Origin: a virus
Taxonomy: Duplodnaviria > Caudoviricetes
Virus record (IMG/VR): IMGVR_UViG_3300005711_000021
Coordinates: 1-64,000 of that record
Length of the DNA stretch: 64,000 nt
Reading direction: 5' to 3' (one strand)
Below the pieces are notes generated by a model, which saw only the letters and a list, made by a program, of their open reading frames with translations, had not been told where the DNA came from and did not search any database. A program made the position numbers and the translations under genes. Of this stretch, positions 1-64,000 are shown piece by piece (positions within the stretch are counted from its first letter, which is position 1; every line of letters begins with the position of its first letter).

Positions 1-14
1 TTTATTGTAATCAT
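1..14 (-). CDS. 5' start of a gene running off the left edge (partial)
   Basis: Minus-strand ATG at 14-12 preceded by SD AGGAGGT (26-20). Confidence 0.4.
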
Positions 15-189
15 TTATTACCTCCTGTATAAGCAAGGTACATCGCTAGTAATTCTTTGTCTAAAACAATGCAATGGGTAGCATCACCTCCTTTCATATA
101 GATTTTTGTGTGATAGTTTTTAGATATGAATTTTGTCATATTGTGTGTGATTTCCCCTTATGAATTATGTGATTACAATAAATGTTTAG

Positions 190-277
190 TTTTAAACAGG
201 TCTTGTAAAAGGAGGACCTCTAATTAAGATAGAAGTTATAAATTGATTAATAGCTTTTCTACAAGACCTGTTTAAAA
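190..277. repeat. 18-bp perfect inverted repeat with 52-nt spacer
   Basis: ttttaaacaggtcttgta (190-207) is the reverse complement of tacaagacctgtttaaaa (260-277); it overlaps the stop of ORF 272-1033. Confidence 0.8.
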
Positions 278-1033
278 ATCCGCTTCAATAAACTCTGTTA
301 ACACTTTAAGGTTATCAGATAATAATTCAGGTTTTAATAAATCTTCTTCAGTGACACCAACAATCCTAAATAACCAAAATTGTTGTTCTGGTGTTAACTT
401 CATAAATGCATCACCATTTAGCTTACCTGTTTTCTTATCTTTAATAGCTTTAAACAGTTTATTGTAGAACTTGCTATTTGTTTCTTTAACGACTTCTTCT
501 TGTTCTTCTTTAGGTTTAGCCACAAGTAATACAGCCGCTTCAGATAATGAACGAGTAATCTTATCGTCAATCTTTACATCTTGAGATAAAGAATTACTTG
601 GTTCTTCATACTTAGCTGTTAATTGAGAAATCTCTAATAGCATTAAAGATTGAAGTTCTGAAAAATCTTGATGTGTTTTAACTTTGCTTAAATAGTTATC
701 AGCAATGTTAGCAAGCAGTCGCTTCTTTTTATTTTCTAATTCTATTGCTTCTGCTTCCTCTAACCTCATCTTGCAGTATTTTCTTACTGCTGCCCATGGA
801 CCAGTTGATTCATCAAAACGTTCAAACATCTCAGAGCACATGTCTAAGATTCTTTCTTTTATGATGCGAACATCTTCTGGTTTAATAAAATAATCTCTTA
901 AAGAGAGTTCTTCATTAAAAGCTTCATTTGCTAGCTTACGTTGAAATGCTTTTAAATCAGAAACAGTATCTGTTACTGCACCATACTTTGCCATCCTTCC
1001 TATGATTGTTGCTTCTCTTTCTACAATACTCAT
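272..1033 (-). CDS. hypothetical protein (helical, 253 aa)
   Basis: Long ORF with SD GGAGGAGG upstream; no recognisable motif. Confidence 0.8.
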   Translation of the reverse strand: MSIVEREATIIGRMAKYGAVTDTVSDLKAFQRKLANEAFNEELSLRDYFIKPEDVRIIKERILDMCSEMFERFDESTGPWAAVRKYCKMRLEEAEAIELENKKKRLLANIADNYLSKVKTHQDFSELQSLMLLEISQLTAKYEEPSNSLSQDVKIDDKITRSLSEAAVLLVAKPKEEQEEVVKETNSKFYNKLFKAIKDKKTGKLNGDAFMKLTPEQQFWLFRIVGVTEEDLLKPELLSDNLKVLTEFIEADF

Positions 1034-1035
1034 AG

Positions 1036-1209
1036 TTAATCCTCCTCCATGATACCTGCTTTTCTTAACAGGTTTGTTCTTAAGCAGTCAGCGATCGTAT
1101 CTGACTTAATCATCTCAGTTGTCTGCATGAAGTACTTTCTTACATTCTCATGATCGTTACTGTTAACCATAACATCATGATCTTCTAGATTGAATATTAT
1201 AACACCCAT
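1036..1209 (-). CDS. hypothetical protein (~57 aa)
   Basis: Start moved from the track position to ATG 1209, which follows SD AAGGAGGTGA. Confidence 0.7.
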   Translation of the reverse strand: MGVIIFNLEDHDVMVNSNDHENVRKYFMQTTEMIKSDTIADCLRTNLLRKAGIMEED

Positions 1210-1234
1210 CTTTTTCACCTCCTTTGTTATAATG

Positions 1235-1263
1235 TTCAAAAAAATAGAGAGCCTAAGCTCCCT
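1235..1263 (-). terminator. intrinsic terminator, copy 1 of a repeated element
   Basis: Minus strand reads GGGAGC-TTAG-GCTCTC then a T run; 18 bp (1235-1252) are identical to 2315-2332. Confidence 0.7.
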
Positions 1264-1266
1264 ACT

Positions 1267-1770
1267 TTAGTACTTCACACTATAGTCTTCTTGTATATTC
1301 ATCATATACATCATCCATATGTAATCTAACTCTATCTTCAATGCCTTCTCCTGTATTGGTGTTAACTCTGGAAAAGGTAATTTATAAAAACCTAAGAAAT
1401 GATTCATTATAGTAGAACCATCTAATTGTACTGGTACTACATATGTACCTGGTACGTACTCTCTACCATACACTCTAAAGGTATGTTTTAATTGTATATA
1501 CTTCTCACCATACTTCGTTTGCAATACGATGTCCTTACCTTTTGCGTCATCTTCTTTATTTATATGTATGTTGAAGAAGTAACTATCGTTATAACGTTGA
1601 AAGATACCAAGCATATGACACATAGCTATTTCTACTATGTGTCCATTTCTTATATTAGGATTGTTTCCTAACTGTACAACACCTGCACCTTTTATACTGC
1701 CATTTTTACGAGCTTGTTGTTTATAAAAAGTAAGTTCTGTTAAAAATATCTTTTTCTCTATTGCATTCAT
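1267..1770 (-). CDS. putative PD-(D/E)XK-fold nuclease
   Basis: Motif order G-H-I-V-E (helix), GKDIV, YIQLK fits the E...D...QxK variant of the restriction-endonuclease fold. Confidence 0.5.
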   Translation of the reverse strand: MNAIEKKIFLTELTFYKQQARKNGSIKGAGVVQLGNNPNIRNGHIVEIAMCHMLGIFQRYNDSYFFNIHINKEDDAKGKDIVLQTKYGEKYIQLKHTFRVYGREYVPGTYVVPVQLDGSTIMNHFLGFYKLPFPELTPIQEKALKIELDYIWMMYMMNIQEDYSVKY

Positions 1771-1811
1771 CTTCTGTATTCCTTTAATTTAAATTAGTTA
1801 GTATATTGTAA

Positions 1812-2255
1812 TTAGTTAGCCATACGTTTTTCTATTTCACAAAGCATATCATAAACAGCTCTTCTATCTATACCAACAGCGTCCATTAGCATATGCATTT
1901 TATTTCTAGGACGCATTCTTTTTCTTTCTTTCTTACCTACTTCATGAGCTTCTTTTAATACTTGATATGCTTGTTGTTTTATTTCAGTTTGTTGTCTGAA
2001 CTCTGATATCTTAGTATTAATTCTGTTGATTGCTTCTTCAACCTTTTTATCCACCCATTCTTCTTCAGCCATGTAATCTGCAGCTACTACTTCATATTGT
2101 ACATCTACTGCTTCTTCTACTACTGTTGATTCATTTGTAACAGATGTTGCTGATGTATCACGTAGCTTTTTGTAAACAAAATTAAGACCTTTATTTGTTT
2201 CTACTGCTACTACTGTTTCGATAAATCCGTTTGCTCTTCTCATTGATGTTTTCAT
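1812..2255 (-). CDS. hypothetical protein with coiled-coil C-terminal half
   Basis: ORF; likely start is ATG 2255 after AAAGGA (track start is 2303). Confidence 0.75.
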   Translation of the reverse strand: MKTSMRRANGFIETVVAVETNKGLNFVYKKLRDTSATSVTNESTVVEEAVDVQYEVVAADYMAEEEWVDKKVEEAINRINTKISEFRQQTEIKQQAYQVLKEAHEVGKKERKRMRPRNKMHMLMDAVGIDRRAVYDMLCEIEKRMAN

Positions 2256-2314
2256 GATGTTTTCCTTTCGTATGTTAGTTTTTATTGGCTCACTAACAAC
2301 CATTATAATATTAT

Positions 2315-2344
2315 TTCAAAAAAATAGAGAGCATTAAGCTCTCC
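2315..2344 (-). terminator. intrinsic terminator, copy 2 of a repeated element
   Basis: GAGAGC-TTAAT-GCTCTC then a T run on the minus strand. Confidence 0.7.
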
Positions 2345-2483
2345 ATCTTCTTATTAATCTTGCTATTAAAAGCACAATAGGATTCTTTGTTTCTTTGTAT
2401 CCATATCTTTTTAATTGTTCTACTTCTTGTTGCATTTGTTCATTTGTTACTTGTTCGAAATTAATTGATTTTACTTCCCACAT
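2334..2483 (-). CDS. small hypothetical protein, 49 aa (MWEVKSINFEQ...LIRRWRA), not in the ORF track
   Basis: Translated by hand; SD AGGAG upstream; the stop lies in the terminator loop. Confidence 0.6.
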   Translation of the reverse strand: MWEVKSINFEQVTNEQMQQEVEQLKRYGYKETKNPIVLLIARLIRRWRA

Positions 2484-2741
2484 TTTAAGTCTCCTATGAC
2501 AGTGGCATGACGTTGCATGTTATTCCAATCTGTCGCCTTTGTTTTGATGAGATACCCAGGGCTAATATTCTTACTCAAGAGTAACATCATATATATCTAG
2601 TCCCCCTAGAAATTTTTTCAATTTTTCATTTTACATATGGAGTTTTCAGAATATTTTTTTCATTTCACTATTTTAGTAAGATAGTTTATTATTAACGGTA
2701 TTAAAAGGTTATAAAAATAAAAAAATGGAGGATTTTTATTA

Positions 2742-3014
2742 ATGACAAATTTTTTAATTAATAATGATATATTGGCACAAGGTGAAATGACAGTTCAACA
2801 GCAACTTATTGATAATAAAATCTTAGTAACAGGTATTATGGAATTAAATACATATATTGATGACATCGTACAAATAGATACTGAATATTTTTTTATTGAT
2901 AATGTAACAGTAACAAAAGAGATATTTGGAACAAGTGAAAAGAAAGTAGTTTACGAATTTATCGGAAGCGTTTTTGGGATAGATAAAGAAGCTTTTAATA
3001 AGAAAGGAGAATAA
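2742..3014 (+). CDS. hypothetical protein
   Basis: ORF with SD GGAGG; first gene of the plus-strand region. Confidence 0.75.
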   Translation: MTNFLINNDILAQGEMTVQQQLIDNKILVTGIMELNTYIDDIVQIDTEYFFIDNVTVTKEIFGTSEKKVVYEFIGSVFGIDKEAFNKKGE

Positions 3015-3017
3015 ATT

Positions 3018-3728
3018 ATGTCAGATATAAATGAAATGATTGATGAAGCAATGGAAATAGAATCCGCTTCCGCCGCAGAACTTGCTGAAATAAAAGCAAG
3101 AAGAGAAGCATTAGAATCTAATGTAGGAAATGTTTGGGGACATTCAAGTTTAGGATTAGAAGCTAAAAGAGCGGCTATGACTATGTTATCAACTAAACAC
3201 GGAATGTATGCAAAAATACCTTTAGTATGTAAAGCACAAGAATGTCCATATAGTGAAAGTTGTTTAATTTTAAAATATGATTTAGCTCCATATGGAGAAC
3301 CATGTCCAGTAGAAACTGCTGAGATAGAAGCTCGTTATTCAGGATATTCTATGGATTTTGATATTGAAGGAGCAAGTTTTACAGATAGAGCTTTAGTATC
3401 AGAAATTATTAATTTAGATATTATGATAGAAAGATGTAAAGCTTTAATGAGTAAAGAAGGTGTACCTATTGTAGATGTAGTAGCAGGTATAGATGAAAAT
3501 GGAAATGTTTTAATGCGACCTGAAGTAAGTAAGGCAGTAGATGCATATGAAAAGTTTACAAAGAAAAGAAATGAAATTTATCAATTAATGGTAGCTACTC
3601 GTAAAGATAAGAAAGTGGATACAACAGAAGATATTGGTATACATACAATTATTGCTCAAGCAATTGATGCTGATGAAAATGGTGGTTTTGTTATTGACGA
3701 AAGACCAGAGGCATTTAAGGGGGAGTAA
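3018..3728 (+). CDS. Cys-cluster protein, candidate terminase small subunit
   Basis: CKAQECPYSESC...CP motif, helical body, position upstream of terL. The function is inferred from position only. Confidence 0.4.
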   Translation: MSDINEMIDEAMEIESASAAELAEIKARREALESNVGNVWGHSSLGLEAKRAAMTMLSTKHGMYAKIPLVCKAQECPYSESCLILKYDLAPYGEPCPVETAEIEARYSGYSMDFDIEGASFTDRALVSEIINLDIMIERCKALMSKEGVPIVDVVAGIDENGNVLMRPEVSKAVDAYEKFTKKRNEIYQLMVATRKDKKVDTTEDIGIHTIIAQAIDADENGGFVIDERPEAFKGE

Positions 3729-3731
3729 TAA

Positions 3732-4322
3732 ATGAATTTAGTAGATAAATATTTAATAGAATGTGTAGCGAATCGTAATTATAATTGGTGTACTCAAAAC
3801 TTATACATAAATGTAGACCAACCTTTTCTTCCTACATCTGGACAAGAAGAAATTTTATTAACTCGTGATAATGTAAAAGCATTTTTAATGCCGAGAGGAT
3901 CAGGAGCATCAACAATTATTGCTATGGATGCAATAACAGAAGCTTCATTAAATCCTATGAGTGAAGTTATGATATTTGTTCAAAATCAATTAGCAGTTTC
4001 TCAAATGTTAAAAAGAATAAAAGATATTTTAAACTATTCTTCTATAGAAACATTAAAAACGTCATTAAGAACAAATAGAGATCATATCTTATTAGATAAT
4101 CAATCAATTATAAAAATAGTAACACCAAATCCAGCTTGTTATGTAGGTTATCGTCCAAATGCAATGTATATAGATAATTTCGATATGATTAATAGCGAAG
4201 ATCTAAGTAATATCTTTAATAGATTGATGTATAGAACAAACAAAGTATTAATTATTGGAAACAATGTTAATAGCTATGAAGCAACTCAAAGAATTGTAAA
4301 CATCAATCAAAATCAAATTTAA
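3732..4322 (+). CDS. degenerate terminase-ATPase-like protein without nuclease domain
   Basis: Aligns by eye with the TerL N-domain: PRGSGAST (Walker A lacking Lys); GYRPNAMYIDNFDMI versus TerL GQRADAIYLDEVDYM. Confidence 0.65.
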   Translation: MNLVDKYLIECVANRNYNWCTQNLYINVDQPFLPTSGQEEILLTRDNVKAFLMPRGSGASTIIAMDAITEASLNPMSEVMIFVQNQLAVSQMLKRIKDILNYSSIETLKTSLRTNRDHILLDNQSIIKIVTPNPACYVGYRPNAMYIDNFDMINSEDLSNIFNRLMYRTNKVLIIGNNVNSYEATQRIVNINQNQI

Positions 4323-4336
4323 AGGAGGAAATAACT

Positions 4337-4666
4337 ATGAGTGCTAGTTGGAAGTCAGAAGCTGCAGAAAAATTACTAAATAATAGTGTGAAAAAACTAC
4401 ATTCAAATCAAGCTATTAATAGTGCTTTTGAATTTGTTGGTCAAGGTGCTGCCAATGCTTATCGATTTGGTAAAGAAGCTATGTCTAACCCAGATGGTAT
4501 TGTAGCAGCTGCTGAAACAGTATTTAAAGATGGTGATGCTTGGAACTATGGAAGAATTGCAGGTTCTTATATTGCAGTATCAAGTGCTGCTCGTATTGCT
4601 ACTGGAGGTGGCTTAACTCGTGATCGCAATGGTAATAATAACATTATTGGTATTCCTGGAATCTAG
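4337..4666 (+). CDS. small Gly/Ala-rich protein, possible internal virion protein
   Basis: SD AAGGAGG; hydrophobic segment IAGSYIAVSSAARIATGGG. Confidence 0.65.
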   Translation: MSASWKSEAAEKLLNNSVKKLHSNQAINSAFEFVGQGAANAYRFGKEAMSNPDGIVAAAETVFKDGDAWNYGRIAGSYIAVSSAARIATGGGLTRDRNGNNNIIGIPGI

Positions 4667-4681
4667 AAAGGATAAAAAGCG

Positions 4682-5344
4682 ATGGATGCATTAAAGAAAG
4701 TTGGAATGATTGGAGCTATAAGTACAACAGCTGCTTTAACTGGTGCGGGTGCTGGCATAGGTTATGTCGGTGGTGCAGCATGGGGTGGTAATACACCAGG
4801 TTCAGACATTCAAAAAAATGCAACAGTTGGTGCAATAGGTGGAGCAGCATTAGGTGCTACAGTTGGTATAGTTGGCGGAGTTGCTGCAATGAATCCTGTA
4901 AAAACTGCATCTGTTGTTGGTGGTGCTGCTTTAGGAGTTGCAGAAACAGCAGGAGCAGGTATTATAGGTGGAGCTGAGATTGCAGGTGCAGGCATAATAG
5001 GATTTACAACAAAAGGAGTTGCTCCTCTTGCTGTATATGGAGCACAAAAATATGCAAGTATTGGAGCAGGTGCTGTAAAAGGTATTGATAAGTTATTATT
5101 AAAAGATGATTTAAGAGAGTCTAATCTTTTAGGTAAAAAGTTAAACTTAGCAGGAAAAGGATTAGTTTATGGTTCTGCTTTAATGGCAGGAGCGAAAGAA
5201 GCTTTTAATGATTTTAATAGCAATCGCATGGGACAACGTGATGGACAAATTACTCGTGCAACACCTAGAACACCATCTTATGCAAATAATGCTGGAGCAA
5301 CTGGTGATTTAGTATTTGCAATGAATCGTAATAGAAGGGGGTAG
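4682..5344 (+). CDS. glycine-zipper hydrophobic protein, possible ejected or membrane-inserting virion protein
   Basis: Many GxxxG repeats in hydrophobic stretches (VGAIGGAALGATVGIVGGVAA). Confidence 0.65.
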   Translation: MDALKKVGMIGAISTTAALTGAGAGIGYVGGAAWGGNTPGSDIQKNATVGAIGGAALGATVGIVGGVAAMNPVKTASVVGGAALGVAETAGAGIIGGAEIAGAGIIGFTTKGVAPLAVYGAQKYASIGAGAVKGIDKLLLKDDLRESNLLGKKLNLAGKGLVYGSALMAGAKEAFNDFNSNRMGQRDGQITRATPRTPSYANNAGATGDLVFAMNRNRRG

Positions 5345-5349
5345 ATTTT

Positions 5350-5826
5350 ATGAGCGTTAGTTCTCAATTAGTAAAACGTAATGCAAAAAAAGGTATAAAA
5401 AAAGGAACAGAAGAAGCTGCTAAAAAATCAGGTTCTTTACTTGGGACCGCATTTAGTGTTGGTATGCCATTATACTTTGGTGCACAAGAATATAAGTCTG
5501 CACGAGAAGAAGGTAATGGTGTATTAATGTCAGGAGCTAGAGCTGTTGGTGATTTTGCTGTATCAGAAATGATGGGGTGGGGTTATCTAGGATTACAACT
5601 TGCTCCTATGATTCCAAAAGCAGCAGTAGGTGTTGCTGAAGGATTAAATACTATGTCACGTAATATGAATCGTGCATCAGTACAAGGTCCATTTTCAAAT
5701 GCAACATTTAATGATACACAACAAACTTATACAATGAGACAAGCAGGTATGCAACTTGCTCAAGCTAGTAAATATAACTTACAGCAAACACTTATGGGTA
5801 ATGAAGCTCAATATCTAAAATATTAA
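5350..5826 (+). CDS. hypothetical protein, possible internal virion protein
   Basis: ORF with amphipathic and hydrophobic helices. Confidence 0.65.
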   Translation: MSVSSQLVKRNAKKGIKKGTEEAAKKSGSLLGTAFSVGMPLYFGAQEYKSAREEGNGVLMSGARAVGDFAVSEMMGWGYLGLQLAPMIPKAAVGVAEGLNTMSRNMNRASVQGPFSNATFNDTQQTYTMRQAGMQLAQASKYNLQQTLMGNEAQYLKY

Positions 5827-5844
5827 GAAAGGAGGAAAAACTAA

Positions 5845-6984
5845 ATGGCAAGTTTAACAGATCAAGAATTAACAGGTTACAAGCCATCTGATAGTGGTAG
5901 TGGTATTCTAGTTCCAGAGCAGATAAAAATACAACAATCTAATAGAACTCAAAAAATGTTACCTTCTGATATTGCTCAAAAGAAAAAAGAACTTAGAAAG
6001 AAATTAGAAGGCGTTGAAAACAAAACTTATCATTATAAACAACAAAAAGAATATGAAAAAATATTCTCTGAAGAAAATCTAGATAATTTCTATAATTCTC
6101 CTGCAAAAAAATATGCTAGATCAAAAGAAGAAAATATTAAAGCTACTGATAAGATAGAAGAAAAAAGAATAAAAAATAGAGAAAGTAGAAAATCTCAAGC
6201 AGAGTTTGCTCACTCTAACGGATTAGATAAAAGAAAAACTAATGATTATTTTGAAGCATTAAAAACAAATCCTACCTTATCAAATGACAAAGATTTTGTT
6301 AATTATATGAATACGCATCAAGGAGAAAGTGGAACTAACTATGCTTCAGGTTATATCGGTCAAGAAACATTAAATAAAAAGATGTCTGTTCAACAACAGA
6401 ATGATCTTAAAGAGCGTATTAAATCCAGTCGAGCAGAAAAAGAAAAAATAATTGCTCAACAAGAAAGAAGCGGTTTTGTTGAAGCGACTCCTGGAAAAAA
6501 AATGCGTAACATGGAAGAAAGAATCGCTTATCAAAATTCTGATAGAGGAAAGGCAGAAAAACTACTTAAGTCCAGAGATGAAAATGGTGTATTAAGATAT
6601 GATATAGGTTCACAAGTTTATAACGACGTTGAAAAGCAAGTTGGACCTAGACCATTAGATCCTGATTTGCCAGATTATGATTATTCTCGCCTAGAGAAGA
6701 TTGTAGGAAAAGACAAGAAGATGCAAAAAAAGATTGCTAATTTAAAAGCTCAAGATGCTGCAGAAAAAGCAGCTAGAGAAACAGCAGAAAACGTAACTGA
6801 AGCAGCAGGTAAAGCTGTTAAAAATAATGCTGAGGATGCAGCAAAAAAACTTACTAAAACAAAAGTTGGACGAATTGCAGCAGCAGTGGGTGTAGGAGCT
6901 TTAGTAGTAAGTAATATGAATAAGAATAAAGGACAGCAACCGAATGGTCAACTTTATGGCCAACAAACGCCTTATAGTTATTAA
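5845..6984 (+). CDS. K/E/Q-rich protein with C-terminal hydrophobic helix
   Basis: SD AAAGGAGG; C-terminal segment RIAAAVGVGALVVSN. Confidence 0.7.
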   Translation: MASLTDQELTGYKPSDSGSGILVPEQIKIQQSNRTQKMLPSDIAQKKKELRKKLEGVENKTYHYKQQKEYEKIFSEENLDNFYNSPAKKYARSKEENIKATDKIEEKRIKNRESRKSQAEFAHSNGLDKRKTNDYFEALKTNPTLSNDKDFVNYMNTHQGESGTNYASGYIGQETLNKKMSVQQQNDLKERIKSSRAEKEKIIAQQERSGFVEATPGKKMRNMEERIAYQNSDRGKAEKLLKSRDENGVLRYDIGSQVYNDVEKQVGPRPLDPDLPDYDYSRLEKIVGKDKKMQKKIANLKAQDAAEKAARETAENVTEAAGKAVKNNAEDAAKKLTKTKVGRIAAAVGVGALVVSNMNKNKGQQPNGQLYGQQTPYSY

Positions 6985-6999
6985 GAGGAGGTTTTTCTT

Positions 7000-7206
7000 A
7001 TGGCAATAACTAAAAAGTTATCAACCGTAGAGGCAAAACGTATTCAAGAAATTATGCAAGACCCTGTAAAATGGGCACAAGTCTTTGTAACAATTTTTGA
7101 TAATGCTGCCAAAAAGAAAACGCCTTGGATTGCACGATGGTATCAAGTAGAAATGCTTAGAGACAGAAGTCTCAAAAAAGTAGCTCGATGTGGTAGACGT
7201 ACGGGT
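7000..7206 (+). CDS. terL: terminase large subunit, exon 1 (69 codons)
   Basis: Q-motif WYQVEML and the first part of Walker A (RCGRRTG); joins KTET at 8549. Confidence 0.9.
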
Positions 7207-7490
7207 AAAGTGTTTTGCCCATATGCCACGAATTGACGGGGAAAGGCTTAGAGCTCTTTCTACTAACTTATGATGGTGACATACATAAGGGCGTTGCTAA
7301 TCACAACGATATAGTAAAAAAGAAAGAGATTGTTTAATCCGCAGCGATGTATCTTAAAAAGGTTTGGGAGAGCTATTAAATTTTTAAGATAAGCGTTCAG
7401 AGACTACCAGCTTAGCTGGCGATATAAAAAGTAATTTTTATGTTGGGTGTGGCACTTTCAAAATCATATAATTCCTAAAGGAGAGACTTT

Positions 7491-8006
7491 ATGTTATTCA
7501 AAAAAACAAGAAATTTAAAAGACAAAATTTTTAGCACAACAATCGATTTTGTTGATTTTGGAGAACGTGATGACTTAGGAGAAATTAAGCAAGACTCTAA
7601 AGAAAAAGAGCAAGATTTAGTAGATAACTTTGGAGCACCAAAAATTTCAGTAGGAAAAGAATTTACAGGTCATGCACAAGTAGAAGATGGAAAAGTAAAA
7701 CTTGTAGCGTATACAAATGGTTTAAAAGAAACATGTATTAGTTTTATTCTTTCTGATAAAGAACTTGATGTAACAACAGGATTTTCTGCAGGTATCTCAG
7801 TAGATGCTAAAAAAGAAAAAGCTGTAGAAGGTAAATTAACTGCTGAACAAGTAGCAGAAGCTAAATGTTTAATTTTTGAAGAAGAAATTAAAAAACGTTT
7901 AACAGCAGCTATTGAAGGATTAAAAGCTAAATATACTGCATTTGAATTAGAAGAGCTAGAAGAAATTGCAATTCCTGTTCCTCCAAGCATAAGTCATTCT
8001 CATTAA
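7491..8006 (+). CDS. intron-encoded protein A (no homing-endonuclease motif)
   Basis: SD AAAGGAG; 171 aa, acidic; lies between P3' and J8/7 of intron 1. Confidence 0.85.
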   Translation: MLFKKTRNLKDKIFSTTIDFVDFGERDDLGEIKQDSKEKEQDLVDNFGAPKISVGKEFTGHAQVEDGKVKLVAYTNGLKETCISFILSDKELDVTTGFSAGISVDAKKEKAVEGKLTAEQVAEAKCLIFEEEIKKRLTAAIEGLKAKYTAFELEELEEIAIPVPPSISHSH

Positions 8007-8031
8007 TTAAAACTTTAAAGGAGGTAATTAT

Positions 8032-8448
8032 ATGCAATTAAGAATTAATACAAGTATAAAAAAATCTATTATTACAGTAGAACTTGAAACAGTTAACTTT
8101 TGTGCAATAGAAGATAAAATGCTTGATCAATTTGGAGAACCTGTATTTGATTTTGAAAAAATGTATCAACAAGAATTTCCTGTAAGCATACATAAAAAGA
8201 TTAGAACAAACTTTAAAGTTAAAGTTAGATTCGATGGCACTAAAGATATTGATAAAGCATCATTAGCTGTTAACGAATTTATCGATGATATTAAAGAAGC
8301 TTTACCATTATTAATGGAAACATTCATGGATAAAGCAGAAATGATTGATTTAAATGCTGGAACAGAAACAGTCAATATTATTTCTCACTATCATCCTAAT
8401 CAATACAGTAATAATCCAAGACATCCTGATATAGGATACTATCATTAA
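8032..8448 (+). CDS. intron-encoded protein B, apparent paralogue of A
   Basis: SD AAAGGAGG; EDKMLDQFGEP resembles EQDLVDNFGAP of protein A. Confidence 0.85.
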   Translation: MQLRINTSIKKSIITVELETVNFCAIEDKMLDQFGEPVFDFEKMYQQEFPVSIHKKIRTNFKVKVRFDGTKDIDKASLAVNEFIDDIKEALPLLMETFMDKAEMIDLNAGTETVNIISHYHPNQYSNNPRHPDIGYYH

Positions 8449-8548
8449 TCTCCCATAATAAAAGAAGATATAGTCCGAACATCTAGGTAACACCTAGAGA
8501 GCTAGGGTAGAAATGCCCTAGCCTTCCCTACGGGGAAGTAACACAATG

Positions 8549-8848
8549 AAAACAGAAACCATGTGTATCGAAATGCTTTGGAAAGCGTTTACGAAACCAT
8601 ACCATCGTATATTAGTTGTAACACCATATGAAAACCAAGTGCGTTTAATATTTACACGTTTAATGGAAATTGTAAGAGACTCTCCATTAATATCAAATGA
8701 ATTAAAGAAATCAACAAAAAACCCTTATTGGATAGAATTTAAAAACGGTGCAATCATTCTTGGTTTTACAACTGGAGCAAGTTCAGGTTCTGGTGGAGCA
8801 TCTATTCGTGGACAACGTGCTGATGCTATCTATTTAGACGAAGTGGAT
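8549..8848 (+). CDS. terL: terminase large subunit, exon 2 (100 codons)
   Basis: KTET completes Walker A; ends in Walker B IYLDEVD. Confidence 0.9.
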
Positions 8849-9179
8849 TAACAAATCATGATATAAAAGCTATTTTTAAAATAACATGTGGTCCACTATA
8901 AATTCCGTTAATTAGGTGGAAGCTGTAAAATGCTAACAACCTAGCGAAGTATTTATAGAAATATAAATATGTGCTGAACGACTAGAGGATGAGTCTAAAG
9001 ATTTTTTCTATGGCAATAAAATTCCTCCACGAAAGCGGGACACTTTCTTAATGTCTTATCGTCAAGAATCATTCATTAAGATAATGAGATAGTCTAGACT
9101 GGGTTGGAAACAACCAACCGATGAAAATGAGGGAAACCTCCAGAGGCTAAGATAAAGAGCTTAGCGTTAATAACAATCG
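8849..9179 (+). ncRNA. group I intron 2 of terL (group IA-like, no ORF), 331 nt
   Basis: P1 AGTGGAT(8842-8848)/GTCCACT(8891-8897) with U.G pair; P7 GACTA(8980-8984)/TAGTC(9090-9094); terminal G 9179; splicing gives DEVD|YM. Confidence 0.9.
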
Positions 9180-9629
9180 TATATGACAGAAGCTGACTTC
9201 GATTCTGTAATGGCAATTGCAGGTGAACGTCGAGATATTACAATATTCATGTCATCAACACCTACTGGTAAGCGTTCTAAGTTTTGGAAAGCATGTACTG
9301 ATCCTAAAATGGGATTTACTGAACATTATCATCCTTCTACTCATAACCCTAACTGGGGGCCAGAGATGGAAGCTGAATTTAGGGCTCAATTATCAGAACA
9401 AGGGTTCGTTCATGAAATCCTTGCAGATTTCGGAACACAAGATACAGGTGTATTTAATAAAGATAAAGTAGATTTAGCATCACAACAATTATGTTATGCT
9501 TATAATGATTTAGATTATTATCAGCTTGAACGTTGTAAACATCAAAATTTAGTTCCACAAATTTTAAAATATGATAAAGCAAATAGAGCTCCTAATAACC
9601 CATTTCGCTGTATGGGCGTCGATTGGGAT
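9180..9629 (+). CDS. terL: terminase large subunit, exon 3 (150 codons)
   Basis: Coupling motif SSTPTG; ends at the nuclease motif MGVDWD. Confidence 0.9.
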
Positions 9630-10005
9630 TATGAAATATTGTCCCTTTTTGTAGTAATGCAATCAAAAGAACAAAGTGAATTGACGGGGAATTCCTTAGA
9701 GCCTTAATAACCAAATTATCATGGCAACATAGATAATGGCGTTGCTAACTACAACGGTACGGTAAAATAATTAAGGATTGGAAGATCCGCAGCCGAGCTA
9801 CTTAATTAAGTAGAAGGTTCAACGACTATCCCATAGGTCCTATCGTAGGACAACAGGAGTACGGCCAAGTGGCGGGTGAAAATCCCTTAATCGGAAGTGC
9901 TGCATCCTAATTATAGGATGATGATATAGTCTCAACATCTAGGGAAAGCCTAGAGCAGTTCGTAACAGAACGGTACAAGCGTAACGACCTTGTATGAAGA
10001 TCATG
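9630..10005 (+). ncRNA. group I intron 3 of terL (no ORF, related to intron 1), 376 nt
   Basis: P1 GGGAT(9625-9629)/GTCCC(9641-9645); P element AATTGACGGGGA 9679-9690; Q ATCCGCAGC; P7 GACTA(9824-9828)/TAGTC(9927-9931); terminal G 10005; splicing gives GVDWD|KFG. Confidence 0.9.
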
Positions 10006-10827
10006 AAATTTGGAGCAAGTTCATCTATAATAATTTTAGATTATGATGTTATACAGCAAAAGTTTAAAGTAATAAAAAGAGTAGAAGTTCCTCGTGGAGA
10101 TTATTCTTATGATAATGCTGTTAATCTTATTATTGAACTAAATGATATTTATAGACCATCATGGATCTATTGTGATGCAGGTAGTGGTGAATATCAAATA
10201 GAAAGATTACATATTTATGGTGAAGAAAATCCACATACTGGACTTCGTAATAAAGTAAAACGTTGGCAATTCAAACAAACAATTGATATTGTTGACCCTG
10301 TTACTTTTCAAGTTCACAAAGAACCGATGAAACCATTCATGGTTACACAATTACAAATTGTATTTGACCGTGATAAAATGATTTTATCGCCATTCGATGA
10401 AGTGCTACATAAACAATTAATAGATTATGAAGTAGAGAAAATTGGTGCTAATGGTAATCCAGTCTTTACTTCTGTAAATGAACACTTCGTTGATGCACTC
10501 GGTTTAGCTTATTTAGCATTTGTACTGGAATTCCCAGAGTTAACAAATGTCGTAAAAAAACCTGAAGCAACAGCTATTATAGAAAGTTCTCCTGTACAAT
10601 TAGGTGGAGCAGGTCTTAATAAATTATTCCACTCTATCGAAACAAGTGCAGTAGCTTCTGGATTCAAAGCTGTGTTAAATCATGATCCAACAGAGTTACC
10701 TGGTGATAGACCTACTACGGTAAAAGTACCACTTAGTTATAGAAGTGGGGCTTCATCAAATGGTTCATGGGGATCTAGAGCAGCTGGTTCTAAACGAGGA
10801 AACTTTGGTGGACGCTCAATGTGGTAG
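10006..10827 (+). CDS. terL: terminase large subunit, exon 4 (RNase H-like nuclease domain)
   Basis: IYCDAGSG and NEHFVDALGLA nuclease motifs. Confidence 0.9.
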   Translation, partial: KFGASSSIIILDYDVIQQKFKVIKRVEVPRGDYSYDNAVNLIIELNDIYRPSWIYCDAGSGEYQIERLHIYGEENPHTGLRNKVKRWQFKQTIDIVDPVTFQVHKEPMKPFMVTQLQIVFDRDKMILSPFDEVLHKQLIDYEVEKIGANGNPVFTSVNEHFVDALGLAYLAFVLEFPELTNVVKKPEATAIIESSPVQLGGAGLNKLFHSIETSAVASGFKAVLNHDPTELPGDRPTTVKVPLSYRSGASSNGSWGSRAAGSKRGNFGGRSMW

Positions 10828-10872
10828 TTAGCTGTACCCTATAACAGCTTTCTATATATCCTCCCATTTTTT

Positions 10873-10907
10873 AGGCACTAGGCTCCCCTTTCCCTAGTGT
10901 CTTTTTT
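10873..10907 (+). terminator. intrinsic terminator after terL
   Basis: GGCACTAGG...CCTAGTGTC stem followed by a T run. Confidence 0.75.
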
Positions 10908-10932
10908 ATTTATTTTTTTTGTGAGGTGAACA

Positions 10933-11970
10933 ATGAAGAAAATTTTTTATAGACCTAATCTAGGTTTACCAAAAAGATATGATACAGATGGATATGTAGA
11001 ACCTTATAGAGAGTCGATATCCTATGATGAAGAAACAAATGAATCAAAAGAAGAAACGCTTGAAGATATAGCTGAACAAATATTATCTTTACAAAATGTA
11101 ATCGTACGATTACCTGATGAAATGCAACCAGCTATTAATATAATGCTTAACACTTTACAATTCATTTTTATTCAAATCGATCCAGACTACATACCAGAAT
11201 CAAATAAGAATAATACAGATAGCACAGATGATATAGATACTAATGGTACAAACATTAATAGCACAAATAAAGAAAGTATAGAAGATGATTCTGATATCGT
11301 TATAACAGAAATAGATGACGAAGATGATGATGATGATGAAATGGAAAATAGTATATTGTTTTCTGATGTTGTACCAAATGTAATTATTAAAACTATACCA
11401 AAGGATAAAATTAAATTGATAAACAAAACATATTGTGTTACACTTTTAGAAATAACAAAAGATTACATTAATGAGTTAAAAAAAGTAACTACTCAATATT
11501 TTATGGATATGGGAATGTTAATAATGGAGCATGATAAACTCAATATAGATTTTCTTGAAAAGAAATATACATATAAAACAACAGATTTAAAAAGCAAAGA
11601 CTTACAACATGTTTCAGATTTTATCATTAAATCTCAAATCGTAAGAAATCAAAAACAACGATTAATGGATAAATTGATTAATGAAGAAGAATCTCTTAAT
11701 AAGATAAAAGCATGTGAAGTCGCAAGAGAATTAAGTATTCGTTATGCAAAAGAAGAATATCGTAACAATACTGTTTATCATGACTTATTTAGTAACATAT
11801 CTCTAAAAGAATCGAGATTATCCTATGAACAAAAAATGGATAATAATTTATACGAGTTATATAAATACATGAATAGCTCAGTAATATTATTAGATGAATG
11901 CCTACGTTTATATATGCGAGAGGCACAAGCTAAATCTATTTTAATTAAAGAAGAGGGGATTAAATTATGA
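10933..11970 (+). CDS. hypothetical protein with a very acidic internal tract
   Basis: 345-aa ORF with SD GAGGTG; contains DDEDDDDDE. Confidence 0.8.
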   Translation: MKKIFYRPNLGLPKRYDTDGYVEPYRESISYDEETNESKEETLEDIAEQILSLQNVIVRLPDEMQPAINIMLNTLQFIFIQIDPDYIPESNKNNTDSTDDIDTNGTNINSTNKESIEDDSDIVITEIDDEDDDDDEMENSILFSDVVPNVIIKTIPKDKIKLINKTYCVTLLEITKDYINELKKVTTQYFMDMGMLIMEHDKLNIDFLEKKYTYKTTDLKSKDLQHVSDFIIKSQIVRNQKQRLMDKLINEEESLNKIKACEVARELSIRYAKEEYRNNTVYHDLFSNISLKESRLSYEQKMDNNLYELYKYMNSSVILLDECLRLYMREAQAKSILIKEEGIKL

Positions 11971-12269
11971 TTAGACCAACACATGACAATTTATTAGTAG
12001 AAATCCAAGTTCAAAATGAAAAAGAAAAGAAAACAGAATCAGGTATTATTTTAACAGCTAGCAAAAATCAACCTGTAGAAAAAGAAAGTACAGGTTTTGT
12101 TGTAGCAGTTGGTAAGGGAAGATATTTAGCAAGTGGACATATTATACCACCTTGTGCAAAAGTAGGAGAAAAGATTATCTTTAATAAATTCGCTGGAACA
12201 GAAATTGTTGATGGTGAAAGAACGTTTTTACTTATTAAAGAAAATGACGTATTAGGAATTATTGAATAA
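11967..12269 (+). CDS. groES: phage-encoded co-chaperonin GroES
   Basis: IRPTHDNLLV, mobile loop KTESGIIL, GFVVAVGKG, KFAGTEI and LLIKENDVLGIIE are all Cpn10 signatures. Confidence 0.92.
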   Translation: MIRPTHDNLLVEIQVQNEKEKKTESGIILTASKNQPVEKESTGFVVAVGKGRYLASGHIIPPCAKVGEKIIFNKFAGTEIVDGERTFLLIKENDVLGIIE

Positions 12270-12284
12270 AGGGTGTGATAGCTT

Positions 12285-14420
12285 ATGGCTTTACAATGGC
12301 CTAAGAAAAAAGCTAGTCAAACAGATTCTAAAAAAGTAACAAAAGCAGATATAAATAAAAACTTTATCGTTAAGGCTATCGGATTAATAGCTGCTCAAGG
12401 TAACAAACGTGGTGATGATTATGAAGAACCAGAATATCCTTTAGAGGAAGTAAAAAAAGCCGCTGATGCAGATTCCTATGTAAAGATGGCCTTAATGAAA
12501 TATAGTTATCTTATTTATAAAGCAGGATATACTTTAAAATCTGATAATGACCAAGCTTTAAATTATATTAAAACTCGTTTTAAGCTCATGGGCTTTATGA
12601 CACGAAAACCTATTGATATTCTATTTCAGGAAATAGCAGATGATATGGTTAAATACTCTAATGCTTTTTTAATTAAATCAAGAGTAGATGAGATTGGTTT
12701 TAATGTAAAAGCAACAGGAATCAATAAAGATAAAAAACCTGTTGGTGGTTACTTTAGAGCTGATCCTACATATATGAGAATTAAAAGAGATAATCATGGA
12801 ACTATTGTTTCTTATGAACAATGGAATGATGAAGGTGAAACTAAAAAGTTTGCACCAACAGAAGTAATTCATTTTTATATGGATAAAGATGCAAGTCATT
12901 CTTTTGGTACACCAAGATTAATAGCTGCTCTTGAAGATGTTAAATTATTACGTCGTATTGAAGGTAACGTAATTAGTTTAATTTATCGATTTGCTATACC
13001 AATCTATCAATGGATGATTGGTCTACCTCAAGCAGGAATGCAAGCAACTGAAACAGAAATTCGTGAAGCACAAAGAGAAGTTGAAAATATGGCGATGGAT
13101 GGTATTGTTTTTACTAATGAACGTACACAAATTAAAGCTATTGGGGCAGAAGGTAATGCATTAGATGCTTCTGACTATTTAACTTACTTTGAAAAACGTG
13201 TTTTCACAGCATTAGGTGTTTCAGAAGCTCAAATGGGTAGAGGTGGAGCAAAACAAGATGCAGACTCAATGGAAGGACAAACACATGATACAGTAAAATA
13301 CATTCAACGTGTGCTTCGTATTTTTATTGAGAATATGATTATATCTGAGCTATTAATAGAAGGTGGTTTTAATCCAATTTTAAAAGAATCTGATTTAGTA
13401 AACTATGAATTCAATGAAATTAACTTAGATACAAAAATCAAAGTTGAGAATCATGAAATGCTTAAATTCCAAAGCAATGTTTATACATTTGAAGAAACTC
13501 GTACAAATATGGGTATGCATAATAATGCAGATGAAGAAAGATTATTTGCTAATATGATTACTAAAGAAGTTGCTCTTGCTCAACAAGATAACCAATGTAA
13601 GAATAATATTGAATTAGCTAATGTAAATGCAAAACATGCTCAAAAAATGGCTAAACAAACAGCGGCTCAAAATGATATAGATTCTAATTCAAATGGTAAA
13701 TCAGGTAATAATGGTCAAGTATCTTCTAAGTCTAATAAAGATGTAGAAACAAGAAATAAACCATCTAATCAACATGGTACATATTCTGCAAAAGTAAAAG
13801 AATCTGTAGAGATTACAGAATCTAGTAAACAAACACACAAAAAAAATTATAATGACATATATAAAAGATATGACAACTTGCGTAATGATATAACAGAAGA
13901 GAACTCAGATATAGATATCTTGATCCCGTTAGCAAAAGACGGAATGGTATCTGAAATAAAAACGCTGATCCAAATGACATCTTATGATGCTATTTCTAAG
14001 GCAACAGAAGATTTAAGCGGCTCCTCAAATTATCGCTTATTGCCAAACATAAAGGTTTCAATGACCACTTTTAATGAAGAAGCTGACGATACAATTACAA
14101 ATATCTTAAAAGATATCAAAAAGCAACTTAAAAAAATTGATATCAAAGATGCTGGTCAAGTAAAAGCAGTTTTTGATGCTTTAGAATATAGAGTAAGATT
14201 TTTAATAGAGTACATTCTACCAAAAGCATATTGGTACTCTTATATAAAAGCAGGAGCAGAGTTGGGTGCAGAAAAAGCTTATATTATCTTTAATGGTAGC
14301 AAAGATCAAGATGAACATCCATCTGAGATTGACACAAATAATTTTTTAATAGAAGACATACCTGCATATCATGCATTCTGCGATTGCAAAGTAAGTTTTA
14401 AAGGGGCAGGTGAAAAGTAA
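12285..14420 (+). CDS. portal protein with C-terminal MuF/gp7-like extension
   Basis: Position between terL and protease; portal-like EVIHF...FGTP and TALGVS...G; C-terminal PAYHAFCDC. Confidence 0.8.
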   Translation: MALQWPKKKASQTDSKKVTKADINKNFIVKAIGLIAAQGNKRGDDYEEPEYPLEEVKKAADADSYVKMALMKYSYLIYKAGYTLKSDNDQALNYIKTRFKLMGFMTRKPIDILFQEIADDMVKYSNAFLIKSRVDEIGFNVKATGINKDKKPVGGYFRADPTYMRIKRDNHGTIVSYEQWNDEGETKKFAPTEVIHFYMDKDASHSFGTPRLIAALEDVKLLRRIEGNVISLIYRFAIPIYQWMIGLPQAGMQATETEIREAQREVENMAMDGIVFTNERTQIKAIGAEGNALDASDYLTYFEKRVFTALGVSEAQMGRGGAKQDADSMEGQTHDTVKYIQRVLRIFIENMIISELLIEGGFNPILKESDLVNYEFNEINLDTKIKVENHEMLKFQSNVYTFEETRTNMGMHNNADEERLFANMITKEVALAQQDNQCKNNIELANVNAKHAQKMAKQTAAQNDIDSNSNGKSGNNGQVSSKSNKDVETRNKPSNQHGTYSAKVKESVEITESSKQTHKKNYNDIYKRYDNLRNDITEENSDIDILIPLAKDGMVSEIKTLIQMTSYDAISKATEDLSGSSNYRLLPNIKVSMTTFNEEADDTITNILKDIKKQLKKIDIKDAGQVKAVFDALEYRVRFLIEYILPKAYWYSYIKAGAELGAEKAYIIFNGSKDQDEHPSEIDTNNFLIEDIPAYHAFCDCKVSFKGAGEK

Positions 14421-15800
14421 ATGGCTATAATGATTAGAGAAGACCTATCTTCTAATGAAGGATTACATGTTTTATGGAATTATAAAAAAGGTCTTCAAAC
14501 AACTGAAAGCGTAAACTTTGATCCAATATCTCCAAATTCTATCATGGTAGATTATGAAGCAATTCATGTGGGCATGACTAGAAACTTTACTTTCTATACT
14601 GAGGAAGCTTTAGAGTCTAGTGTGCCAACATGGACTAAACCTTATCTAAGACCACTTATCATGCATCATAATGAGAAAGATGGAAAAATCATAGGACGTA
14701 TTCATCATGCAAGTTGTACTGATAAAAACACTTTATCTGAAACTAAAGCGTTGTTATTAACAGCTAATGTTCCAGATAAAGAAGGTATTGAAGGTATTTT
14801 AGATGGCAGATTAAAAACAACTTCTATAGGAGCAATTGTACATGATGCAACTTGTTCAATCTGCGGACAAAATATAGCTGAATATGGTCCATGTGAACAT
14901 GAACGTGGAGCTGAATATGATGGAAAATTATGTTATTGGATTATAAAGAAAATGGAAGCCAAAGAATTATCTTATGTTATTGTTCCTTCCGACATCTATT
15001 CACAACATATAAAAGTGTATAAGCCAGGGAAAGGAAAAGTATCAGAACTACAAGAGGCAACTAAAAAAGGAGTGTTAAACGTGGAAGAAAATACAATTTT
15101 AACAGATGTAACAGAATCTACTGTTGTAGATGAAAATGGTGAAACAGCTAAAACAGAACAACCAGTTGTTCCTGCTCAAACTGTTGACACAACAAAATTT
15201 GAAAATGAAATTGCTACTTTAAAACAAGAAAAACTTGATTTAGAAGTAAAAGTAAAAGATTTAGAAAAACAACTTCAACAAGAACAAGATGCAAAAGCAG
15301 ATCTTGCTAAAACTTTAGAAGCGACTCAAATTCTTTTAACTAAAGCAAATGAAGATATTGTAAAAGTTAAAGCAGCTCTTACTACTAAAGAAGAAGCTTT
15401 AACTAAAGAAATTGCTTTAAGAGAATCTTTAGAGTCTCAATTAGTTACTGAATCAATTAATAAACGTAATCAACTTGTAGAATCAGTTATTGAATTAAGA
15501 GCTCAACTTAATAAAAGAATCATTGCAAAAGAAGATTTAGAAAAGAAATCTGATGAATTTTTACAAGAAAGTTTAGTTGATTTACAAGAAGAACTCTCTT
15601 TAGTAAAAACTACAGCACCAAGTGTTACAGAAGGAATTGAAGAAATACCTCAAGTAACAAATCCAGGAATTGTAGAAAATGTTGAAGAAAATGCTAAATT
15701 AAATGTGAAAGAAGAAAAAGCATCTAGTAATATTAATGTAGAAGAAGCCATTGCAGATCTAATGTCTGCTATTATGGCACCTAATAAAAATCGTTATTAA
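14421..15800 (+). CDS. prohead protease fused to coiled-coil scaffold
   Basis: PLIMHH...IGRI, TTSIGA, CSICG..CEH and ELSYVIVPSD motifs; coiled-coil C-terminal half. Confidence 0.8.
   Translation: MAIMIREDLSSNEGLHVLWNYKKGLQTTESVNFDPISPNSIMVDYEAIHVGMTRNFTFYTEEALESSVPTWTKPYLRPLIMHHNEKDGKIIGRIHHASCTDKNTLSETKALLLTANVPDKEGIEGILDGRLKTTSIGAIVHDATCSICGQNIAEYGPCEHERGAEYDGKLCYWIIKKMEAKELSYVIVPSDIYSQHIKVYKPGKGKVSELQEATKKGVLNVEENTILTDVTESTVVDENGETAKTEQPVVPAQTVDTTKFENEIATLKQEKLDLEVKVKDLEKQLQQEQDAKADLAKTLEATQILLTKANEDIVKVKAALTTKEEALTKEIALRESLESQLVTESINKRNQLVESVIELRAQLNKRIIAKEDLEKKSDEFLQESLVDLQEELSLVKTTAPSVTEGIEEIPQVTNPGIVENVEENAKLNVKEEKASSNINVEEAIADLMSAIMAPNKNRY
15081..15800 (+). CDS. nested in-frame scaffold protein (internal GTG start)
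   Basis: SD AAAGGAG at 15066-15072 then in-frame GTG at 15081, at the protease/coiled-coil boundary. Confidence 0.55.
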   Translation: MEENTILTDVTESTVVDENGETAKTEQPVVPAQTVDTTKFENEIATLKQEKLDLEVKVKDLEKQLQQEQDAKADLAKTLEATQILLTKANEDIVKVKAALTTKEEALTKEIALRESLESQLVTESINKRNQLVESVIELRAQLNKRIIAKEDLEKKSDEFLQESLVDLQEELSLVKTTAPSVTEGIEEIPQVTNPGIVENVEENAKLNVKEEKASSNINVEEAIADLMSAIMAPNKNRY

Positions 15801-15818
15801 TTAAGGAGTGAATAAAAT

Positions 15819-17474
15819 ATGGCATTACATCCAAATTCGTTTGTAGGTCAAGATAGACTTCAACCAGGTTCTCGTGGTGAAACTTTCCAAGTTGATATCC
15901 CAGGATACAGAGATGGGGCTGACCGAGTAAACAGAACACAAAATAAACTTAACACAAATGCACATGATGTTCCAAACATTAAATATAGTTTTGATGACCG
16001 TCTTCCAGTATTATTTAAATACGGTTATGCATTTGGATACAATCAAATCGTTATTCCAAAAGGACGTATCGTAGCAGTAGATCCTCACATGGATTTAGTA
16101 GATTTCGATATGAAAAAAGCACATAACACATTAACACTTGCAAATGGTGGTGTGCCTGTAAAAGTAAGAGCACAAGGTGAAGCATATATTGCTTACGCTG
16201 CTAATGGCTTAGTATCTAAAGCAGGTGCTACAATGCCAGGTATCGGTAAAGAATGGATGCCAGTTGCAGGTTATACTGACACATATCCAGAATCAAAAGT
16301 ATTCCGTCCATTTAAAACAAAGAGAGCAAAAGCTCAATTAACAGATGCAGGTTTTACTATTGATACACAAAACACTGGTAGAGTTTTAAAAGACGATGCA
16401 GCTACAACTGTTCGTCCAGGAAACCACCCAATCGGTATTATGCAACGTAATGAATATACTCGTGATGATGATGCATTCAACGGTATCATGCCAGGAGCTG
16501 TTCTTACAGATGCAATGGTAGAAATGCCTTGGTTCTTATTTAAAGATAAAGCAGAAGGAAATCCATGGGGTTCTGCATACGGCGGATTATTCCCAGGTGC
16601 TCTTGTAAAATCAGATGAAAATGGTCGTTTTATTGTTTCTCCATTATCATTTGAAGAATTAGTAGCTTCTATGACAGTTCCTGAATACGAAGCAGAACGT
16701 CAACAAGTAGTTGGTCAAGTATACTCAGTATCTCAAGAACTTGTTCCAGAAGGTGCTGCTAAATATGCTCAATGGGCAATTTCAGATATCTTAAACTTTG
16801 AAGGATTCAATCCATCTCTTTATCGTCAAAACAACAGACGTGGTGAAGATGCTATTAGTAATTCTCCATACAAATCAAATGGTGAATATCCAGGATATCC
16901 ATATGATCCAGCATATATGAATTCAGATTTACACATGCTTTCTAGCTACCGTAACACATACGATCAAAGAATGCAACATGAATATAGATTTGATCATGGT
17001 ATCCCAGGTTTAACAGATGGTTACAATGCTGTTTCTACTCCAATCGAAGATAAACAAGTTGGTGTATTCGGTTGTCCATCAGTTGGAGAAAAAGGAGCTG
17101 CTACAATTGATTCAACTGTACCATATGCTGATATGTATTTCAGAACAAGAATTGAAAACGTAGAGCAAGGTTCATTACAAATCAAAGTAGGAGATGCAGC
17201 TTACGCTCCATGTACATTAGGTGCAACTATTGAATTAACACACACATCAGTAACAAAAACATTCTTACGTGTTAAATATGTAAATGAATTACAAGGTATT
17301 GTTGTTCTTGAAGTATTTGATAGAGCAGCAGCTGATGAATTCTTTAACTCATATGGTGTAGAAAACAAATTAGCTGTAAGCTTAAAATACAACAAACGTG
17401 GTATGGCTGGTGTTCCAACATTCATGGATTGGGACGGATGTATCGGTTCAGTAAAAATCTTACTTCAAAAATAA
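15819..17474 (+). CDS. capsid-associated structural protein (decoration or auxiliary)
   Basis: Lies between scaffold and major capsid genes; codon bias like highly expressed genes. Confidence 0.6.
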   Translation: MALHPNSFVGQDRLQPGSRGETFQVDIPGYRDGADRVNRTQNKLNTNAHDVPNIKYSFDDRLPVLFKYGYAFGYNQIVIPKGRIVAVDPHMDLVDFDMKKAHNTLTLANGGVPVKVRAQGEAYIAYAANGLVSKAGATMPGIGKEWMPVAGYTDTYPESKVFRPFKTKRAKAQLTDAGFTIDTQNTGRVLKDDAATTVRPGNHPIGIMQRNEYTRDDDAFNGIMPGAVLTDAMVEMPWFLFKDKAEGNPWGSAYGGLFPGALVKSDENGRFIVSPLSFEELVASMTVPEYEAERQQVVGQVYSVSQELVPEGAAKYAQWAISDILNFEGFNPSLYRQNNRRGEDAISNSPYKSNGEYPGYPYDPAYMNSDLHMLSSYRNTYDQRMQHEYRFDHGIPGLTDGYNAVSTPIEDKQVGVFGCPSVGEKGAATIDSTVPYADMYFRTRIENVEQGSLQIKVGDAAYAPCTLGATIELTHTSVTKTFLRVKYVNELQGIVVLEVFDRAAADEFFNSYGVENKLAVSLKYNKRGMAGVPTFMDWDGCIGSVKILLQK

Positions 17475-17556
17475 TCAACTATAATATATAATTTAACGTG
17501 GGGATAAAACTTATCCCTGCGTATAACTTAGAACACTCATCAAGGAGGAATAATAA

Positions 17557-18777
17557 ATGGCTATTAATTTTGCAGAAGCAATGGAAAATCTTAGTGAATA
17601 TAGAAAAGCTGCAGAAGCTGCGGTAGCAGAAGGAAAACAACCTGCTATTTCTATTAAAACTTTAGACCTTATGGAAAAAATGGGTCGTAATTTTAGAGGA
17701 GATTTCTCGAAAGGTAAAGCAAGTATTCAAGAAGCTTTAACATCAACAGATGCTGTTAAACTTTTCCCTAAAGTAATTGAAGGAAAACTTCGTGAAGCTG
17801 CAGAACCAGAATATTTAGGAACACGTTTCATGGATACAATTCATGTTGAAGGTGGTTCATCTACAGTATTCCAAATTCCAGTAGTAGGAGAACTTGTTGC
17901 TAGTGAAGTTGGAGAAGGTACTCGTTACAATGAAGACTATGTAGACATGAACACAATCGAAAACGCTCCACTTGAAATCAGAGTGAAGAAAATCGGTTTA
18001 AAAGTGTCTATTACAGAAGAAGCTATTAATGATTCTAGCTGGGATATTCTTGGTCTTAACATTCGTAAAATGGGTAGAGCTATGGCTCGTTATAAAGAAG
18101 AATGGATCTTTAATACATTCTCTGATCATGGTCATGTAGTATTTGATAATAACTTAAGATCTCAAAATCCTGCAGCAGGTACAACAGGTAGAGATCAAGA
18201 TGGTTCATACAATGATACAATGTCTGTAGAAGATTTCTTAGACTTAGTACTTGCAATGATGGGTAACGGATTTACTCCAACAGATGTAATTATGCATCCT
18301 CTTACTTGGGTAGTATTTGCTCGTAACTCAATGCTTGGAAATGGTCTTACATATGGTGCTTTCGGTGCTAACAATGTTCATCCAAATGGTGCTATTCAAG
18401 GTACTCCAGCTGCATTTGGTATGTCTAACAACGGAGATGGACAAAAACTTATCATGAGTCCAGATCAAGTACAAAACCGTTTACCAGTTCCACTTACAGT
18501 AAACTTCTCTCCATTTGTTCGTTTTGATAAAGTTCAAAAACGTTTTGATATGTACTGTATCGATCGTACAGAAGTTGGTTGCATCGTTCAAAAAGAAGGT
18601 TTAACAACTGATAACTGGACAGATCCAGAAAGAGACATTAGAAGTCTTAAATGTAAAGAAAGATACGGGGTAGGCGTATATAACAATGGTCTTGCTATTA
18701 CAGTAGCAGCTAACATTGCTGTGGCTCCATCTTACCCAGTACCACCAGCTGTAACAGTAGTAACAAAACAACCTTAA
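17557..18777 (+). CDS. major capsid protein (HK97 fold)
   Basis: Position and size; EVGEG, KKIGLKVSITEEAINDS, IMHP and ERYGVGV are typical MCP segments. Confidence 0.88.
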   Translation: MAINFAEAMENLSEYRKAAEAAVAEGKQPAISIKTLDLMEKMGRNFRGDFSKGKASIQEALTSTDAVKLFPKVIEGKLREAAEPEYLGTRFMDTIHVEGGSSTVFQIPVVGELVASEVGEGTRYNEDYVDMNTIENAPLEIRVKKIGLKVSITEEAINDSSWDILGLNIRKMGRAMARYKEEWIFNTFSDHGHVVFDNNLRSQNPAAGTTGRDQDGSYNDTMSVEDFLDLVLAMMGNGFTPTDVIMHPLTWVVFARNSMLGNGLTYGAFGANNVHPNGAIQGTPAAFGMSNNGDGQKLIMSPDQVQNRLPVPLTVNFSPFVRFDKVQKRFDMYCIDRTEVGCIVQKEGLTTDNWTDPERDIRSLKCKERYGVGVYNNGLAITVAANIAVAPSYPVPPAVTVVTKQP

Positions 18778-18839
18778 TAAAAGTTTTTAATGACTGCACT
18801 GTAATGGTGCAGTCTCACTTTAAAAAGGAGGATAATTTA

Positions 18840-19235
18840 ATGAGAATTAAAATTGCAGAACTTAGATTGGCTCCAGGTCAAGTAGGTTTTTATGATGAGT
18901 TAACTAATATTCATTTAACTTTAACAAGACCTTTCGCATCTGTATATCAAGGTATGAATACATCAAGACTTCAACAATCAGTTAATTCTGGAAGACTTAT
19001 TTTAGTTTCTGGTTCATTAAGACCAGCTCCAATTAATGTTTCTGAAGAAATTGAAGTAGAAACAGTAATTAATAAAGATAAAGTTGAACCTTCTAAAAAA
19101 GAAGAAACAACAGTTGTAGAAGTTAAAGCTGAAGAGCCAGCTATTAAAGAAGTAGTTGCAGAAACAGTTGTAGAAATTGAAGAAGCTCCAAAAACAAAAA
19201 AACGTACTTCTAAAAAGAAAGAAGTAGAAGAATAA
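18840..19235 (+). CDS. hypothetical head-associated protein with E/K-rich tail
   Basis: SD AAGGAGG before ATG 18840 (track start is 18804). Confidence 0.7.
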   Translation: MRIKIAELRLAPGQVGFYDELTNIHLTLTRPFASVYQGMNTSRLQQSVNSGRLILVSGSLRPAPINVSEEIEVETVINKDKVEPSKKEETTVVEVKAEEPAIKEVVAETVVEIEEAPKTKKRTSKKKEVEE

Positions 19236-19257
19236 TTATTTCAAGGAGGAATTACCT

Positions 19258-19326
19258 ATGGCATGTAAAACAAGTGGTTCTTCTAAAAAAGGAACTAAAA
19301 AGAGTACTAAGGGTAAAAAAAAGTAA
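19258..19326 (+). CDS. 22-aa lysine-rich microprotein MACKTSGSSKKGTKKSTKGKKK
   Basis: Strong SD AAGGAGGA at 19243-19250; fills the intergenic gap; not in the ORF track. Confidence 0.6.
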   Translation: MACKTSGSSKKGTKKSTKGKKK

Positions 19327-19387
19327 TTTCGCCGAGAGGCAAAGATCAACTTGTTACTAGAAAATAAAATAAAGGTTGTGGTGATAC

Positions 19388-20173
19388 ATGTATCAAGAAT
19401 TTATAGCATCTGTAATTAATACAGATATCCGTTCGAAAAAAATAATAATTGAATTCTCACATGATATCGATGCTTCATCTATTGATGATAACACACTTCA
19501 AATTATTCATCGTAAAACAAGAGATTTTATGGATTACCATATTAGTGTAGAAGGAAAGGTCGTTTCAATTACTTTATTGGAATGGCCTTTACCTAATGAA
19601 GAGTATATCTTAAAAATTGAAAAGTTTAAAAATATATTGGGAGATACATTAGTCTCTGGCATTCGCAAAAAAATCATATTTGAAAGTTCTATTTGTTCTA
19701 CTGTGGACATTACTAGTCCAGCTTTTAATGAAGTGATTAATGAACTTGTAATTAAATGGGTTGAAAACAAAACAGATGAAACTCATGAATTAGTTAATAG
19801 CTTTTATTTAGAAGTTAGCCCAGAAGCTAATTTTTATAATATTAATTACAAAACATTAGTTACTAATCAAAATGAAATAGAATTACCTGTATTAAAAGCT
19901 GGTCAATACTATGTAAGATGTAGAGTACAAAAAGATAATCAATATGGTTTTTGGAGTGAAACAATTACATTTCTAATTGACAAAACTCCTGCTAAGCCAG
20001 AGACTATTTTTGACTCTGAAGAAGATAACGATGAGCCAATTTTCGTAGATGATATACAAATCTTAAATACACCTAAAAGTGGTGAAACTCCTTCTTCTAT
20101 TATGATAGAATTTGATTGTGAAATCGATAGTGATTTCTTAGATAACATTATTCTAATAAGGAGGGATTACTAA
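19388..20173 (+). CDS. Ig-like/FN3-domain virion protein
   Basis: IIIEFSHDIDASSI (Big_5-like) and GQYYVRCRV...GFWSE (FN3-like). Confidence 0.7.
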   Translation: MYQEFIASVINTDIRSKKIIIEFSHDIDASSIDDNTLQIIHRKTRDFMDYHISVEGKVVSITLLEWPLPNEEYILKIEKFKNILGDTLVSGIRKKIIFESSICSTVDITSPAFNEVINELVIKWVENKTDETHELVNSFYLEVSPEANFYNINYKTLVTNQNEIELPVLKAGQYYVRCRVQKDNQYGFWSETITFLIDKTPAKPETIFDSEEDNDEPIFVDDIQILNTPKSGETPSSIMIEFDCEIDSDFLDNIILIRRDY

Positions 20174-20838
20174 TGGAAAGAGTTAATTTCTCTATAAAAG
20201 TTTTTGATAACTTTATTGAACTTATTCCTGAGGGCGGGGTAAAAGATAATTCTATTTATGAAATTAGATTAAAAGATCTTAAACAAGAAAATGGTCATAA
20301 AGTATTAGATAATGAAACAATTAAGTTTTGTACTAAGATGACTCCTGCCTATACCTCATTAGAGTCTGTTAAAGCTTTAGTAGAAAATTGTAATATACCA
20401 GATGAAACAATTCTTTATCATATCAGAGAAGCATCTAAATATGCTGATTACATTAAGAAATGTAAGGATGCTTATGGTAGACCTGATATTATGCTTCAGT
20501 CAGATGTAGAACTTATTAAATTTCAAAAGGAACAGTTTTCAAAATATAAAGCGGCTTATGAATGTATCCTTAGATTCTATATGGATAAAGCTGCAGAACA
20601 TGGCATTAAAGGAACTTTAGGAGATATTACATTTGATACAACAACAACTTTACCAGATATCTCTAAACTTCTTGCTACATTAAAAAAAGAAGTAGAAGAT
20701 TGGGAACTTGCTTTACAAGGTCATACTAATATAAGAGCAAGTATGCGTACAGGTGTAAAATCATCTACAGGTACATCTTATTCTGCTACAGCAAAAGCAG
20801 CTGAACCACCAGAATATTCAAGGAGGTCTTACACATGA
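20173..20838 (+). CDS. putative head-tail adaptor (neck) protein
   Basis: Position; AYTSLESVKAL...ILYHIREASKYAD helical adaptor pattern after a beta-rich N-terminus. Confidence 0.55.
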   Translation: MERVNFSIKVFDNFIELIPEGGVKDNSIYEIRLKDLKQENGHKVLDNETIKFCTKMTPAYTSLESVKALVENCNIPDETILYHIREASKYADYIKKCKDAYGRPDIMLQSDVELIKFQKEQFSKYKAAYECILRFYMDKAAEHGIKGTLGDITFDTTTTLPDISKLLATLKKEVEDWELALQGHTNIRASMRTGVKSSTGTSYSATAKAAEPPEYSRRSYT

Positions 20839-21293
20839 AGAATGTAACTAAAGACCTATTTAATAAAAACATTGAAAATATAATTGAGTTATTAGACCAC
20901 GAAGTTTATGTGGTCTATCTCAATAAAAAAATAAAATGTACTTGTTTACAAGAAGGAACAAGTCAACCAAATGTAAGTTGTAAAAGATGTCTTGGAACAG
21001 GTTATAAAATTAAAATTAGAAAATGTATGGCAGTATGCCAAGATTCTTCTATCCCATCTACTATTCGTAATACAACTGGATTTATTGTGTCTAGAAATTA
21101 CTATGTCCGATCAAAGGACAGGCTAAATAATGATGATATTATCGTAGATGGTAATGATGTTTATTTTTTATTCCAAGGACCAGACTATGCTTCATTTGAT
21201 GGAAAACAAATCTTTCAAAAGTGTTCTGCTATGCCAAAAAAATTAGATTCAGAAGAATTCTTTATTAACTTTAATAATATTGTAGGTAGGTGA
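20835..21293 (+). CDS. putative head-closure protein with Zn-binding motif
   Basis: CTC...CKRCLGTG; position after the adaptor. Confidence 0.55.
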   Translation: MKNVTKDLFNKNIENIIELLDHEVYVVYLNKKIKCTCLQEGTSQPNVSCKRCLGTGYKIKIRKCMAVCQDSSIPSTIRNTTGFIVSRNYYVRSKDRLNNDDIIVDGNDVYFLFQGPDYASFDGKQIFQKCSAMPKKLDSEEFFINFNNIVGR

Positions 21294-21298
21294 TATAT

Positions 21299-22282
21299 AT
21301 GAACAATAGTATTCTTATAATAGGAGAGGGATCAACTACATACGGTATTAATCAAATCATTAAACAAGATTCATTAAAACTTGTTGCAGGACTTTATGGT
21401 GAAAACAGCGAATTAACACAAGCATTTGAATTAGCACAAAGTATAGGTGCTACAAATATATATCTTGCAAATGCTCAATCAAAAACAGCACATATTGATA
21501 TTATGCAAATAGCTAGGCAGCACAATTTTACTTATATCGTTCCTATTGGTGTAAGATTTTCTGATAAAGCTTTTAATAAACAGCTTAATCGTAGTATGAC
21601 TTTTGCAGAGATATTTCTACGTATCACAACTGTAATGACAGATTCTATTATTGTTATGACAGATAATCATGCTTCACTCTATGAAGACATTGATTCTTAT
21701 TTAAATGATATGTTTGATAAAATAAAATTCTTTAAAACAGAAGCACAATCTATTTTAGATAATGGTAGACAATTATGGTTAGTAGGTAACAATTTAAAAG
21801 ATGTACCTTATGCTAATGTATTATTAACAGCTATTATGGCTATAACCGATTTACCAGCATATCCTGATTATGCAATACCAGAAGCTATATTTAATATAGA
21901 TGAAATAGATGTAGATAATAAAGAATTAATTTATTTTAAAAACAATGTCTATGCAAATAATTCTATAGAAAACTTTGTTAATTTCCATAATGAGTATAAT
22001 GCATATAAAATAGCACCAATTGATATGGTAATAAGACAGATAAATGAAGATATTGATCTATCATATTTTAGCGGTAAATTATTTACCAACCAAGTTAAAT
22101 TAAAAATACAAAGTCTTGTTCAAGAGTATTTAAATTCTATAAAAGGTAAAATGATAAGAGACTACTCTATATTAAGTATTGATACTTATTTAGAATCAAG
22201 TTATTCCTATACTATAGTTGTTTATTTTAAAATTTTACCAATGAATTCTCTTGAGGAATGTGATGTAGTAATTGAGGTGTAG
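21299..22282 (+). CDS. short tail-sheath paralogue
   Basis: Its N- and C-terminal segments align by eye with those of the 958-aa sheath. Confidence 0.6.
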   Translation: MNNSILIIGEGSTTYGINQIIKQDSLKLVAGLYGENSELTQAFELAQSIGATNIYLANAQSKTAHIDIMQIARQHNFTYIVPIGVRFSDKAFNKQLNRSMTFAEIFLRITTVMTDSIIVMTDNHASLYEDIDSYLNDMFDKIKFFKTEAQSILDNGRQLWLVGNNLKDVPYANVLLTAIMAITDLPAYPDYAIPEAIFNIDEIDVDNKELIYFKNNVYANNSIENFVNFHNEYNAYKIAPIDMVIRQINEDIDLSYFSGKLFTNQVKLKIQSLVQEYLNSIKGKMIRDYSILSIDTYLESSYSYTIVVYFKILPMNSLEECDVVIEV

Positions 22283-22285
22283 CCC

Positions 22286-22981
22286 ATGATAAAAAATCTA
22301 GACTTAGAAGATTTGCTTTTAAGTAAAGACGAAAAAAGAAAAGAAGTTGATTTACCAGCTAGACGTGATATTAATATAGAAGAAATCATAAAGATAGCTG
22401 AATCTGAACATCCAGAAGATAAGTATATTTTAACAGCTGAAGCGAATGCTTCATTATTTGATCTTATAAAGATGATTGATAAACTTGTTAAGATTACTAT
22501 GAAAGACTTAGATGTTCAATTTGTTCCTGATGAAGACAAAATACCTATAATAACTCCTGACATTAATCTTAATACTCCATACATTACATATAAAGTAATA
22601 GAGAGAACTCCAAAAGGTGAATTAAAACCTAGAGTTCGTCAACAAATAGAAGAAAAAAGTCATGATAAAGATGAGGCAAGAGTAGGACAAGTATTTGGTC
22701 AAAAATTTTCATCAATTATACAATTTGATATCTTTTCAAGTGTATATGCTACGGCAGAACAGGTAATGGAAAGATTTGAGGAGCTGTTATTCGTTTACGC
22801 TGGCTATTTTAAGCGTAAGGGCGTAAGTGAAATCTATTTTAAAAAACAATACACGGATTCTTCCTATAATATTTATCGTCAGCAGATATCTGTTAGAAGC
22901 ATACAATATTATGTGGAAACAGAAAAATTGATTGTGGTATTCCGTGACAAAATTCAAGAGATTGAAACTCTTGGTTTATAA
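22286..22981 (+). CDS. putative tail terminator/completion protein
   Basis: Directly before the sheath gene; PYITY...IQFDIFS...AEQVMERFEELL pattern. Confidence 0.55.
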   Translation: MIKNLDLEDLLLSKDEKRKEVDLPARRDINIEEIIKIAESEHPEDKYILTAEANASLFDLIKMIDKLVKITMKDLDVQFVPDEDKIPIITPDINLNTPYITYKVIERTPKGELKPRVRQQIEEKSHDKDEARVGQVFGQKFSSIIQFDIFSSVYATAEQVMERFEELLFVYAGYFKRKGVSEIYFKKQYTDSSYNIYRQQISVRSIQYYVETEKLIVVFRDKIQEIETLGL

Positions 22982-22996
22982 GAAAGGAGCATTTAA

Positions 22997-25873
22997 ATGG
23001 GCGTATTTGACAATGAATTAATCCTCCCAGGTACTATTACAGAAATTACTTCTGACTATAGCTATGGCTATGACACATCTCTTTTCGGAACAACAGATTC
23101 CGTAACAATTATTGGTACTGCTTTTAATGGTCCAGTTGGACAAGCTGTACAAATTTATTCTCCAGAACATGCTGCTTATATCTTTGGTGAGTCTTATGAC
23201 TATGCTACAAGACGTGAAGCAACATTAGTTGCTGAAATTATTAATGCATGGGAAAGAGGATGTCGTACTATTTATGCAGTTCGTGTATCTGGTAAAGACA
23301 TTCATAAAGACTTCGAAGTGATTCCAGAAACAAAATTAAAACTTCGTGTATCTGGTCTTTTCCCATCTAATGCCAATAAAGAAATTTATATGGTATATGA
23401 TAATACAGATGGAGCAGAAGCTATTAAAATCTATAAACCTGCAAAACGTGCTACTATGCAAGAAAAATTAGAAGGTCTTGTAGATGCAGAAGAATCTATC
23501 TTAGTAGCTAAAATCGAAATTAACAACAGCTACGGTTTAACTAAAGATTCTAGACTTGTTGAACTCATCAAAGTTGTTAATGAACATTACTACAACAATG
23601 TAATCAAATTATCAATTGTAGATGATAACGGTGCTGATGTTACTTACTCTTCTAAAGAAGCTCAAGCATTATCTGTAGGTTCTTTATTCCCAGGTGCTTA
23701 CTTCATTGGTAGAGATAAAAACAAAGGTGTTGCAGTAACAGATGTTCAATATAAGTTCGTTAAAGATGGTAAAAAACCATATGAAAACTTTGATGACTAT
23801 ATCTACAAAAACTTAGTAATCAATACTGATGTAAATGCTGCATATCCTATCTATGGTGAAACAGTTCAAGCTCTTAACGAAAAACTTCCAGTTAAAATGA
23901 GCACACTTTTTGACTTCTTAGAAGTAGTTGGAAAAGTGGATGAAGTATTTGGTAAAAATAAAACTGATTATGAAGAAGTAGAAATTAGCGATTTTGATTT
24001 ATACAGCCGTCTTGGTTCTGGTTATGCAATCACTGCTAAAGCAGAAGTAAATGAACATGGTGTAATCAAAAAAGTAAGAGAAACTCCTTCATCTGATGTT
24101 AATCGTGTTGTTGGTATTACAGATGGTATTTACTCAATGCTTGAAAACTTAACATCAGATTATCGTGTATTAACTTGTGGTGTTGCTGATTCTACTATTA
24201 GCGGTAAGCTACCACGTAAAGCTGATTTCAAGGTTATGAGACCAAAAACAGTTACAATGAAAAATGTTATTCAAATTGATTCTTTAGTAGATCCAAAAGA
24301 ATTCGTTGATGCAAAAAAATATAAATTTGCTGTAGAAAAAATTGATGCAGCTGTTGATGGTGAAAAAATTCAACCTTTAATCTATACAGAAAAAACATTT
24401 AAATCCGTATCAATTGCTACAAAAATCAATGAAAAATGTAATTTAGCAGAAGGTACTCTTGTACTTGTTAATGAAACATCTACTGAAACTCTTTGTAGAG
24501 TAACAGACGGTATTGTTGCTCCTTTAGCTGCTAGCAAAAATTCTAGTATGGTTGGTATGCTTTTATTTAAAGGTAATGCTGGCTATAAAGTAGAAGCTTC
24601 AGCTGATAAATTAATTGCTAAACCTGCTGAAGCAGTTGCTTTAGGAACAGGTATCAAGAAAGAACCATTCAAATATGTATTAGTTGAAAGTGTTGGTTCA
24701 GTATATGTATATGAAATTAAAGATGGTGCTCTTTCTAAATTAGCTCCAGTAGGTAGTGTAGAAGAAGTATTTAATAGCAATGATGATAAAACATTAATCA
24801 CAATTCAATCTGAATTTGGTCAAGAAAACATTATCACTATTAAATCTACAGAATTCGATTATACAACATTAGAAGAATTTGTTGAGATTTTAAATGCAGA
24901 CAAAAACATCAATAAATTGTTTGCTTTTAAATTAACTGCAAATGGTATTGTTGAAAAAGATTCAACAGTTGAAGATGTATTTAAACTTGCTTCATCAAGC
25001 AATGTATTTAATGGAACTACAATGGCTGCTGATAAAGAAGAAGGTGTTGATACAGCTTTATATATTCCATATAAAACTAACGACAACTTCGCTCGTCATT
25101 TAGCTCAACATTGTACATACACTTCACTTAAAACTGCACCAACTCATGGTGTAATTGGATGTTCTAAACTTATGGATGTTAATTTAACATCAGTAGCTAA
25201 AAAAGTGGATAGCGTATTAGATTTAGATCTTACTCTTTATGCTAAAAAATCAAACGGTAAAGACATCTTAGATAGAAACAATATGCCATATCCAATTGGT
25301 AAAAACGTTTCTGTTGTTGTAGGACAATATTTATTTACTACATTAGATGGATACTCATATATTTCTAATAGTGCTGCTGGTTATGCAGGTATGGTTTCAG
25401 TACTTGCACTTGATCAATCATCTACTAACCAACCAATTAATATCCCAACTCCTATGTATGAACTTACTAACTACCAATTAAGTAAGTTAACTCAAAAAGG
25501 ATATGTTACATTCAAACAATCTTATACACAAGGTATTGTTGTAACAGATGGTATTACAATGGCACCAGCAACTTCTCCATTCCGTAGACTTTCTGTAACA
25601 AGAATTACTAACGCAATTGAAGAAGTTATTCGTACAGCTTGTGAACCATTCATTGGTAAACAAAATCATTTAGCTAACCGTAACTCAATGCAAACATCTA
25701 TTAAGTCTGGATTAGACAAACTTAAAGGAAAACTTATTGAAGGTTACTCATTCAAGTTACAACTTGATTCAGCTTCAACAAAACTTGGAATCGTAAATAT
25801 CGATTATAGAATCGTACCTATTTACGAAATCCGTGAAGTTCGTAACAACATCACTGTTGGCGACAATCTATAA
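22997..25873 (+). CDS. tail sheath protein
   Basis: LPGTITE, IIGTAFNGPVG, FRRLSVTRI, FIGKQN and IVPIYEIREV sheath signatures. Confidence 0.88.
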   Translation: MGVFDNELILPGTITEITSDYSYGYDTSLFGTTDSVTIIGTAFNGPVGQAVQIYSPEHAAYIFGESYDYATRREATLVAEIINAWERGCRTIYAVRVSGKDIHKDFEVIPETKLKLRVSGLFPSNANKEIYMVYDNTDGAEAIKIYKPAKRATMQEKLEGLVDAEESILVAKIEINNSYGLTKDSRLVELIKVVNEHYYNNVIKLSIVDDNGADVTYSSKEAQALSVGSLFPGAYFIGRDKNKGVAVTDVQYKFVKDGKKPYENFDDYIYKNLVINTDVNAAYPIYGETVQALNEKLPVKMSTLFDFLEVVGKVDEVFGKNKTDYEEVEISDFDLYSRLGSGYAITAKAEVNEHGVIKKVRETPSSDVNRVVGITDGIYSMLENLTSDYRVLTCGVADSTISGKLPRKADFKVMRPKTVTMKNVIQIDSLVDPKEFVDAKKYKFAVEKIDAAVDGEKIQPLIYTEKTFKSVSIATKINEKCNLAEGTLVLVNETSTETLCRVTDGIVAPLAASKNSSMVGMLLFKGNAGYKVEASADKLIAKPAEAVALGTGIKKEPFKYVLVESVGSVYVYEIKDGALSKLAPVGSVEEVFNSNDDKTLITIQSEFGQENIITIKSTEFDYTTLEEFVEILNADKNINKLFAFKLTANGIVEKDSTVEDVFKLASSSNVFNGTTMAADKEEGVDTALYIPYKTNDNFARHLAQHCTYTSLKTAPTHGVIGCSKLMDVNLTSVAKKVDSVLDLDLTLYAKKSNGKDILDRNNMPYPIGKNVSVVVGQYLFTTLDGYSYISNSAAGYAGMVSVLALDQSSTNQPINIPTPMYELTNYQLSKLTQKGYVTFKQSYTQGIVVTDGITMAPATSPFRRLSVTRITNAIEEVIRTACEPFIGKQNHLANRNSMQTSIKSGLDKLKGKLIEGYSFKLQLDSASTKLGIVNIDYRIVPIYEIREVRNNITVGDNL

Positions 25874-25875
25874 AA

Positions 25876-25903
25876 AGAAGAAGGGGTTAATTCCCCTCTT
25901 CTT
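25876..25903 (+). terminator. hairpin between sheath and tube genes
   Basis: AAGAAGAAGGGG-TTAATT-CCCCTCTTCTT imperfect stem. Confidence 0.5.
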
Positions 25904-25928
25904 ATAATAAATTAAGGAGTGAAAATAT

Positions 25929-26609
25929 ATGGCAGATACAAATGTTCAAGACTATACAAAAACCTATACAACTTTCTCTGGTTGTGACATTGTTGCTACA
26001 TTTAATGGTAAAGTAGTTGGTGAGCTTCAAGCTATTACATATTCTATCTCTAGAGAAAAAGCACCTGTATATACAATGGGTTCTGCTGAGCCTCGTTCCT
26101 TTAGTAGAGGGAAAAGGGGAATTGCAGGTACTTTAGTATTTACAGTATTTAATAGAGATGCTTTAATTGAAGAATTTAAACCAATGCTTTCTGGCGGAGA
26201 TTCTCTTGATTCTAAAGGTATTTTAAAATACAAAATGAATGATCAATCTTTTGCTGGTGATGCAGGTTATGTATCTATCGAAGAATGGGATGCTCAAATG
26301 ACTCAACTTGCAGGTGGAAGTGCAGACGGTACAACTGCTGCTACTGGAAAACTTAGCGATTTAGTTAAGAAATTTGAACCTAAATATGCTGATGAAATCC
26401 TACCATTCGATATTACAATTACATTTGCTAATGAATATGGACAACGTGCAGTACTTGTTATCTACGGTGTAGAGTTACTTAACGAAGGTTCTGGATACTC
26501 TATTGATTCTGTAACAACAGAAAAAGCTTACACATTCGTAGCTCGTAGAATCGATCATATGCAAGCACTTGATAAAGACGATGATACTAATTTCTCATCT
26601 ACATGGTAA
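25929..26609 (+). CDS. tail tube protein
   Basis: Follows the sheath gene; FSGCDI, GKRGIAGTLVF and PFDITITFANEYG. Confidence 0.75.
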   Translation: MADTNVQDYTKTYTTFSGCDIVATFNGKVVGELQAITYSISREKAPVYTMGSAEPRSFSRGKRGIAGTLVFTVFNRDALIEEFKPMLSGGDSLDSKGILKYKMNDQSFAGDAGYVSIEEWDAQMTQLAGGSADGTTAATGKLSDLVKKFEPKYADEILPFDITITFANEYGQRAVLVIYGVELLNEGSGYSIDSVTTEKAYTFVARRIDHMQALDKDDDTNFSSTW

Positions 26610-26631
26610 GAAATACATAATATGAAGTAAT

Positions 26632-26672
26632 AAATGAGAGAAGGCTAATGTTCGGCCAACTCTCATTTTTTT
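26632..26672 (+). terminator. intrinsic terminator after the tube gene
   Basis: AAATGAGAG...CTCTCATTT stem followed by a T run. Confidence 0.65.
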
Positions 26673-26690
26673 ATGGAAAGGAATGATGTA

Positions 26691-29450
26691 ATGGACAATC
26701 AAAATAAAGCACATGTTCAAACACAAGAGAAGACTTTTAATACAAGATATGTAACAGAATCCAGTACTACATCACCTAATAATTATTTTGGTAATAATAG
26801 CTTCTCTGGTGCAGACATGGTTGCTATAATGCATATAACAGGAATAGATGGTGTAAAAGGAACTTACACTTTAGGTTCTTTACAAACTTTATCTTATTCT
26901 ACTTCAATGCAAAGAATGCCTATTCGTTCAATTGGTAATGTCAATGCAAAAGATTATGTAATGGGACAAAGAACAATTGCAGGAAGTTTAGTATTTGCTG
27001 TGTTTGATAAACACTTTGCATATGAAGCCATGAAAGCTATTAAAGGCATAACAGAAGAGGATTATCATTTCTTAGCAGATGAACTACCTCCTTTTGATAT
27101 TACAATTACTTTTGCTAATGAATACGGAAAAATGGCAAAGCTTGCTATCTATGGTGTAAGACTTGTTAATGAAGGACAAGTTATGTCTATTAATGATATC
27201 TATACAGAAAATACTTATCAGTACGTTGCATTAGATATTGATTATTTATCAGATCAAACAACTAATACATCAGGAGCTATTTATTCACCTTTAAAAGCTA
27301 ATGAAAGTAGTACAAGTGCGGCGGTTAAAATAGAAGATATTATAGTAGATGAACCAGAAAAAGATAATGACAATGACAAAAATGATATTGCTAAACATCA
27401 ACTCGTCTATGTAAAAACAACAGATGCTTATACTAACGATGGTATACAAGTAAAAGGAAAAATACAATTAGACTTATTTAAACGTGTAGAGTATGGCACA
27501 ATACATGTAGAATCAACAGATGGTACAGTAGAAAAAAGTTATGAATTAACGCCAGGTGTTTTATTCCCAATTGTAGATTCAAGTATTCCTCCAGGTGATT
27601 ATGTTGCAAAGTATTACTCTGGAGAATCTTTTTCTAAAGCGACTAATTTTACAATTAACTTAAAATCAAGTGGTCTAAAAGTACCAGAACCTCCTGTTAT
27701 TGTTTTAGAACAAAAACTTCCAGATGATACCTATACAGTAGGATTAAAAGCTGTAGATGATTATACAATAGGTATTCAATATACAACAAATGATAAAGAT
27801 GAAAGTTCATGGAAGATTATTGACCCTCCATCTACTTATTCTGTTATTAAGGGATTAAAAGAATATACAACTTATTACTTTAGGTCCTATAATAAAGATA
27901 ATGCATCTGCAGCTATTACCTGTTATACTGATGGAAGAAAGGAACATTTATTTTCAGATTTTAAATCTTATATTGTTGCAAATAAAAACTATCTTTCAAA
28001 AGAGTATCCTTACATAAATAAAATGTGGGATCTTATTTGGACAGAATGGGTAGATGAACCAACAGGAAGTATTTCTGTATCTGTTCAAAAGATAAAAGGT
28101 AAGCTTGATTTATTAGATGAAAATACAAAAAATGCTTATGAATTATTATGTGATATTGCAGCAAAATATGAAAAGAATCAATCCTATTACATTTCTCAAA
28201 CAACTACTTTAACTACACCTAAAATAATTAATGATGCTGGACGATTAATAGAGTTTGATAAAAACATTACTTCATTAGAGATAAAAGCTCTTACAAATGG
28301 TTTTAAAACAATTGTGCCATCACTTTCTTTTAAAGTTGTAAATAATAAATATAGATATTTTGTTAATAGCAAGTATTATGGTATGCATGAAATTATTGCA
28401 AAAAACGCAAATGGTTTTTATGCACCGCCTTTATATATCTATGTTCCACTATTTCAATTTGGACAAGAACTTATGGAAAAACAAAACAATGATCTGGCAG
28501 CTTTTAAAGAAAGAAAGTCTGCTGCAGAACTATCTTTAGTTTCTCCTCTTGTTGCTTCAAATAATAGTGATGAAAAAGAAAATTTATTACAAGAATTAAG
28601 TAATAACATCGGCACACAAAAAGTAGGTATTTCTAGTCCAATAGTTGAGTATATAACAGATAGTGAAGTAAAAGTAAAATGTATAATTCCTGCTATTTAT
28701 ACTGAAGAATGTTTCTTATGTTTAACTCCTGTTTCAGAAATAGGTAAAACACAATTAAAACAAAGAGTTAAAATAACAGGAAATAACTTTAATCATGTTT
28801 TCTATAAATCTAAAAACACATTACTTAATAATACTCGTTATGCATTATGGATAGAAGATGAGGACAATAAAATTGTTTCTTATACAACTGGTTTTGACTT
28901 TAATAGTTCTTCTACAAAAGTACAAGAGTTGAAGAATACTGAATTAATAGCTATTGCTAAAAAAGCATATAGTTATGATAAAACAAAATCATTTGCAGAA
29001 TCCTATATAGAAGAAGAGGGACTTTCAGATACAGCTATTTATAATTCTGTAATTGAAGATGTTATTAATACTGTTTCTAATGTTGATTTCTATAAATTTA
29101 ATTATTTATTAGATGCAATTAGTGCGAAACATAAAAGCACTTTTTCTTCTGTAGTTAATACAGATATTCCTAATCTAAAATTCTCTGCTGATACACATAC
29201 AATTACAGGTAGCTTTAAAACAATGGGATATACAAAAGTAGTAAGTGTTTATTATAATGGATTTATTTTTACAGAAAAATTAGGAGCTGTTAAGGATAAT
29301 AAAACATTTTTAATTAATGGCTACAAAGAAGATAATCTGTATATGTATTTATATTTTACAAATGATGCAATGACAAAAGTATCTAAGATTTTATTATTCG
29401 ATATTCAAAATAGAAAAACTTTAGGAATGAAAGTTGAGGTGGATTGGTAA
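26691..29450 (+). CDS. tail-tube-domain protein with FN3-like extension
   Basis: N-terminal ~190 aa are paralogous to the tube (FSGADM, GQRTIAGSLVF, PFDITITFANEYG); IKGLKEYTTYYFRSYN is FN3-like. Track start is 26673. Confidence 0.75.
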   Translation: MDNQNKAHVQTQEKTFNTRYVTESSTTSPNNYFGNNSFSGADMVAIMHITGIDGVKGTYTLGSLQTLSYSTSMQRMPIRSIGNVNAKDYVMGQRTIAGSLVFAVFDKHFAYEAMKAIKGITEEDYHFLADELPPFDITITFANEYGKMAKLAIYGVRLVNEGQVMSINDIYTENTYQYVALDIDYLSDQTTNTSGAIYSPLKANESSTSAAVKIEDIIVDEPEKDNDNDKNDIAKHQLVYVKTTDAYTNDGIQVKGKIQLDLFKRVEYGTIHVESTDGTVEKSYELTPGVLFPIVDSSIPPGDYVAKYYSGESFSKATNFTINLKSSGLKVPEPPVIVLEQKLPDDTYTVGLKAVDDYTIGIQYTTNDKDESSWKIIDPPSTYSVIKGLKEYTTYYFRSYNKDNASAAITCYTDGRKEHLFSDFKSYIVANKNYLSKEYPYINKMWDLIWTEWVDEPTGSISVSVQKIKGKLDLLDENTKNAYELLCDIAAKYEKNQSYYISQTTTLTTPKIINDAGRLIEFDKNITSLEIKALTNGFKTIVPSLSFKVVNNKYRYFVNSKYYGMHEIIAKNANGFYAPPLYIYVPLFQFGQELMEKQNNDLAAFKERKSAAELSLVSPLVASNNSDEKENLLQELSNNIGTQKVGISSPIVEYITDSEVKVKCIIPAIYTEECFLCLTPVSEIGKTQLKQRVKITGNNFNHVFYKSKNTLLNNTRYALWIEDEDNKIVSYTTGFDFNSSSTKVQELKNTELIAIAKKAYSYDKTKSFAESYIEEEGLSDTAIYNSVIEDVINTVSNVDFYKFNYLLDAISAKHKSTFSSVVNTDIPNLKFSADTHTITGSFKTMGYTKVVSVYYNGFIFTEKLGAVKDNKTFLINGYKEDNLYMYLYFTNDAMTKVSKILLFDIQNRKTLGMKVEVDW

Positions 29451-30412
29451 TGATTACAAACAAACCTTCAGAAACAGTTATTGCTCATTCATCTAATAGA
29501 CAAAGATTAGGGAATAAAACATTATTTACTAATCTAGTAAAAAATCAAAACAATGTAAACGTAAGATATTTTTCAGGTATAGATGCTGAAATTTATTTTG
29601 AAGATGTTTATATAGATGAAACCGTTCAAATAGCTTTTAATGTGCAACAACAAGCAATGCCTCTATATGGTTACAACTCTTATGTATATGATGATATTGC
29701 ATTAGGTTCCCGTTTAGTAAGTGGTCAATTCACTATTAACTTTACAAAGTCTAATTATATGTATCAAGTATTAGATACATTAACAGCTATGAAAAACAAT
29801 AATCAAACAACAACTGTAAAAAATATTAGTAGTAGAGCTCCTTTATGGAATAAAACATTTGACATTTATATGAGTTATGGTGATGCTAAACAAAATCAAA
29901 GAGTTGCTAATTCTACTATCTTAGTATTAAAAAAAGTTTCTTTAACAAGTTGTTCTCAAGAAATAGATTATTCTGGTCAACCTATTTATGAGACCTATTC
30001 CTTTGTTGCAAAAGATATTGATTTCTTAACTGAAGGAGAATATATTGAGCAAACAACACAAAAACTAGAAGCGGTTGCACCTGTTACTGCGGCTTATTTT
30101 GATCCTACAAATAAAGATAGTATGTTACTGAAATTTGTGTTTGATCCAAATGTTCAAATCAAATCTCTAGCTTATAAAATGACATCTATGAATTTCTACG
30201 AATCTGTTTATGAAACGGATGATGAAAAAACACTTAAAGATACATATGTCTATCAAGCTTCAAAAGAAGCAAGTAATCTTGTTTATGAACACTATAATAA
30301 AAATAAAGGAAGTATTCGTATTTCAATTACATCAGAATTTGTTGATAAAAATGGTAATGTAAGATTTGATGAACAAGTCTTTGATATTCCTAAACGACAA
30401 ATCAATATGTAA
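29450..30412 (+). CDS. third tail-tube paralogue (candidate tube initiator)
   Basis: FSGIDA, GSRLVSGQFTINF and ETYSFVAKDID match tube motifs. Confidence 0.65.
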   Translation: MITNKPSETVIAHSSNRQRLGNKTLFTNLVKNQNNVNVRYFSGIDAEIYFEDVYIDETVQIAFNVQQQAMPLYGYNSYVYDDIALGSRLVSGQFTINFTKSNYMYQVLDTLTAMKNNNQTTTVKNISSRAPLWNKTFDIYMSYGDAKQNQRVANSTILVLKKVSLTSCSQEIDYSGQPIYETYSFVAKDIDFLTEGEYIEQTTQKLEAVAPVTAAYFDPTNKDSMLLKFVFDPNVQIKSLAYKMTSMNFYESVYETDDEKTLKDTYVYQASKEASNLVYEHYNKNKGSIRISITSEFVDKNGNVRFDEQVFDIPKRQINM

Positions 30413-30487
30413 ATAAACTATAATACTATAGTAATAAGTATTAGTGTAAAAATAAAATAAATTGTAAATTCTAAGGGAGGATTTAAA

Positions 30488-30805
30488 ATGAAAGAATTAA
30501 ACGCAAAAATTCAAGCATGGAAAGCAGAACATGGTAAGGTGTTCAAAACAGTAATCGATGGAGAAGATTATATCTGGAGAAAATTAAAACGTAAAGAGTA
30601 TGTTATGCTAATGGCTAACAAATCTGAAGAAGAAGATTTAGATGCTCGTATTTATGAAAGACAAGAAGAGATTGCTAAACTTGTTGTTTTATTCCCAGAA
30701 AATATTTCTGAACTAGTAGAAGAAAATGCTGGACTTTCAACAACAATTGCAGATGAAGTTATTGCTCGTTCAGGATTTGGAATTACTGAAACTCAAGAAC
30801 TATAA
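30488..30805 (+). CDS. tail assembly chaperone 1
   Basis: Position between tube genes and tape measure; IQAWKAEHGKVF...YIWRKLKRKEY. Confidence 0.6.
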   Translation: MKELNAKIQAWKAEHGKVFKTVIDGEDYIWRKLKRKEYVMLMANKSEEEDLDARIYERQEEIAKLVVLFPENISELVEENAGLSTTIADEVIARSGFGITETQEL

Positions 30806-30832
30806 TTAGATTTGATAAGGGGGATTCTCTAA

Positions 30833-31672
30833 ATGAGAGTATATAATTCAGATCAACAGCCTAATGTTCCTGTGATGGACCTCACAGAAATCTATCTAAT
30901 GTTAAAAGAACAATATGCAGAAGTCTTTATGCTTCAAGTAGAGAATCAAGTCTTCTTATATAAGCAATTAGGTAGAAGAGATTACAAAGACCTTGTAGAA
31001 GCTGAATGTAGTGACTATGAAAAAGAAGAAATTCTTTGTAAGGAATGTGTACTCTATCCAGAGAACTATGACTTTGAAGAATGTGATGCTGGTATACCAA
31101 CACAACTAGCAAAAGCTATATTAAGAAATTCATTTTTAGATTCATTAGAATCAAGACAGCTATTAATCAATGTATTTAGACAGGAGATGTACGATATGGA
31201 TAATCAGGTTACTTGTTTAATTCATGAAGCATTTCCAGAATATGATATAGAAGAAATTGAAACTTGGGATCTTCAACGTACTGCTAAATATTTGTCTAGA
31301 GCAGAATGGATACTTGCAAACCTTAGAGGGGCAGTATTTAGTCATGATCCATTTACAGGTAAAACACCTGAACAAATTTTACAAGAACAATCTGCTTCAC
31401 CAAGTGTTCAAACAAGTGAAATTGAATCATATGAAGAAGAGGATGAATCTTCTCCTATTTCACAAGGTATTGTAGAAACTATCGAAGAACGTCAAGAACG
31501 TTTAAAGAAACAAGGTGTTAAAAAACAAAAAATGACACCTGAAAAATTAAGAGAACTTCAAATGAAATATCCAGAGATGGATTGGGGTTCTAACGTATTT
31601 GAAGAAGTTACAGTAGATAACTTAAAAGATTCAGTTAGTGTAGATTCTCCTGCATTAAGAGCAGGATGGTAA
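30833..31672 (+). CDS. tail assembly chaperone 2 (paralogue of chaperone 1 with extension)
   Basis: Shares EEIxKxxVL(F/Y)PEN and AGxxTxxAxxxxxxS with the upstream ORF. Confidence 0.6.
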   Translation: MRVYNSDQQPNVPVMDLTEIYLMLKEQYAEVFMLQVENQVFLYKQLGRRDYKDLVEAECSDYEKEEILCKECVLYPENYDFEECDAGIPTQLAKAILRNSFLDSLESRQLLINVFRQEMYDMDNQVTCLIHEAFPEYDIEEIETWDLQRTAKYLSRAEWILANLRGAVFSHDPFTGKTPEQILQEQSASPSVQTSEIESYEEEDESSPISQGIVETIEERQERLKKQGVKKQKMTPEKLRELQMKYPEMDWGSNVFEEVTVDNLKDSVSVDSPALRAGW

Positions 31673-31692
31673 TAAAAAGGAGTTGAAACCGA

Positions 31693-34600
31693 ATGGCTAA
31701 TCAAAACGATGATCGCTTTGATAGAGTTAAAACGGTTGCTAAGGCTGCTTTGGCTGTAGGAGCTGGAGCAGCCTTTCTTTATAGGGGAGGAGGCAACGAG
31801 CTCTTATCAAAAGGGTTAAAACGTGCAACAAATGCTTTAAATGATTCATTTAATAGCGTATCAAAAAATTCTTTAAGGGATCTTAATGGTCAAGCAAAGA
31901 AAGTTTTTAAAGAAGGTATAGAAGAGTTTAAAACTAGCTATAAAGACTATGATGATGTAAAAGCTACTTTAAGACTTGATAATCCAAATAGTTTATTAAA
32001 TGTATTTCAAATTGAGCATTCCCTAAATACAAATCCTAATGGATTTTTACGAAAGATGTATGCACAGGAAGAATTCATTCCTGGTATAAAAAGAGAATTA
32101 CAAAATCGCTTATCAGATATAAATCCTAAAAGAGTTAATAATATAGTTGATAATATCTTAACGCATGTCTCTGATACATTAGAATATACTGAGGAAGCAC
32201 TTCCTGATCATTATAAACTTTCTTCAAAGTTTAAAAAAGCTAATAAAGATGTTTTAAATGAAGAACAAATGTTAGACCTTGAAGAAGTTATTAGAGAAAA
32301 CTTTATTAAAAAACGTGAAGAAACACAGCAGTACATTAATTCACATCAAGACCTATTAGAAAACTTAAAAGCTGAATTACTTGATTATGATGGACTTGCT
32401 ACTAAGTTTGGTACAAAGAACAATCAGAGACAAAATATGATTGAACAAGCATTAGGAGATTCTCAAGTTACATTAAGAGAATTAGTAGAGAATGCAGATC
32501 AAATAGAAAAAACAAATTTGATTTCTGAAGGTAATCAGAACCCAATGGATGTTCTTCAACGTGCAAGAGAGTTAATTGAAAAAGATTCAAGATACGGTGA
32601 TTTATTTGTAGATAAAACATTAAGAATAGATGAAGATGGTAACATTAGAAGTTTTGCAGAAGCTGCTAATATTGGTAAAAAGTTTGAAACACAGTTTCTT
32701 CATACTTTACCAGGTAAGCTATTAAAACCTTTAGAAACTAGAGCATTTAAAAATAGTGCTCCTAACTTTTATTTTTCTAGTAAAGGTAGTGTAGATTATT
32801 TACTTCCTAAGCTATTAGAAGATAGAGAATCTACTATATTAGAGAACTCTTACTTTAGAATTAATGATAGAGGTTTTAGAGTTGCAGGAAATGAATTAAG
32901 ACGTGAATCCAAAATGGATGATTTGTTTTTAACTTCAGGTACATATGGTTCTCATGTTAGGTTATATAAAAATATAACTGGTGACGTAGATTACTCAAGT
33001 GCTCCTAGAAGTTTTATAGCAGAAAAACTAGATATGGGGTCCACTCCTAAATTAAATGCTTTTGAAAATCTTAAGTTAAAATATAAGAAATTTAAAGATC
33101 CACAATGGACTCCTAATCTTATAAAAGATAAAATTAATAATCTATCTGCAGATCAATCAGCTGAAGATTACTTTGAAGACATGAAGGAAATTAATCGAAT
33201 CTTTAAACGTTCCACAACCAAGATGGATAAAACGACAGTTGCTCGATTAAATAACTTTAACTTGGATGAATCAACAAGAGAGATTTTTGATTTATTAAAA
33301 TTGGATGATGAAAATCTATTAAAATCTATTGCTTATATAAATACTGGAGGTACGACACAAAACTTCTTAAATGCAGACGCATCTTCATTAATTAATCGTT
33401 ACCAAAAAGATCCTAAAGCAGCTCGTTCACTTGTATCTATTTCAAAGAAGATAACAAATGTCGGGATGAATATGGAGTATACAAATGCTGATCATTATCC
33501 TGACCTTTTAAGAAAAGAACTTTCTAAAGAAGCATTCCTAAGATATAAACAAGCATTTGGCGGAGATGCTTTAATGAATATGCTTAATAGTGTGCCGTTA
33601 TCTAATGCACAACGTTCTAATGCTAAGAAACTTGCAAGTTGGGGTATTTTTCAAGAAGCAGGTGAAATCTATAATAAAGATATTTCTCCAAAGCAATTAG
33701 AAGAATTAACTAAATCAAAAACAAACTTACAAAGCTTATTTGCTTCAGAACTATCTAATGAATCCAATAAAGATAGATTAATGAAACAAGAGTTCCAAGA
33801 AGTTGTTTCTGCTATGAGTAAATCTGCTTCGACAATGTTTGATGAATCAGATGCACCATTAGAGCATTTAAATAAAATTGAAAAAGCTAATAGACCTGGT
33901 TCTCATATTTATGTAAGAAAAGGTATTTCAGCTTTAGATATTTTAAGTGATTTAAATAGCACAGAGAAATTAAAAGCTTTCGGAAAGCAATTTACTGCAG
34001 GAAGAAAGAATATGGAAGATTTCACGAGTTATTCATTCTATCCTTATTTTGGATTATTCCGTTTAACAGATGCATTACCTCACCTTGCATTCTCTCCAGA
34101 GAATACAGGTAGCGTAGGTGACTTAGCTAAAAATATTATGCTTAAACGTGTTATGCCAGTAATAGGTGCAGGTTATACATTAAGCTATTTAAATTATGAA
34201 TCTAAAAACTTTACAGGTAAAAGTTTAACAGAAGCGGCTATGGTTTCATGGTCTAACTTTGATTTAGGTGTTAGAACATTTATTGATAAAACACCTTTAG
34301 CTGAGTCTTTTAAAGATATGTATTATACAAATGATTTAGTTAATTATTATAATCCAGATCCATATCGTAATGTAGAAGAACAACGTGAATGGTACGAAAA
34401 AGGTGTAACACCTGTTCGTAAAGGACGTTGGTGGGGAATGTCTACATCTGAGTTTAGAGGAGGAAAGATAGAATACTTCGAACCTAACAAACTTAGACAA
34501 GTAAGTACACCGTGGAAAGATATAGGTGTTTATGGTTCTTCAGATGAAAAATGGAAACATAGTATTATTCCTACTTTAAGACATCCATTATCTCCTATTC

Positions 34601-37600
34601 GTTATTTAATGGATCCTTATTGGCTAGAAGAAAAAAATAAATTCTCTAGACCATATCCAATTACTGCTCCACTATTTAGTGAAGGTACACCATGGAGCGG
34701 TATTTTAAATATGACTGTTGGTAACGCTATTAAACCACAAAGAAGTATGCATAACGAAGTATTAGGTAATGACTTTACTGATGTAAGAGATTTAATTCTT
34801 CGTGAGAATGAAAGAATTAGAAAGAAAGATGCATTACAAGATAGATATGTCATGTTAACTGGATCTAGCTCTGCTACTGAAGAAAGACAATTTGATATGT
34901 CGGGCACACCTACCTTACAAGGTAGTCCAGTTATTCGTGGCGATAATATTGATTTATCTAATTTTAATAAACAAAGTGGTGTTTCTGCTCCTTATTCTGT
35001 TACAGCTAATACGCATAGAACAGATAGTAAAATTACAATACTAGATAAACTTGTTATGGCAACAATGGATACAGGAATGATTATGCCACAACTTGAAGAT
35101 ATTAATGCTCAAATTAAATATAAAGCATCTACTCGTGGTATGTCAGAAACGAATTATGCTAAACAATATGATTCATTAATAGCTGCTGACACAATAGATA
35201 TTGTTAGAGATAAAGACATTAGTGCTGAACTTAGAAATACAACTTCTACTAAAGAATACATAAGAGATATTGGTTATTCTGCAAAACAAATTAGTGGTAT
35301 TTATGGGTTCATGTTTGATGAATTAATTCCTGGCAAGAAACAACATATCTTAGCAAATGCATCTTCAATGAGTTCTTTCTCAAGAAGTTTCTGGGATGAA
35401 TCTTTAGGTGGCGTTGGTGGAGGATTCATGGAAATTGCTCGACGTTTCTTCCCTCATGCTAATCATGACAATATAGAAGTTAATCCAATTAGAAATAGTA
35501 TGCCATCATGGATGCCAGAAAGATTTAAACATGGTGATCCATATACTAAAGTTAAAAAAGGTGAAATGAGATTACCAGGTAGAGCTTATGAAGCGATGAA
35601 TCACTTTACACCTAATATTGATTTCTCTGTTCATCCTTATATGACAGGTGCTTCAAAAGAAGAGTTAACACAATACTATATTAACAAAAAAGATATGGAT
35701 GAGTATTTTAACTCACTTCCTATGCAAGAAATTAATTTATCTACTAAAGATGTTAAAAACCTGCAAAAGAATGCAAAAGCTGCACAAGATAATGTTCAAA
35801 AGCTATTAAGATCAGGAAAACTTAATAGCGGAGAATTCTATGATGATTTTCAACGTTTTAAAATATTAGCAGACGTTGCTCCTTATAGTTCAGAATACAA
35901 AAACTATAAATCAATTGTACAAAGTCAATTAACAGATGCGAACAAAAAAGAATACTATGATATTCTAGAACGTGTTAAAAAACAATCTACACAACATGAG
36001 TTTTATAATTATAGATATACTAAAAACTCTTTTGAAGAAATAGAAGGTTATGTAGATACAATCACAAAAGATGGTTTTACGTTAGTTGGAAGTAATAAAA
36101 CATATGCATTAGCAGGTGTTAAAACAACACAAGAAGGTATTAGTACACAACTTGCAGCGGGAGATAAAATCAGAATTAAAGTTGATGCATTAGATGCACA
36201 AGACGATTATTTAAAAGCTGTTGTCTATAGAGATGGTGTTAATATAAATCGTGAAATGATTCGAGATAAAACTGCTGAAAGAAGTTCTGATGGTTCAGCA
36301 ATAGATGCTCATGCAATTGCATCTAATACACAACGTCAGCTTGGAGCAATAGCAGAAACAATTGGACATTTACCTATTCCTATTATTCATAATAGATATA
36401 TGAAGTTAGAAACACCTTTAGAAGCATATAAAAGTGAACAAGTATATGGTACACCATATGCAACATGGTCTCACCCAATACAAGGATATATTCAACCAGC
36501 TTTTAATAAAGCAGTATCAGTTGGACCTATACATGCAGCTTTAGGTGCAACATCATTTGCAGCCAATGTTTTTATAGAAATGTCTAATACAAACTTTACT
36601 ACTTCTCATATGATAAGAGAAGCTGCTGAACTTGCTACAACTATAACTGGTAAAAAAGTAGCTGCAGAAACAGTTGCTAATAATATTACAAAAGCAGTTA
36701 AAATTTCTAATCTGTTAATTACACCAGGAGCAGCAACTGGAGCTACAATAGGTTTTGGTATTAAACTAAGTAATGAACATATAAATAAAGGAGCTATGAT
36801 TGGTTCTGCAATATGGAGTGCTGGATACTTAGTAACAAATGCTAATAACCCATTCTTGGCAGTTGGTGCAGGAGCCTCTATTGGTAAAATAGCAGGAGAC
36901 TTTTTAGAAACATCTGGTGGCAAAAAAGGAGCGGCAGTTGGTGCTGCAATAGGATTTGGTATTTCTTATTTAAGAAACCCTGACTTTAGTATAGAAGGCA
37001 TGAAAGAAAAATGGATACCAAAGAAAACTAAAAAACGTTGGGAAATGGAAGAATACTTTGATAGATTAAATTATATAAAATACAAAGGGTTGTTTGAAAA
37101 AGCATCCGAAAAAGCTCTTAAAAAAGAGGGTGTTAATATTAAACAATTAATACTTGAAATGGAAGAGAAAGAAGCAAAAAATGAAAAAGAAAAGGAAAAA
37201 TTATTAAAGTACAAACAAAAACTTGGTAATAATTATATTAGCAATACCGAATATGGTAAAAGCTTAATGAGACGTATTGACAGCCAGCTTACAGAAACAT
37301 TAGAGTCAAAGATTGTTACGGCGGGAGAGTATACAAAATCAGCAATAGCTTATAAACAAGCTATGGATTCAACAATCTATGGGCTCAAAGAAAATGCGTC
37401 TTGGGCACAAATCCTTAGAGCTTTACCTAAGAATGATAGAGATTTCTTCTTAGAGTTTGCTAAGGTAAAAGATGAAAAAGAACAAAATAAAATTCTTGCA
37501 ACTATTTCTCCTTATAAACGAAAAATACTTCAAAGTATTTGGGGTAGAAAAGTAGATAAACTAGAAAGTAATGAATCTTATTTTAGTTCTTATAAACTAC

Positions 37601-37953
37601 CTAATATGTTCTGGGAAGGTTGGAAGCCTAATGTGGACATGGATCAAATCCAAATGAAGACTATTGAGAATGAAGGTATGCTACTATCTGACTTTGGTTA
37701 TTATGATTCTAATAAATACGAACCTGGCTATAATGAAGTTTCTCCTATTAACAATTATCAACAAGATACTAGTTTACTTTCATTAAAAGCTAATTTATTT
37801 ACATCATTAAATGGTTTAGGATTGACAGGTGTAAATGTAAGCATTGAACCAAGTCAAGTCCCTGGTATTCAGATGATTGCAGATTTTGCTAAGATAACAG
37901 ATTATAGAATCAAGCAAAAAATCAATCAAACGTTTGGAAGAACATATTATTAA
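31693..37953 (+). CDS. tape-measure-like giant tail protein with a degenerate SNase-like domain
   Basis: Follows the chaperones; 2086 aa; Gly/Ala-rich hydrophobic block at ~36500-36970; SNase-like pattern at ~36040-36280. Confidence 0.65.
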   Translation: MANQNDDRFDRVKTVAKAALAVGAGAAFLYRGGGNELLSKGLKRATNALNDSFNSVSKNSLRDLNGQAKKVFKEGIEEFKTSYKDYDDVKATLRLDNPNSLLNVFQIEHSLNTNPNGFLRKMYAQEEFIPGIKRELQNRLSDINPKRVNNIVDNILTHVSDTLEYTEEALPDHYKLSSKFKKANKDVLNEEQMLDLEEVIRENFIKKREETQQYINSHQDLLENLKAELLDYDGLATKFGTKNNQRQNMIEQALGDSQVTLRELVENADQIEKTNLISEGNQNPMDVLQRARELIEKDSRYGDLFVDKTLRIDEDGNIRSFAEAANIGKKFETQFLHTLPGKLLKPLETRAFKNSAPNFYFSSKGSVDYLLPKLLEDRESTILENSYFRINDRGFRVAGNELRRESKMDDLFLTSGTYGSHVRLYKNITGDVDYSSAPRSFIAEKLDMGSTPKLNAFENLKLKYKKFKDPQWTPNLIKDKINNLSADQSAEDYFEDMKEINRIFKRSTTKMDKTTVARLNNFNLDESTREIFDLLKLDDENLLKSIAYINTGGTTQNFLNADASSLINRYQKDPKAARSLVSISKKITNVGMNMEYTNADHYPDLLRKELSKEAFLRYKQAFGGDALMNMLNSVPLSNAQRSNAKKLASWGIFQEAGEIYNKDISPKQLEELTKSKTNLQSLFASELSNESNKDRLMKQEFQEVVSAMSKSASTMFDESDAPLEHLNKIEKANRPGSHIYVRKGISALDILSDLNSTEKLKAFGKQFTAGRKNMEDFTSYSFYPYFGLFRLTDALPHLAFSPENTGSVGDLAKNIMLKRVMPVIGAGYTLSYLNYESKNFTGKSLTEAAMVSWSNFDLGVRTFIDKTPLAESFKDMYYTNDLVNYYNPDPYRNVEEQREWYEKGVTPVRKGRWWGMSTSEFRGGKIEYFEPNKLRQVSTPWKDIGVYGSSDEKWKHSIIPTLRHPLSPIRYLMDPYWLEEKNKFSRPYPITAPLFSEGTPWSGILNMTVGNAIKPQRSMHNEVLGNDFTDVRDLILRENERIRKKDALQDRYVMLTGSSSATEERQFDMSGTPTLQGSPVIRGDNIDLSNFNKQSGVSAPYSVTANTHRTDSKITILDKLVMATMDTGMIMPQLEDINAQIKYKASTRGMSETNYAKQYDSLIAADTIDIVRDKDISAELRNTTSTKEYIRDIGYSAKQISGIYGFMFDELIPGKKQHILANASSMSSFSRSFWDESLGGVGGGFMEIARRFFPHANHDNIEVNPIRNSMPSWMPERFKHGDPYTKVKKGEMRLPGRAYEAMNHFTPNIDFSVHPYMTGASKEELTQYYINKKDMDEYFNSLPMQEINLSTKDVKNLQKNAKAAQDNVQKLLRSGKLNSGEFYDDFQRFKILADVAPYSSEYKNYKSIVQSQLTDANKKEYYDILERVKKQSTQHEFYNYRYTKNSFEEIEGYVDTITKDGFTLVGSNKTYALAGVKTTQEGISTQLAAGDKIRIKVDALDAQDDYLKAVVYRDGVNINREMIRDKTAERSSDGSAIDAHAIASNTQRQLGAIAETIGHLPIPIIHNRYMKLETPLEAYKSEQVYGTPYATWSHPIQGYIQPAFNKAVSVGPIHAALGATSFAANVFIEMSNTNFTTSHMIREAAELATTITGKKVAAETVANNITKAVKISNLLITPGAATGATIGFGIKLSNEHINKGAMIGSAIWSAGYLVTNANNPFLAVGAGASIGKIAGDFLETSGGKKGAAVGAAIGFGISYLRNPDFSIEGMKEKWIPKKTKKRWEMEEYFDRLNYIKYKGLFEKASEKALKKEGVNIKQLILEMEEKEAKNEKEKEKLLKYKQKLGNNYISNTEYGKSLMRRIDSQLTETLESKIVTAGEYTKSAIAYKQAMDSTIYGLKENASWAQILRALPKNDRDFFLEFAKVKDEKEQNKILATISPYKRKILQSIWGRKVDKLESNESYFSSYKLPNMFWEGWKPNVDMDQIQMKTIENEGMLLSDFGYYDSNKYEPGYNEVSPINNYQQDTSLLSLKANLFTSLNGLGLTGVNVSIEPSQVPGIQMIADFAKITDYRIKQKINQTFGRTYY

Positions 37954-37982
37954 ATTTATTACAGAAAGGAGTGTGAAAGAGA

Positions 37983-38324
37983 ATGGATGTTGTAGCATTA
38001 TTAGACAATTATGGATTACCTATCGCAATGATTGCAGTTTTTATTGGGTTTACTATCAAAATGTATAATGATAATAATGAACAAAATTCACGTAGAGAAG
38101 AAAAAATGTATCAACAAAATCAAGAGAGAGAAGATAAACTTTATAAAACCATTGACGATGTAAATTCAATAAACAAAGAAATAAGTGAAACGAATAAGGG
38201 GCTAACTGAAACTAATAAGAAACTTACTGAGACAAACAAAGAACTTGTACAACAATTTAAAACAGAAGTTCTTATCATAAAAAATGACATTGAAGATATA
38301 AAACATGCAGTTTTAAAAAACTAA
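37983..38324 (+). CDS. BhlA/UviB-like holin
   Basis: Single N-terminal TM segment (YGLPIAMIAVFIGFTI), RE(E/D)K(M/L)Y motifs, coiled coil ending DIEDIK. Confidence 0.7.
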   Translation: MDVVALLDNYGLPIAMIAVFIGFTIKMYNDNNEQNSRREEKMYQQNQEREDKLYKTIDDVNSINKEISETNKGLTETNKKLTETNKELVQQFKTEVLIIKNDIEDIKHAVLKN

Positions 38325-38333
38325 TAAACATAA

Positions 38334-38362
38334 TTGACAGAAAGTTTGAAATGTGTTAATGT
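38334..38362 (+). promoter_or_regulatory. sigmaA/sigma70-type promoter
   Basis: TTGACA (38334-38339), 17-nt spacer, TAATGT (38357-38362) preceded by TGn (extended -10). Confidence 0.6.
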
Positions 38363-38389
38363 AAAATAAAAAAAACATGGGGGTACAAA

Positions 38390-38602
38390 ATGACAATTCA
38401 AGAAAGACTAATTAAAGTAGAGGAAAAGTTCAATGAGCTTAGAAATACATACACAGAAAAAGAATCTAGTGTTGTACAATTACAAGCAGAACTTTCTGAT
38501 ATTGAGAAACAACTAATCTTTACAAAAGGTGCTTATCAAGCATTAGTAGAATTGTTAGAAGACCAAACAGCTGAACATGTTGAAGCTGAAGTAGTAGAAT
38601 AA
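38390..38602 (+). CDS. small coiled-coil protein
   Basis: 70-aa ORF with heptad pattern, flanked by its own promoter and terminator. Confidence 0.75.
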   Translation: MTIQERLIKVEEKFNELRNTYTEKESSVVQLQAELSDIEKQLIFTKGAYQALVELLEDQTAEHVEAEVVE

Positions 38603-38613
38603 GATACATATTT

Positions 38614-38647
38614 AAGAGCTCGCTAAATCTAGCGGGCTTTTTGTTTT
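38614..38647 (+). terminator. intrinsic terminator
   Basis: AGCTCGCTA-AATC-TAGCGGGCT then TTTTGTTTT. Confidence 0.75.
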
Positions 38648-38683
38648 ATAGTTTATTTTAAAGAGTATTATAAAGATAGCGAG

Positions 38684-41600
38684 GTGAAATCCATGAAGAA
38701 GAATAAACGTTATACATATAGCGACGAAGTTAGAAGTCGTCTTTTATTACAAAGAGACAAAGAAATTGACCAAGTCGCAAAAAATATATTAGTAAAAAAA
38801 TATGAAGATGAATTAAAAAAAGAATATCCTGATGCCAATGCAAAAGAATTAAAAAAGAAGATTGTTGATAAATATAAAAAAGAATATTATGACATACGTA
38901 GTAACATTATTGCTCCTTTGTATCATGATAAAGTTTCTGACATTATTAAGATTGGTAAAGAGTCCGTAATTATTAGTAATACCAAAAATTATAATCAAGA
39001 AACAACTTATGCAGAAAATACTAAACTTCCAGATATATATAAGAAGATAAGTATTAAATCTGATTTATTTGATGTTATGGAGAAGTATGGTACTTCGTAC
39101 AATAATACATCTAAAACACAAACAGGTTCTGCACTTATTTCAAATGTTATTGAATTTGATAAACTTAATTATTCTTATACAACTGTAAAAGCATCTCAAT
39201 CATTAGAACATGCAAATAAAGCTTATGAGTTCTTTAAAAAGTCTAAGAAATTTATGGCTTATGATTATGAAACAATGGGTGGTACAGATGAATTCGGATA
39301 TAAACGAGTAGATGCTTTAACAGAGTTTGCTTATAGTGTATTTGATAAAGAAAGTGGAAAATCCAAAACAGTTAGTACAATTGTTGGTTTAGATAAAAAA
39401 CAAGAAACACGTTTTAGAGAGCTTATTAAAAATGTAAATAGGGATGGCATTTCTTCTAATGAACAAGATGTCATCTATCGTCGTATCGGTTTGTATGGTC
39501 ATAAAAATACAAGCTTTATTAAAGATGCAGATGGAATGTATAAAGTTGAGAAGATGGCTGATCTTGAATATGGTCATAGATTCTCAGATGCAGATTTAGA
39601 AAGAGGTTTTAAACGCCTTAGAGATATTTATGAAGATCAAGCTAAGTTAGGTAAAACGACTGGTGGTCTTTATAAATGGCAAGAACGATATGCTGAAATG
39701 ATCGGTCTTATGAATAATAAAGATATGGCAGTACTAGACTACAATGGTGTTATTGCCGATAGACCTTGGCAAAATAAATTCTTAGCTACCATGGATTTAA
39801 ATGAATCTCAAAGACAAGAGTTTATGAAAATCGCTGGCATTAATGATATGTTCTTAGATACAACTAGTGAACGTTTTTATGATGTGCGTGTACATACTCG
39901 TTATGCTGCAAATAATGTAGGTTCAGAAGCTTACTATTCAACTGATGAAGCTAAAAAAAGATTAAAAGGGAACACACCATTCTCACAAGAAGGTATTACA
40001 AGAACACTCTTTGCAGAAGAATATGAAAAAGCAGGTGGTGGTGCTCATACTGCAGGATTCGATACACAACTCCTTGCAAAACTAGCAACAGATAAAAATG
40101 GTTTTGGAATGAATGGAGAAACATTTGTAGACCGTATTTATAGAGATGCAAACCTTAGTAAATCAGCTATTAATAGCTCTGTTAGAACTGGGAATTTAGA
40201 TTTGTTAATGGCAAATCAATCTGTTCAATTCTTTGGAGGCGGTAATGGTCCATTAAGTTATGTTTATGATCCAGTTAGTAAAAACTATAGAACAGCTAAT
40301 CAATATTCACTTGGAGAAACTGTATCTAAAGAATTTACTAAAGAAAATCCAATTAAACGTGGACGATTATATACATTAGATTTTGCTGGTCAAGTTAATA
40401 TGACAGATGAATGGGTAAAAAACATTGATGGTATCCATGATGAATATGCTCAGAAATCTTTATATGCTATTAAACTTAATCCATTCTTTGATGAAAAAGT
40501 AGCAGGTGCTCACCAGGGATTACGTGGTCATTCTGTAATGTTCTTTAATTCAAAAGAACAAATGGAAGCTACATTATCTAATATGACAAAGATAGGTGAA
40601 AGAGATTCTGCAACCAATCCTTTTAGATTTTTATCTGGAAAAGCAGGAGAAGAAGTAAGAGAAATGTTTACAACACATAACGTTGTAAATGGAAAAATTA
40701 TAAAAGGTGAATCTCCAGTATCTATTAATGAAATTATTACTAAAGCAACTTATGCTGATGTAAATGATACTGCTGCCAGAATGATTCGTGAAGACAGTTT
40801 CTCTAAAGCGATGAACTTCTCTCAATTCTATGATAAACTTAATGAATTTAATGAAGCTCCTGTAACAAAAAAAGAAGCAAATAATATTTTACTTCAAATC
40901 ATGCAATCTAAAGATAGAAAAATTTCTAAACGAGTTGCATCAGGTAAAGTACTAGAACTTTCATATGCTGATATTCAAGAAACATTAGGTTATTCATTAG
41001 ATAATGGAAAAACGCATAATCTGATTTCTAATACATTAAATAATCAAATGACAGCATTTGAATATATGTCTAGTCAGAATGAAGTATTCAAAGCTATTAA
41101 AAATCATTTCTATGAACAAGGTTATGATAGCGACCAATTCCAATTTAAGTTTGAAAACATCTTAAATCAATTAACAGAACAAGAGATTAATTCTATTACC
41201 AAAAATCCTCGTAAATCAAAAGAGTTCTGGAATAATGGAAAGCCAACTGAATTATTTGGAAAGGACTTAAATTATTTTAACTTTGATGTAAGAGATTTCT
41301 TTAGGGAGAGAATAGAGTCTCCTATACAAGCTTATAGCAAACCAATAATTGATGAAGATATATTAAGAATTGATTTGGGCCCAGGTAAAGAATATAACTT
41401 TGTTAATAACTTACTTCGTCGTACAAGTTATACAACTGAAATGAATGCTGCTCAAAAAAATAATGAAGGTATTACTCAACTTCGTAATTTCGTAAAGAAT
41501 GTTCAAGCAGATAAAAGCTATGGTGATTTATTTTCTCAATTCGATGATGCTAAGATTGCCTCTTATCAATCATCTGATATGTTTGCTAGTTCTATCATAC

Positions 41601-44600
41601 AAGAACTTAGAGAATATAGAAAAGCAAATCCTACTGCAGGTTATTTAGCAGAAGCTTATACTCAAGACGCAACAATTAGAAATAAAATATTAGATAGTGC
41701 TGCTAGTGATCCAAATCTTTATAAACGTATTGCAGAGATAGATGCTAATTCACCTACTTATGTTGTAGCAAAAGGTGATCAACAGCTATTACGTTCACAT
41801 GCTCAAAACATTGTAAATAATATCTTAGTAGATGATATCGATCCTTTTGATTATGCAAAAGAATATGGTTTTTCAAATAATCAAGCTAAACATATGAAGT
41901 ATTTATATAATCAAGCAAAAGAAGAATATACTGATTTCATGACAACATTCTTAGATGCTTTTACTTCAGGGAAAAATACATCATTTACTTATAATGCTAA
42001 AGATAAAACATTCGCTTTAATGAATGGTTCACAAAAAGCTTTAGATATAGACTTACCTAAATTAAAAGCTATGGATGGGACATTCTTTATAGATATGGGT
42101 TCTACTAAAGTAGCACTTCATGCAAAGATAGATGCACAGCGTGCTATTAAAAAAGGTACTTATGCAGGCAGTAAAGATGTGAATGTTATTTCTACTTTAG
42201 GAGCAGCTTTTAATGATACAACTAGTATGCTTAATTTCTACAAGGTTGCTAAAAAAGGAGATAGCAACAATGATATTTTAAGACGTACACAAAGCGTCCT
42301 TCAAAATGTCAAATCAGGTATTCTTTCAGGTTCAAGTGTTGACTTTAATGACATCTTAGATATTCAAACACCTTTTCGTGTAGACTATAAAGATATCATG
42401 GGACTTGCTCCTTTATTAAAACAAAATAAATTATTAGAAGGTAGACAATGGAGAGATCCAGAGTTTTTATCTAAATTAAGACTTGATAAAACATTTGAAA
42501 CTTCTGATGATGCTTATCGTGAATTATTCCAGAAAAACATTCCTGAGATGTTAAGAGTTATCGCTGAACAAAAAGGTGGATTCAATGATGAAACCTGGAT
42601 GGGTATGATAGCTAAGAACATGTCTTTCTTAGGAAAAGAAACACAAATAGCTGACTTTGTTGGTATGATTGATGGTATCGCTCATAGAGCTGGTATTGAA
42701 ATGTATAACAACATGCGTCCAGTTATTAACCAAACTCGTGCTGTGCTTTATCGTACAGAAGATTGGGAGAAAGCTTTAGCATCAGATGAATTTAAAGGAC
42801 GTAATGTAGGTTTAAAGCCAGTTACTTCAAGCCTCTCTTCTCAACAAATTTTAAATAGAGAGTTAACTGGTGTAGGAAGAACATCTGTTGAGTTACAAGT
42901 TGGTAAATTAAATATTTCAGAAATTCATTACCGAGGAGCTATTACTGATTACTATAACAAAAAAGGTAATTTATCTCAAAGAGACCAAACAGTATTTAAT
43001 AAATTAAAGTCTGTCAACTTAACAGAACAAGAACAAGTAGTAGACCCTAGAGTTGCTAGTAAGTTCTTTAATCGTATGCAAGAACAAAAGATTAGTTCTA
43101 GAAAACAATTAAGTTTCTATATGAATATTAATGAACAAACAATAGATGCTGTTAATGAAATAAAAAGTATGAGGCCTAGATTTGAAATTGATTCAGAAAC
43201 AGGTTTACTTCAATTTAAATATGGAAAAGGCGTTGAAAAGAAACGTCATGATAAATTATTAGACATTGAAGGTTATAATAAAAGCTATACTCAAATGTCT
43301 AAAATAACTGGTAAGTTTAATCAAGGTTATTTTTCTAAGACAGATGGCATGCTTATTAGAGAAGAAGAAATTAATAAACTTATCTCTGGCTTTAAAACAG
43401 CAGAAGAAGCAACTAAATTCTTAGATCAAACTTTTGATTCAGCTTGGTATGTAAAACCAAATGACATGGTAACTTATAAGAAAATGCTTAATGGCTTCGT
43501 TGAAAAAGGTATGGGCGATGTTCTTGCATTTGGATTAGGTGAAAGCGATGATAAAGTTAAACAATATTTATCTGCTATTAATAAAGGTTATATTGGAAGA
43601 GTTGCAACAGATGATTTTATCAATGAAGAGATACTAAGTAAGTTTGATTCTAATATTGGTAGAAAAGTTGGTATCAAATCTAAAGAAGAATTAAAAGACT
43701 TAATCTATAAAGAACGTTATGAAGCATTCGATACGTTAAGAGATATCTTTGGTAAAGAACATGATTTCTCATTATTAGCTAACCATTCACAAGGTAGCCA
43801 TAAAAATACACAACTAGGCTTTGAAGAATTAGTTGGGACAATGAAATATCATTTAACCAAAAATGGTATGACAGAAGATGATGCTATGTCTAAGGTCTTT
43901 AGTGACTTAACAGCTGCTGAACATAAGTTTATAAATATCGATGGTGTAAGTTTAAAAGATGGTGTTATTCAATTTCCTGACCATTTAAAAGGTGGACAAG
44001 ATTACTATGATAATGCAGCCTTAGAAAAGATACTTGATAAAGATGAATATAAAGCCATGAAAGATGGGTTACGAGTAAATTACAACGGAAAAGAAGTAGG
44101 TAGCTTTGTAATGACTGGTCTTTCAGAAGCAAGAGATTCACAATGGATGAGTGGTAAAACAGATCCTGAATTTATTGAAAGCATTGCTGATTTACAAGAA
44201 AAAGCAGCTCTTGCTACAGGTAAAGAAAAAGAAAAACTTGAAGCCAAAATACAAAGTTATCTTTCAGCTTTAGATTGGAATACAAAAGGACAAAAGATTA
44301 CAGATAGAGAAATTCAAATGTTAGAATTACAAAGATATGACCAAAATCTTGTAGACCTTATGCAATCTAAGTTAGATAATAATACTTTTGAATCTGTAAT
44401 GGGACATGTTTTACAAAGAGATGAAAAAGGTGCATTTGTTAAACAAGGTGATAAATATCTTATTGATGAATCTGTTCAAGGTAGAGCAATGTTATCTGAA
44501 ATGACAGATACATATCGTGAAAAGTATTTACGTGGGCAAGGTCAAACATTATTTGATATTACAGATAAAAAAATAGATGACATATTAAAAGCTAATTATT

Positions 44601-47278
44601 CTAACGAAAGCGTAAGAAGTGGTATTAAAAGCTTAGTTAGCAGTCAAGGTGAATTATCAAAAGATACTGCAGAACATTTATATTCTATGACTCGTGGTAT
44701 AAAAGCTGTTCGATTTAATGGAGCAGGTTCTTATAGTTTAGAACAAATGCAAGAAGAAGGATTTGAAATAAAGAAAGCAAATCAAATCTTTAAATCATTT
44801 GATCAAGGTAAATGGTCTTTAGAACATCCAGATAGTATATTCAATAAGAGCTTAATATTAGACTTTGGTGAAGAATTTAAATTAGATTCAGAACGCTATT
44901 TAGCACTTCCTTATGCCCCTTCAAAATTAACAGGAGATACAGTAGTTAGAGAAAACTTCCAAAAGAAATTGAATTCTGTTTTAACTTCTTTGAATAAGAT
45001 TGAAAACTTTAATAGAGGTGTTAAACAACCTAATGATACAAAAGAAAAACTTATGGCTAGTTTTAGAAAATATCGTACAGAGTTGCAACAAGAAATAGAA
45101 CTATTTTCTGCCACAGGTAAGAATGGAAATATGGGAGACTTTAGTGTCCGCTTAGACCAGTCTTTTGTAGGTAAATCTTCAGGTGTTGTTGCACTTAATC
45201 CTTTAGAGATTGAAGCTTTTAGTAAAAAAGAAGGAGCAAATGTCCATGAGCTTCTTGGTACATCTTATAGAAAAGCTTTAATTAGTTTAGGCGATGAAGA
45301 TAAAGCTCTAGAGTTTATGAACTATGAACCATTATCTCGTTCTAAGTTTATGGGTAAATCTATCCTTAATCATTATTCAGATGGTTTATATTTAAATGCT
45401 TCTTATGGTGGAGAAGACATCTTTAAAGAGATGGGAATCTTAAGTGAGAACTATCTAAAAAAATCTGGCTTTGATTCTATGGATGCTCTTAAAAAGCATT
45501 TAGAAACAGAAGGTATTATGGTTAATGCAATTCGTACACCAACTATCAAAATGGATTCTACTGCTCCTGCTATGATGTATTTAGATACTTCATTAAAAGG
45601 TAAAAGAGTTAAGACATTATTAGAACCTTCTCTTGCTAGAACAGAGGACTACGATGGGGACCAACCTATCTTCTCTATTTTTAAAAACATAAATGGTGAA
45701 GATTCATTAATAGCAATGAGAAATGGTCATGGTGATGATCTAGTATGGAAAGATATACAAGCTAACATGGTAAGTAGAGGAGTTGGTTCTCATCAATACT
45801 TCCACGATAAGACATATAAGACATTAATTGAAGATGCTCAAAAGTCATTCCAAAATGGTAGTTTCATTTCTTTAACTGGAGATACTGCATTAGATGAAAG
45901 AATATACGCTGAGTTCAACATTGCTCCTACATCAGAAGCTATTATGAAAAATTCAGAAGCTCTAGATGAATTACAAAGCATTTATAAATCAAAACATGGG
46001 GCAGCTTTTAATTTAACAAATGCTGATGATATTGGTAGAGTTTCTGATATTATTGAATCTATGGAAGGCAATACAAGAGAACGTTATTTAAAAGCAGCAG
46101 CTTTTGATCAAGCCTTTGCAAAAACAGAAACAGGTTCTATTGCAAAAGTACGTAAAACAGCTATCGGTGAAGTCAATAACCCATTAGCAAGATTAAGAAG
46201 AACTGCTGACTTAGCACTTCCTAAATTTGGACCAGATTCAGAAAAACGTATGATTCTTCAAAAAGCTTTTGAAGATATTGAGCAAGAGGTTATCTCTGCT
46301 AAAAAAGGAAGTCTTAGAGACTACTGGGATAAAACATCTACATTCAAATCTGCATTAAGTAATTTAACATCTGGAGACACTCAACGCAAAATTGCGGGCA
46401 GAAGAGAAATGACAGAATGGTTAAATTTAAACATGGCTGGAGACTTTGAAAAAAGTGCAAGTCATTTAGCAGCTATTAATTATATGCCTAATACATCTAA
46501 AGAAGATGCTTTTAATTATATTCGTGATACATTTGTAGAAACAATTGGAAGTTTTGATTCTTTAGAATTGCAAAGATTAAAACAATATGATACTCTAGGA
46601 AGTAGTATTAAATCTTATGGATTAATGAATAATGCAGGAGATTTATTAAAATATGCTCCTAATGATAAGACCACTCTTAAAAATATCGGAGTTAATGCAG
46701 CTGTTGAAGCAGGTTTACTAGATACAACTTTAATAGATACAAATCATATTCAAGGTGTAACAGCAATTAAAATGCATGGCGTTTCTCAAGATGTTTTAAA
46801 AGATGGAAATAACGAAATCAGAGAGCAAGTTACAAGTGGTCTTAAAAAAGGCATGTCAGAAATGGCACAATCCATGACAAAGGGGATGTCAGAATTAGCT
46901 GGTTCTAAATTAGGACTAGTATCTGCAGGATTAGCAGCAGCTTATATGATAACAGGTTTTATTGGTAACAATGCATCTCACCCTGCAGATATGCAAGCTG
47001 CACAACAAATGACACAACCTAGTGGCGGTGGGTTACCACAACTAAGTGATTACGGAGATTCTTATCAAAATAGTATGCCTTCTAATAGTGGATATGTTAT
47101 TAATGTTAGAGGAAATGGTTCGCCACAAACATTAGCTAGAGCACAACAAAGCATTTCTCAAACTATGGGTAATACAATTGATGCGAACATAAACGTAAGA
47201 ATGAATATTATGGAATCTAACGGTAATATAAACGATAGATATCTTGATCAATTACTTGTTAACGCTATCGGAAGATAG
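38684..47278 (+). CDS. giant protein: N-terminal DEDDh 3'-5' exonuclease plus putative single-chain two-barrel RNA polymerase (candidate virion RNAP)
   Basis: Exonuclease motifs AYDYET, DYNGVIAD and AHTAGFD; RNAP-like motifs KMLNGFVEKG, AIRTPT and EDYDGDQ. Confidence 0.65.
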   Translation: MKSMKKNKRYTYSDEVRSRLLLQRDKEIDQVAKNILVKKYEDELKKEYPDANAKELKKKIVDKYKKEYYDIRSNIIAPLYHDKVSDIIKIGKESVIISNTKNYNQETTYAENTKLPDIYKKISIKSDLFDVMEKYGTSYNNTSKTQTGSALISNVIEFDKLNYSYTTVKASQSLEHANKAYEFFKKSKKFMAYDYETMGGTDEFGYKRVDALTEFAYSVFDKESGKSKTVSTIVGLDKKQETRFRELIKNVNRDGISSNEQDVIYRRIGLYGHKNTSFIKDADGMYKVEKMADLEYGHRFSDADLERGFKRLRDIYEDQAKLGKTTGGLYKWQERYAEMIGLMNNKDMAVLDYNGVIADRPWQNKFLATMDLNESQRQEFMKIAGINDMFLDTTSERFYDVRVHTRYAANNVGSEAYYSTDEAKKRLKGNTPFSQEGITRTLFAEEYEKAGGGAHTAGFDTQLLAKLATDKNGFGMNGETFVDRIYRDANLSKSAINSSVRTGNLDLLMANQSVQFFGGGNGPLSYVYDPVSKNYRTANQYSLGETVSKEFTKENPIKRGRLYTLDFAGQVNMTDEWVKNIDGIHDEYAQKSLYAIKLNPFFDEKVAGAHQGLRGHSVMFFNSKEQMEATLSNMTKIGERDSATNPFRFLSGKAGEEVREMFTTHNVVNGKIIKGESPVSINEIITKATYADVNDTAARMIREDSFSKAMNFSQFYDKLNEFNEAPVTKKEANNILLQIMQSKDRKISKRVASGKVLELSYADIQETLGYSLDNGKTHNLISNTLNNQMTAFEYMSSQNEVFKAIKNHFYEQGYDSDQFQFKFENILNQLTEQEINSITKNPRKSKEFWNNGKPTELFGKDLNYFNFDVRDFFRERIESPIQAYSKPIIDEDILRIDLGPGKEYNFVNNLLRRTSYTTEMNAAQKNNEGITQLRNFVKNVQADKSYGDLFSQFDDAKIASYQSSDMFASSIIQELREYRKANPTAGYLAEAYTQDATIRNKILDSAASDPNLYKRIAEIDANSPTYVVAKGDQQLLRSHAQNIVNNILVDDIDPFDYAKEYGFSNNQAKHMKYLYNQAKEEYTDFMTTFLDAFTSGKNTSFTYNAKDKTFALMNGSQKALDIDLPKLKAMDGTFFIDMGSTKVALHAKIDAQRAIKKGTYAGSKDVNVISTLGAAFNDTTSMLNFYKVAKKGDSNNDILRRTQSVLQNVKSGILSGSSVDFNDILDIQTPFRVDYKDIMGLAPLLKQNKLLEGRQWRDPEFLSKLRLDKTFETSDDAYRELFQKNIPEMLRVIAEQKGGFNDETWMGMIAKNMSFLGKETQIADFVGMIDGIAHRAGIEMYNNMRPVINQTRAVLYRTEDWEKALASDEFKGRNVGLKPVTSSLSSQQILNRELTGVGRTSVELQVGKLNISEIHYRGAITDYYNKKGNLSQRDQTVFNKLKSVNLTEQEQVVDPRVASKFFNRMQEQKISSRKQLSFYMNINEQTIDAVNEIKSMRPRFEIDSETGLLQFKYGKGVEKKRHDKLLDIEGYNKSYTQMSKITGKFNQGYFSKTDGMLIREEEINKLISGFKTAEEATKFLDQTFDSAWYVKPNDMVTYKKMLNGFVEKGMGDVLAFGLGESDDKVKQYLSAINKGYIGRVATDDFINEEILSKFDSNIGRKVGIKSKEELKDLIYKERYEAFDTLRDIFGKEHDFSLLANHSQGSHKNTQLGFEELVGTMKYHLTKNGMTEDDAMSKVFSDLTAAEHKFINIDGVSLKDGVIQFPDHLKGGQDYYDNAALEKILDKDEYKAMKDGLRVNYNGKEVGSFVMTGLSEARDSQWMSGKTDPEFIESIADLQEKAALATGKEKEKLEAKIQSYLSALDWNTKGQKITDREIQMLELQRYDQNLVDLMQSKLDNNTFESVMGHVLQRDEKGAFVKQGDKYLIDESVQGRAMLSEMTDTYREKYLRGQGQTLFDITDKKIDDILKANYSNESVRSGIKSLVSSQGELSKDTAEHLYSMTRGIKAVRFNGAGSYSLEQMQEEGFEIKKANQIFKSFDQGKWSLEHPDSIFNKSLILDFGEEFKLDSERYLALPYAPSKLTGDTVVRENFQKKLNSVLTSLNKIENFNRGVKQPNDTKEKLMASFRKYRTELQQEIELFSATGKNGNMGDFSVRLDQSFVGKSSGVVALNPLEIEAFSKKEGANVHELLGTSYRKALISLGDEDKALEFMNYEPLSRSKFMGKSILNHYSDGLYLNASYGGEDIFKEMGILSENYLKKSGFDSMDALKKHLETEGIMVNAIRTPTIKMDSTAPAMMYLDTSLKGKRVKTLLEPSLARTEDYDGDQPIFSIFKNINGEDSLIAMRNGHGDDLVWKDIQANMVSRGVGSHQYFHDKTYKTLIEDAQKSFQNGSFISLTGDTALDERIYAEFNIAPTSEAIMKNSEALDELQSIYKSKHGAAFNLTNADDIGRVSDIIESMEGNTRERYLKAAAFDQAFAKTETGSIAKVRKTAIGEVNNPLARLRRTADLALPKFGPDSEKRMILQKAFEDIEQEVISAKKGSLRDYWDKTSTFKSALSNLTSGDTQRKIAGRREMTEWLNLNMAGDFEKSASHLAAINYMPNTSKEDAFNYIRDTFVETIGSFDSLELQRLKQYDTLGSSIKSYGLMNNAGDLLKYAPNDKTTLKNIGVNAAVEAGLLDTTLIDTNHIQGVTAIKMHGVSQDVLKDGNNEIREQVTSGLKKGMSEMAQSMTKGMSELAGSKLGLVSAGLAAAYMITGFIGNNASHPADMQAAQQMTQPSGGGLPQLSDYGDSYQNSMPSNSGYVINVRGNGSPQTLARAQQSISQTMGNTIDANINVRMNIMESNGNINDRYLDQLLVNAIGR

Positions 47279-47290
47279 CGTTAATTTTGA
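47259..47290 (+). terminator. hairpin overlapping the stop of the 2864-aa gene
   Basis: TTAACGCTATC-GGAA-GATAGCGTTAA followed by TTTT. Confidence 0.55.
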
Positions 47291-47313
47291 TAATAAAAAT
47301 AGGAGGATAAAAC

Positions 47314-50300
47314 ATGAGTCAATCTACTAATAATGCTTCAAAAATACTTGACGAGCTTTTAATTACATCTGAAGGTTACGTCCTAAAAGATGATGATTTT
47401 AGTTTACCTACAGATATGGATTTCTCTTCAGAAAGTTTTAGTGTAGACTTATACAACAAGTTAAATAATGGTGAATTAGATTTTCCATTATATTTAGAAA
47501 CACCATTTTCAACAAAACCAGGTTATTATGAAGATGAACGTGTTTTTATTGCAACAGCTGTTCCATATATCAAAAAAGCTATTAAAAAACATATACCTGA
47601 TAACATAAGAGCTTTAAATACAGCTGAGTCACATGAACAACTAAACTCTGATGACGGCGATACTGTTTACTTTATGAATGAAACTTTATTTTCAGGTGAA
47701 TCTGCTTTTATATTAGGTGATAGAGCATATGAAAACTTAGATGAGTTTTTAAATATTCAATCTAACAAAAACGGTAAGTTTGGTGTCCGTTTCCTAGGTA
47801 TAGATGCACCCGAAATTCCTCACTACATATCTACGCCAATGACATCTGGAGATATTCATAAATTTAAATTCGGAAAGATTAAAAACAAAAGTAACTTTGT
47901 TTTTTCTAAGTTTAAAATATCTGGAGAGTCTATTCTTGATAGAAATGATAATGATACAATAAGTTTTTTCTATGACTCAGAAAATGATACATATTATGAA
48001 ATAATTGAAGAACATTTTGCTCCAGGTTATTTAGATTTATCGGATGAAGAAAAGAAAAAAATAGAAAGTCTAAATGGCACAATCGGAAAAATCGTATATG
48101 TAGATGAGTCTAAAAAGACAACTGTTAAAAAAGGACTTGAAGCTGCAGAAACAGTTAGAGATATGGTTGGTAGAGCAGAAGAAATTTGTTTAATGTTAGA
48201 CCAACAAAGTTTAAATAGACAAACTAACCATTATGAATCACCTTATAATAATGATTACTACTCTTATAACTTCTCACATGCTTTAACACCATGGAATACT
48301 ATTAAAAACTATTGGAATAAATTTTTTAGTGATGCCCGTTATAAATATATGGGATTTAATGCATGGGGACAAGATAATAATAAACGTATGCTTGGAACTA
48401 TTTATTTAAAAGTAGTAGTACCTGAATTAGGTGAAGAAGCTGTTTGGATTAACTTATCTAAATATGTTCTTCAAAAGTTTCCTAAGGATGTAGAAGCATT
48501 ACCAGATTATACATCAGATCCAAAACAAAACTTACATAATGGTTTTTGTTCAAGTGCTTTTAAATTATGGACATATAACTTTACAGACCAAGTAATTCTT
48601 GATGCATTCACAACTTATACAGATGATTTTGTTGAAGAAAGAAATAAAATCTTTGAAGAACTTGCTGGAATGAGTATGAATGATATAAAAGAATATACGA
48701 TGATTTTAGGAGATAATGTTTTTATCGTGCCTCCAACATCTATTCGTTGTATGACTCAAACTCAAGCAGAAAGAGTACAGCTTTTACGTTCAAGAGGTTC
48801 TGCTACAAAGCAAGCTCCTATTTCTGAAAAGATGATAGAACTAAAACTTTATTTTAATAATGAAGATGGTATTAATGGTACACCATATGATGTAACACTC
48901 CCTAATGGACATAAAATAACTTATTGGATGAATGGATTAAGAAGTTTAATAGCTCAATTTAAATTAACACCGTTCTTACCTATTGAAAATAATTATATCA
49001 ATCAAGTGCTTAATGTATATGCAGTTACTTTAATGGATTTACAAGTATCTACAATGCCAGGTTTTCCTAAATGTTTACAAGTTACATTAACACTTCAAGA
49101 ATTTAATTATCATATTTATATGCCCGAATTACCTCTTCCTGAATTATTAAAAGAAGAAGATTTGTATATTAATATGTTTGCTAGATGTATTCATTATCCA
49201 GTAATGCGTTGGTACTATCAACGACTTCTTCAAAAAGGTGAAAAAGTTAAAAACTTAGCTTTTAATAGTAAAGAATATATTGCAGAAACATTCGGTTCTA
49301 ATACGGCACTTGTTCCAATGGATTTTAAAGATTCAGCAATTGAATTTTACTTACCAGATAAAAAACTTTTAGATAGACGTTTACAAGTTTTCCTTGCAAG
49401 AGAATCTAAACCTTTACGTTCTTCTTATGAATTAACAGATGACGGCAAAGAACTTATTAGACAAATGGCCCCTATCTATAATGATTTACTTATAAATAAA
49501 ATAAATAAAGACACAATTGCTTTAGGTAAAAAAATAACAGAAGTTTGTACAGTTGATTATTCAGGTGTTAAAGAATATTATCCTCATACTTTATTTGATA
49601 TTAAAACGAATTCTGCTGTTCTTGAAAATAATGATGTAGGTCAGTTTTACAAATACAAATATCAATTAGTCGGATCAGATAACAATATGTTATTTGGCTC
49701 ATCATTTGCAAATTACACATCAGAAACAGAAAACAGATTCTTTAAATCTGATTTTGGGATTGAACGTGTACAACCACCTATTGGAAATTTTGTAAGAGCT
49801 ATTGAATATGACAATATCCCAATTGATGATTATGATGGTAGAGCAAAAACAACAGGCTCTCCTTATGTATCAAAACATATATCTGACTACTTTAATAGCT
49901 TTACAGGTTTATCTAAATTTGGTGGTTACGAAGTAAAAGAAAGTATTGAAACATATGAAAATGGTAAAGAAGGACGATTTATTTTTGATGTATATGTTGC
50001 AATGCCACAAATACTTAAATCTCAAGTAGAAAGAGAAGAGTTTTTAAAAAATGTTATTACTCAATTAAAAGTAGATAATAATTCGGATATATTTGATTAT
50101 AATTCAGCAGGAGCATTATGTATTAAAATTCGATTTGCAATTCCTACACTTGTTTATAAAGTTAATCTTTATTCAAAAGAGGAACATATTGTTCATGTTG
50201 CAAATGGCGATATTTCATTAGACACATATAGTAATGGATTTGCATTTTTAGGATTTTGTGATCAAAACGTAAAAACTATTTATTTAGAAGATGGCACAAA

Positions 50301-53300
50301 AGAATACTTAGACTATACTGGAAATGCAATGGAAGATATGTCTGAAGATGCTATTGAAGCAAATAAATACAACTACCTAGAATCAGAAAACAGTATTGAT
50401 TTCAAGAAATATGATTTCGGCGAAGATATTAATATTCAATCTATCAGCTGTTCTTATTCAAATAGTTTAGCAAGAGTAAGACTAAATGCTATGGATGGTT
50501 ATGCACATCAATTCTGTGGCGGACAAGATTCTGTTATAGAGATTTCTATTACAACAAAGAATGAATCAGCAGCTTCATTACTTCAAAACCTACCTAGAAT
50601 TGCAGCAAGTTATGTTATTGATTATAAAGAAATTCTTCCATGTTGGCCACTTCGTATAAAGTCAGAGATTACAAAGCTATTTGGTATTAATGAAGTATTA
50701 GTTGAAGCAGTAGATTTATCAACTGTACCAAACTATCCAGGACTATATAGTATCACATTGAGAATGGTATCTGTAGATAGAAGTACTCGTAATAGAGAGA
50801 CACTTAAAAAACTTGAAGAAATTAATAATGCAGGTACTCTTGCAAATGATGCTAAAGGTGAATATATGCAAAATACATTCTTTGATTTAAATCGTGTATT
50901 AGGCAAAGCAGAAATTTATCCTGATTTAGAATTACCATTAGTAGATGAACTTGAATATGCTGGTTATAAGTTAACAAAATATTATAATCCAGAACAAAGT
51001 ACAAGAAAATATTTAGACCCAGATTTCTATTTTGTTTATGCTCATATTCTTACTCATGAGCTATTAAAATCAGCAATACAAAAAGGATTAGATGAACAAA
51101 AAGTAGAACTTGGTTTTGAACTTAATGATAAATTTGGAAGTTCATATTTAGTTAAAGAAAACACAGATACAGAATCCAATTTACCAATGTCTGCAGAACC
51201 CACAAATGATGTTGCAAAAGATATACAACAACAAGCAGAAGCTGCTTATTCAACTAAATATATAGATTCTGTTGCAGATACAATGAATAGAAGAGGATGG
51301 TTGGCTCTTGAAGAGAAATATAAATTATCTTCTAAATTACCTCAAACACTTGCAGGAATGAAAACACCAGTTTGGTCTATTACAGATAAGCTTGTCTTTC
51401 CATTAAGAGAAGAACAATACAAGTTAATTTATAATGGTAATGAAGAACAAGATAATATTTATCACCAACAAATTAAATCCCATGAAGATAAAATGTATTC
51501 TATTATAGATAATGAATTAAACTATCCAATTAACATGAAAGCAATCGGTATGGAAGAATACACTAAGAAAAATTTTCCTGGTGATCATTTAAGAGATAGC
51601 GAATCATTATTAAAGTGGGCAGAAAAACGTATTGGTAAATTCTCTAAACAATATGCTTATAATCGTTCATTCATTAATGAGTTGGCACATGATAATTTAA
51701 ATGATCCAACTGCTGTTAAAGTAAATGGATTAAAAGATATTCTTCTTGCTTTTGCAGATAGTGCTACAGGCTATGCATTTTGTGAAACTACAAAAGTCCT
51801 TGCAATAAATTTAGCTTCAACAAAAGATGATAAATATTCTGCTGTAAACTGGAAGCTTAAAATGTTTAATAATTATGGTGGACAAGTTTATAATGGAAAT
51901 ACTGTTAATTGGGATGTGCTAGAACCTTATTGTAAAACAAGAGGTAAGGACAGAGAGTTTGCAATGAATCTAGATGATGCGATTGAGAATGGTACATCAT
52001 TTGGTATTTATCAAATTCAAATGTATCCAAAGGCTGCTATTATTGATTTAATGTCAAGTGAATATGAAAAACAAAAAGTAATGCAAAGTAAAGTAGAGTT
52101 TGTTTTCTTAGATCCTTATTATAGATCGTTACAATTAGATGATCCTACAAGTGATGAATTAAAAGCTTATAAAATGAAATTATTACTTGACCCAGCATAT
52201 TGTGCGTATGCTTATATTAGAAATCTAATGGTATGGTATAAATATCTTCTAAAAGAAGAAATTGCTTTATCTATGTATGAAACCATTAAAAATGAAGCTG
52301 CTAGTAAAATAAAAGTTTCAATAGGAGATATCAATTCTTATGGTTACGGCAGCTCGGGAGAAACAATTAATAATTTCAAAGAAGATAAATTTGAAAAAGC
52401 TACTAATCAAACGTATAAAGAAGTTTTTACTCAACATGCAAAAGTATTCGCTATTGCCTATGCAGTCTTATACGATACTAAAAATAATAACCATCTAGCA
52501 ACGGAAACAGCTCTTGAAGAAGAAGGCGTTCCAAATGAGTTATTTAGTTATGTAGATAAATACAAAAACAAGACTGAAAAAGATTTAAAAGCTTTAGAAG
52601 TAGATATTAGAAAAGACTTAAAAAAGGAAAAAGAAAACAAAGAACACTCAGATGAAATCAAAGAAGCTTATATTAATAACTATAAACTTATGCTTTCTGC
52701 ATTAGGCTATGATGTAGATAATGATACCCATACAGAAGTTACATACGACAATCTTTTAAGATATGGTGTTGCTATTGTAGGTCAATATGAAACACAAAAA
52801 GAAGAATCTCGTATCAATAATCAAACTTTTAAAGAAATAATTGAACAACTTACTTCTGATAAAAAAGATATTATAAAAGGTAAATTAATAGGTCTTTCTT
52901 TATTACTTCTTAAAAATGGTGGCAGTGTTTTATCTGCAATGAGAAGAAGAGAAACTTATGAGCTAGATAGTTTAATGTTGAGTTTACCAATGCCAACAAT
53001 TAATGGCGAAAACAATGATTTAAGAAAATATGTTTTAGCATTAGATGGACGTGGCGTATTAAAATTAGAATATGTAGGTTCTTCTACTCAATCTGCAGAA
53101 TCGTTGGTTAAATTTGCAGCTTCAACTAGAATTAACATTAAAAAATGTAATAACATTCGAGAGTATCTAAAAGACTCATTCTTAGATATGATTAAATACG
53201 ATAAGCGAGGAAGAATGTTAAGAGCTTTCCCTACTTATTACATGTTATTTATAGATGAAGGACGTGATATTGGTTTATGGAAACTACATGATAACTTTTA

Positions 53301-56300
53301 TAATATGAATGCAATTTCAGAAATCACTATTACGAAATCTAGAAAAATAGCTGCTGATACAGCTCAAATTACAATGAGTAATATGTTTAAAACATTCTCT
53401 ACAGATGATGCACAAAAAGATTATGATGCTTCAGAAATCAATAATGTACGTTATAATATGAGAACTGCATTTAACTCTATATTCTCTCCTAGAGTATATG
53501 CTATGAAAGAAGAAGCATTAAGACAATTAGATGAAACACCTAGAGCTGCTCAAATAAATCCAGGAGTACGTGTTCATATTAGAATGGGATATGGAGCAAA
53601 TGCTGCCGATCTTCCTGTATTATTTAATGGTTGTATTGCTGAAGTAGGAACAACTGATCTTGCAGATATTGTTGCTCAAGGTGACGGTGTGGAGCTATTA
53701 AATCCAATAACAGATATTGATGATGCATCTGATGTTGAAAATAAAGAAAAATTCTTTATTGAAAAATGGGTGGATAATTGGCTCACAAATGGTGCAACAC
53801 CAAAACAAATCATGACTGCATTATTAATTAGTAGAGGAACATGGTTTCAAGAATTACTTCGTACTTATTCAAATGGTCGTTTCTTTAATAGAAATCCATA
53901 TGGTATTGTTCACTTTGGAGATCAAGAGTTTAAAGATATATTCTCTGCAGGTGAAGTTGTACAAAACATTTATGAAGCGAATCCAAGAGCTACTTATGGA
54001 GAACATGAAAAATACTCAGGCTTAGAAGCTTATTATGATACATTTAATACACCTGTTATTTCTATGCATTTATTAGGTAAAACATTTTGGGATGTTATGC
54101 ATATATGTGCATCTGTTCAACCAGATTATATTACAAGTGTTGTGCCTTTTGGCATGAGAAGTTCTATTTTTTATGGTGCTCCAAGATACTATTATGCATA
54201 TGATTATGCAGAAGAGAAATTAGATAATGGTGGAAGAATCATAAAAGAAAAACGTAAGCCATTCCAACAATATCATTTATATAGTTCATTTACAGATATT
54301 ATCCATAATAACATAAGAGCTTCTGCAAAAGAGATTAAAACAAATGCTGTAGGACTTTATCAAGAATCTCATCTGTTTGGAGATAAAGTAAAACAGGTAG
54401 GTCCACTCTTTGTAGATTTTGATATTTATCCAGAATACCAAAAGTCAATGACTGTAGATACACAGTTATGGGCAAAAGGTATGCCAGTTCTAGGTAATAT
54501 GTTTGGATTTACGGCTGATTTATCAAAAGATGTTTCTAATAAAGGATTTAATAAAATTCCTGGTGCAAAAGAAATTGCATGGCGTATGACAGCTTCAGCT
54601 TTAAAAAATTCTGTTAAAGATATGTATACTGGAGAGCTTACTGTCATAGGAGATCCAACAGTTAAACCATATGATAGAATGGTTATATCTGATGCTTATG
54701 AAAGAATAGATGGTCAATGTGAAGTAGAAGCAGTTGTTCATACATTAAATACTACAACAGGATTTACAACAAGTATTTATGCCGATTGTATTTCTATTGT
54801 AGATGATCAATACGAACAATATGCTAATATCTTCCTTAATAAAGTAATGGGTTATGCTTCAGCTTCATTAGCAGCAAACTGTATTGGTTTTGTATTTAAT
54901 AAACATGGTAGACCTATCGTTACTTCTCTTATTAAGATGACAACTAATGGAGTTGGAAAAGGTATTAACATTGCAAAGAATATAGAATCATTTTTAGGAA
55001 AAGATGATTTAGCAATTGTTAATAAGATTATTTCAGCTAATGATAAATTATTATCTTTTACAGGTCATTCTGTAGAATCAACTTTTTTATCTGTATTCAA
55101 AAATAGTTTAAAAAAGACAACATCTAAGTTAACAGCTTACTCTGGTTTAAATGTTGTTAGTGTTATTCAAGCAGATGATTATTTAAAGAACCTAGCTGCT
55201 ACATTAAATGAAATAGAAGATGGAACGATAAAGAAACAAATTACTAAAATAATAGCAAGTGAAAAAGACGATTTAGCAATTGCTAAACAAGCTCTTAGTG
55301 AATATAATGAACTAGCAAAACTAAAGAAATCTAGTATATCTCATTTATTAAAAGCAGATGATGATTTAATAAGTGCAATTACAAAACTAGCAAGTCATAG
55401 TCAATTAGATGATGCATCTAAAGTTGTGTTTAATCAGATAAGGTCTAATCCAGATTTCTTATCAGATACTAAAAACATTAATAGCTTTAGAAAAGCATTA
55501 GTAGCTAGTGAGAAATTAGGAGATGATGCTTTAGACGTAGCAAAAGCTCTTAAAAAGATTATGAATAACTCCGATGATATTGCAAAAGCCGCTTTAAGTA
55601 TGTCAGATGATGTTCTAAAAAAAGGTGGATTAAAAACTTTATTTACATCAGGTTCTGAAACTTTACTTGGTGGAATTGCAGCAACTGGTATTTGGCCCGC
55701 ATTAATTCTAATGGTATTAGAAATGGCAATAACAGCTTTAATCGGAGGTTATGCAACAGAATTTGTTTATCGTTATTTACAAAATCTAGAGGTTCTAAAA
55801 ATTTATCCACTTAAGAGAAAAGGTCGAGTAATGGTAGCTGGTATTGATGGACATAAAGGAGTAGTTGTAGGATCACCTACAGAAAATCAACAAGGTGAAT
55901 GGACTCAATTTGTTTCTTCATTATTTGATGGAGACAAAGGAGGGTTCGTTAAATCATGTATTAATTTCTTTATTGATGATGTTAATATTAATACGGCTGC
56001 AAAACGATTAAGAACAGATAATTATTTACCTGAGAAACAAGGTAATGTTAATAGTGACATCACTCTTGAATCTGTAAAACAAGCCATTGCTAAAGATATA
56101 AATTCAATCTACTCTAACAATGGTAAGTATAGTGCTAGAGAAGTTATGAAACTTGATAGAATTATGAACTTAAAAGATGAAAATGAATTAAAGAAACATT
56201 TAATTGATCCTAACTTTAAATCTGGAACGATGCCAAGTAAAAATGTAATATCACTAAGAACGAATCCAATTCAAGAGGATGAAGAAATCAAGCCATATTT

Positions 56301-56772
56301 AGAATCTAACTTTGCAAGTATTTTTACGGCTTCTCAATCAGGTTCTATAGAACCACTAAGTATTAACTTTAATGGGAAAGATGTAGATATGCAATGTTAT
56401 ACTGATTCTGGTGCATGGATTATTCCATGTTTAAGATATGATGCAATGCTATTATTAAAAGATTGCTTACGTATTTTATTTGAAGATAGTAATGTTGCAA
56501 ATTATAACAACGAAGAAAAGATTACACCTCATGTCTTTATAACTTCTGCAACGATTATCGGAGGAAAGGCAAGTTGGGAGAATACAGGTTATGCATTTAG
56601 ACTTCAACTAGATGGTTCAAAATATACTAAAGAAGATGCTTATAATTTTACATTAAGAATGAAGGAGTATCATGCTTCTATTGATGTTACTAATTATATG
56701 GAATGTTATATTATTCAAAAGAAGAAAACAGAAATATTATTTATTGTTAAACCTGTTGAAACTTATGAATAA
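47314..56772 (+). CDS. giant baseplate hub-like protein with N-terminal SNase (thermonuclease) domain
   Basis: DGDT, VRFLGIDAPE and DNNKRMLG (SNase); VHIRMGYG...LFNGCI and GELTVIGDPTVKP...VEAVVH...GFTT (gp27/gpD-type hub). Confidence 0.7.
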   Translation: MSQSTNNASKILDELLITSEGYVLKDDDFSLPTDMDFSSESFSVDLYNKLNNGELDFPLYLETPFSTKPGYYEDERVFIATAVPYIKKAIKKHIPDNIRALNTAESHEQLNSDDGDTVYFMNETLFSGESAFILGDRAYENLDEFLNIQSNKNGKFGVRFLGIDAPEIPHYISTPMTSGDIHKFKFGKIKNKSNFVFSKFKISGESILDRNDNDTISFFYDSENDTYYEIIEEHFAPGYLDLSDEEKKKIESLNGTIGKIVYVDESKKTTVKKGLEAAETVRDMVGRAEEICLMLDQQSLNRQTNHYESPYNNDYYSYNFSHALTPWNTIKNYWNKFFSDARYKYMGFNAWGQDNNKRMLGTIYLKVVVPELGEEAVWINLSKYVLQKFPKDVEALPDYTSDPKQNLHNGFCSSAFKLWTYNFTDQVILDAFTTYTDDFVEERNKIFEELAGMSMNDIKEYTMILGDNVFIVPPTSIRCMTQTQAERVQLLRSRGSATKQAPISEKMIELKLYFNNEDGINGTPYDVTLPNGHKITYWMNGLRSLIAQFKLTPFLPIENNYINQVLNVYAVTLMDLQVSTMPGFPKCLQVTLTLQEFNYHIYMPELPLPELLKEEDLYINMFARCIHYPVMRWYYQRLLQKGEKVKNLAFNSKEYIAETFGSNTALVPMDFKDSAIEFYLPDKKLLDRRLQVFLARESKPLRSSYELTDDGKELIRQMAPIYNDLLINKINKDTIALGKKITEVCTVDYSGVKEYYPHTLFDIKTNSAVLENNDVGQFYKYKYQLVGSDNNMLFGSSFANYTSETENRFFKSDFGIERVQPPIGNFVRAIEYDNIPIDDYDGRAKTTGSPYVSKHISDYFNSFTGLSKFGGYEVKESIETYENGKEGRFIFDVYVAMPQILKSQVEREEFLKNVITQLKVDNNSDIFDYNSAGALCIKIRFAIPTLVYKVNLYSKEEHIVHVANGDISLDTYSNGFAFLGFCDQNVKTIYLEDGTKEYLDYTGNAMEDMSEDAIEANKYNYLESENSIDFKKYDFGEDINIQSISCSYSNSLARVRLNAMDGYAHQFCGGQDSVIEISITTKNESAASLLQNLPRIAASYVIDYKEILPCWPLRIKSEITKLFGINEVLVEAVDLSTVPNYPGLYSITLRMVSVDRSTRNRETLKKLEEINNAGTLANDAKGEYMQNTFFDLNRVLGKAEIYPDLELPLVDELEYAGYKLTKYYNPEQSTRKYLDPDFYFVYAHILTHELLKSAIQKGLDEQKVELGFELNDKFGSSYLVKENTDTESNLPMSAEPTNDVAKDIQQQAEAAYSTKYIDSVADTMNRRGWLALEEKYKLSSKLPQTLAGMKTPVWSITDKLVFPLREEQYKLIYNGNEEQDNIYHQQIKSHEDKMYSIIDNELNYPINMKAIGMEEYTKKNFPGDHLRDSESLLKWAEKRIGKFSKQYAYNRSFINELAHDNLNDPTAVKVNGLKDILLAFADSATGYAFCETTKVLAINLASTKDDKYSAVNWKLKMFNNYGGQVYNGNTVNWDVLEPYCKTRGKDREFAMNLDDAIENGTSFGIYQIQMYPKAAIIDLMSSEYEKQKVMQSKVEFVFLDPYYRSLQLDDPTSDELKAYKMKLLLDPAYCAYAYIRNLMVWYKYLLKEEIALSMYETIKNEAASKIKVSIGDINSYGYGSSGETINNFKEDKFEKATNQTYKEVFTQHAKVFAIAYAVLYDTKNNNHLATETALEEEGVPNELFSYVDKYKNKTEKDLKALEVDIRKDLKKEKENKEHSDEIKEAYINNYKLMLSALGYDVDNDTHTEVTYDNLLRYGVAIVGQYETQKEESRINNQTFKEIIEQLTSDKKDIIKGKLIGLSLLLLKNGGSVLSAMRRRETYELDSLMLSLPMPTINGENNDLRKYVLALDGRGVLKLEYVGSSTQSAESLVKFAASTRINIKKCNNIREYLKDSFLDMIKYDKRGRMLRAFPTYYMLFIDEGRDIGLWKLHDNFYNMNAISEITITKSRKIAADTAQITMSNMFKTFSTDDAQKDYDASEINNVRYNMRTAFNSIFSPRVYAMKEEALRQLDETPRAAQINPGVRVHIRMGYGANAADLPVLFNGCIAEVGTTDLADIVAQGDGVELLNPITDIDDASDVENKEKFFIEKWVDNWLTNGATPKQIMTALLISRGTWFQELLRTYSNGRFFNRNPYGIVHFGDQEFKDIFSAGEVVQNIYEANPRATYGEHEKYSGLEAYYDTFNTPVISMHLLGKTFWDVMHICASVQPDYITSVVPFGMRSSIFYGAPRYYYAYDYAEEKLDNGGRIIKEKRKPFQQYHLYSSFTDIIHNNIRASAKEIKTNAVGLYQESHLFGDKVKQVGPLFVDFDIYPEYQKSMTVDTQLWAKGMPVLGNMFGFTADLSKDVSNKGFNKIPGAKEIAWRMTASALKNSVKDMYTGELTVIGDPTVKPYDRMVISDAYERIDGQCEVEAVVHTLNTTTGFTTSIYADCISIVDDQYEQYANIFLNKVMGYASASLAANCIGFVFNKHGRPIVTSLIKMTTNGVGKGINIAKNIESFLGKDDLAIVNKIISANDKLLSFTGHSVESTFLSVFKNSLKKTTSKLTAYSGLNVVSVIQADDYLKNLAATLNEIEDGTIKKQITKIIASEKDDLAIAKQALSEYNELAKLKKSSISHLLKADDDLISAITKLASHSQLDDASKVVFNQIRSNPDFLSDTKNINSFRKALVASEKLGDDALDVAKALKKIMNNSDDIAKAALSMSDDVLKKGGLKTLFTSGSETLLGGIAATGIWPALILMVLEMAITALIGGYATEFVYRYLQNLEVLKIYPLKRKGRVMVAGIDGHKGVVVGSPTENQQGEWTQFVSSLFDGDKGGFVKSCINFFIDDVNINTAAKRLRTDNYLPEKQGNVNSDITLESVKQAIAKDINSIYSNNGKYSAREVMKLDRIMNLKDENELKKHLIDPNFKSGTMPSKNVISLRTNPIQEDEEIKPYLESNFASIFTASQSGSIEPLSINFNGKDVDMQCYTDSGAWIIPCLRYDAMLLLKDCLRILFEDSNVANYNNEEKITPHVFITSATIIGGKASWENTGYAFRLQLDGSKYTKEDAYNFTLRMKEYHASIDVTNYMECYIIQKKKTEILFIVKPVETYE

Positions 56773-56787
56773 AAAGGAGAGATATAT

Positions 56788-57156
56788 ATGAGTGAAATAA
56801 AAAAAAGAATACAAGAGATTAATAATCCTGCGGTGCATAACCGCAGGAGTTTTACTACAGTAGGAAAGGTTACAAAAATAAACGAAAAAACAAATACTTG
56901 TTCTATTCAATATATCAATAATGAAGGATATTATAGTAATAAAGACAATGTACATATACAAATATTAATGCCAGGTTTTATAGGATGGTTTCCAAAAGTA
57001 GATGATTTTGTTTGTATCAATATTATAGAAAGAAACATTGTTGTAACTGGTCCAGCAGATAATACTTATTCAATGAAGACACGTTCTAAAATCCAAACAA
57101 AAAAAGAAATTCTATCGAATGACTTTGGAAGTACTTTAGCTGGCAATATTTTTTAA
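56788..57156 (+). CDS. baseplate spike N-terminal OB-fold-like protein
   Basis: TVGKVTKIN...CSIQY...WFPKVDDFV pattern; follows the hub gene. Confidence 0.55.
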   Translation: MSEIKKRIQEINNPAVHNRRSFTTVGKVTKINEKTNTCSIQYINNEGYYSNKDNVHIQILMPGFIGWFPKVDDFVCINIIERNIVVTGPADNTYSMKTRSKIQTKKEILSNDFGSTLAGNIF

Positions 57157-57170
57157 AGGGGGAGTATAGT

Positions 57171-58403
57171 ATGGAACAAAATGAAGTTTATTTAAAAGTG
57201 AAAGATGAAAATGACCCATCCACAGCCATTGCTCGTTTTAAAGATAAAAGTTTAAATCCAGATCGAACATCTGATAGAGGTATCGTTAACGAAGAAAATG
57301 CATCTTCACTTATAATAAAAGAAAATGGGAATATTATTATTAGTAGCGATGAAACATCTAATATAAAAATCAATCAAGAAAAAATCATTGAAACAACAAA
57401 TGAATCTGTAACGATTTCTAATAGAAGATTTTTAAATACAGATGAAGTTATTATTAATAATCAAAAAATGAATCCTCAGTTACTTGAACTATCAGATACA
57501 AAAGTATTATTTGATAATCCAAATGACTCTATTGGAAACTTAATGATGGATGGAACAGTTCTTGTGAAAACATGGGAACCTTATTTAAAAAAATATGTTT
57601 TAATTAGACGTAAAATCAGAACACCATTATTCTCACATAAACTTAATAAACCAGAAGCACCAGAGTTTATGGATACAATAACAGACTATGTAACTGATTT
57701 AACAGCTAATACTGCAATGCTTATTAGAGATGAAAAGATTAAAAAAGAAAAAATCACAGCACAAGAAGAAGCTGCACAAGGTGGTTCTATTTATGACCAA
57801 GGTGATTACAATAATTATCTTACTGAATTTGTTCAATCCTCTAATAGTATTACAAATCAAGGAGGTATAGAAACTGTTTATAACAGTAATGGTTATACAA
57901 CTACAAATGATATTATTTCAACTAGTTCTGGGTCTACTCCTTTATTGTGGCCAGTACCAGAATATAACGGAGCTTATTCTTCTGACTATGGTTCAAGATG
58001 GGGTAAACATCATGAAGGTGTAGATATTCCTCCTAATCCATCTCTTCATAAGAAAACAAAGATTGCTGCTGCTGAAGCAGGTACGGTTATTGCTGCTCGT
58101 TCAGCTCCAGAGTATCCTTTATATGGTTCACCACCTTTTACTGGTTATGGTCAAGTTATAGAAATTGATCATGGTAATGGATTAAAAACACTTTATGCTC
58201 ATTTAGATAAAGTGCTAGTAAAAGAAGGACAAACTGTTGCTAGAGGACAACATATAGGATACATGGGTTGTACAGGAAGTGTTGTTTCAAGCACAGGAGA
58301 TGGTACTCATTTACACTTTACAGTATGGGGAACTTGGAATAGAAAAACAGTAGACCGTTATACAGGATTCGATCCAAAACAATTTATTAAACCTCAAAAT
58401 TAG
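57171..58403 (+). CDS. baseplate/spike protein with C-terminal M23 peptidase
   Basis: HEGVD (HxxxD), GYGQVIEIDHGNG..TLYAHL and THLHF (HxH). Confidence 0.88.
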   Translation: MEQNEVYLKVKDENDPSTAIARFKDKSLNPDRTSDRGIVNEENASSLIIKENGNIIISSDETSNIKINQEKIIETTNESVTISNRRFLNTDEVIINNQKMNPQLLELSDTKVLFDNPNDSIGNLMMDGTVLVKTWEPYLKKYVLIRRKIRTPLFSHKLNKPEAPEFMDTITDYVTDLTANTAMLIRDEKIKKEKITAQEEAAQGGSIYDQGDYNNYLTEFVQSSNSITNQGGIETVYNSNGYTTTNDIISTSSGSTPLLWPVPEYNGAYSSDYGSRWGKHHEGVDIPPNPSLHKKTKIAAAEAGTVIAARSAPEYPLYGSPPFTGYGQVIEIDHGNGLKTLYAHLDKVLVKEGQTVARGQHIGYMGCTGSVVSSTGDGTHLHFTVWGTWNRKTVDRYTGFDPKQFIKPQN

Positions 58404-58419
58404 TAAAGGGTGATTTATT

Positions 58420-58938
58420 ATGACAGATTTAATGTTAACTAAATCTGGGGACTTGATGTTTGTATCTGAAGTGCGTAAGCAGAATGTTGTAAAAATAGCA
58501 TTCTGCATTTCAGATGGAAACGCTTGTAAGCTAGATTTTATTATAGAAGATTGTTTACCTTTAGAATTGTCTCCTTCTCAAATTAAATTAAATTTTGATA
58601 TTGATGATAAGAAAAAAACTTATACTTCTAAGGTTATCACAAAAAAAGAATTCTCTAAACAAGCTTGTTTAATAAGATTAAAAACTCAATTAGGAGAATT
58701 AAAATATCATACAACAATAGGTTCAAGAATAGAAGAAGTAAAACATAAGTTTTTATTTAATGAAGCAGTTATTGCTAAAACAGCTACTTTAGCAAAAGAA
58801 GCTATTAAAGATATATATCCTAATGCAAAAGTAACTGCAGAACCATTTGCTAAACACTATAGCAATGGCTATAAGCAAATTATGTTGATAAAAGTTTATG
58901 ATGAAGATATTATTATATTAGAATATGAATTGGGGTGA
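58420..58938 (+). CDS. gp25-like baseplate wedge/sheath initiator
   Basis: DLMLTKSGDL and IRLKTQLGELKYHTTIGS. Confidence 0.65.
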   Translation: MTDLMLTKSGDLMFVSEVRKQNVVKIAFCISDGNACKLDFIIEDCLPLELSPSQIKLNFDIDDKKKTYTSKVITKKEFSKQACLIRLKTQLGELKYHTTIGSRIEEVKHKFLFNEAVIAKTATLAKEAIKDIYPNAKVTAEPFAKHYSNGYKQIMLIKVYDEDIIILEYELG

Positions 58939-58946
58939 TATTAAAC

Positions 58947-59750
58947 ATGAAAACATTTTCGGAAATTTACAAAGACCTAAGACAACGTTTTAAAAAACGT
59001 TCAAATATTGATGTTACGGATGGGACGGTTATTGATTCTTATTTATTAGCTTCTGCAGAATCATTAGCAGCAGCACATGAAGAAATTGAAAACAGTAAGA
59101 ATCCTCATATCTATACTAATCTAACTGGGACCAATATAGATAAAATGGCTCTTCTTATTAACTGTCCTAGATATGCAAATGAAACAGATGAATCTTATCT
59201 TTATCGTTGTATGAAATGGACATTAATTAATGAGAGTTCAAATGTAACAGCTATAGAAACTGCATTATCTAATTTAAAAGAAAGTTCTAATGCTTCTTAT
59301 GTACCTTATACAGAAGGTACAGGAACAGCAACTGTTTTTATTATTCCAAATGATTACTCATCAGAGGAACAAAAAGAAAGAGCCGTTTTAGAAGTAAAAA
59401 ATAGATTATATAAAGTAGTTTCTCCAGATTCTTATATTAACTATAAAATCTGTAAAGCTCTACCAATTGAAATATATGTTCATGTGTCTTTTAGTAATGG
59501 CGTAGATACAAAATCTATTAAAAATAATTTACAAATAACAATTAAAGACTACATAAATAAAATAGCTATAGGTGATACATTATCTTACGGTGCAATTAAT
59601 AAAATCGGCACACAAGTTAAGGGTATTGAATTCTTTAATACAACACATATCTTAATAGATGGAGAATTACTTAGAGAACTAAATGCTGTTCAAACAATAG
59701 AAACAAAGTTCTTATTCTATAATATTAATTGGACAATGGTGGTGGAATAA
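58947..59750 (+). CDS. baseplate J-like wedge protein
   Basis: KTFSEI, LTGTNIDKMA...R, ETDESYLYR and GTGTATVFI. Track start is 58935. Confidence 0.75.
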   Translation: MKTFSEIYKDLRQRFKKRSNIDVTDGTVIDSYLLASAESLAAAHEEIENSKNPHIYTNLTGTNIDKMALLINCPRYANETDESYLYRCMKWTLINESSNVTAIETALSNLKESSNASYVPYTEGTGTATVFIIPNDYSSEEQKERAVLEVKNRLYKVVSPDSYINYKICKALPIEIYVHVSFSNGVDTKSIKNNLQITIKDYINKIAIGDTLSYGAINKIGTQVKGIEFFNTTHILIDGELLRELNAVQTIETKFLFYNINWTMVVE

Positions 59751-62700
59751 TGTTAAATACAGAAAGTTTATTTAATAAAATGTTAGAGCATTTCCCAAAG
59801 TGGATGGATATTCGTAAAAGAGCAACGAAATCTATAGGGGGCCAATTACTTGAGTCAGTAGCGGAAGAAACCGCTACTCTCAAGGAAGCTCTAGAAGAAT
59901 TCAAAAAAGATTTCTTTATAGAAAGCTACTTCGGGAAAGAAAATGAAATTGTAGACTTCGTTTATAAAATACAAGTAGGAGACATTGATATTAGTGTCTT
60001 AAAAATAATTTCTCATAATCTTACTTACACTAATGACCTCAATGTTTTTTATAAACAAACGGGGGTTTTTTATTATGAGAATAGTTATTTATTCTTTAGA
60101 ATAGACGATATTGGAGAAGATAAAATAGAATATACTTTAAACGATTATTATTTTGTAGAAACACCTGAAAAGATGCATGTATGGAATATCTTTGATGAGT
60201 TTGCAACATTTGTTGGTATTGAAAGACATGAAGGTGAAACAAATAAAAAATTAGAGAATCGTATTCTTAATGTATTCAAAAATAAAATGAATAATACAAA
60301 AGATGGTCTTAAACATGCCATCCTTACTGAGATTATGGAATTAGATCCAACATTAACAATGGATGAAATTACTATAGAAGGTGTTACACCAGAAAATTTA
60401 CGAAAAAAATACGATGAGTTTTCTACTGTTTTAGATAAGCTTTCTAGTATTAATAAGGATTCCTATAAATATAAAAAATGGGACGTAGATCCATGGTTCT
60501 ATAGTATTCGCTCTATTGATTATATTCCTCATGCATGGGATGTTGCTCTTGAAGTATTTAAAGACGGTATTGGAAAAACAGATGATTTAAAAATATTATT
60601 AAGTACAACAGAAGATACAACAGATGCTTCTATTGTATTATACAAAAAGAGTACTAAAGATATTGATAACTATTTGAAAAAGAATAATGTTAATACAAAT
60701 ATTGAATTAAGTCTTACTCAATTTAATGAAGAATTAAATCCTATTTTATCTCGTTATAAAATTACAGCAAGTAAGGCTGTTGATATTACTAATAAAGATA
60801 TTAGTTTTCAATACTCAGATGTAGCACATAAACAAGGTGAATATGAAGTATCTAATCTTGTAGCAAAAGATGATGATGGTAACTACATTATGAGTGATGT
60901 TCAAGTTAATGATTATACCATTCTTCCAGCAAATAAAAAGTTTAAATTAAGATTTAAGCCATTAGAATCATTTAAAAAGTTAGCTATTAAACAATGTGAC
61001 TTTGTTAATGATGATAAAGTATCTAAGTCTTTATTAAAAGCTAATGATTCGTTTGATTTTTTGAATAACCAATTGACCTATAAATACTGTAAATCTTATG
61101 CTAGTACAATTAATGATTTCTTAGAAGTAACAAATTTAACAGATACAGTAAGAGGATTAACTGTACAAACATCTGAAAAAGAAGCTTCTGCAATATTAAA
61201 TATTGATGATATGGCAATGGAACATATTTATTTTTCATATGGATGTGATATGGCTGCTATTAATAATAACAATATCGTTTCAGAAAACTTTGATATTGTA
61301 GATAATAAGTATGTTAGTTATAGTGCTCCAGGCGAAACTAAGTTTAAATTAGATATAGAAGCAAACTCTATTAAATTTACAACGATAGGTCATTGCCAAA
61401 TTACTATTTATAAAGATGGTTCTGTATTATCAGGTCCATATACTGTAACAGATACACAAACATTTGCCTCTGATATGTCTAAAACAAGATCTCGTTATGT
61501 AGTAGAGATTTTATCATTAAACAGTTTAGAGAAAATAACAGTCAAAGATTTAATGTATACAAGCTTTGATATTATAGAAACATTAAAATATGGTCAGTTT
61601 GCAGAAGACTCTTTAGGTATCGTTCTTCCTAATGTTTCTAAGAATGAACTTTCTATTAAGATTCAATCTTATTTTCAAAATGCACCTTATATATCTAGTA
61701 TTTATATAGGAGCACCTTATGATTTAAATACAGTTTATGAAACAGAAGTGTTTAGTACTGGAAAAGATTCTCATATGTATATTTCAAAAGAGAATATGCA
61801 GGCAGATTTAATTCTGGTTGATGAACATGATACAGAAAATCTTGATAGTAGTTATACTGTATTAAACTATAGACCTTATTTAGAATTTAAAGGAACAAGT
61901 AATTCGGCTTATATTCAACTTAATCTTAAAAGCTTTATTAAAATAAATAAAATAACAACAGATATTGGTGTTGTAAAAACAAACTTTAAAAATGGAGAAT
62001 ATGTTTACCTGATAGAACTAAAAAGCAATAATATAATCTCAAAAGTATTTGTTGATGGTGTTGTTGCTAGTAATATCAAAACAAAAAGATTAATTGATTT
62101 ATTTAATATTAGACCATCTAATAATGATAAATTATATGTAACAAATATTTTTGACGGCTTCATTTCAGAGAAAAACAAATTCCAATCAAAGCATAAACTA
62201 TCAGATATTGAAGAAATTAAAAACGCTTTTAAATATGGTATGTTTAACTTTGTTAATGTGTCTAATGATTTCAATCAAGCCTACATAAGAGACTTAGATA
62301 ATAACTCAGTTATTGTTTCTACAACAGGATACAATGGTTCTATCAAAGATGCATGTTTAAAATTAAAAGATAAACAAACTTATGTTGCTTATAATGAACA
62401 TAAAATGATTCAACAAAAGAAAACAATGATTCAAATTGAAGATACTTTTAGTCCATTCATTCCTTCTGATGCTCTATACTATTATGAATTAACTAGTATG
62501 TCTTCTAATGTAAGTATTCAGTTTCATGATTTTAATGAAGTTCATTATGAAATAATTTATACAGGACTTAATTGGACAATAGGTAAAAAGTATATTGCTT
62601 TAGAAGCTCACTTTGACATAACAGATCCTAAAAACTTTTTAGCAGATGTTATTACTGTTAATAAGCAATATAAACTTCAAAAAACAATTAGTATTAATTA

Positions 62701-64000
62701 TATGACAGAATTAGATAATGAAACGATTATTAATTTATGTAAATATATGATCAGTACACCTAAAGGTATTACATTAAATTATAAAAAGATAGATCCTATT
62801 ACCACACCAATAGAATCCGCCCCTGAATATTACGGATTAGAATCTATGTTTAAACAACAAGATGGTTTTAATAAATTAAGCTATTGCAATATAGATAAGA
62901 TAATAGAGTTTTATGCAGGAACACCTGAAAAGAGTGATTACTTTACTATTACAAGTGATATGTACACGCTATTAAAAGATGAAGGTATTATTGTTTGGAA
63001 TGATACAGCTCCAGCATTATTAGATTATAGTATTTTATATATACAATATACAATTAAGATTCCAGCAACATTTACTGTAGATGATGATTTATTATATGAA
63101 AAAACAAATCATACTATTGAAGGTTATTCTTTCATTAAACGTATTGATGATATAGCAAACATTAAAAACAATACATTTATTGATTTATCTAAAGAAACTT
63201 CATTCTTAACCGCAGACAAAGTAATTGTACATTGTACAAATCCTAGTTTCGATGCATATCTTGAAACAGGTGGTATTAGATTTAAAAGGACCATTGAAGA
63301 TAATGCTTTATATGCAAGGTCAGGTTATTATTATGTAGATGGCTTAGAATATTATATGTTTGCAGAAGAAACTTCTGAGAGAACTAATAAAGTAATTAAT
63401 ATAGAATATGGAAACACAACAAAAGATAATGAAGGTATTCATTTACAAAAATCATCTCATAACTATATTAATAACTCATTACTTACTACTGAAGGCATGG
63501 GTAATATATATTCTAAAAACTTCACAAAAGATAGTAATGTGTTTGGTGCTAGTTCACTTAATGCTTTAACAGCATGTAACAGTTTTAATCATTGGAAGAA
63601 CGTAGGTTCTACATTATCATTAGTAGACGCTCATAATGGTGTAGGTATTTCATTAACACCTTTTATTACAGATGGTTATGCTTATGTTGATATAACAAAT
63701 AGTTTATATGAGAAAACATTAATTTCACTTTATCATACAGGTAGTGGAAAGGTTCTTATTGGAAAAGAAAAGAAACAAGGAGATTTAAAATATCCTAATT
63801 CAGATAGCATTGAAATCATTACAGAAATTAAACCAACTATGTCTAATAATAATATTTTATCTCATGTATTTGAACCTGATTTAAACTTTAGTTATTATTT
63901 GGTTATAAAAGGTTCAATTGTTATAGATGATATTATTATTTGTCATGCTGATGTCACTAGTAACTGGGATTATCATAAGAAAAATATTTCTACTTTAGGT
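59750..64000 (+). CDS. large baseplate/tail protein, 3'-truncated (>1417 aa), not in the ORF track
   Basis: ATG overlaps the previous TAA; begins MLNTESLFNKMLEHFPKWMDIRK; WNIFDEFATFVGIERHEGETN is wedge-like; the same frame is open at the window end. Confidence 0.75.
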   Translation, partial: MLNTESLFNKMLEHFPKWMDIRKRATKSIGGQLLESVAEETATLKEALEEFKKDFFIESYFGKENEIVDFVYKIQVGDIDISVLKIISHNLTYTNDLNVFYKQTGVFYYENSYLFFRIDDIGEDKIEYTLNDYYFVETPEKMHVWNIFDEFATFVGIERHEGETNKKLENRILNVFKNKMNNTKDGLKHAILTEIMELDPTLTMDEITIEGVTPENLRKKYDEFSTVLDKLSSINKDSYKYKKWDVDPWFYSIRSIDYIPHAWDVALEVFKDGIGKTDDLKILLSTTEDTTDASIVLYKKSTKDIDNYLKKNNVNTNIELSLTQFNEELNPILSRYKITASKAVDITNKDISFQYSDVAHKQGEYEVSNLVAKDDDGNYIMSDVQVNDYTILPANKKFKLRFKPLESFKKLAIKQCDFVNDDKVSKSLLKANDSFDFLNNQLTYKYCKSYASTINDFLEVTNLTDTVRGLTVQTSEKEASAILNIDDMAMEHIYFSYGCDMAAINNNNIVSENFDIVDNKYVSYSAPGETKFKLDIEANSIKFTTIGHCQITIYKDGSVLSGPYTVTDTQTFASDMSKTRSRYVVEILSLNSLEKITVKDLMYTSFDIIETLKYGQFAEDSLGIVLPNVSKNELSIKIQSYFQNAPYISSIYIGAPYDLNTVYETEVFSTGKDSHMYISKENMQADLILVDEHDTENLDSSYTVLNYRPYLEFKGTSNSAYIQLNLKSFIKINKITTDIGVVKTNFKNGEYVYLIELKSNNIISKVFVDGVVASNIKTKRLIDLFNIRPSNNDKLYVTNIFDGFISEKNKFQSKHKLSDIEEIKNAFKYGMFNFVNVSNDFNQAYIRDLDNNSVIVSTTGYNGSIKDACLKLKDKQTYVAYNEHKMIQQKKTMIQIEDTFSPFIPSDALYYYELTSMSSNVSIQFHDFNEVHYEIIYTGLNWTIGKKYIALEAHFDITDPKNFLADVITVNKQYKLQKTISINYMTELDNETIINLCKYMISTPKGITLNYKKIDPITTPIESAPEYYGLESMFKQQDGFNKLSYCNIDKIIEFYAGTPEKSDYFTITSDMYTLLKDEGIIVWNDTAPALLDYSILYIQYTIKIPATFTVDDDLLYEKTNHTIEGYSFIKRIDDIANIKNNTFIDLSKETSFLTADKVIVHCTNPSFDAYLETGGIRFKRTIEDNALYARSGYYYVDGLEYYMFAEETSERTNKVINIEYGNTTKDNEGIHLQKSSHNYINNSLLTTEGMGNIYSKNFTKDSNVFGASSLNALTACNSFNHWKNVGSTLSLVDAHNGVGISLTPFITDGYAYVDITNSLYEKTLISLYHTGSGKVLIGKEKKQGDLKYPNSDSIEIITEIKPTMSNNNILSHVFEPDLNFSYYLVIKGSIVIDDIIICHADVTSNWDYHKKNISTLG

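Follow-up and report, generated by a model that had tools for sequence, protein, structure and literature searches.

A phage terL gene very probably cut in four by three group I introns, one of them with two cargo genes

Introduction

Bacillus phages of the Bastillevirinae carry up to two to three group I introns per terL, and self-splicing of the SIOphi TerL gene has been reported both in vitro and in vivo (PMC11878797). The gut 'Jug' jumbo phages have terL in two to three fragments separated by group I introns, with splicing confirmed by metatranscriptome reads (PMC12880540). Three IA2 introns interrupt orf142 of Staphylococcus phage Twort, according to the account of Landthaler and Shub (1999) as cited in PMC11878797. 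A sequence-only reading of the locus described here had implied that multi-intron terL genes are rare; this does not stand, since terL genes with two to three introns were already published (PMC11878797; PMC12880540). The three-intron arrangement is well known in phages and as such ordinary.

In the introns of T4 td (I-TevI) and the SPO1 DNA polymerase gene (I-HmuI), a peripheral loop holds the ORF outside the ribozyme core, and sequestration of the ribosome binding site is known for I-TevI. An intron of the fungal mitochondrial rnl gene encodes rps3, a host ribosomal protein. Non-homing cargo is also found in the IStrons of C. difficile, group I introns with transposases near the 3' end (PMC3984707). 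Inteins are known in the terminases of mycobacteriophages (PMC5050341).

Here we analyse terL in a window of 64,000 nt (the whole stretch of DNA that was analysed), which belongs to a 118-kb record. The phage is large and uncultured and, by the resemblance of its TerL, related to 0305phi8-36 and Moorella phage MTATph1. We put at about 0.9 the probability that its terL is one gene cut in four by three group I introns at catalytic motifs.

Exons and reading frame of terL

The gene is read from four exons:

7000..7206, + strand: terL exon 1, 69 codons, terminus ...GRRTG, final base U7206
8549..8848, + strand: terL exon 2, 100 codons, KTET...LDEVD; remainder of Walker A, arginine-finger region and Walker B
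9180..9629, + strand: terL exon 3, 150 codons, YMTE...GVDWD
10006..10827, + strand: terL exon 4, 273 codons and stop, KFGASS...; remainder of the nuclease domain and C-terminus

The exon coordinates of the sequence-only reading were exact: joined, the exons make 1779 nt, or 592 codons plus stop, with no internal stops, and the junctions (GRRTG/KT, LDEVD/YM and GVDWD/KF, the slash marking the break) are all in phase 0. Over its full length the spliced TerL can be aligned to the TerL of Moorella phage MTATph1, which has no interruption (tblastn, E 7e-149), and to 0305phi8-36 gp117, and it stays colinear with them across all three junctions. An uninterrupted terL spanning all three sites is also present in four metagenomic relatives (L012, L020, L021, L023). 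The intron-less homologues are thus colinear with the spliced protein and not with the unspliced sequence, and because of the end-to-end match the four-exon reading is not due to chance.

The catalytic motifs differ in how they are identified. PF03237 matches exon 2 (E 3.5e-11), and a profile alignment of TerL places GRRxGKT and LDE on the ATPase structure of P74-26 TerL (4ZNI, E 2.9e-5), in agreement with the proposal that the first two junctions restore Walker A and Walker B; a phmmer search of the PDB with an uninterrupted TerL homologue gave no match, and only a profile reached the P74-26 ATPase. The exon-4 piece matches phrog_2, a terminase large subunit family (E 5e-4), and the C-terminal (nuclease) half has no Pfam or PDB sequence match. 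The third junction had been described as lying in the nuclease motif. The GVDWD/K break itself holds, and the label comes from the two Asp of GxDxD, invariant in eight homologues, rather than from a structural match; GxDxD at site 3 probably belongs to the RNase H-like nuclease domain of TerL.

There is no second terL in the 118-kb record, just the four pieces, and the record is about 50% complete. As had been foreseen, gene callers fragment the gene, reporting four or more fragments together with spurious ORFs. Because of this fragmentation, TerL-based phylogeny and phage detection would be expected to miss or misplace the clade.

The three introns as group I ribozymes

The sequences between the exons are as follows, with the helices of intron 1 in full:

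7207..8548, + strand: intron 1, group I, IA2-like, 1342 nt
Intron 1, start of the core: P1 7201-7206/7217-7222; P10 7212-7216/8549-8553; P3 7225-7229/7449-7453
Intron 1, P4 to P5b: P4 7234-7240/7338-7343; P5 7254-7261/7321-7328; P5b 7292-7296/7304-7308
Intron 1, P6 to P7.2: P6/P6a 7344-7360/7381-7394; P7 7402-7406/8471-8475; P7.1 7407-7419; P7.2 7422-7443
Intron 1, 3' end: P9 8482-8498; P9.1 8501-8522; P9.2 8523-8538; omega-G 8548
8849..9179, + strand: intron 2, group I, 331 nt, no ORF; P1 8843-8848/8891-8896; P10 8885-8890/9180-9185; omega-G 9179
9630..10005, + strand: intron 3, group I, 376 nt, no ORF; P1 9625-9629/9641-9645; omega-G 10005

At all three introns the exon-terminal U stands in a U.G pair of P1 (U7206.G7217, U8848.G8891 and U9629.G9641) and the last intron base is the omega-G (G8548, G9179 and G10005), both as previously described from the letters of the DNA. 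P10 measures 5 bp in intron 1 and 6 bp in intron 2, adjoining P1 in both, and about 2 bp in intron 3. A search with the Rfam group I model (RF00028, gathering score 50 bits) had a mixed outcome: intron 3 was found above threshold (65 bits, E 3e-14, full model 1-253), intron 2 fell just below it (46.9 bits, E 5e-10, full model), and intron 1 as a whole was missed, its 5' half alone giving a partial match of 15.4 bits (E 0.11). Rfam misses intron 1 because 960 nt of coding cargo in the P8 loop split the core. Eight inserts in the terL genes of relatives pass the threshold.

Covariation was examined in small sets of five to six related sequences. In the 5' domain of intron 1 (57 pairs), 93.9% of cells are paired, as against 39-49% with the partners slid, and 23 pairs have compensatory changes, as against 3-5 in the slid controls; the 3' domain is 95% paired, with eight compensatory pairs. 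Overall, 94-95% of cells are paired and 31 pairs are compensatory (five relatives), and the slid controls of this hand-drawn structure, both domains together, gave 33.6-63.9% paired and 0-5 compensatory pairs. P7.1 and P7.2, which lie between P7 and P3', are 100% paired with compensatory changes present, a feature of subgroup IA2; the subgroup of introns 2 and 3 is assigned less rigorously. The U.G pair at site 1 is invariant in 5/5 relatives, and the exon and guide strands of P1 covary (ACAGGU/GCCUGU in L026). The same is seen at site 2 (AUAGAU/GUCUAU in L022), where P10 is conserved in L018; the L022 intron there shares 76% identity with intron 2. Between introns 1 and 3 the identity is about 77-83%. 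An Rfam match of a Moco riboswitch to the P9-P9.2 hairpins of intron 1 was set aside as chance.

Rfam matches, covariation, conserved P1/P10 pairing and intron-less alleles in relatives together uphold the claim that three group I introns interrupt terL. They also bear on the idea that this is a decaying, non-functional terL of a defective phage or prophage, with the inserts as junk, which would fit the fragments seen by gene callers and the incompleteness of the record. That idea is extremely unlikely, as the exons are open, with no frameshift or stop, and encode a protein 96-99% identical to those of relatives with differing intron content, while the ribozyme folds of the inserts are conserved and covary, with the U.G pair and omega-G exactly at phase-0 junctions. 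The surrounding 64 kb, moreover, is a dense and intact structural gene block.

Intron 1 deserves separate treatment, given its length of 1342 nt and the absence of a full Rfam match. These properties, together with the free-standing position of its two genes upstream of terL in three relatives (L012, L032, L033), would suit a different arrangement in which intron 1 does not splice in cis: the 69-aa N-terminal piece would be a separate gene, TerL would consist of two polypeptides or be made by trans-splicing, and two ordinary genes would lie between. We consider this very unlikely. The break falls inside the P-loop, which is unlikely to function as two chains; the cargo, whose flanks make a complete P1-P10 core backed by covariation, is spanned by the pairings P3, P7 and P8; and cargo-free short introns (288 and 265 nt) occupy the same nucleotide in L013 and L029.

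Intron content of relatives

Relatives, identified in a protein database and by looking up contigs with exact matches, act as natural controls for the three-intron reading. Introns 2 and 3 are missing in L010 and L034 (TerL 74% and 90% identical), and intron 2 is missing in L007 and L031. One relative has at least five insertions in terL. P-loop inteins at GRR/TGKT are present in five (L016, L025, L027, L032, L033), and the site-1 inserts of about 1260 nt in the first three of these, considered as ORF-less introns, are actually in-frame inteins. The site-2 insert of L033, in which the Walker B region reads FFVD, was left out since its 5' boundary is ambiguous.

Intron 3 is 95% and 92% identical to two halves of the L007 intron, which carries a gene with a LAGLIDADG domain, and the L008 intron is a 540-nt deletion of that of L007. 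By its sequence, intron 3 is the L007 intron in a form without the LAGLIDADG endonuclease gene. The earlier statement that no intron has a recognisable homing endonuclease therefore holds for this genome, but a homologue of intron 3 does have one, and intron 1 is not ORF-less. The terL genes of the clade form a natural and compact series, in one gene, of the stages through which an intron passes: empty sites, an intron with its endonuclease gene in place, one whose endonuclease gene is partly deleted, introns lacking any ORF, inteins occupying the same codons, and a gene with at least five insertions.

The cargo of intron 1

Two real genes, overlooked in the sequence-only reading, lie within intron 1:

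7491..8006, + strand: ORF1, 171 aa, in loop L8 of intron 1; Shine-Dalgarno AAAGGAGAG
8032..8448, + strand: ORF2, 138 aa, in loop L8 of intron 1; Shine-Dalgarno AAAGGAGG

Both are under purifying selection. Neither has a match in Pfam or PHROG, and their AF2 models have pLDDT values of 86 and 81. Foldseek, run with the ORF1 model against the PDB and BFVD, returned nothing at E <= 0.001 (best 0.086 and 0.022), a wide VIA-align search with both models gave no convincing match (best Z 4.6 and 5.2), and the ESM Atlas offered no lead to a function. By sequence and model, ORF1 and ORF2 would seem to have no recognisable endonuclease domain or fold, whether LAGLIDADG, GIY-YIG, HNH, PD-(D/E)xK or EDxHD, with the proviso that a new nuclease fold could escape such matching. 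ORF2 is possibly a distant paralogue of ORF1, as a faint hhalign similarity over the N-terminal 50 residues may suggest (E 0.002, probability 14%). An identity as TerS was set aside, as there is no HTH or TerS match and the cargo is absent from near-complete relatives.

Scans of viral contigs with ORF1 and of JGI metagenomes with an ORF1 alignment found nothing. The pair is missing from relatives' genomes of 82-94% completeness, so its distribution is patchy. Where present, it lies always directly upstream of terL or in the intron about 200 nt into terL, and within each of two separate clades of the TerL tree both positions occur in alternation. The P-loop DNA is broken by an intron or an intein in nearly all lineages with the pair. 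No remnants of exon 1 or of the intron were found upstream of the free-standing copies, and the TerL tree shows no direction for the movement of the cargo into or out of the intron. It is a tentative and rather doubtful idea that ORF1 and ORF2 form a new mobile or selfish cassette that is linked to the P-loop of terL, acting either as a homing endonuclease with two subunits and an unrecognised fold or as an accessory module of packaging for which the intron serves as a safe harbour.

Proposed explanation

We propose that transcription of terL yields a pre-mRNA about 3.8 kb long, from which the three group I ribozymes would excise themselves through two GTP-initiated transesterifications each. 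Excision would restore the codons at the P-loop, just past the Walker B Asp-Glu and just past the invariant GxDxD. All three introns would be spliced, to judge by their structures, and packaging would depend on three splicing events. The introns may be relics of endonuclease-driven homing, in which case a LAGLIDADG gene would have been lost from intron 3; no ORF is present in intron 2. The template for translation of ORF1 and ORF2 is probably either the pre-mRNA or intron 1 after its excision. We infer both this expression of the cargo and the history of homing. Homing endonucleases are established to target functionally critical codons (PMC3984707), and the introns would lie at catalytic motifs because such enzymes target the conserved codons found there.

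The introns might instead be kept as a regulatory device, with GTP- or translation-dependent splicing timing the production of TerL and with intron 1 coupled to translation of its cargo. A conserved UCUCC immediately 3' of the ORF2 stop is complementary to the ORF1 Shine-Dalgarno, and pairing of the two lengthens P8; this SD/anti-SD pairing is present in this phage, L007, L031, L034 and L010, and intron 1 is kept across three TerL clades. A 'molecular on-switch' has likewise been discussed for the Bastillevirinae introns (PMC11878797). The pairing is, however, absent in L026, and near-identical relatives differ in whether they have introns 2 and 3, which fits selfish elements and speaks against a required switch. 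We regard regulation as quite unlikely to be the reason for their retention, and relics of homing as the better description.

Comparison with known systems

In DNA searches the top match falls within a TerL intron of Bacillus phage SIOphi, where a stretch of about 150 nt is about 80% identical to the core sequences of introns 1 and 3. The two systems also share the host gene and IA2-like ribozymes (PMC11878797). The Bastillevirinae are, however, an unrelated phage lineage, the present TerL being similar to that of 0305phi8-36 and of Moorella phage MTATph1, and the ORFs reported in their introns are HNH, GIY-YIG or VSR endonucleases (PMC11878797), whereas here two non-endonuclease genes occupy intron 1. 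The Jug phages and the multi-intron genes of crAss-like phages come likewise from large, uncultured phages with introns alongside inteins and homing endonucleases; the Jug phages differ in phage clade and TerL family, and the cargo described there consists of endonucleases only (PMC12880540). Twort orf142, in the account cited above, has three ORF-less IA2-type introns in one late gene, two of them alike, as introns 1 and 3 are here, but its host gene encodes the tail tube protein.

An intein in the TerL P-loop is present at GK/T in gp116 of Bacillus phage vB_BceM_WH1. In that protein, as in the five relatives with inteins, the same P-loop codons are occupied; splicing of inteins, those of mycobacteriophages included, is at the level of protein and not, as it would be here, of RNA.

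The unusual part is intron 1, which by its sequence has two conserved non-endonuclease genes that stand free upstream of terL in some relatives. Its ribozyme appears to host them stably over a range of TerL identities that reaches as low as about 59%, and it offers a test case for the acquisition of cargo by group I introns and for the interference of cargo translation with ribozyme folding. Bonocora and Shub are said to have proposed a route from free-standing to intron-borne homing endonuclease genes, which the alternating positions of ORF1 and ORF2 resemble. The ORFs of the T4 td and SPO1 introns are homing endonucleases, whereas the two cargo genes match no endonuclease family; and where IStrons carry transposases and the rnl intron a ribosomal protein gene, the cargo here is a phage gene pair in L8 that is also found free-standing next to terL.

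The Interrupted terL Gene

Phage structural genes are packed densely along the plus strand of the window, and among them terL is broken into pieces. The four ORF pieces within 7000-10827, when joined, give 1779 nt and 592 aa without an internal stop, and all junctions are phase 0. The sequence-only reading had proposed a terL cut by three introns; the interruption is real, and the proposed limits and phase of the exons are exact. The features are as follows:

3732-4322 (+), 196-aa TerL ATPase domain paralogue
7000-7206, 8549-8848, 9180-9629 and 10006-10827 (+), terL exons 1-4
7207-8548, intron 1; splice-site bases read from sequence, U7206.G7217, end G8548
7491-8006 (+), ORF1, 171 aa, within intron 1
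8032-8448 (+), ORF2, 138 aa, within intron 1
8849-9179, intron 2; splice-site bases read from sequence, U8848.G8891, end G9179
9630-10005, intron 3; splice-site bases read from sequence, U9629.G9641, end G10005
11967-12269 (+), GroES/Cpn10-like co-chaperonin gene (PF00166)

Pfam assigns exon 2 to Terminase_6N (E 3.5e-11), PHROG terminase families are hit by exons 2 and 4, and among isolates tblastn places Moorella phage MTATph1 and Bacillus jumbo phages of the 0305phi8-36 type nearest. The uninterrupted TerLs of the closest isolates are colinear with the joined protein through all three junctions. No second terL was found in the window's own record (an IMG/VR virus of 117,989 bp, estimated completeness ~50%). 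The paralogue upstream of terL has weak Terminase_6N and TerL_ATPase matches (E ~1e-3) and is kept in that position in three related loci (L012, 3366-3956; L032, 1421-1987; L033, 972-1538). The co-chaperonin gene, between terL and the portal gene, is kept in all relatives.

The junctions (bars) fall in TerL at GRRTG|KT, LDEVD|YM and GVDWD|KF. In a profile of eight homologues, GRRxGKT and LDE align to Walker A and Walker B of the P74-26 TerL ATPase 4ZNI (E 2.9e-5), and for these two the claim that the junctions restore catalytic motifs holds. GVDWD is a putative nuclease motif, so labeled from its two Asp residues, invariant in 8/8 homologues; the C-terminal domain had no match by Pfam or PDB sequence searches. 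The placement of the introns at catalytic motifs is explained by the preference of homing endonucleases and inteins for the most strongly conserved codons, an established principle (PMC3984707).

Group I Identity

The exon-terminal U in a U.G P1 pair and the terminal G described at first reading are present in all three introns. Recognition by Rfam is graded: intron 3 passes the RF00028 gathering score (65 bits vs 50), intron 2 falls slightly below it (46.9 bits, E 5e-10), and intron 1 is not recognized whole because of the 960 nt of coding sequence inside, its 5' half alone giving a partial match that spans P3' to P7. With the guide extended 5', its P10 pairing to the start of the downstream exon comes to 5 bp in intron 1 (GUUUU/AAAAC) and 6 bp in intron 2 (CAUGUG/UAUAUG); intron 3 has only ~2 bp. 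In the related locus L007 the intron at the first site starts GAAG... vs AAAG... in the window; this resolves the ambiguity of the AAA run and places the intron 1 splice site after GGU.

Outside the window, G000:C1:98258-98599 (~1494-1817 of locus L006; RF00028, 30.8 bits, E 2.4e-7) is a fourth candidate for a group I intron. It interrupts a DNA polymerase III alpha gene of the DnaE type, whose flanking ORFs stop and resume at Pfam DNA_pol3_alpha position 103.

The Intron 1 Ribozyme

P1, P3, P4, P5, P5b, P6/P6a, P7.1 and P7.2 of intron 1 were drawn manually, guided by the sequence and by the likeness of intron 1 to intron 3, to which it is 77-83% identical over two core stretches. Five aligned relatives, with cargo proteins sharing 30-88% identity with those of the window, were used to count the pairs. 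In the 5' domain, 93.9% of 280 cells are standard pairs, vs 39-49% after a shift of the partners by 1-3 columns, and 23 of the 57 pairs show compensatory double changes, vs 3-5 in the shifted controls. The 3' domain (P9, P9.1 and P9.2; six sequences) is 95% paired, with eight compensatory pairs. P3 (GCCAC/GUGGC) and P7 (GACUA/UAGUC) each form from strands on opposite sides of the cargo, around which a closing P8 stem is present in all relatives. With P7.1 and P7.2, the ribozyme is IA2-like. A Moco riboswitch match on the P9, P9.1 and P9.2 hairpins (8438-8557, +) is sub-threshold, at 22.8 bits vs a gathering score of 36; it was taken as a chance likeness of stacked hairpins.

The Cargo Genes

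Loop L8 contains the whole of ORF1 and ORF2, both with strong Shine-Dalgarno sequences. For each, databases hold ~18 relatives (34-88% identity), and both are under purifying selection (dN/dS 0.12-0.41). Neither matches Pfam or PHROG. Their AlphaFold models are confident (pLDDT 86 and 81, respectively), each a beta-sheet followed by a long helix. Foldseek with the ORF1 model found nothing at E <= 0.001 in PDB or BFVD (best 0.086 and 0.022), and VIA gave no convincing neighbor for either model (best Z 4.6 for ORF1 and 5.2 for ORF2). The two may be distant paralogues of each other (hhalign E 0.002).

Homologues of both genes stand free immediately upstream of the terL start in three loci, L012 with an uninterrupted terL and L032 and L033 with an intein in the TerL P-loop. 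In the TerL tree, two distinct clades with good support each contain both states, intron-nested and free-standing; in a third clade, that of L018, the cargo is nested in a far more compact ribozyme. The cargo genes are absent from genomes of relatives estimated to be 82-94% complete. From this distribution, ORF1 and ORF2 are accessory genes of patchy occurrence that always accompany the 5' end of terL.

In the window and in L007, L031, L034 and L010, a conserved UCUCC right after the ORF2 stop is complementary to the ORF1 Shine-Dalgarno sequence; through this pairing, ribozyme folding and cargo translation may compete. Between the window and L007, the TerL exons are 96-99% identical, but the cargo proteins only 86-88% (dS 0.22-0.31): either the cargo evolves faster or it was swapped by recombination.

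Intron and Intein Polymorphism

The window's spliced protein was mapped onto 30 related loci from IMG/VR, Logan, ENA and NCBI assemblies. terL is uninterrupted in L012, L020, L021 and L023; introns 2 and 3 are missing from L010 and L034 (TerL identity 74% and 90%), and intron 2 from L007 and L031. At the intron 2 site, L018 has the same P1 as the window (GUGGAU/GUCCAC), and in L022 exon and guide are both altered, to AUAGAU/GUCUAU. At the intron 3 site, the two halves of the window's intron have 95% and 92% identity to the intron of L007, in which a 230-aa LAGLIDADG gene separates the 5' splice site from the guide sequence; L008 has the L007 intron minus 540 nt, an internal deletion. These two forms indicate that in intron 3 of the window a homing intron has reached its final state, without an endonuclease.

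Further group I intron sites in the relatives' terL lie at about codons 161, 201-216 and 380 and 8 nt upstream of the intron 3 site, several of these introns containing LAGLIDADG genes. In L029, terL (2600-7131) has at least five insertions, with four RF00028 matches above threshold, extra short inserts at the intron 1 site and near codon 380, and a LAGLIDADG gene in one insert.

Inteins of ~400 aa, starting CLPGW or CIPGW and ending THN, occupy the TerL P-loop at GRR|TGKT in L016, L025, L027/L028 and L032/L033; that of Bacillus phage WH1 (gp116, L002) is inserted at GK|T. All lie at most two codons from the intron 1 site.

P-loop inteins at GRR|TGKT in related loci
L016, ~3978-5242
L025, ~3978-5239
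L027, ~3389-4650
L032, ~5225-6423
L033, ~5230-6428

The Walker B region of L033 (~6700-6745) reads ...ADGYVFFVD vs ...LDEVD in the others, reflecting either a degenerate TerL or an extra intron/mini-exon.

Comparison with Published Systems

The three-intron terL belongs to a known kind and is ordinary within it. Published examples are terL genes of Bastillevirinae that have two or three group I introns (PMC11878797) and those of gut Jug phages, where such introns leave terL in two or three pieces and metatranscriptome reads confirm the splicing (PMC12880540). Three introns are also reported in Twort orf142 (Landthaler and Shub 1999, as cited in PMC11878797). An intron of Bacillus phage SIOphi matches both introns 1 and 3 over ~150 nt at ~80% identity, the matching stretch lying between TerL fragments; for SIOphi TerL, self-splicing has been reported both in vitro and in vivo, together with exon skipping (PMC11878797). 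The unusual part is the two-gene cargo of intron 1, with no recognizable endonuclease; its nearest analogues, neither a close match, are IStrons and the fungal rnl/rps3 intron.

Follow-up and report, generated by a model that had tools for sequence, protein, structure and literature searches.

Why does an intron in an essential phage packaging gene enclose two genes, neither of which encodes a recognizable homing endonuclease? Phage group I introns are seen as ribozymes that carry at most a homing endonuclease and that are cyclically gained and lost. The intron described here, the first of three in TerL, encloses conserved genes of its phage lineage instead. Comparison of the locus with its relatives points to a probable answer: a cis-splicing group I intron lies in the Walker A codons of TerL, and its P8 loop houses two lineage genes, here called A and B.

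The TerL gene and its introns

The window (the whole 64,000-nucleotide stretch of DNA that was analysed) comprises the opening 64 kb of a viral contig from IMG/VR, 118 kb long and about 50% complete. The source is an uncultured jumbo phage, kin to 0305phi8-36. TerL exon 4 was 38% identical to that of Moorella phage MTATph1 and 29–34% identical to those of Bacillus jumbo phages of the 0305phi8-36 type; megablast of the region against 50,697 phage records returned no close cultured relative.

Three introns, located at Walker A, just past Walker B, and at the nuclease GVDWD motif, split TerL into four exons, all on the plus strand and downstream of a gene, denoted X, at 5845–6984. Exon 1 (7000–7206; 69 codons) ends in ...ARCGRRTG, its final base being the U of the P1 U.G pair; exon 2 (8549–8848) begins with KTETMC... 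and ends with ...YLDEVD (Walker B); exon 3 (9180–9629) and exon 4 (10006–10827), which encodes the nuclease domain, complete the gene. The exon 2/3 and exon 3/4 junctions (DEVD/YMTEADF and GVDWD/KFGASSS) were set by alignment to the uninterrupted TerL of relatives. Intron 2 (8849–9179) contains no ORF and scored 46.9 bits against RF00028, slightly below the cut-off of 50; its junction agrees with the uninterrupted relatives. Intron 3 (9630–10005), also ORF-less and with its 3' end set by homology, cleared the Rfam gathering score at 65 bits.

Intron 1 (7207–8548, plus strand; 1342 nt) is, as far as its sequence can be read, a group I intron of IA2-like type, with P7.1/P7.2 and P9.1/P9.2, placed within the Walker A codons (GRRTG/KT). 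Exon 1 GGGU (7203–7206), with U as base −1, pairs with GCCC (7217–7220) to form P1. This GCCC belongs to the internal guide GUUUUGCCC (7212–7220), whose GUUUU portion (7212–7216) pairs with AAAAC at the start of exon 2 (8549–8553) as P10. An in-frame stop at 7234–7236, kept in every relative's copy, closes the exon 1 frame 10 codons inside the intron. The 5' catalytic core (7224–7454) comprises P3, P4, P5 with an extension, P6/P6a, the 5' strand of P7 (7402–7406), P7.1, P7.2, and P3', with P3 formed between 7224–7229 and 7449–7454. It is followed by the 5' strand of P8 (CUUU, 7455–7458), whose partner lies about 1 kb away at 8461–8464. That partner opens the 3' core (8461–8548), which continues with J8/7 and P7' (8465–8476), P9 (8482–8498), P9.1 (8501–8522), P9.2 (8523–8538), and the terminal G at 8548. 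Textbook group I motifs were found on both sides of the ORFs: AAUUGACGGGG, AAUCCGCAGC, and GUUCAGAGACUA on the 5' side and GAUAUAGUCC on the 3' side. No plus-strand terminator was found within intron 1, and promoter-like sites were not in excess there.

A first-pass annotation of this DNA had described a ribozyme core split in two, a loop L8 with about 1 kb of insert holding two complete genes, and, at the same position in intron 3, a short closed P8 hairpin (9903–9920). We recovered each of these features: helices could be read on both sides of the insert, ORFs A and B lie between the P8 strands, and the hairpin is present in intron 3.

Homology and covariation of intron 1

An Rfam search gave no match over the whole of intron 1, and the 5' half alone reached only 15.4 bits (E=0.1), because the 1 kb insert splits the core. 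Profile HMMs of each half of the intron, built from 8–9 loci, nevertheless matched intron 3 of the same TerL gene (5' half, E=1.1e-16; 3' half, E=9.8e-5). For the 5' half, nine homologous copies (the window and eight other metagenomic loci) were compared at 61 predicted pairs. Two-sided, compensatory change was observed in 43 of these pairs, a count reached in none of 500 shuffles, and 95.3% of cells were paired, compared with 36–51% when the partners were slid. Compensatory change was also observed in 12 of the 20 pairs of the 3' half. The P7 pairing GACUA/UAGUC was invariant across the aligned loci, and the junction GGY/...G/AAAAC was common to all 13 loci compared. The P1 U.G pair was invariant in nine loci, and the pair next to it covaries in one relative, L024 (ACAGGU/GCCUGU), in which a synonymous exon change from ACG to ACA is mirrored in the guide. 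Intron subtypes broadly track TerL clades, with L024 mildly discordant.

If the intron did not splice, split genes would each yield a separate TerL polypeptide, and the RNA structure conserved between them would have some other role. We regard this as scarcely credible. The P-loop is broken between its G and K codons, a stop lies 10 codons on in the exon 1 frame, and exon 2 in several relatives has no start codon or Shine–Dalgarno sequence (SD) of its own at the junction, while the flanks show all of the group I hallmarks, with covariation. Joining 7206 to 8549, on the other hand, yields ...ARCGRRTG/KTETMC..., colinear with the uninterrupted TerL of L020, L022, and other relatives.

Two further candidate structures were rejected. 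A Moco riboswitch at 8438–8557 was below threshold (22.8 and 21.4 bits against a cut-off of 36) and is a chance fit to the P9–P9.2 hairpins; a P9.1-like 21-mer at 16512–16532 lies inside an unbroken ORF of 551 aa and is likewise a chance match. A core-pattern scan of viral contigs proved too unspecific to be of use, returning at least 117 unrelated loci, only one of them with GRRTG upstream.

The P8 loop insert

The insert of about 1 kb is placed by sequence complementarity in the P8 loop (L8). Sequences flanking the ORFs, namely the bases past P3' and those just before J8/7, are complementary and anchored beside J8/7 in all 16 loci with an embedded insert. Ten loci have P8 runs of 11–19 bp with unrelated sequences, such as UUUUGUUCUGAAUAUG/CAUAUUCAGAACAAGA in L180, 15 bp in L024, and 19 bp in L147. 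The runs are shorter, 4–8 bp, in the window's own group and in L182; the window itself has 4 bp, and the group's P8 was not significant alone in the anchored run-length test. We relied on that test for P8, as a generic duplex-energy test was uninformative in AT-rich sequence.

In the window's own group, covariation points to a second closure. The P6a-loop sequence GGGAGA (7366–7371, plus strand) is complementary, at long range, to UCUCCC (8449–8454, plus strand), which lies directly 3' of the ORF B stop. The pairing covaries among relatives: GGGGGA/UCCCCC in L014, GGGGAGA/UCUCCCC in L009, and GGGGAG/CUCCCC in L018. The locus would offer a natural example of a ribozyme folding round a translated insert of 1 kb by means of lineage-specific long-range pairings.

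Proteins A and B

ORF A (7491–8006, plus strand; 171 aa) and ORF B (8032–8448, plus strand; 138 aa) are both complete, and each is preceded by a strong SD of its own: AAAGGAGAG at 7477–7485 for A and AAAGGAGGT at 8017–8025 for B. In the window the SD of ORF A could also pair with UCUCC, with which it showed no covariation. Both are real genes. Close homologues, at 34–88% identity, numbered 18 for A and 17 for B, and dN/dS against the closest relative (0.29 for A, 0.26 for B) indicates that both are under purifying selection. When 1.8 billion representatives were searched with a profile of B, 74 clusters (50% identity) were found, most with proteins of about 118 aa and none of them named; A and B define an unnamed protein family, tied to TerL, in a widespread group of gut and environmental jumbo phages. 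No match to A or B was found by tblastn in the 50,697 phage records, nor was a further paralogue of either found elsewhere in the 118 kb contig.

AF2 models of A and B are confident (pLDDT 86.7 and 82.2) and have a common topology: a beta-hairpin opens the chain at the N-terminus, a helix comes next, more beta-strands follow (three in B and a larger number in A), and a long helix closes the C-terminus. An hhalign comparison aligned the two proteins over their N-terminal ~60 residues (E=3.6e-4, probability 37%), and the two models return the same weak structural neighbours. Shared topology, the hhalign link, and common neighbours together suggest that A and B are probably paralogues with a single predicted fold. 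Foldseek against PDB and BFVD gave nothing at E<=0.001, the best VIA-align hits (Z 5.1–5.2) were to unrelated chains, and neither PDB sequence profiles nor the ESM Atlas yielded a significant known fold.

The first-pass annotation had characterized both proteins as acidic and unlike endonucleases, and had called for profile and structure searches. The outcome agrees with that characterization: pI values are 5.05 for A and 5.31 for B (family medians are about 4.9), and the searches returned no endonuclease family. In Pfam, PHROGs, and NCBIfam, neither A nor B matched a homing-endonuclease profile, and Pfam searches of 85 family members (21 + 64) were equally free of endonuclease matches; in both cases only scattered chance matches were seen. 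Near-invariant positions in the wide alignment of B are limited to E27, G35, P37, F61, and F67, only one of them acidic, a pattern of conservation that does not look enzymatic. A and B are probably not nucleases.

The small terminase subunit, TerS, was also considered as an identity for A and B and is not supported. Where the two genes stand free they do lie immediately upstream of TerL, but a terminator-like hairpin usually intervenes; no Terminase_2/4-like profile matched A, B, or their family members, and the AF2 models of both proteins begin with the beta-hairpin and contain no N-terminal helix-turn-helix.

Gene layouts in related phages

Homologues of A and B were found both intron-borne and free-standing, which answers a further question raised by the first-pass annotation. 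The layout of the window, with A and B embedded in intron 1, recurs in L006–8, L009–10, L011, L014, L015, L018–19, L021, L024, L147, L148, L175–180, and L182; B alone is embedded in L158, L165, and L166. In the free layout the order is X, A, B, TerL (L017, L020, L022, L023, L025, L146, and L149, with L013 partial), or B alone stands upstream of TerL (L016, L163, L164, and L167); in L012, A and B are followed by a terminator. Free copies lie directly upstream of TerL, usually with a terminator-like hairpin between B and TerL, and at Walker A the TerL of these phages is either uninterrupted or carries an intein that separates the K codon from the T codon. Inteins at the TerL P-loop were observed in L016, L017, L169–173, L181, L183, L185, and Bacillus phage KLEB27-3.

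Some relatives have neither layout. X, A, and B are all absent near TerL in the sister phages L155–162 and L168–174; L151, with a TerL close to that of L149, likewise has neither A nor B in the vicinity of TerL; and neither gene was detectable near TerL in 0305phi8-36 or KLEB27-3. Their absence near TerL in sister phages, L151 included, suggests that A and B may not be essential.

The free copies bear on a possibility raised in the first-pass annotation, that A and B are new splicing factors. As cofactors, maturase-like or acting as RNA chaperones, they would help the ribozyme to fold round its insert; they are encoded in the intron, and RNA-binding folds are among their weak structural neighbours, at Z 4–5. 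The two proteins are acidic, however, show no likeness to LAGLIDADG maturases, and occur as free copies in phages with a completely intron-free TerL (L020, L022, L025, L146, and L149), so that this role has become very unlikely.

The same annotation had proposed that the intron was repurposed as a vehicle for a small operon. Part of this proposal holds, in that the feature appears to be a group I intron with a two-gene, non-endonuclease insert in L8. The rest is not supported: A and B were not brought by the intron but behave, judging from gene order and phylogeny, as resident genes of the lineage, since free copies lie directly upstream of TerL and the A and B trees follow the TerL tree.

Comparison with known systems

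The literature searched contained no phage intron enclosing resident non-nuclease genes, in keeping with the earlier remark that no example of the arrangement had been described; the comparable cases were fungal mitochondrial introns of the rps3 type. Among phage group I introns, those of T4 td (I-TevI), nrdB, and sunY and those of Twort and SPO1 carry a homing-endonuclease gene within a peripheral loop (PMC3984707). Intron 1 resembles these introns in interrupting an essential phage gene at a conserved catalytic motif, in the ribosome-binding site belonging to its peripheral-loop ORF, and in the in-frame stop soon past the 5' splice site. It differs in that the genes here are two, non-nuclease, and behave as vertically inherited, and in that the intron is stable across a clade rather than sporadic.

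In collaborative, or trans, homing, known for T4 mobE/nrdB and for F-CphI/psbA of cyanophage S-PM2 (PMC3984707, PMC2790892, PMC6083498), one protein family likewise occurs free beside the target gene or inside its intron, within a few hundred bases of the insertion site. Here, unlike there, the free form is accompanied by no ORF-less intron, the proteins have no nuclease features, and the target is usually uninterrupted.

The fungal mitochondrial group I intron mL2449 of rnl encodes rps3, and intron-borne N-acetyltransferases are also known (PMC8393795, PMC5626475). As at the locus described here, a host gene unrelated to mobility resides in a group I intron, and to lose the intron is to lose the gene. 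The rps3 intron, however, is in an organelle rRNA gene and carries a single gene of known function, whereas intron 1 is in a phage protein-coding gene and carries a pair of probable paralogues, and its layouts switch repeatedly. IStrons, in which a group I intron is fused to an IS200/IS605-type transposon (PMC4227781), are bacterial group I introns that likewise carry ORFs other than homing endonucleases; those ORFs are transposition genes, located at the 3' end and serving mobility, whereas A and B, which do not resemble transposases, are located in L8.

Group I introns and inteins both occur in the terL genes of jumbo phages (PMC12880540). The TerL P-loop inteins of related jumbo phages share the hot spot of intron 1, being inserted between K and T of GKT, 3 nt from the intron site. 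They differ in splicing as protein (as LAGLIDADG inteins or mini-inteins), with A and B remaining outside.

Proposed expression and function

The proposed order of events is as follows: a late transcript would run from X through exon 1, the intron with A and B, and exon 2 onwards. A ribosome on exon 1 would halt 10 codons into the intron, while A and B, each with a strong ribosome-binding site of its own, would be translated from either the precursor or the excised intron. The ribozyme would close round the 1 kb insert through P8 and, in the window's subclade, through the pairing of the P6a loop with the sequence after the B stop. Splicing would then ligate 7206 to 8549 and so restore GRRTGKT.

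As to what A and B do, we tentatively favour a TerL-linked accessory of packaging or head assembly, a chaperone or adaptor, acting as an oligomer or as an A–B pair; this is a working suggestion, held with less than even confidence, and the only link of A and B to packaging is their gene position.

Housing lineage genes may also stabilize intron 1 relative to introns 2 and 3. Precise loss of an intron that holds lineage genes would delete A and B, and this may be the reason for the persistence of intron 1 when introns 2 and 3 are gained and lost. Within the window's clade all members keep intron 1 with A and B; L009 has neither intron 2 nor intron 3, and L006 has no intron 2 and carries a LAGLIDADG ORF in intron 3. 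The idea sits uneasily with the record of switching given below, which comprises at least five to seven changes between embedded and free layouts and a P9.1 remnant in L146.

Switching between layouts

Gene position and the presence of the intron are linked in a strictly all-or-none manner. B is present in every intron at the Walker A site, in 16 loci out of 16, and none of the ~13 free-layout loci has an intron there. Among ~35 loci, none has both a free and an embedded copy, and no intron at the Walker A site lacks an ORF or bears an endonuclease. The layouts have nevertheless changed repeatedly, and it is the combination that is puzzling: no intermediates in ~35 loci, at least five to seven switches, and native flanks. 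The TerL tree (33 rows; 25 of 30 branches well supported) requires at least seven layout changes, with opposite-layout sisters at L166/L167 (support 100/100), L018/L020 (97/92), and L024/L146 (100/99). The B tree recovers the same clades and requires at least five changes; the A+B tree agrees with the TerL tree. That embedded B might be one clade, spread with the intron, is rejected by the B tree.

Exon 1 identity tracks exon 2 identity in opposite-layout pairs; from this we infer that each lineage has its own native exon 1, B, and exon 2. Patches of foreign DNA bringing in exon 1 were considered as a cause of the switches and found unsupported: when exon 1 identity is divided by exon 2 identity, opposite-layout pairs (0.79–1.32) are no lower than same-layout pairs (0.73–1.12).

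Could A and B, or B alone, be a new homing or mobility factor, with the free and embedded forms as two stages on the way from collaborative homing to a composite mobile intron? A pathway from free-standing endonuclease to composite mobile intron has been described (PMC3984707), and several features of the locus fit it: the association of intron and gene is perfect, with B in all 16 introns and no intron where A and B are free; free B always lies ~270 nt from the intron insertion site; layouts switch frequently among close relatives; A and B are missing from some sister phages; and the Walker A hot spot also receives inteins with LAGLIDADG domains. The collaborative model requires an ORF-less intron, however, and free-layout phages do not have one, their target being mostly uninterrupted. 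The phylogeny is vertical and congruent with TerL, and introns 2 and 3 of the TerL family show a different pattern, carrying ordinary endonuclease genes sporadically. Given also that 0 of the 85 family members matched an endonuclease profile, that pI is ~4.9 across the family, and that just one acidic residue is near-invariant in the wide alignment of B, we consider a homing factor improbable. The first-pass annotation had allowed for mobility factors in general, and a low probability is still accorded to them; acidity and the lack of conserved residues of catalytic type count against them.

A related reading is also unlikely: B, with or without A, may form a co-evolving unit with the Walker A intron, B serving as a mobility or maintenance factor that does not resemble a nuclease, with switching active and recurrent instead of a set of rare accidents. 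If true, group I introns and the genes beside them would have a new way of trading places. A solution to the switching would show how introns capture and release neighbouring genes, and with what effect on the persistence of the intron.

We return to A and B as resident lineage genes, for which one locus suggests how a change of layout may occur. Searches by nhmmer found no intron remnants in free-layout loci save in L146, which has a hairpin, GCCAGGCAGAAAUGACCUGGC, between B and TerL. Across the 1.86 Mb of DNA compared, the 13-mer of this hairpin is otherwise confined to P9.1 of intron 1, and the block of 5'UTR and exon 1 in L024 is homologous to the block that follows the remnant in L146. 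The P9.1 remnant and the homologous block together suggest conversion from embedded to free layout by movement of the 5'UTR and exon 1 block. A long-standing polymorphism of layout, combined with gene flow, is possible, as is local transposition that happened repeatedly. There is also recombination of TerL between genome types, as shown by the close TerL genes and different gene orders of L151 and L149; the switch counts therefore apply to local gene trees and not to genome history.

Introns and inteins in the terminase gene

Intron 1 of the large terminase gene (TerL) was stable, in contrast to the other TerL introns of the relatives, in which both ORF content and the presence of the intron itself were sporadic. 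ORFs of endonuclease size occurred here and there in these other introns: an ORF of 230 aa, matched faintly by LAGLIDADG profiles of Pfam, in intron 3 of one metagenomic relative (L006:6883-7575), and ORFs of 269 aa (L023:5784-6593) and 274 aa (L151:2894-3718), judged by length, in TerL introns of two others. Intron 2 was absent from L006, and introns 2 and 3 were both absent from L009. The P-loop interrupted by intron 1 is also a hot spot for inteins, observed in the relatives L016 (6714-7922), L017 (6719-7927), L169 (4160-5398), L183 (4202-4741), and L185 (3165-4445). The insertion point (GK|C...HN|T) separates the K codon of GKT from its T codon and is 3 nt away from the site of the intron. 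LAGLIDADG domains are present in some of these inteins, and a single mini-intein is among them.

Structure and resident genes of intron 1

An SD-like GGGAGA in the P6a loop (7366-7371) pairs with an anti-SD-like UCUCCC immediately 3' of the ORF B stop codon (8449-8454). Covariation was observed in six loci, and the pairing is restricted to the subclade with a short P8. The SD of ORF A (7480-7484) could be masked by UCUCC as an alternative partner; this second pairing does not covary. Both products of the intron-borne genes carry extra His/Pro/Tyr-rich C-terminal tails, encoded at 7975-8006 in A (...PVPPSISHSH) and 8350-8448 in B (...HYHPNQYSNNPRHPDIGYYH), which are confined to the clade of the window and have low confidence in structure models; a typical B protein is about 118 aa long and has no such tail. 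Between a free-standing B and an uninterrupted TerL in one relative, a P9.1-like hairpin (L146:3927-3948) looks by sequence like an intron remnant, in which case the free layout of this locus would be derived from the embedded one.

Genes flanking the terminase

Three forward-strand genes 5' of TerL (4682-5344, 5350-5826, and 5845-6984) encode C-terminal motifs kept in all relatives (...ATGDLVFAMNRNRRG, ...LQQTLMGNEAQYLKY, and ...QLYGQQTPYSY, respectively), which may be processing or incorporation signals. They match, by position 5' of TerL only, gp113, gp114, and gp116 of 0305phi8-36, identified as virion proteins by mass spectrometry. Five genes 5' of TerL, the forward-strand gene at 3732-4322 encodes a protein of about 190 aa, paralogous to the ATPase N-domain of TerL by its sequence matches: it was matched by TerL residues ~47-181 in tblastn, and has a precomputed Pfam match to Terminase_6N. 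Homologues were located at L009:1820-2344, L016:2921-3487 (where the Pfam match is weak), and L017:2472-3038. In sister phages with neither A, B, nor X (the homologue of 5845-6984), the ORF adjoining TerL on its 5' side may be another homologue, its TerL-like tblastn match being confirmed in L151 only. The paralogue may serve the terminase as a small ATPase partner. Downstream, between TerL and the portal gene, a forward-strand GroES-like (Cpn10) gene recognized by precomputed Pfam matches (11967-12269) was kept in all relatives.

Follow-up and report, generated by a model that had tools for sequence, protein, structure and literature searches.

The 64,000-nucleotide window (the whole stretch of DNA analysed here, positions 1 to 64,000 of IMG/VR virus record IMGVR_UViG_3300005711_000021) carries, surrounded by genes for tail components, a giant gene that the original prediction had read as a candidate virion RNA polymerase (RNAP) fused to an exonuclease. 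The reading frame at 38684-47278 on the plus strand is uninterrupted over 2,864 codons when started at GTG and is genuine, with the likely start shifted slightly downstream (Table 1). The true start is most likely the ATG at 38693, because GTG 38684 sits within a Shine-Dalgarno-like GAGGTG with the ATG 5 nt further on, because the database copy (P0002) is 2,861 aa long, and because homologues begin with MKKNKR or MRKNKR. A start at 38693 makes the residue numbers assigned previously 3 too high for the real protein; the numbering from GTG 38684 is kept throughout this text. Re-reading the sequence placed all of the motifs claimed for the protein where they had been reported, and showed one chain carrying, in order, a putative exonuclease, a middle region, a predicted two-barrel RNAP core, a hydrophobic segment and a conserved C-terminal module.

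Table 1. Features of the giant gene and of its neighbours in the window. Residue numbers count from GTG 38684.
Feature	Position	Strand	Evidence or remark
Tail sheath gene	22997..25873	+	phrog_16991, 9.6e-62
Upstream giant gene (2,086 aa), gp145 homologue	31693..37953	+	blastp 3e-62, 1e-44, 1e-34 in three collinear pieces
Giant gene	38693..47278	+	2,861 aa from ATG 38693; 2,864 codons from GTG 38684
Putative DnaQ-like DEDDh 3'-5' exonuclease domain (residues ~150-520)	39131..40243	+	invariant motifs, weak profile matches
Exo I, MAYDYET (D194/E196)	39254-39274	+	
Exo II, YNGVIAD (N354/D359)	39740-39760	+	
Exo III, HTAGFD (H455/D460)	40046-40063	+	
Middle region (residues ~521-1429)	40244..42970	+	moderate conservation (conservation profile)
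Predicted single-chain two-barrel RNA polymerase core (residues 1430-2580)	42971..46423	+	modelled region
First barrel, beta-like, DPBB-B (residues ~1499-1619)	43178..43540	+	carries K1600-x7-K1608, E1607, G1619
KMLNGFVEKG (residues 1600-1609)	43481-43510	+	
Second barrel, beta'-like, DPBB-A (residues ~2154-2334)	45143..45685	+	carries R2284-T-P2286, DYDGD loop
VRLDQS (residues 2155-2160)			
AIRTPT (residues 2282-2287; R2284-T-P2286)	45527-45544	+	
Mg-binding loop DYDGD (residues 2322-2326)	45647-45661	+	
Helical region after second barrel (residues ~2353-2580)	45740..46423	+	conserved G2495, K2540
Gly/Ala-rich hydrophobic segment (residues 2742-2761, LGLVSAGLAAAYMITGFIG)	46907..46966	+	Kyte-Doolittle scan; only one in protein
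C-terminal module GYVINVxG ... VNIxMNI ... DR	47066..47275	+	most conserved stretch of family
Downstream giant gene (3,152 aa), baseplate hub gp147 homologue	47314..56772	+	blastp 2e-64; phrog_20474 4.7e-191
M23 peptidase	57171-58403	+	Pfam PF01551 3.6e-25
gp25-like sheath initiator	58420-58938	+	PF10934 5.8e-4, below cut-off
Baseplate_J	58935-59750	+	PF04865 1.2e-4

The giant protein belongs to a family of 216 clusters at 50% identity, nearly all of them 2,650-3,300 aa long. Conservation was assessed in a MAFFT alignment of 130 full-length members, one per 50%-identity cluster, most of which are only 17-29% identical to the giant protein (about 20% on average). Across this divergence, D194, E196, D359, H455, D460, R2284, P2286, D2324 and D2326 are present in 130/130 members and K1600, K1608 and D2322 in 129/130, followed by E1607 (127/130), N354 (125/130) and G2325 (123/130). 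The whole protein has 32 positions conserved at 93% or above, 15 of which are motif residues named in the original prediction, and the near-invariant residues almost all belong to the DEDDh set, K1600-x7-K1608, R2284-x-P2286 and D2322-x-D-G-D. Neither Pfam (E<=1) nor PHROGs gave a match for the whole giant protein; tblastn against 50,697 phage records found nothing, a further IMG/VR scan added no loci, and a word-index search for shorter fragments was likewise empty.

As read from the alignment, the catalytic inventory predicted for the polymerase is complete and near-invariant, the first barrel contributing two lysines and the second an R-x-P signature and the DxDGD Mg loop. The two-lysine motif K1600-x7-K1608 lies where it had been proposed, each lysine being kept by all but one member, and we infer that K1600 and K1608 are equivalent to beta K1065 and K1073. 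In the second barrel, AI-R2284-TPT was confirmed 38 residues ahead of the DYDGD loop, R2284-T-P2286 being followed by 35 residues and then D2322-Y-D-G-D2326, all three aspartates of which occur in 129-130/130 members. This spacing falls within a published RNAP filter, in which DxDxD is preceded by [RK]xP at 20-100 residues (Chaban et al. 2024, Supplementary Data 4, PMC10770324). VRLDQS, which had been likened to beta' KRVDYS, is variable (V in 36, R in 66, D in 31 and S in 62 of the 130 members), ruling it out as a conserved counterpart of that motif. No sequence-level similarity to known RNAPs was found with Pfam, PHROGs, phmmer or hmmsearch against the PDB, PF05183, or hhalign against phi14:2 gp66: phmmer and a seven-sequence profile of the polymerase region returned only noise from the PDB (TPPP and de novo proteins), PF05183 gave nothing at E<=10 over the whole 118-kb record, and hhalign of the family profile against gp66 gave nothing. 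The relation to the PF05183 RdRP (QDE-1/YonO) family is at the level of the fold only.

In the predicted model, residues ~1430-2580 form a nucleotide polymerase with two barrels on a single chain (pLDDT 87.1, pTM 0.85; an earlier fold from a seven-row alignment, with a pLDDT of 51, was left out of the structure searches). Foldseek returned 186 matches in the PDB at E<=1e-3, and all but one of the best 50 belong to RNAP beta' chains or to beta'-like subunits of phages, those of AR9 and the phiKZ nvRNAP included, the sole exception being a cross-linking/deep-learning integrative RpoA-RpoC model. Isolated double-psi beta-barrel (DPBB) domains superpose on model residues 730-941, the region of the second barrel, with an rmsd of 2.2-2.6 Å, and the single-chain enzymes align over much longer stretches: QDE-1 over model residues 15-1148, P74-26 gp62 over 15-1129 and P23-45 gp96 over 15-912. 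Support for the first barrel comes from these spanning single-chain alignments, which begin at model residue 15-18, together with the strand pattern, a cluster of beta-strands at model residues 70-184 in which K171 and K179 lie in adjacent strands (169-174 and 178-184). Between the barrels, a connector of ~500 residues can be aligned to the N-terminal portion of beta' (model residues 585-957) and is clamp-like in the model; no flap (SBHM) insert was seen in the polymerase core. Beyond the second barrel, the model has a long helix pair at 924-959 and another long helix at 988-1009, and the beta'/Rpb1 alignments reach model residues 1112-1151, the part in which beta' has its bridge helix and trigger loop; the helix pair would be a candidate bridge helix, individual helix assignments being provisional. 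Matches in BFVD included a 'minor tail protein' (E 6e-7), a protein of Acinetobacter phage ME3, and phage or giant-virus RNAP subunits. Double-psi beta-barrels are thus predicted by the model, and the proposal of a single-chain two-barrel RNAP embedded in a giant tail-module protein is supported by the predicted fold together with the conservation of DxDGD.

On motif evidence, residues ~150-520 are probably a DnaQ-type 3'-5' exonuclease, since they carry an invariant set of the DEDDh motifs that mark the DnaQ superfamily. The motifs D194-Y-E196-T, N354-G-V-I-A-D359 and H455-T-A-G-F-D460 follow one another in the DEDDh order, with a ~160-residue insert separating Exo I from Exo II, and stand in contexts conserved in the family (FDxETxGG, YNGxxxDxP and AHxAxxDxxxL). 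The DnaQ-like set originally assigned to the N-terminus is therefore in place, its five catalytic residues invariant and N354 nearly so. Profile searches pointed in the same direction at marginal significance: the best PDB match of the exonuclease profile is the exonuclease domain of a family-B DNA polymerase, with Exo I and Exo II aligned (E 0.008), and over the stretch from Exo II to Exo III the full-length profile matched an exonuclease of 195 aa (E 0.004). The 130-sequence HMM, scored at 9.7 bits on E. coli DnaQ, aligned Exo I with D12/E14 and Exo III with H162/D167, and ranked the real DnaQ first of 502 sequences, the decoys being 500 shuffles and the reversed sequence. An hhalign comparison of the exonuclease profile with the single DnaQ sequence scored no better than with shuffled sequences, Pfam RNase_T did not match the region, and the profile (A3) found nothing in E. 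coli K-12. Pfam and PHROGs searches of seven exonuclease domains matched only one member, to phrog_403 'DNA polymerase exonuclease subunit' (E 0.046), and Atlas gave a weak lead toward RNase_T-type phage exonucleases (score 0.91).

The middle region, within which N1342-x2-R1345-P1346 is near-invariant, has no Pfam, PHROG or PDB sequence matches, and its C-terminal end may be part of the polymerase N-terminal domain. Downstream of the polymerase core, the hydrophobic segment at residues 2742-2761 is conserved across the family and is a candidate membrane-inserting segment. The C-terminal module, in which G2803, Y2804 and N2807 are each at least 93% conserved among the 130 members, is a candidate docking or assembly signal.

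The gene had been described as lying among tail genes, and this holds on both sides, with the sheath upstream and the M23 peptidase, gp25-like and Baseplate_J genes downstream. The tail sheath gene indicates that the phage has a contractile tail and rules out that it is crAss-like. In tblastn, the downstream giant (47314..56772) matched proteins that jumbo phages of Moorella, Bacillus and Acinetobacter carry under the names 'baseplate hub protein' or 'endolysin'. A blastp comparison of the window's three giant proteins with one another gave no matches, so they are not paralogues; their gene order is repeated in relatives on IMG/VR contigs of 205-241 kb.

Since homologues of gp145 and gp147 lie on either side, the giant gene occupies the slot of gp146 in Bacillus phage 0305phi8-36. 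Mass spectrometry identified both gp145 and gp146 in virions (gp145: GenBank note); gp146 was assigned as the tape measure by its length, only its last 60 residues align with gp146 relatives, and the phage has a separate RdRP-like polymerase, orf99 (Hardies et al.). Among the 174 ORFs searched, gp146 was the best match of our family's exonuclease HMM (E 1.6e-6) and its C-terminus the best match of the C-terminal HMM (E 0.025), a weak similarity in a database of this size. The giant protein and gp146 share a hydrophobic segment ahead of a C-terminal GY-x-V/I-N-V module, and they also share an exonuclease-like domain, which in gp146 shows DIET, N-x3-D and H-x4-D; gp146 differs in having neither a DxDxD motif nor the R-x-P signature. 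Because gp146 is without DxDxD, its virion status carries over only through position and the shared C-terminal and exonuclease modules, and it is by this route that we infer a place in the virion, within the tail, for the giant protein.

Taken together, we consider it reasonably likely that the giant protein is a tail-associated 'polyvalent' virion protein of an uncultured 0305phi8-36-like jumbo myovirus, which occupies the tape-measure slot, combines two enzymes and serves as an injected early transcriptase; the phage would then probably carry its own transcription enzyme into the host. The protein would be made late, with the tail genes, and be built into the tail beside the hub protein through its conserved C-terminal module. 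Upon sheath contraction it would leave the tail before or together with the DNA, its Gly/Ala-rich hydrophobic segment would insert in the membrane, and the polymerase core, at the end of the entry channel that opens into the cytoplasm, would transcribe the first-entering phage genes without host RNA polymerase. The same entry-transcription model has been proposed for P23-45 gp96 (PMC10770324). Later genes would probably be read by host RNA polymerase redirected by a phage sigma-70-like protein; a protein with sigma-70 region 4 is encoded at G000 93068-93973. The record covers about half of the genome, and the phage may or may not have a second, non-virion polymerase. The exonuclease most likely attacks DNA or RNA that presents a free 3' end during entry; it might process the genome end or template, remove host or defence nucleic acids, or trim transcripts. 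Against this reading, a folded polymerase core of ~130 kDa would be too large for the lumen of a tail tube.

A tighter coupling between the two enzymes, in which exonuclease and polymerase act on the same 3' end (editing or 3'-end processing) or form a PolD-like injected proofreading DNA polymerase, appears doubtful. It is compatible with the conservation of both active sites, in constant order, in the 130 full-length members, and is argued against by the exonuclease-like domain of 0305phi8-36 gp146, which occurs without a DxDxD motif; for the same reason, a role as the dedicated proofreading partner of the polymerase is the less likely one for the exonuclease. If the two are coupled, no RNA polymerase of the two-barrel kind would before have had a DEDDh domain dedicated to editing or 3'-end processing; in either form, the enzyme would pass through a contractile tail.

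It is improbable that the protein is primarily a tape measure or structural protein of the tail lumen whose polymerase module is a DNA-pulling motor or a relic with no part in gene expression. Tape measures are long, mostly helical rulers that scale with tail length, dock to the hub by their C-terminus and are encoded between the tail chaperones or tube and the baseplate hub. The position, the hydrophobic segment and the conserved C-terminus agree with a tape measure, the slot is that of gp146, itself assigned as one by length, and this equivalent has no DxDxD in a phage with its own RdRP-like orf99. Two other giants flank the gene, and at least 1,150 residues are predicted to be globular, unlike an extended ruler. 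Relic status is excluded, since each catalytic residue is kept in 129-130/130 members at about 20% identity, and even a module that pulls DNA would have to transcribe, which agrees with the injected transcriptase that we favour.

We attach little probability to a QDE-1-type RNA polymerase, RNA-dependent or primed from a 3' end, which would make dsRNA or antisense RNA, for example against host or defence RNAs, instead of serving as an early transcriptase. Enzymes of the QDE-1 and YonO/PF05183 clade are free-standing proteins of 800-1,400 aa with no exonuclease and no link to virion or tail. Least probable is a PolD-like two-barrel DNA polymerase or gap-filling enzyme with a proofreading exonuclease, injected to repair, fill in or prime the genome: one hallmark of DNA polymerases, found in no known RNA polymerase, is to have a DEDDh 3'-5' exonuclease in the polymerase chain, archaeal PolD is a precedent for DNA polymerases of the two-barrel type, and the best PDB match of the exonuclease profile is a DNA polymerase proofreading domain, but no PolD chain is among the best 50 structural matches, the strong matches are all RNA polymerases, R-x-P followed by DxDGD is an RNAP/RdRP signature, the phage already encodes a split DnaE polymerase, a primase and DnaB, more than 1,000 residues separate the exonuclease from the polymerase, and gp146 also has an exonuclease-like domain without the DxDxD motif.

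An early transcriptase in this position would extend the strategy of virion-delivered two-barrel RNAPs to contractile-tailed jumbo phages, and enzymes may lie hidden in giants annotated as 'tape measure' or 'hypothetical' in phages of the 0305phi8-36, ME3 and Ma-LMM01-like groups. It raises a mechanical question, how a folded polymerase of ~130 kDa exits through the tail tube, and an enzymological one, what purpose a 3'-5' exonuclease serves on an injected transcriptase. Acinetobacter phage ME3, which is in culture, seems to encode a shorter version (ME3_36), and the idea could then be tested at the bench; the A2 profile found nothing in the ME3 and MaMV-DC genomes. The architecture, which the original prediction did not recognise as described, has no description in the literature searched: no paper was found on the family, the exonuclease fusion or the contractile-tail setting, all of which appear undescribed there.

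To our knowledge, only two groups of phages, crAss-like podoviruses and P23-45-like siphoviruses, have been shown to deliver a two-barrel RNAP with the virion. Multisubunit RNAPs with beta and beta' chains, including the split enzymes of jumbo phages such as phiKZ and AR9, are built from four or five subunits instead of the one chain predicted here, and the giant protein, unlike them, has no Pfam match and is fused to a predicted exonuclease and a tail module. The comparison with crAss-like phages made in the original prediction stands as an analogy only, the phage here being a contractile-tailed jumbo phage with its nearest precedent elsewhere. The crAss-like phage virion RNAP phi14:2 gp66 (PDB 6VR4; bioRxiv 10.1101/2020.03.07.982082) is packaged in the virion and transcribes early genes, and it resembles the giant protein in its size (2,180 aa), its embedded and extremely diverged two-barrel RNAP and its location in a block of giant structural genes, but it belongs to a podovirus, has the motif DFDID and has no exonuclease. 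The absence of 6VR4, and likewise of PolD, among the structural matches listed is not evidence of a difference.

The nearest known case of a giant RNAP in a tail slot is gp96 of Thermus phage P23-45 (also of P74-26, G20c and TSP4), in which the two-barrel RNAP of the virion forms one chain with the tail tape measure protein (Chaban et al. 2024, PMC10770324; PDB 8H2M/8H2N). The two proteins have no detectable sequence homology, and their settings differ, as P23-45 is a siphovirus with an 800-nm non-contractile tail, whereas the phage described here has a sheath. The polymerase of gp96 is N-terminal and clamp-less ('flat'), whereas that of the giant protein is predicted at residues 1430-2580 with a ~500-residue connector between its barrels; gp96 carries a metallopeptidase and no exonuclease, and the giant protein a putative DEDDh exonuclease.

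The record of which the window forms the first 64 kb is 117,989 bp long, with an estimated completeness of ~50%, and carries at 38684-47278 (+) an open frame of 2,864 codons. The GTG at 38684 sits within a Shine-Dalgarno-like GAGGTG, with an ATG downstream at 38693; because the database copy of the giant protein has 2,861 aa and its homologues begin at the equivalent Met, ATG 38693 is the most likely start. We keep the residue numbering of the original prediction, from GTG 38684. That prediction proposed a two-barrel RNA polymerase (RNAP) fused to a DnaQ-like exonuclease, and all of its motifs were found where it had placed them.

Features of the giant protein and of the phage record (G000, the whole record; L010, a stretch of it beyond the window; other nucleotide positions are those of the window)
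Feature	Position	Strand	Remark
K1600-MLNGFVE-K1608-G	43481-43510	+	first (Lys) barrel motif
VRLDQS	residues 2155-2160	+	originally likened to a beta' motif
AI-R2284-TPT	residue R2284	+	R-x-P motif
D2322-YDGD	45647-45661	+	DxDGD loop, 38 residues after R2284
DEDDh set	D194/E196, N354/D359, H455/D460	+	exonuclease motifs
Portal	12285-14420		upstream of giant gene
Protease			upstream of giant gene; listed between portal and major capsid protein
Major capsid protein	17557-18777		upstream of giant gene
Tail sheath	22997-25873		upstream of giant gene
M23 peptidase			downstream of giant gene
gp25-like sheath initiator			downstream of giant gene
Baseplate_J protein			downstream of giant gene
407-aa ORF	L010:1058-2278 = G000 85058-86278		K-K-P...DFDID, matches [RK]xP-x{20,100}-DxDxD
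Sigma-70 region 4 protein, 302 aa	L010:9068-9973 = G000 93068-93973		PF08281 1.4e-7, PF04545 1.9e-5
DnaE part 1	L010:12844-14247 = G000 96844-98247		PHP, start of NTPase domain
DnaE part 2	L010:14494-16638 = G000 98494-100638		remaining NTPase domain, fingers, HHH

The giant protein has no sequence match in Pfam, PHROG or PDB, and no tblastn match among 50,697 phage records. A word-index search recovered six relatives of 2,856-2,981 aa (25-69% identity), and a search of 1.84 billion cluster representatives with a profile covering residues 1447-2497 matched 216 clusters at E<=0.001 (145 of them at E<=1e-30), nearly all 2,650-3,300 aa long; judged by these matches, the protein is not an orphan. 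Among 130 aligned full-length sequences of the family, most of which share 17-29% identity with the giant protein, D194, E196, D359, H455, D460, R2284, P2286, D2324 and D2326 are kept by every member, K1600, K1608 and D2322 by 129, E1607 by 127, N354 by 125 and G2325 by 123. Only 32 positions in the whole protein are at least 93% conserved, and 15 of these belong to the predicted motifs. The proposed likeness of VRLDQS to beta' KRVDYS fails, because VRLDQS varies across this alignment. A polymerase-region relative at L016:1962-5666 (IMGVR_UViG_3300045988_160394), excluded from the alignments, has its matched stretch interrupted in frame by a stop at codon 851; a sequencing error, a frameshift or an alternative genetic code could be the cause.

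Residues 1430-2580, modelled with AlphaFold2 from a 43-row alignment, gave a pLDDT of 87.1 and a pTM of 0.85; a 7-sequence run was poor (pLDDT 51) and was set aside. Foldseek of this core model returned 186 PDB matches at E<=1e-3, and the best 50 (E about 1e-5, probabilities about 1.0) were all bacterial RNAP beta' or beta'-like pieces of the AR9/phiKZ non-virion RNAPs, except for one integrative RpoA-RpoC model; matches also named Pol I, Pol II, archaeal A', plant Pol IV, M. tuberculosis beta' and plastid RNAP. The modelled order of elements, a Lys barrel, a ~500-residue connector, an Asp barrel and long helices, is that described for single-subunit two-barrel RNAPs. The R-x-P to DxDGD arrangement matches the filter '[RK]xPx{20,100}DxDxD' with which Chaban et al. 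called viral RNAPs. We infer that K1600 and K1608 are paired in space with the Asp triad. By computation, the predicted polymerase fold has two barrels, and its catalytic set is complete and invariant.

On sequence evidence, the N-terminal domain probably has a DnaQ-like fold. Its DEDDh residues are invariant in the family and stand in classic contexts (F/Y-D-x-E-T-x-G-G, Y-N-G-x3-D-x-P and A-H-x-A-x2-D-x3-L). The best PDB match of a 7-sequence exonuclease profile was a family-B DNA polymerase proofreading domain (E 0.008), with Exo I (FDIET) and Exo II (YNGDSFDFPY) in exact register; weaker matches were to DEDDh exonucleases at Exo III. For a 48-sequence full-length profile the best match was a 195-aa exonuclease, the alignment running from Exo II as far as Exo III (E 0.004). 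A 130-sequence HMM placed Exo I on D12/E14 and Exo III on H162/D167 of E. coli DnaQ (9.7 bits), ranking the real DnaQ first of 502 sequences that included 500 shuffles and the reversed sequence. Against such a fold, Pfam RNase_T did not match the region, hhalign of the exonuclease profile scored a single DnaQ no better than shuffles, and a search of the E. coli genome with this profile found nothing.

Judged by its genes, the source phage is contractile-tailed, and a crAss-like identity was rejected on the contractile-tail genes, sheath included. The giant gene is one of three in a row, as in relatives on 205-241 kb IMG/VR contigs. Between the sheath/tube genes and these giants, the ORFs at 26673-29450 and 29444-30412 both match phrog_9206 ('major head protein'; 2.1e-40 and 4.5e-6); their position makes tail proteins or tail-tube paralogues the likelier identity, compare gp141/gp142 of Bacillus phage 0305phi8-36. 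The flanking giants are, by blastp, clear homologues of 0305phi8-36 gp145 (upstream, 3e-62) and of its baseplate hub gp147 (downstream, 2e-64), which computationally places the giant gene in the tape-measure slot, between homologues of known virion proteins.

In 0305phi8-36 this slot holds gp146 (L029:9080-16693, in the locus of that phage), annotated 'hypothetical tape measure protein; identified as virion protein by mass spectrometry'. Hardies et al. made the tape-measure assignment by length and could align only its last 60 residues with relatives; in our family, too, the most conserved part is C-terminal (~70 residues). Sub-HMMs of the family were run over three phage loci with 174 ORFs in total. 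The C-terminal module best matched the gp146 C-terminus (E 0.025), where one can see by eye a hydrophobic segment and, after it, GY-x-V-N-V-K-G; the segment and the GY-x-V-N-V module are common to gp146 and our family. The exonuclease HMM best matched gp146 residues ~1198-1503 (E 1.6e-6), with DIET, N-x3-D and HLARAD (YLDIETTG, GQNVADAD, HLARAD), and residues ~1198-1700 of gp146 seem to hold a DEDDh-like exonuclease domain. No DxDxD motif was found in gp146, in contrast to the DxDGD of our family; the RdRP-like polymerase of 0305phi8-36 is a separate protein, orf99 (Hardies et al.). The Asp-barrel HMM best matched ME3_36 of Acinetobacter phage vB_AbaM_ME3 (E 0.006), a 1,603-aa 'hypothetical protein' between gp145-like and hub genes (L030:9726-14537, in the ME3 locus) with REP...DHDQD at residues 1174-1221. 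BFVD matches of the core model include a ME3 protein (E 1.4e-5), probably ME3_36, which may be a two-barrel polymerase of the tail slot in a shorter form, lacking the exonuclease, in a cultured phage.

Elsewhere the record encodes a primase, DnaB, a DHH/DHHA1 (RecJ-like) protein and, just downstream of it, a DNA polymerase III alpha (DnaE) divided between two adjacent ORFs with a ~250-bp gap. It also encodes a sigma-70 region 4 protein; the phage probably redirects host RNAP for part of its programme. No second R-x-P/DxDGD protein was seen in this ~50%-complete record. The 407-aa ORF, whose DFDID is how the motif reads in crAss gp66, has no Pfam match or other support beyond K-x-P...DFDID and could be a chance match or a small second polymerase-like protein.

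We propose that the giant protein, which has a single hydrophobic segment and the conserved C-terminal module, would be assembled into the tail via its C-terminus, beside the hub. Contraction would expel it, with anchoring at the membrane, and the polymerase would transcribe the genes that enter first without relying on host RNAP, in the way proposed for P23-45 gp96; later, host RNAP and the phage sigma-like factor would take over. The weakest part of the account is the role of the exonuclease, which is probably an independent ejected activity, such as one that processes genome or template ends or attacks host or defence nucleic acids, since a similar domain occurs in gp146, which lacks DxDxD; a proofreading partnership with the polymerase is less likely. 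That the protein is mainly a structural tape measure, its polymerase module not an early transcriptase, would fit the slot and is unlikely. A QDE-1-like RNA-dependent polymerase is slightly less likely again, and a PolD-like proofreading DNA polymerase is the least likely.

The ejected transcriptase that we favour has known counterparts: virion two-barrel RNAPs occur in crAss-like phages and in P23-45, there fused to the tape measure, and fusion of virion RNAPs to large proteins has been noted as a theme. In full-text literature searches we found neither this family, nor an exonuclease-RNAP fusion, nor a contractile tail with such an enzyme described. In their jumbo-phage survey, Iyer et al. 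attribute to group 3 phages only free-standing enzymes of the YonO-like kind.
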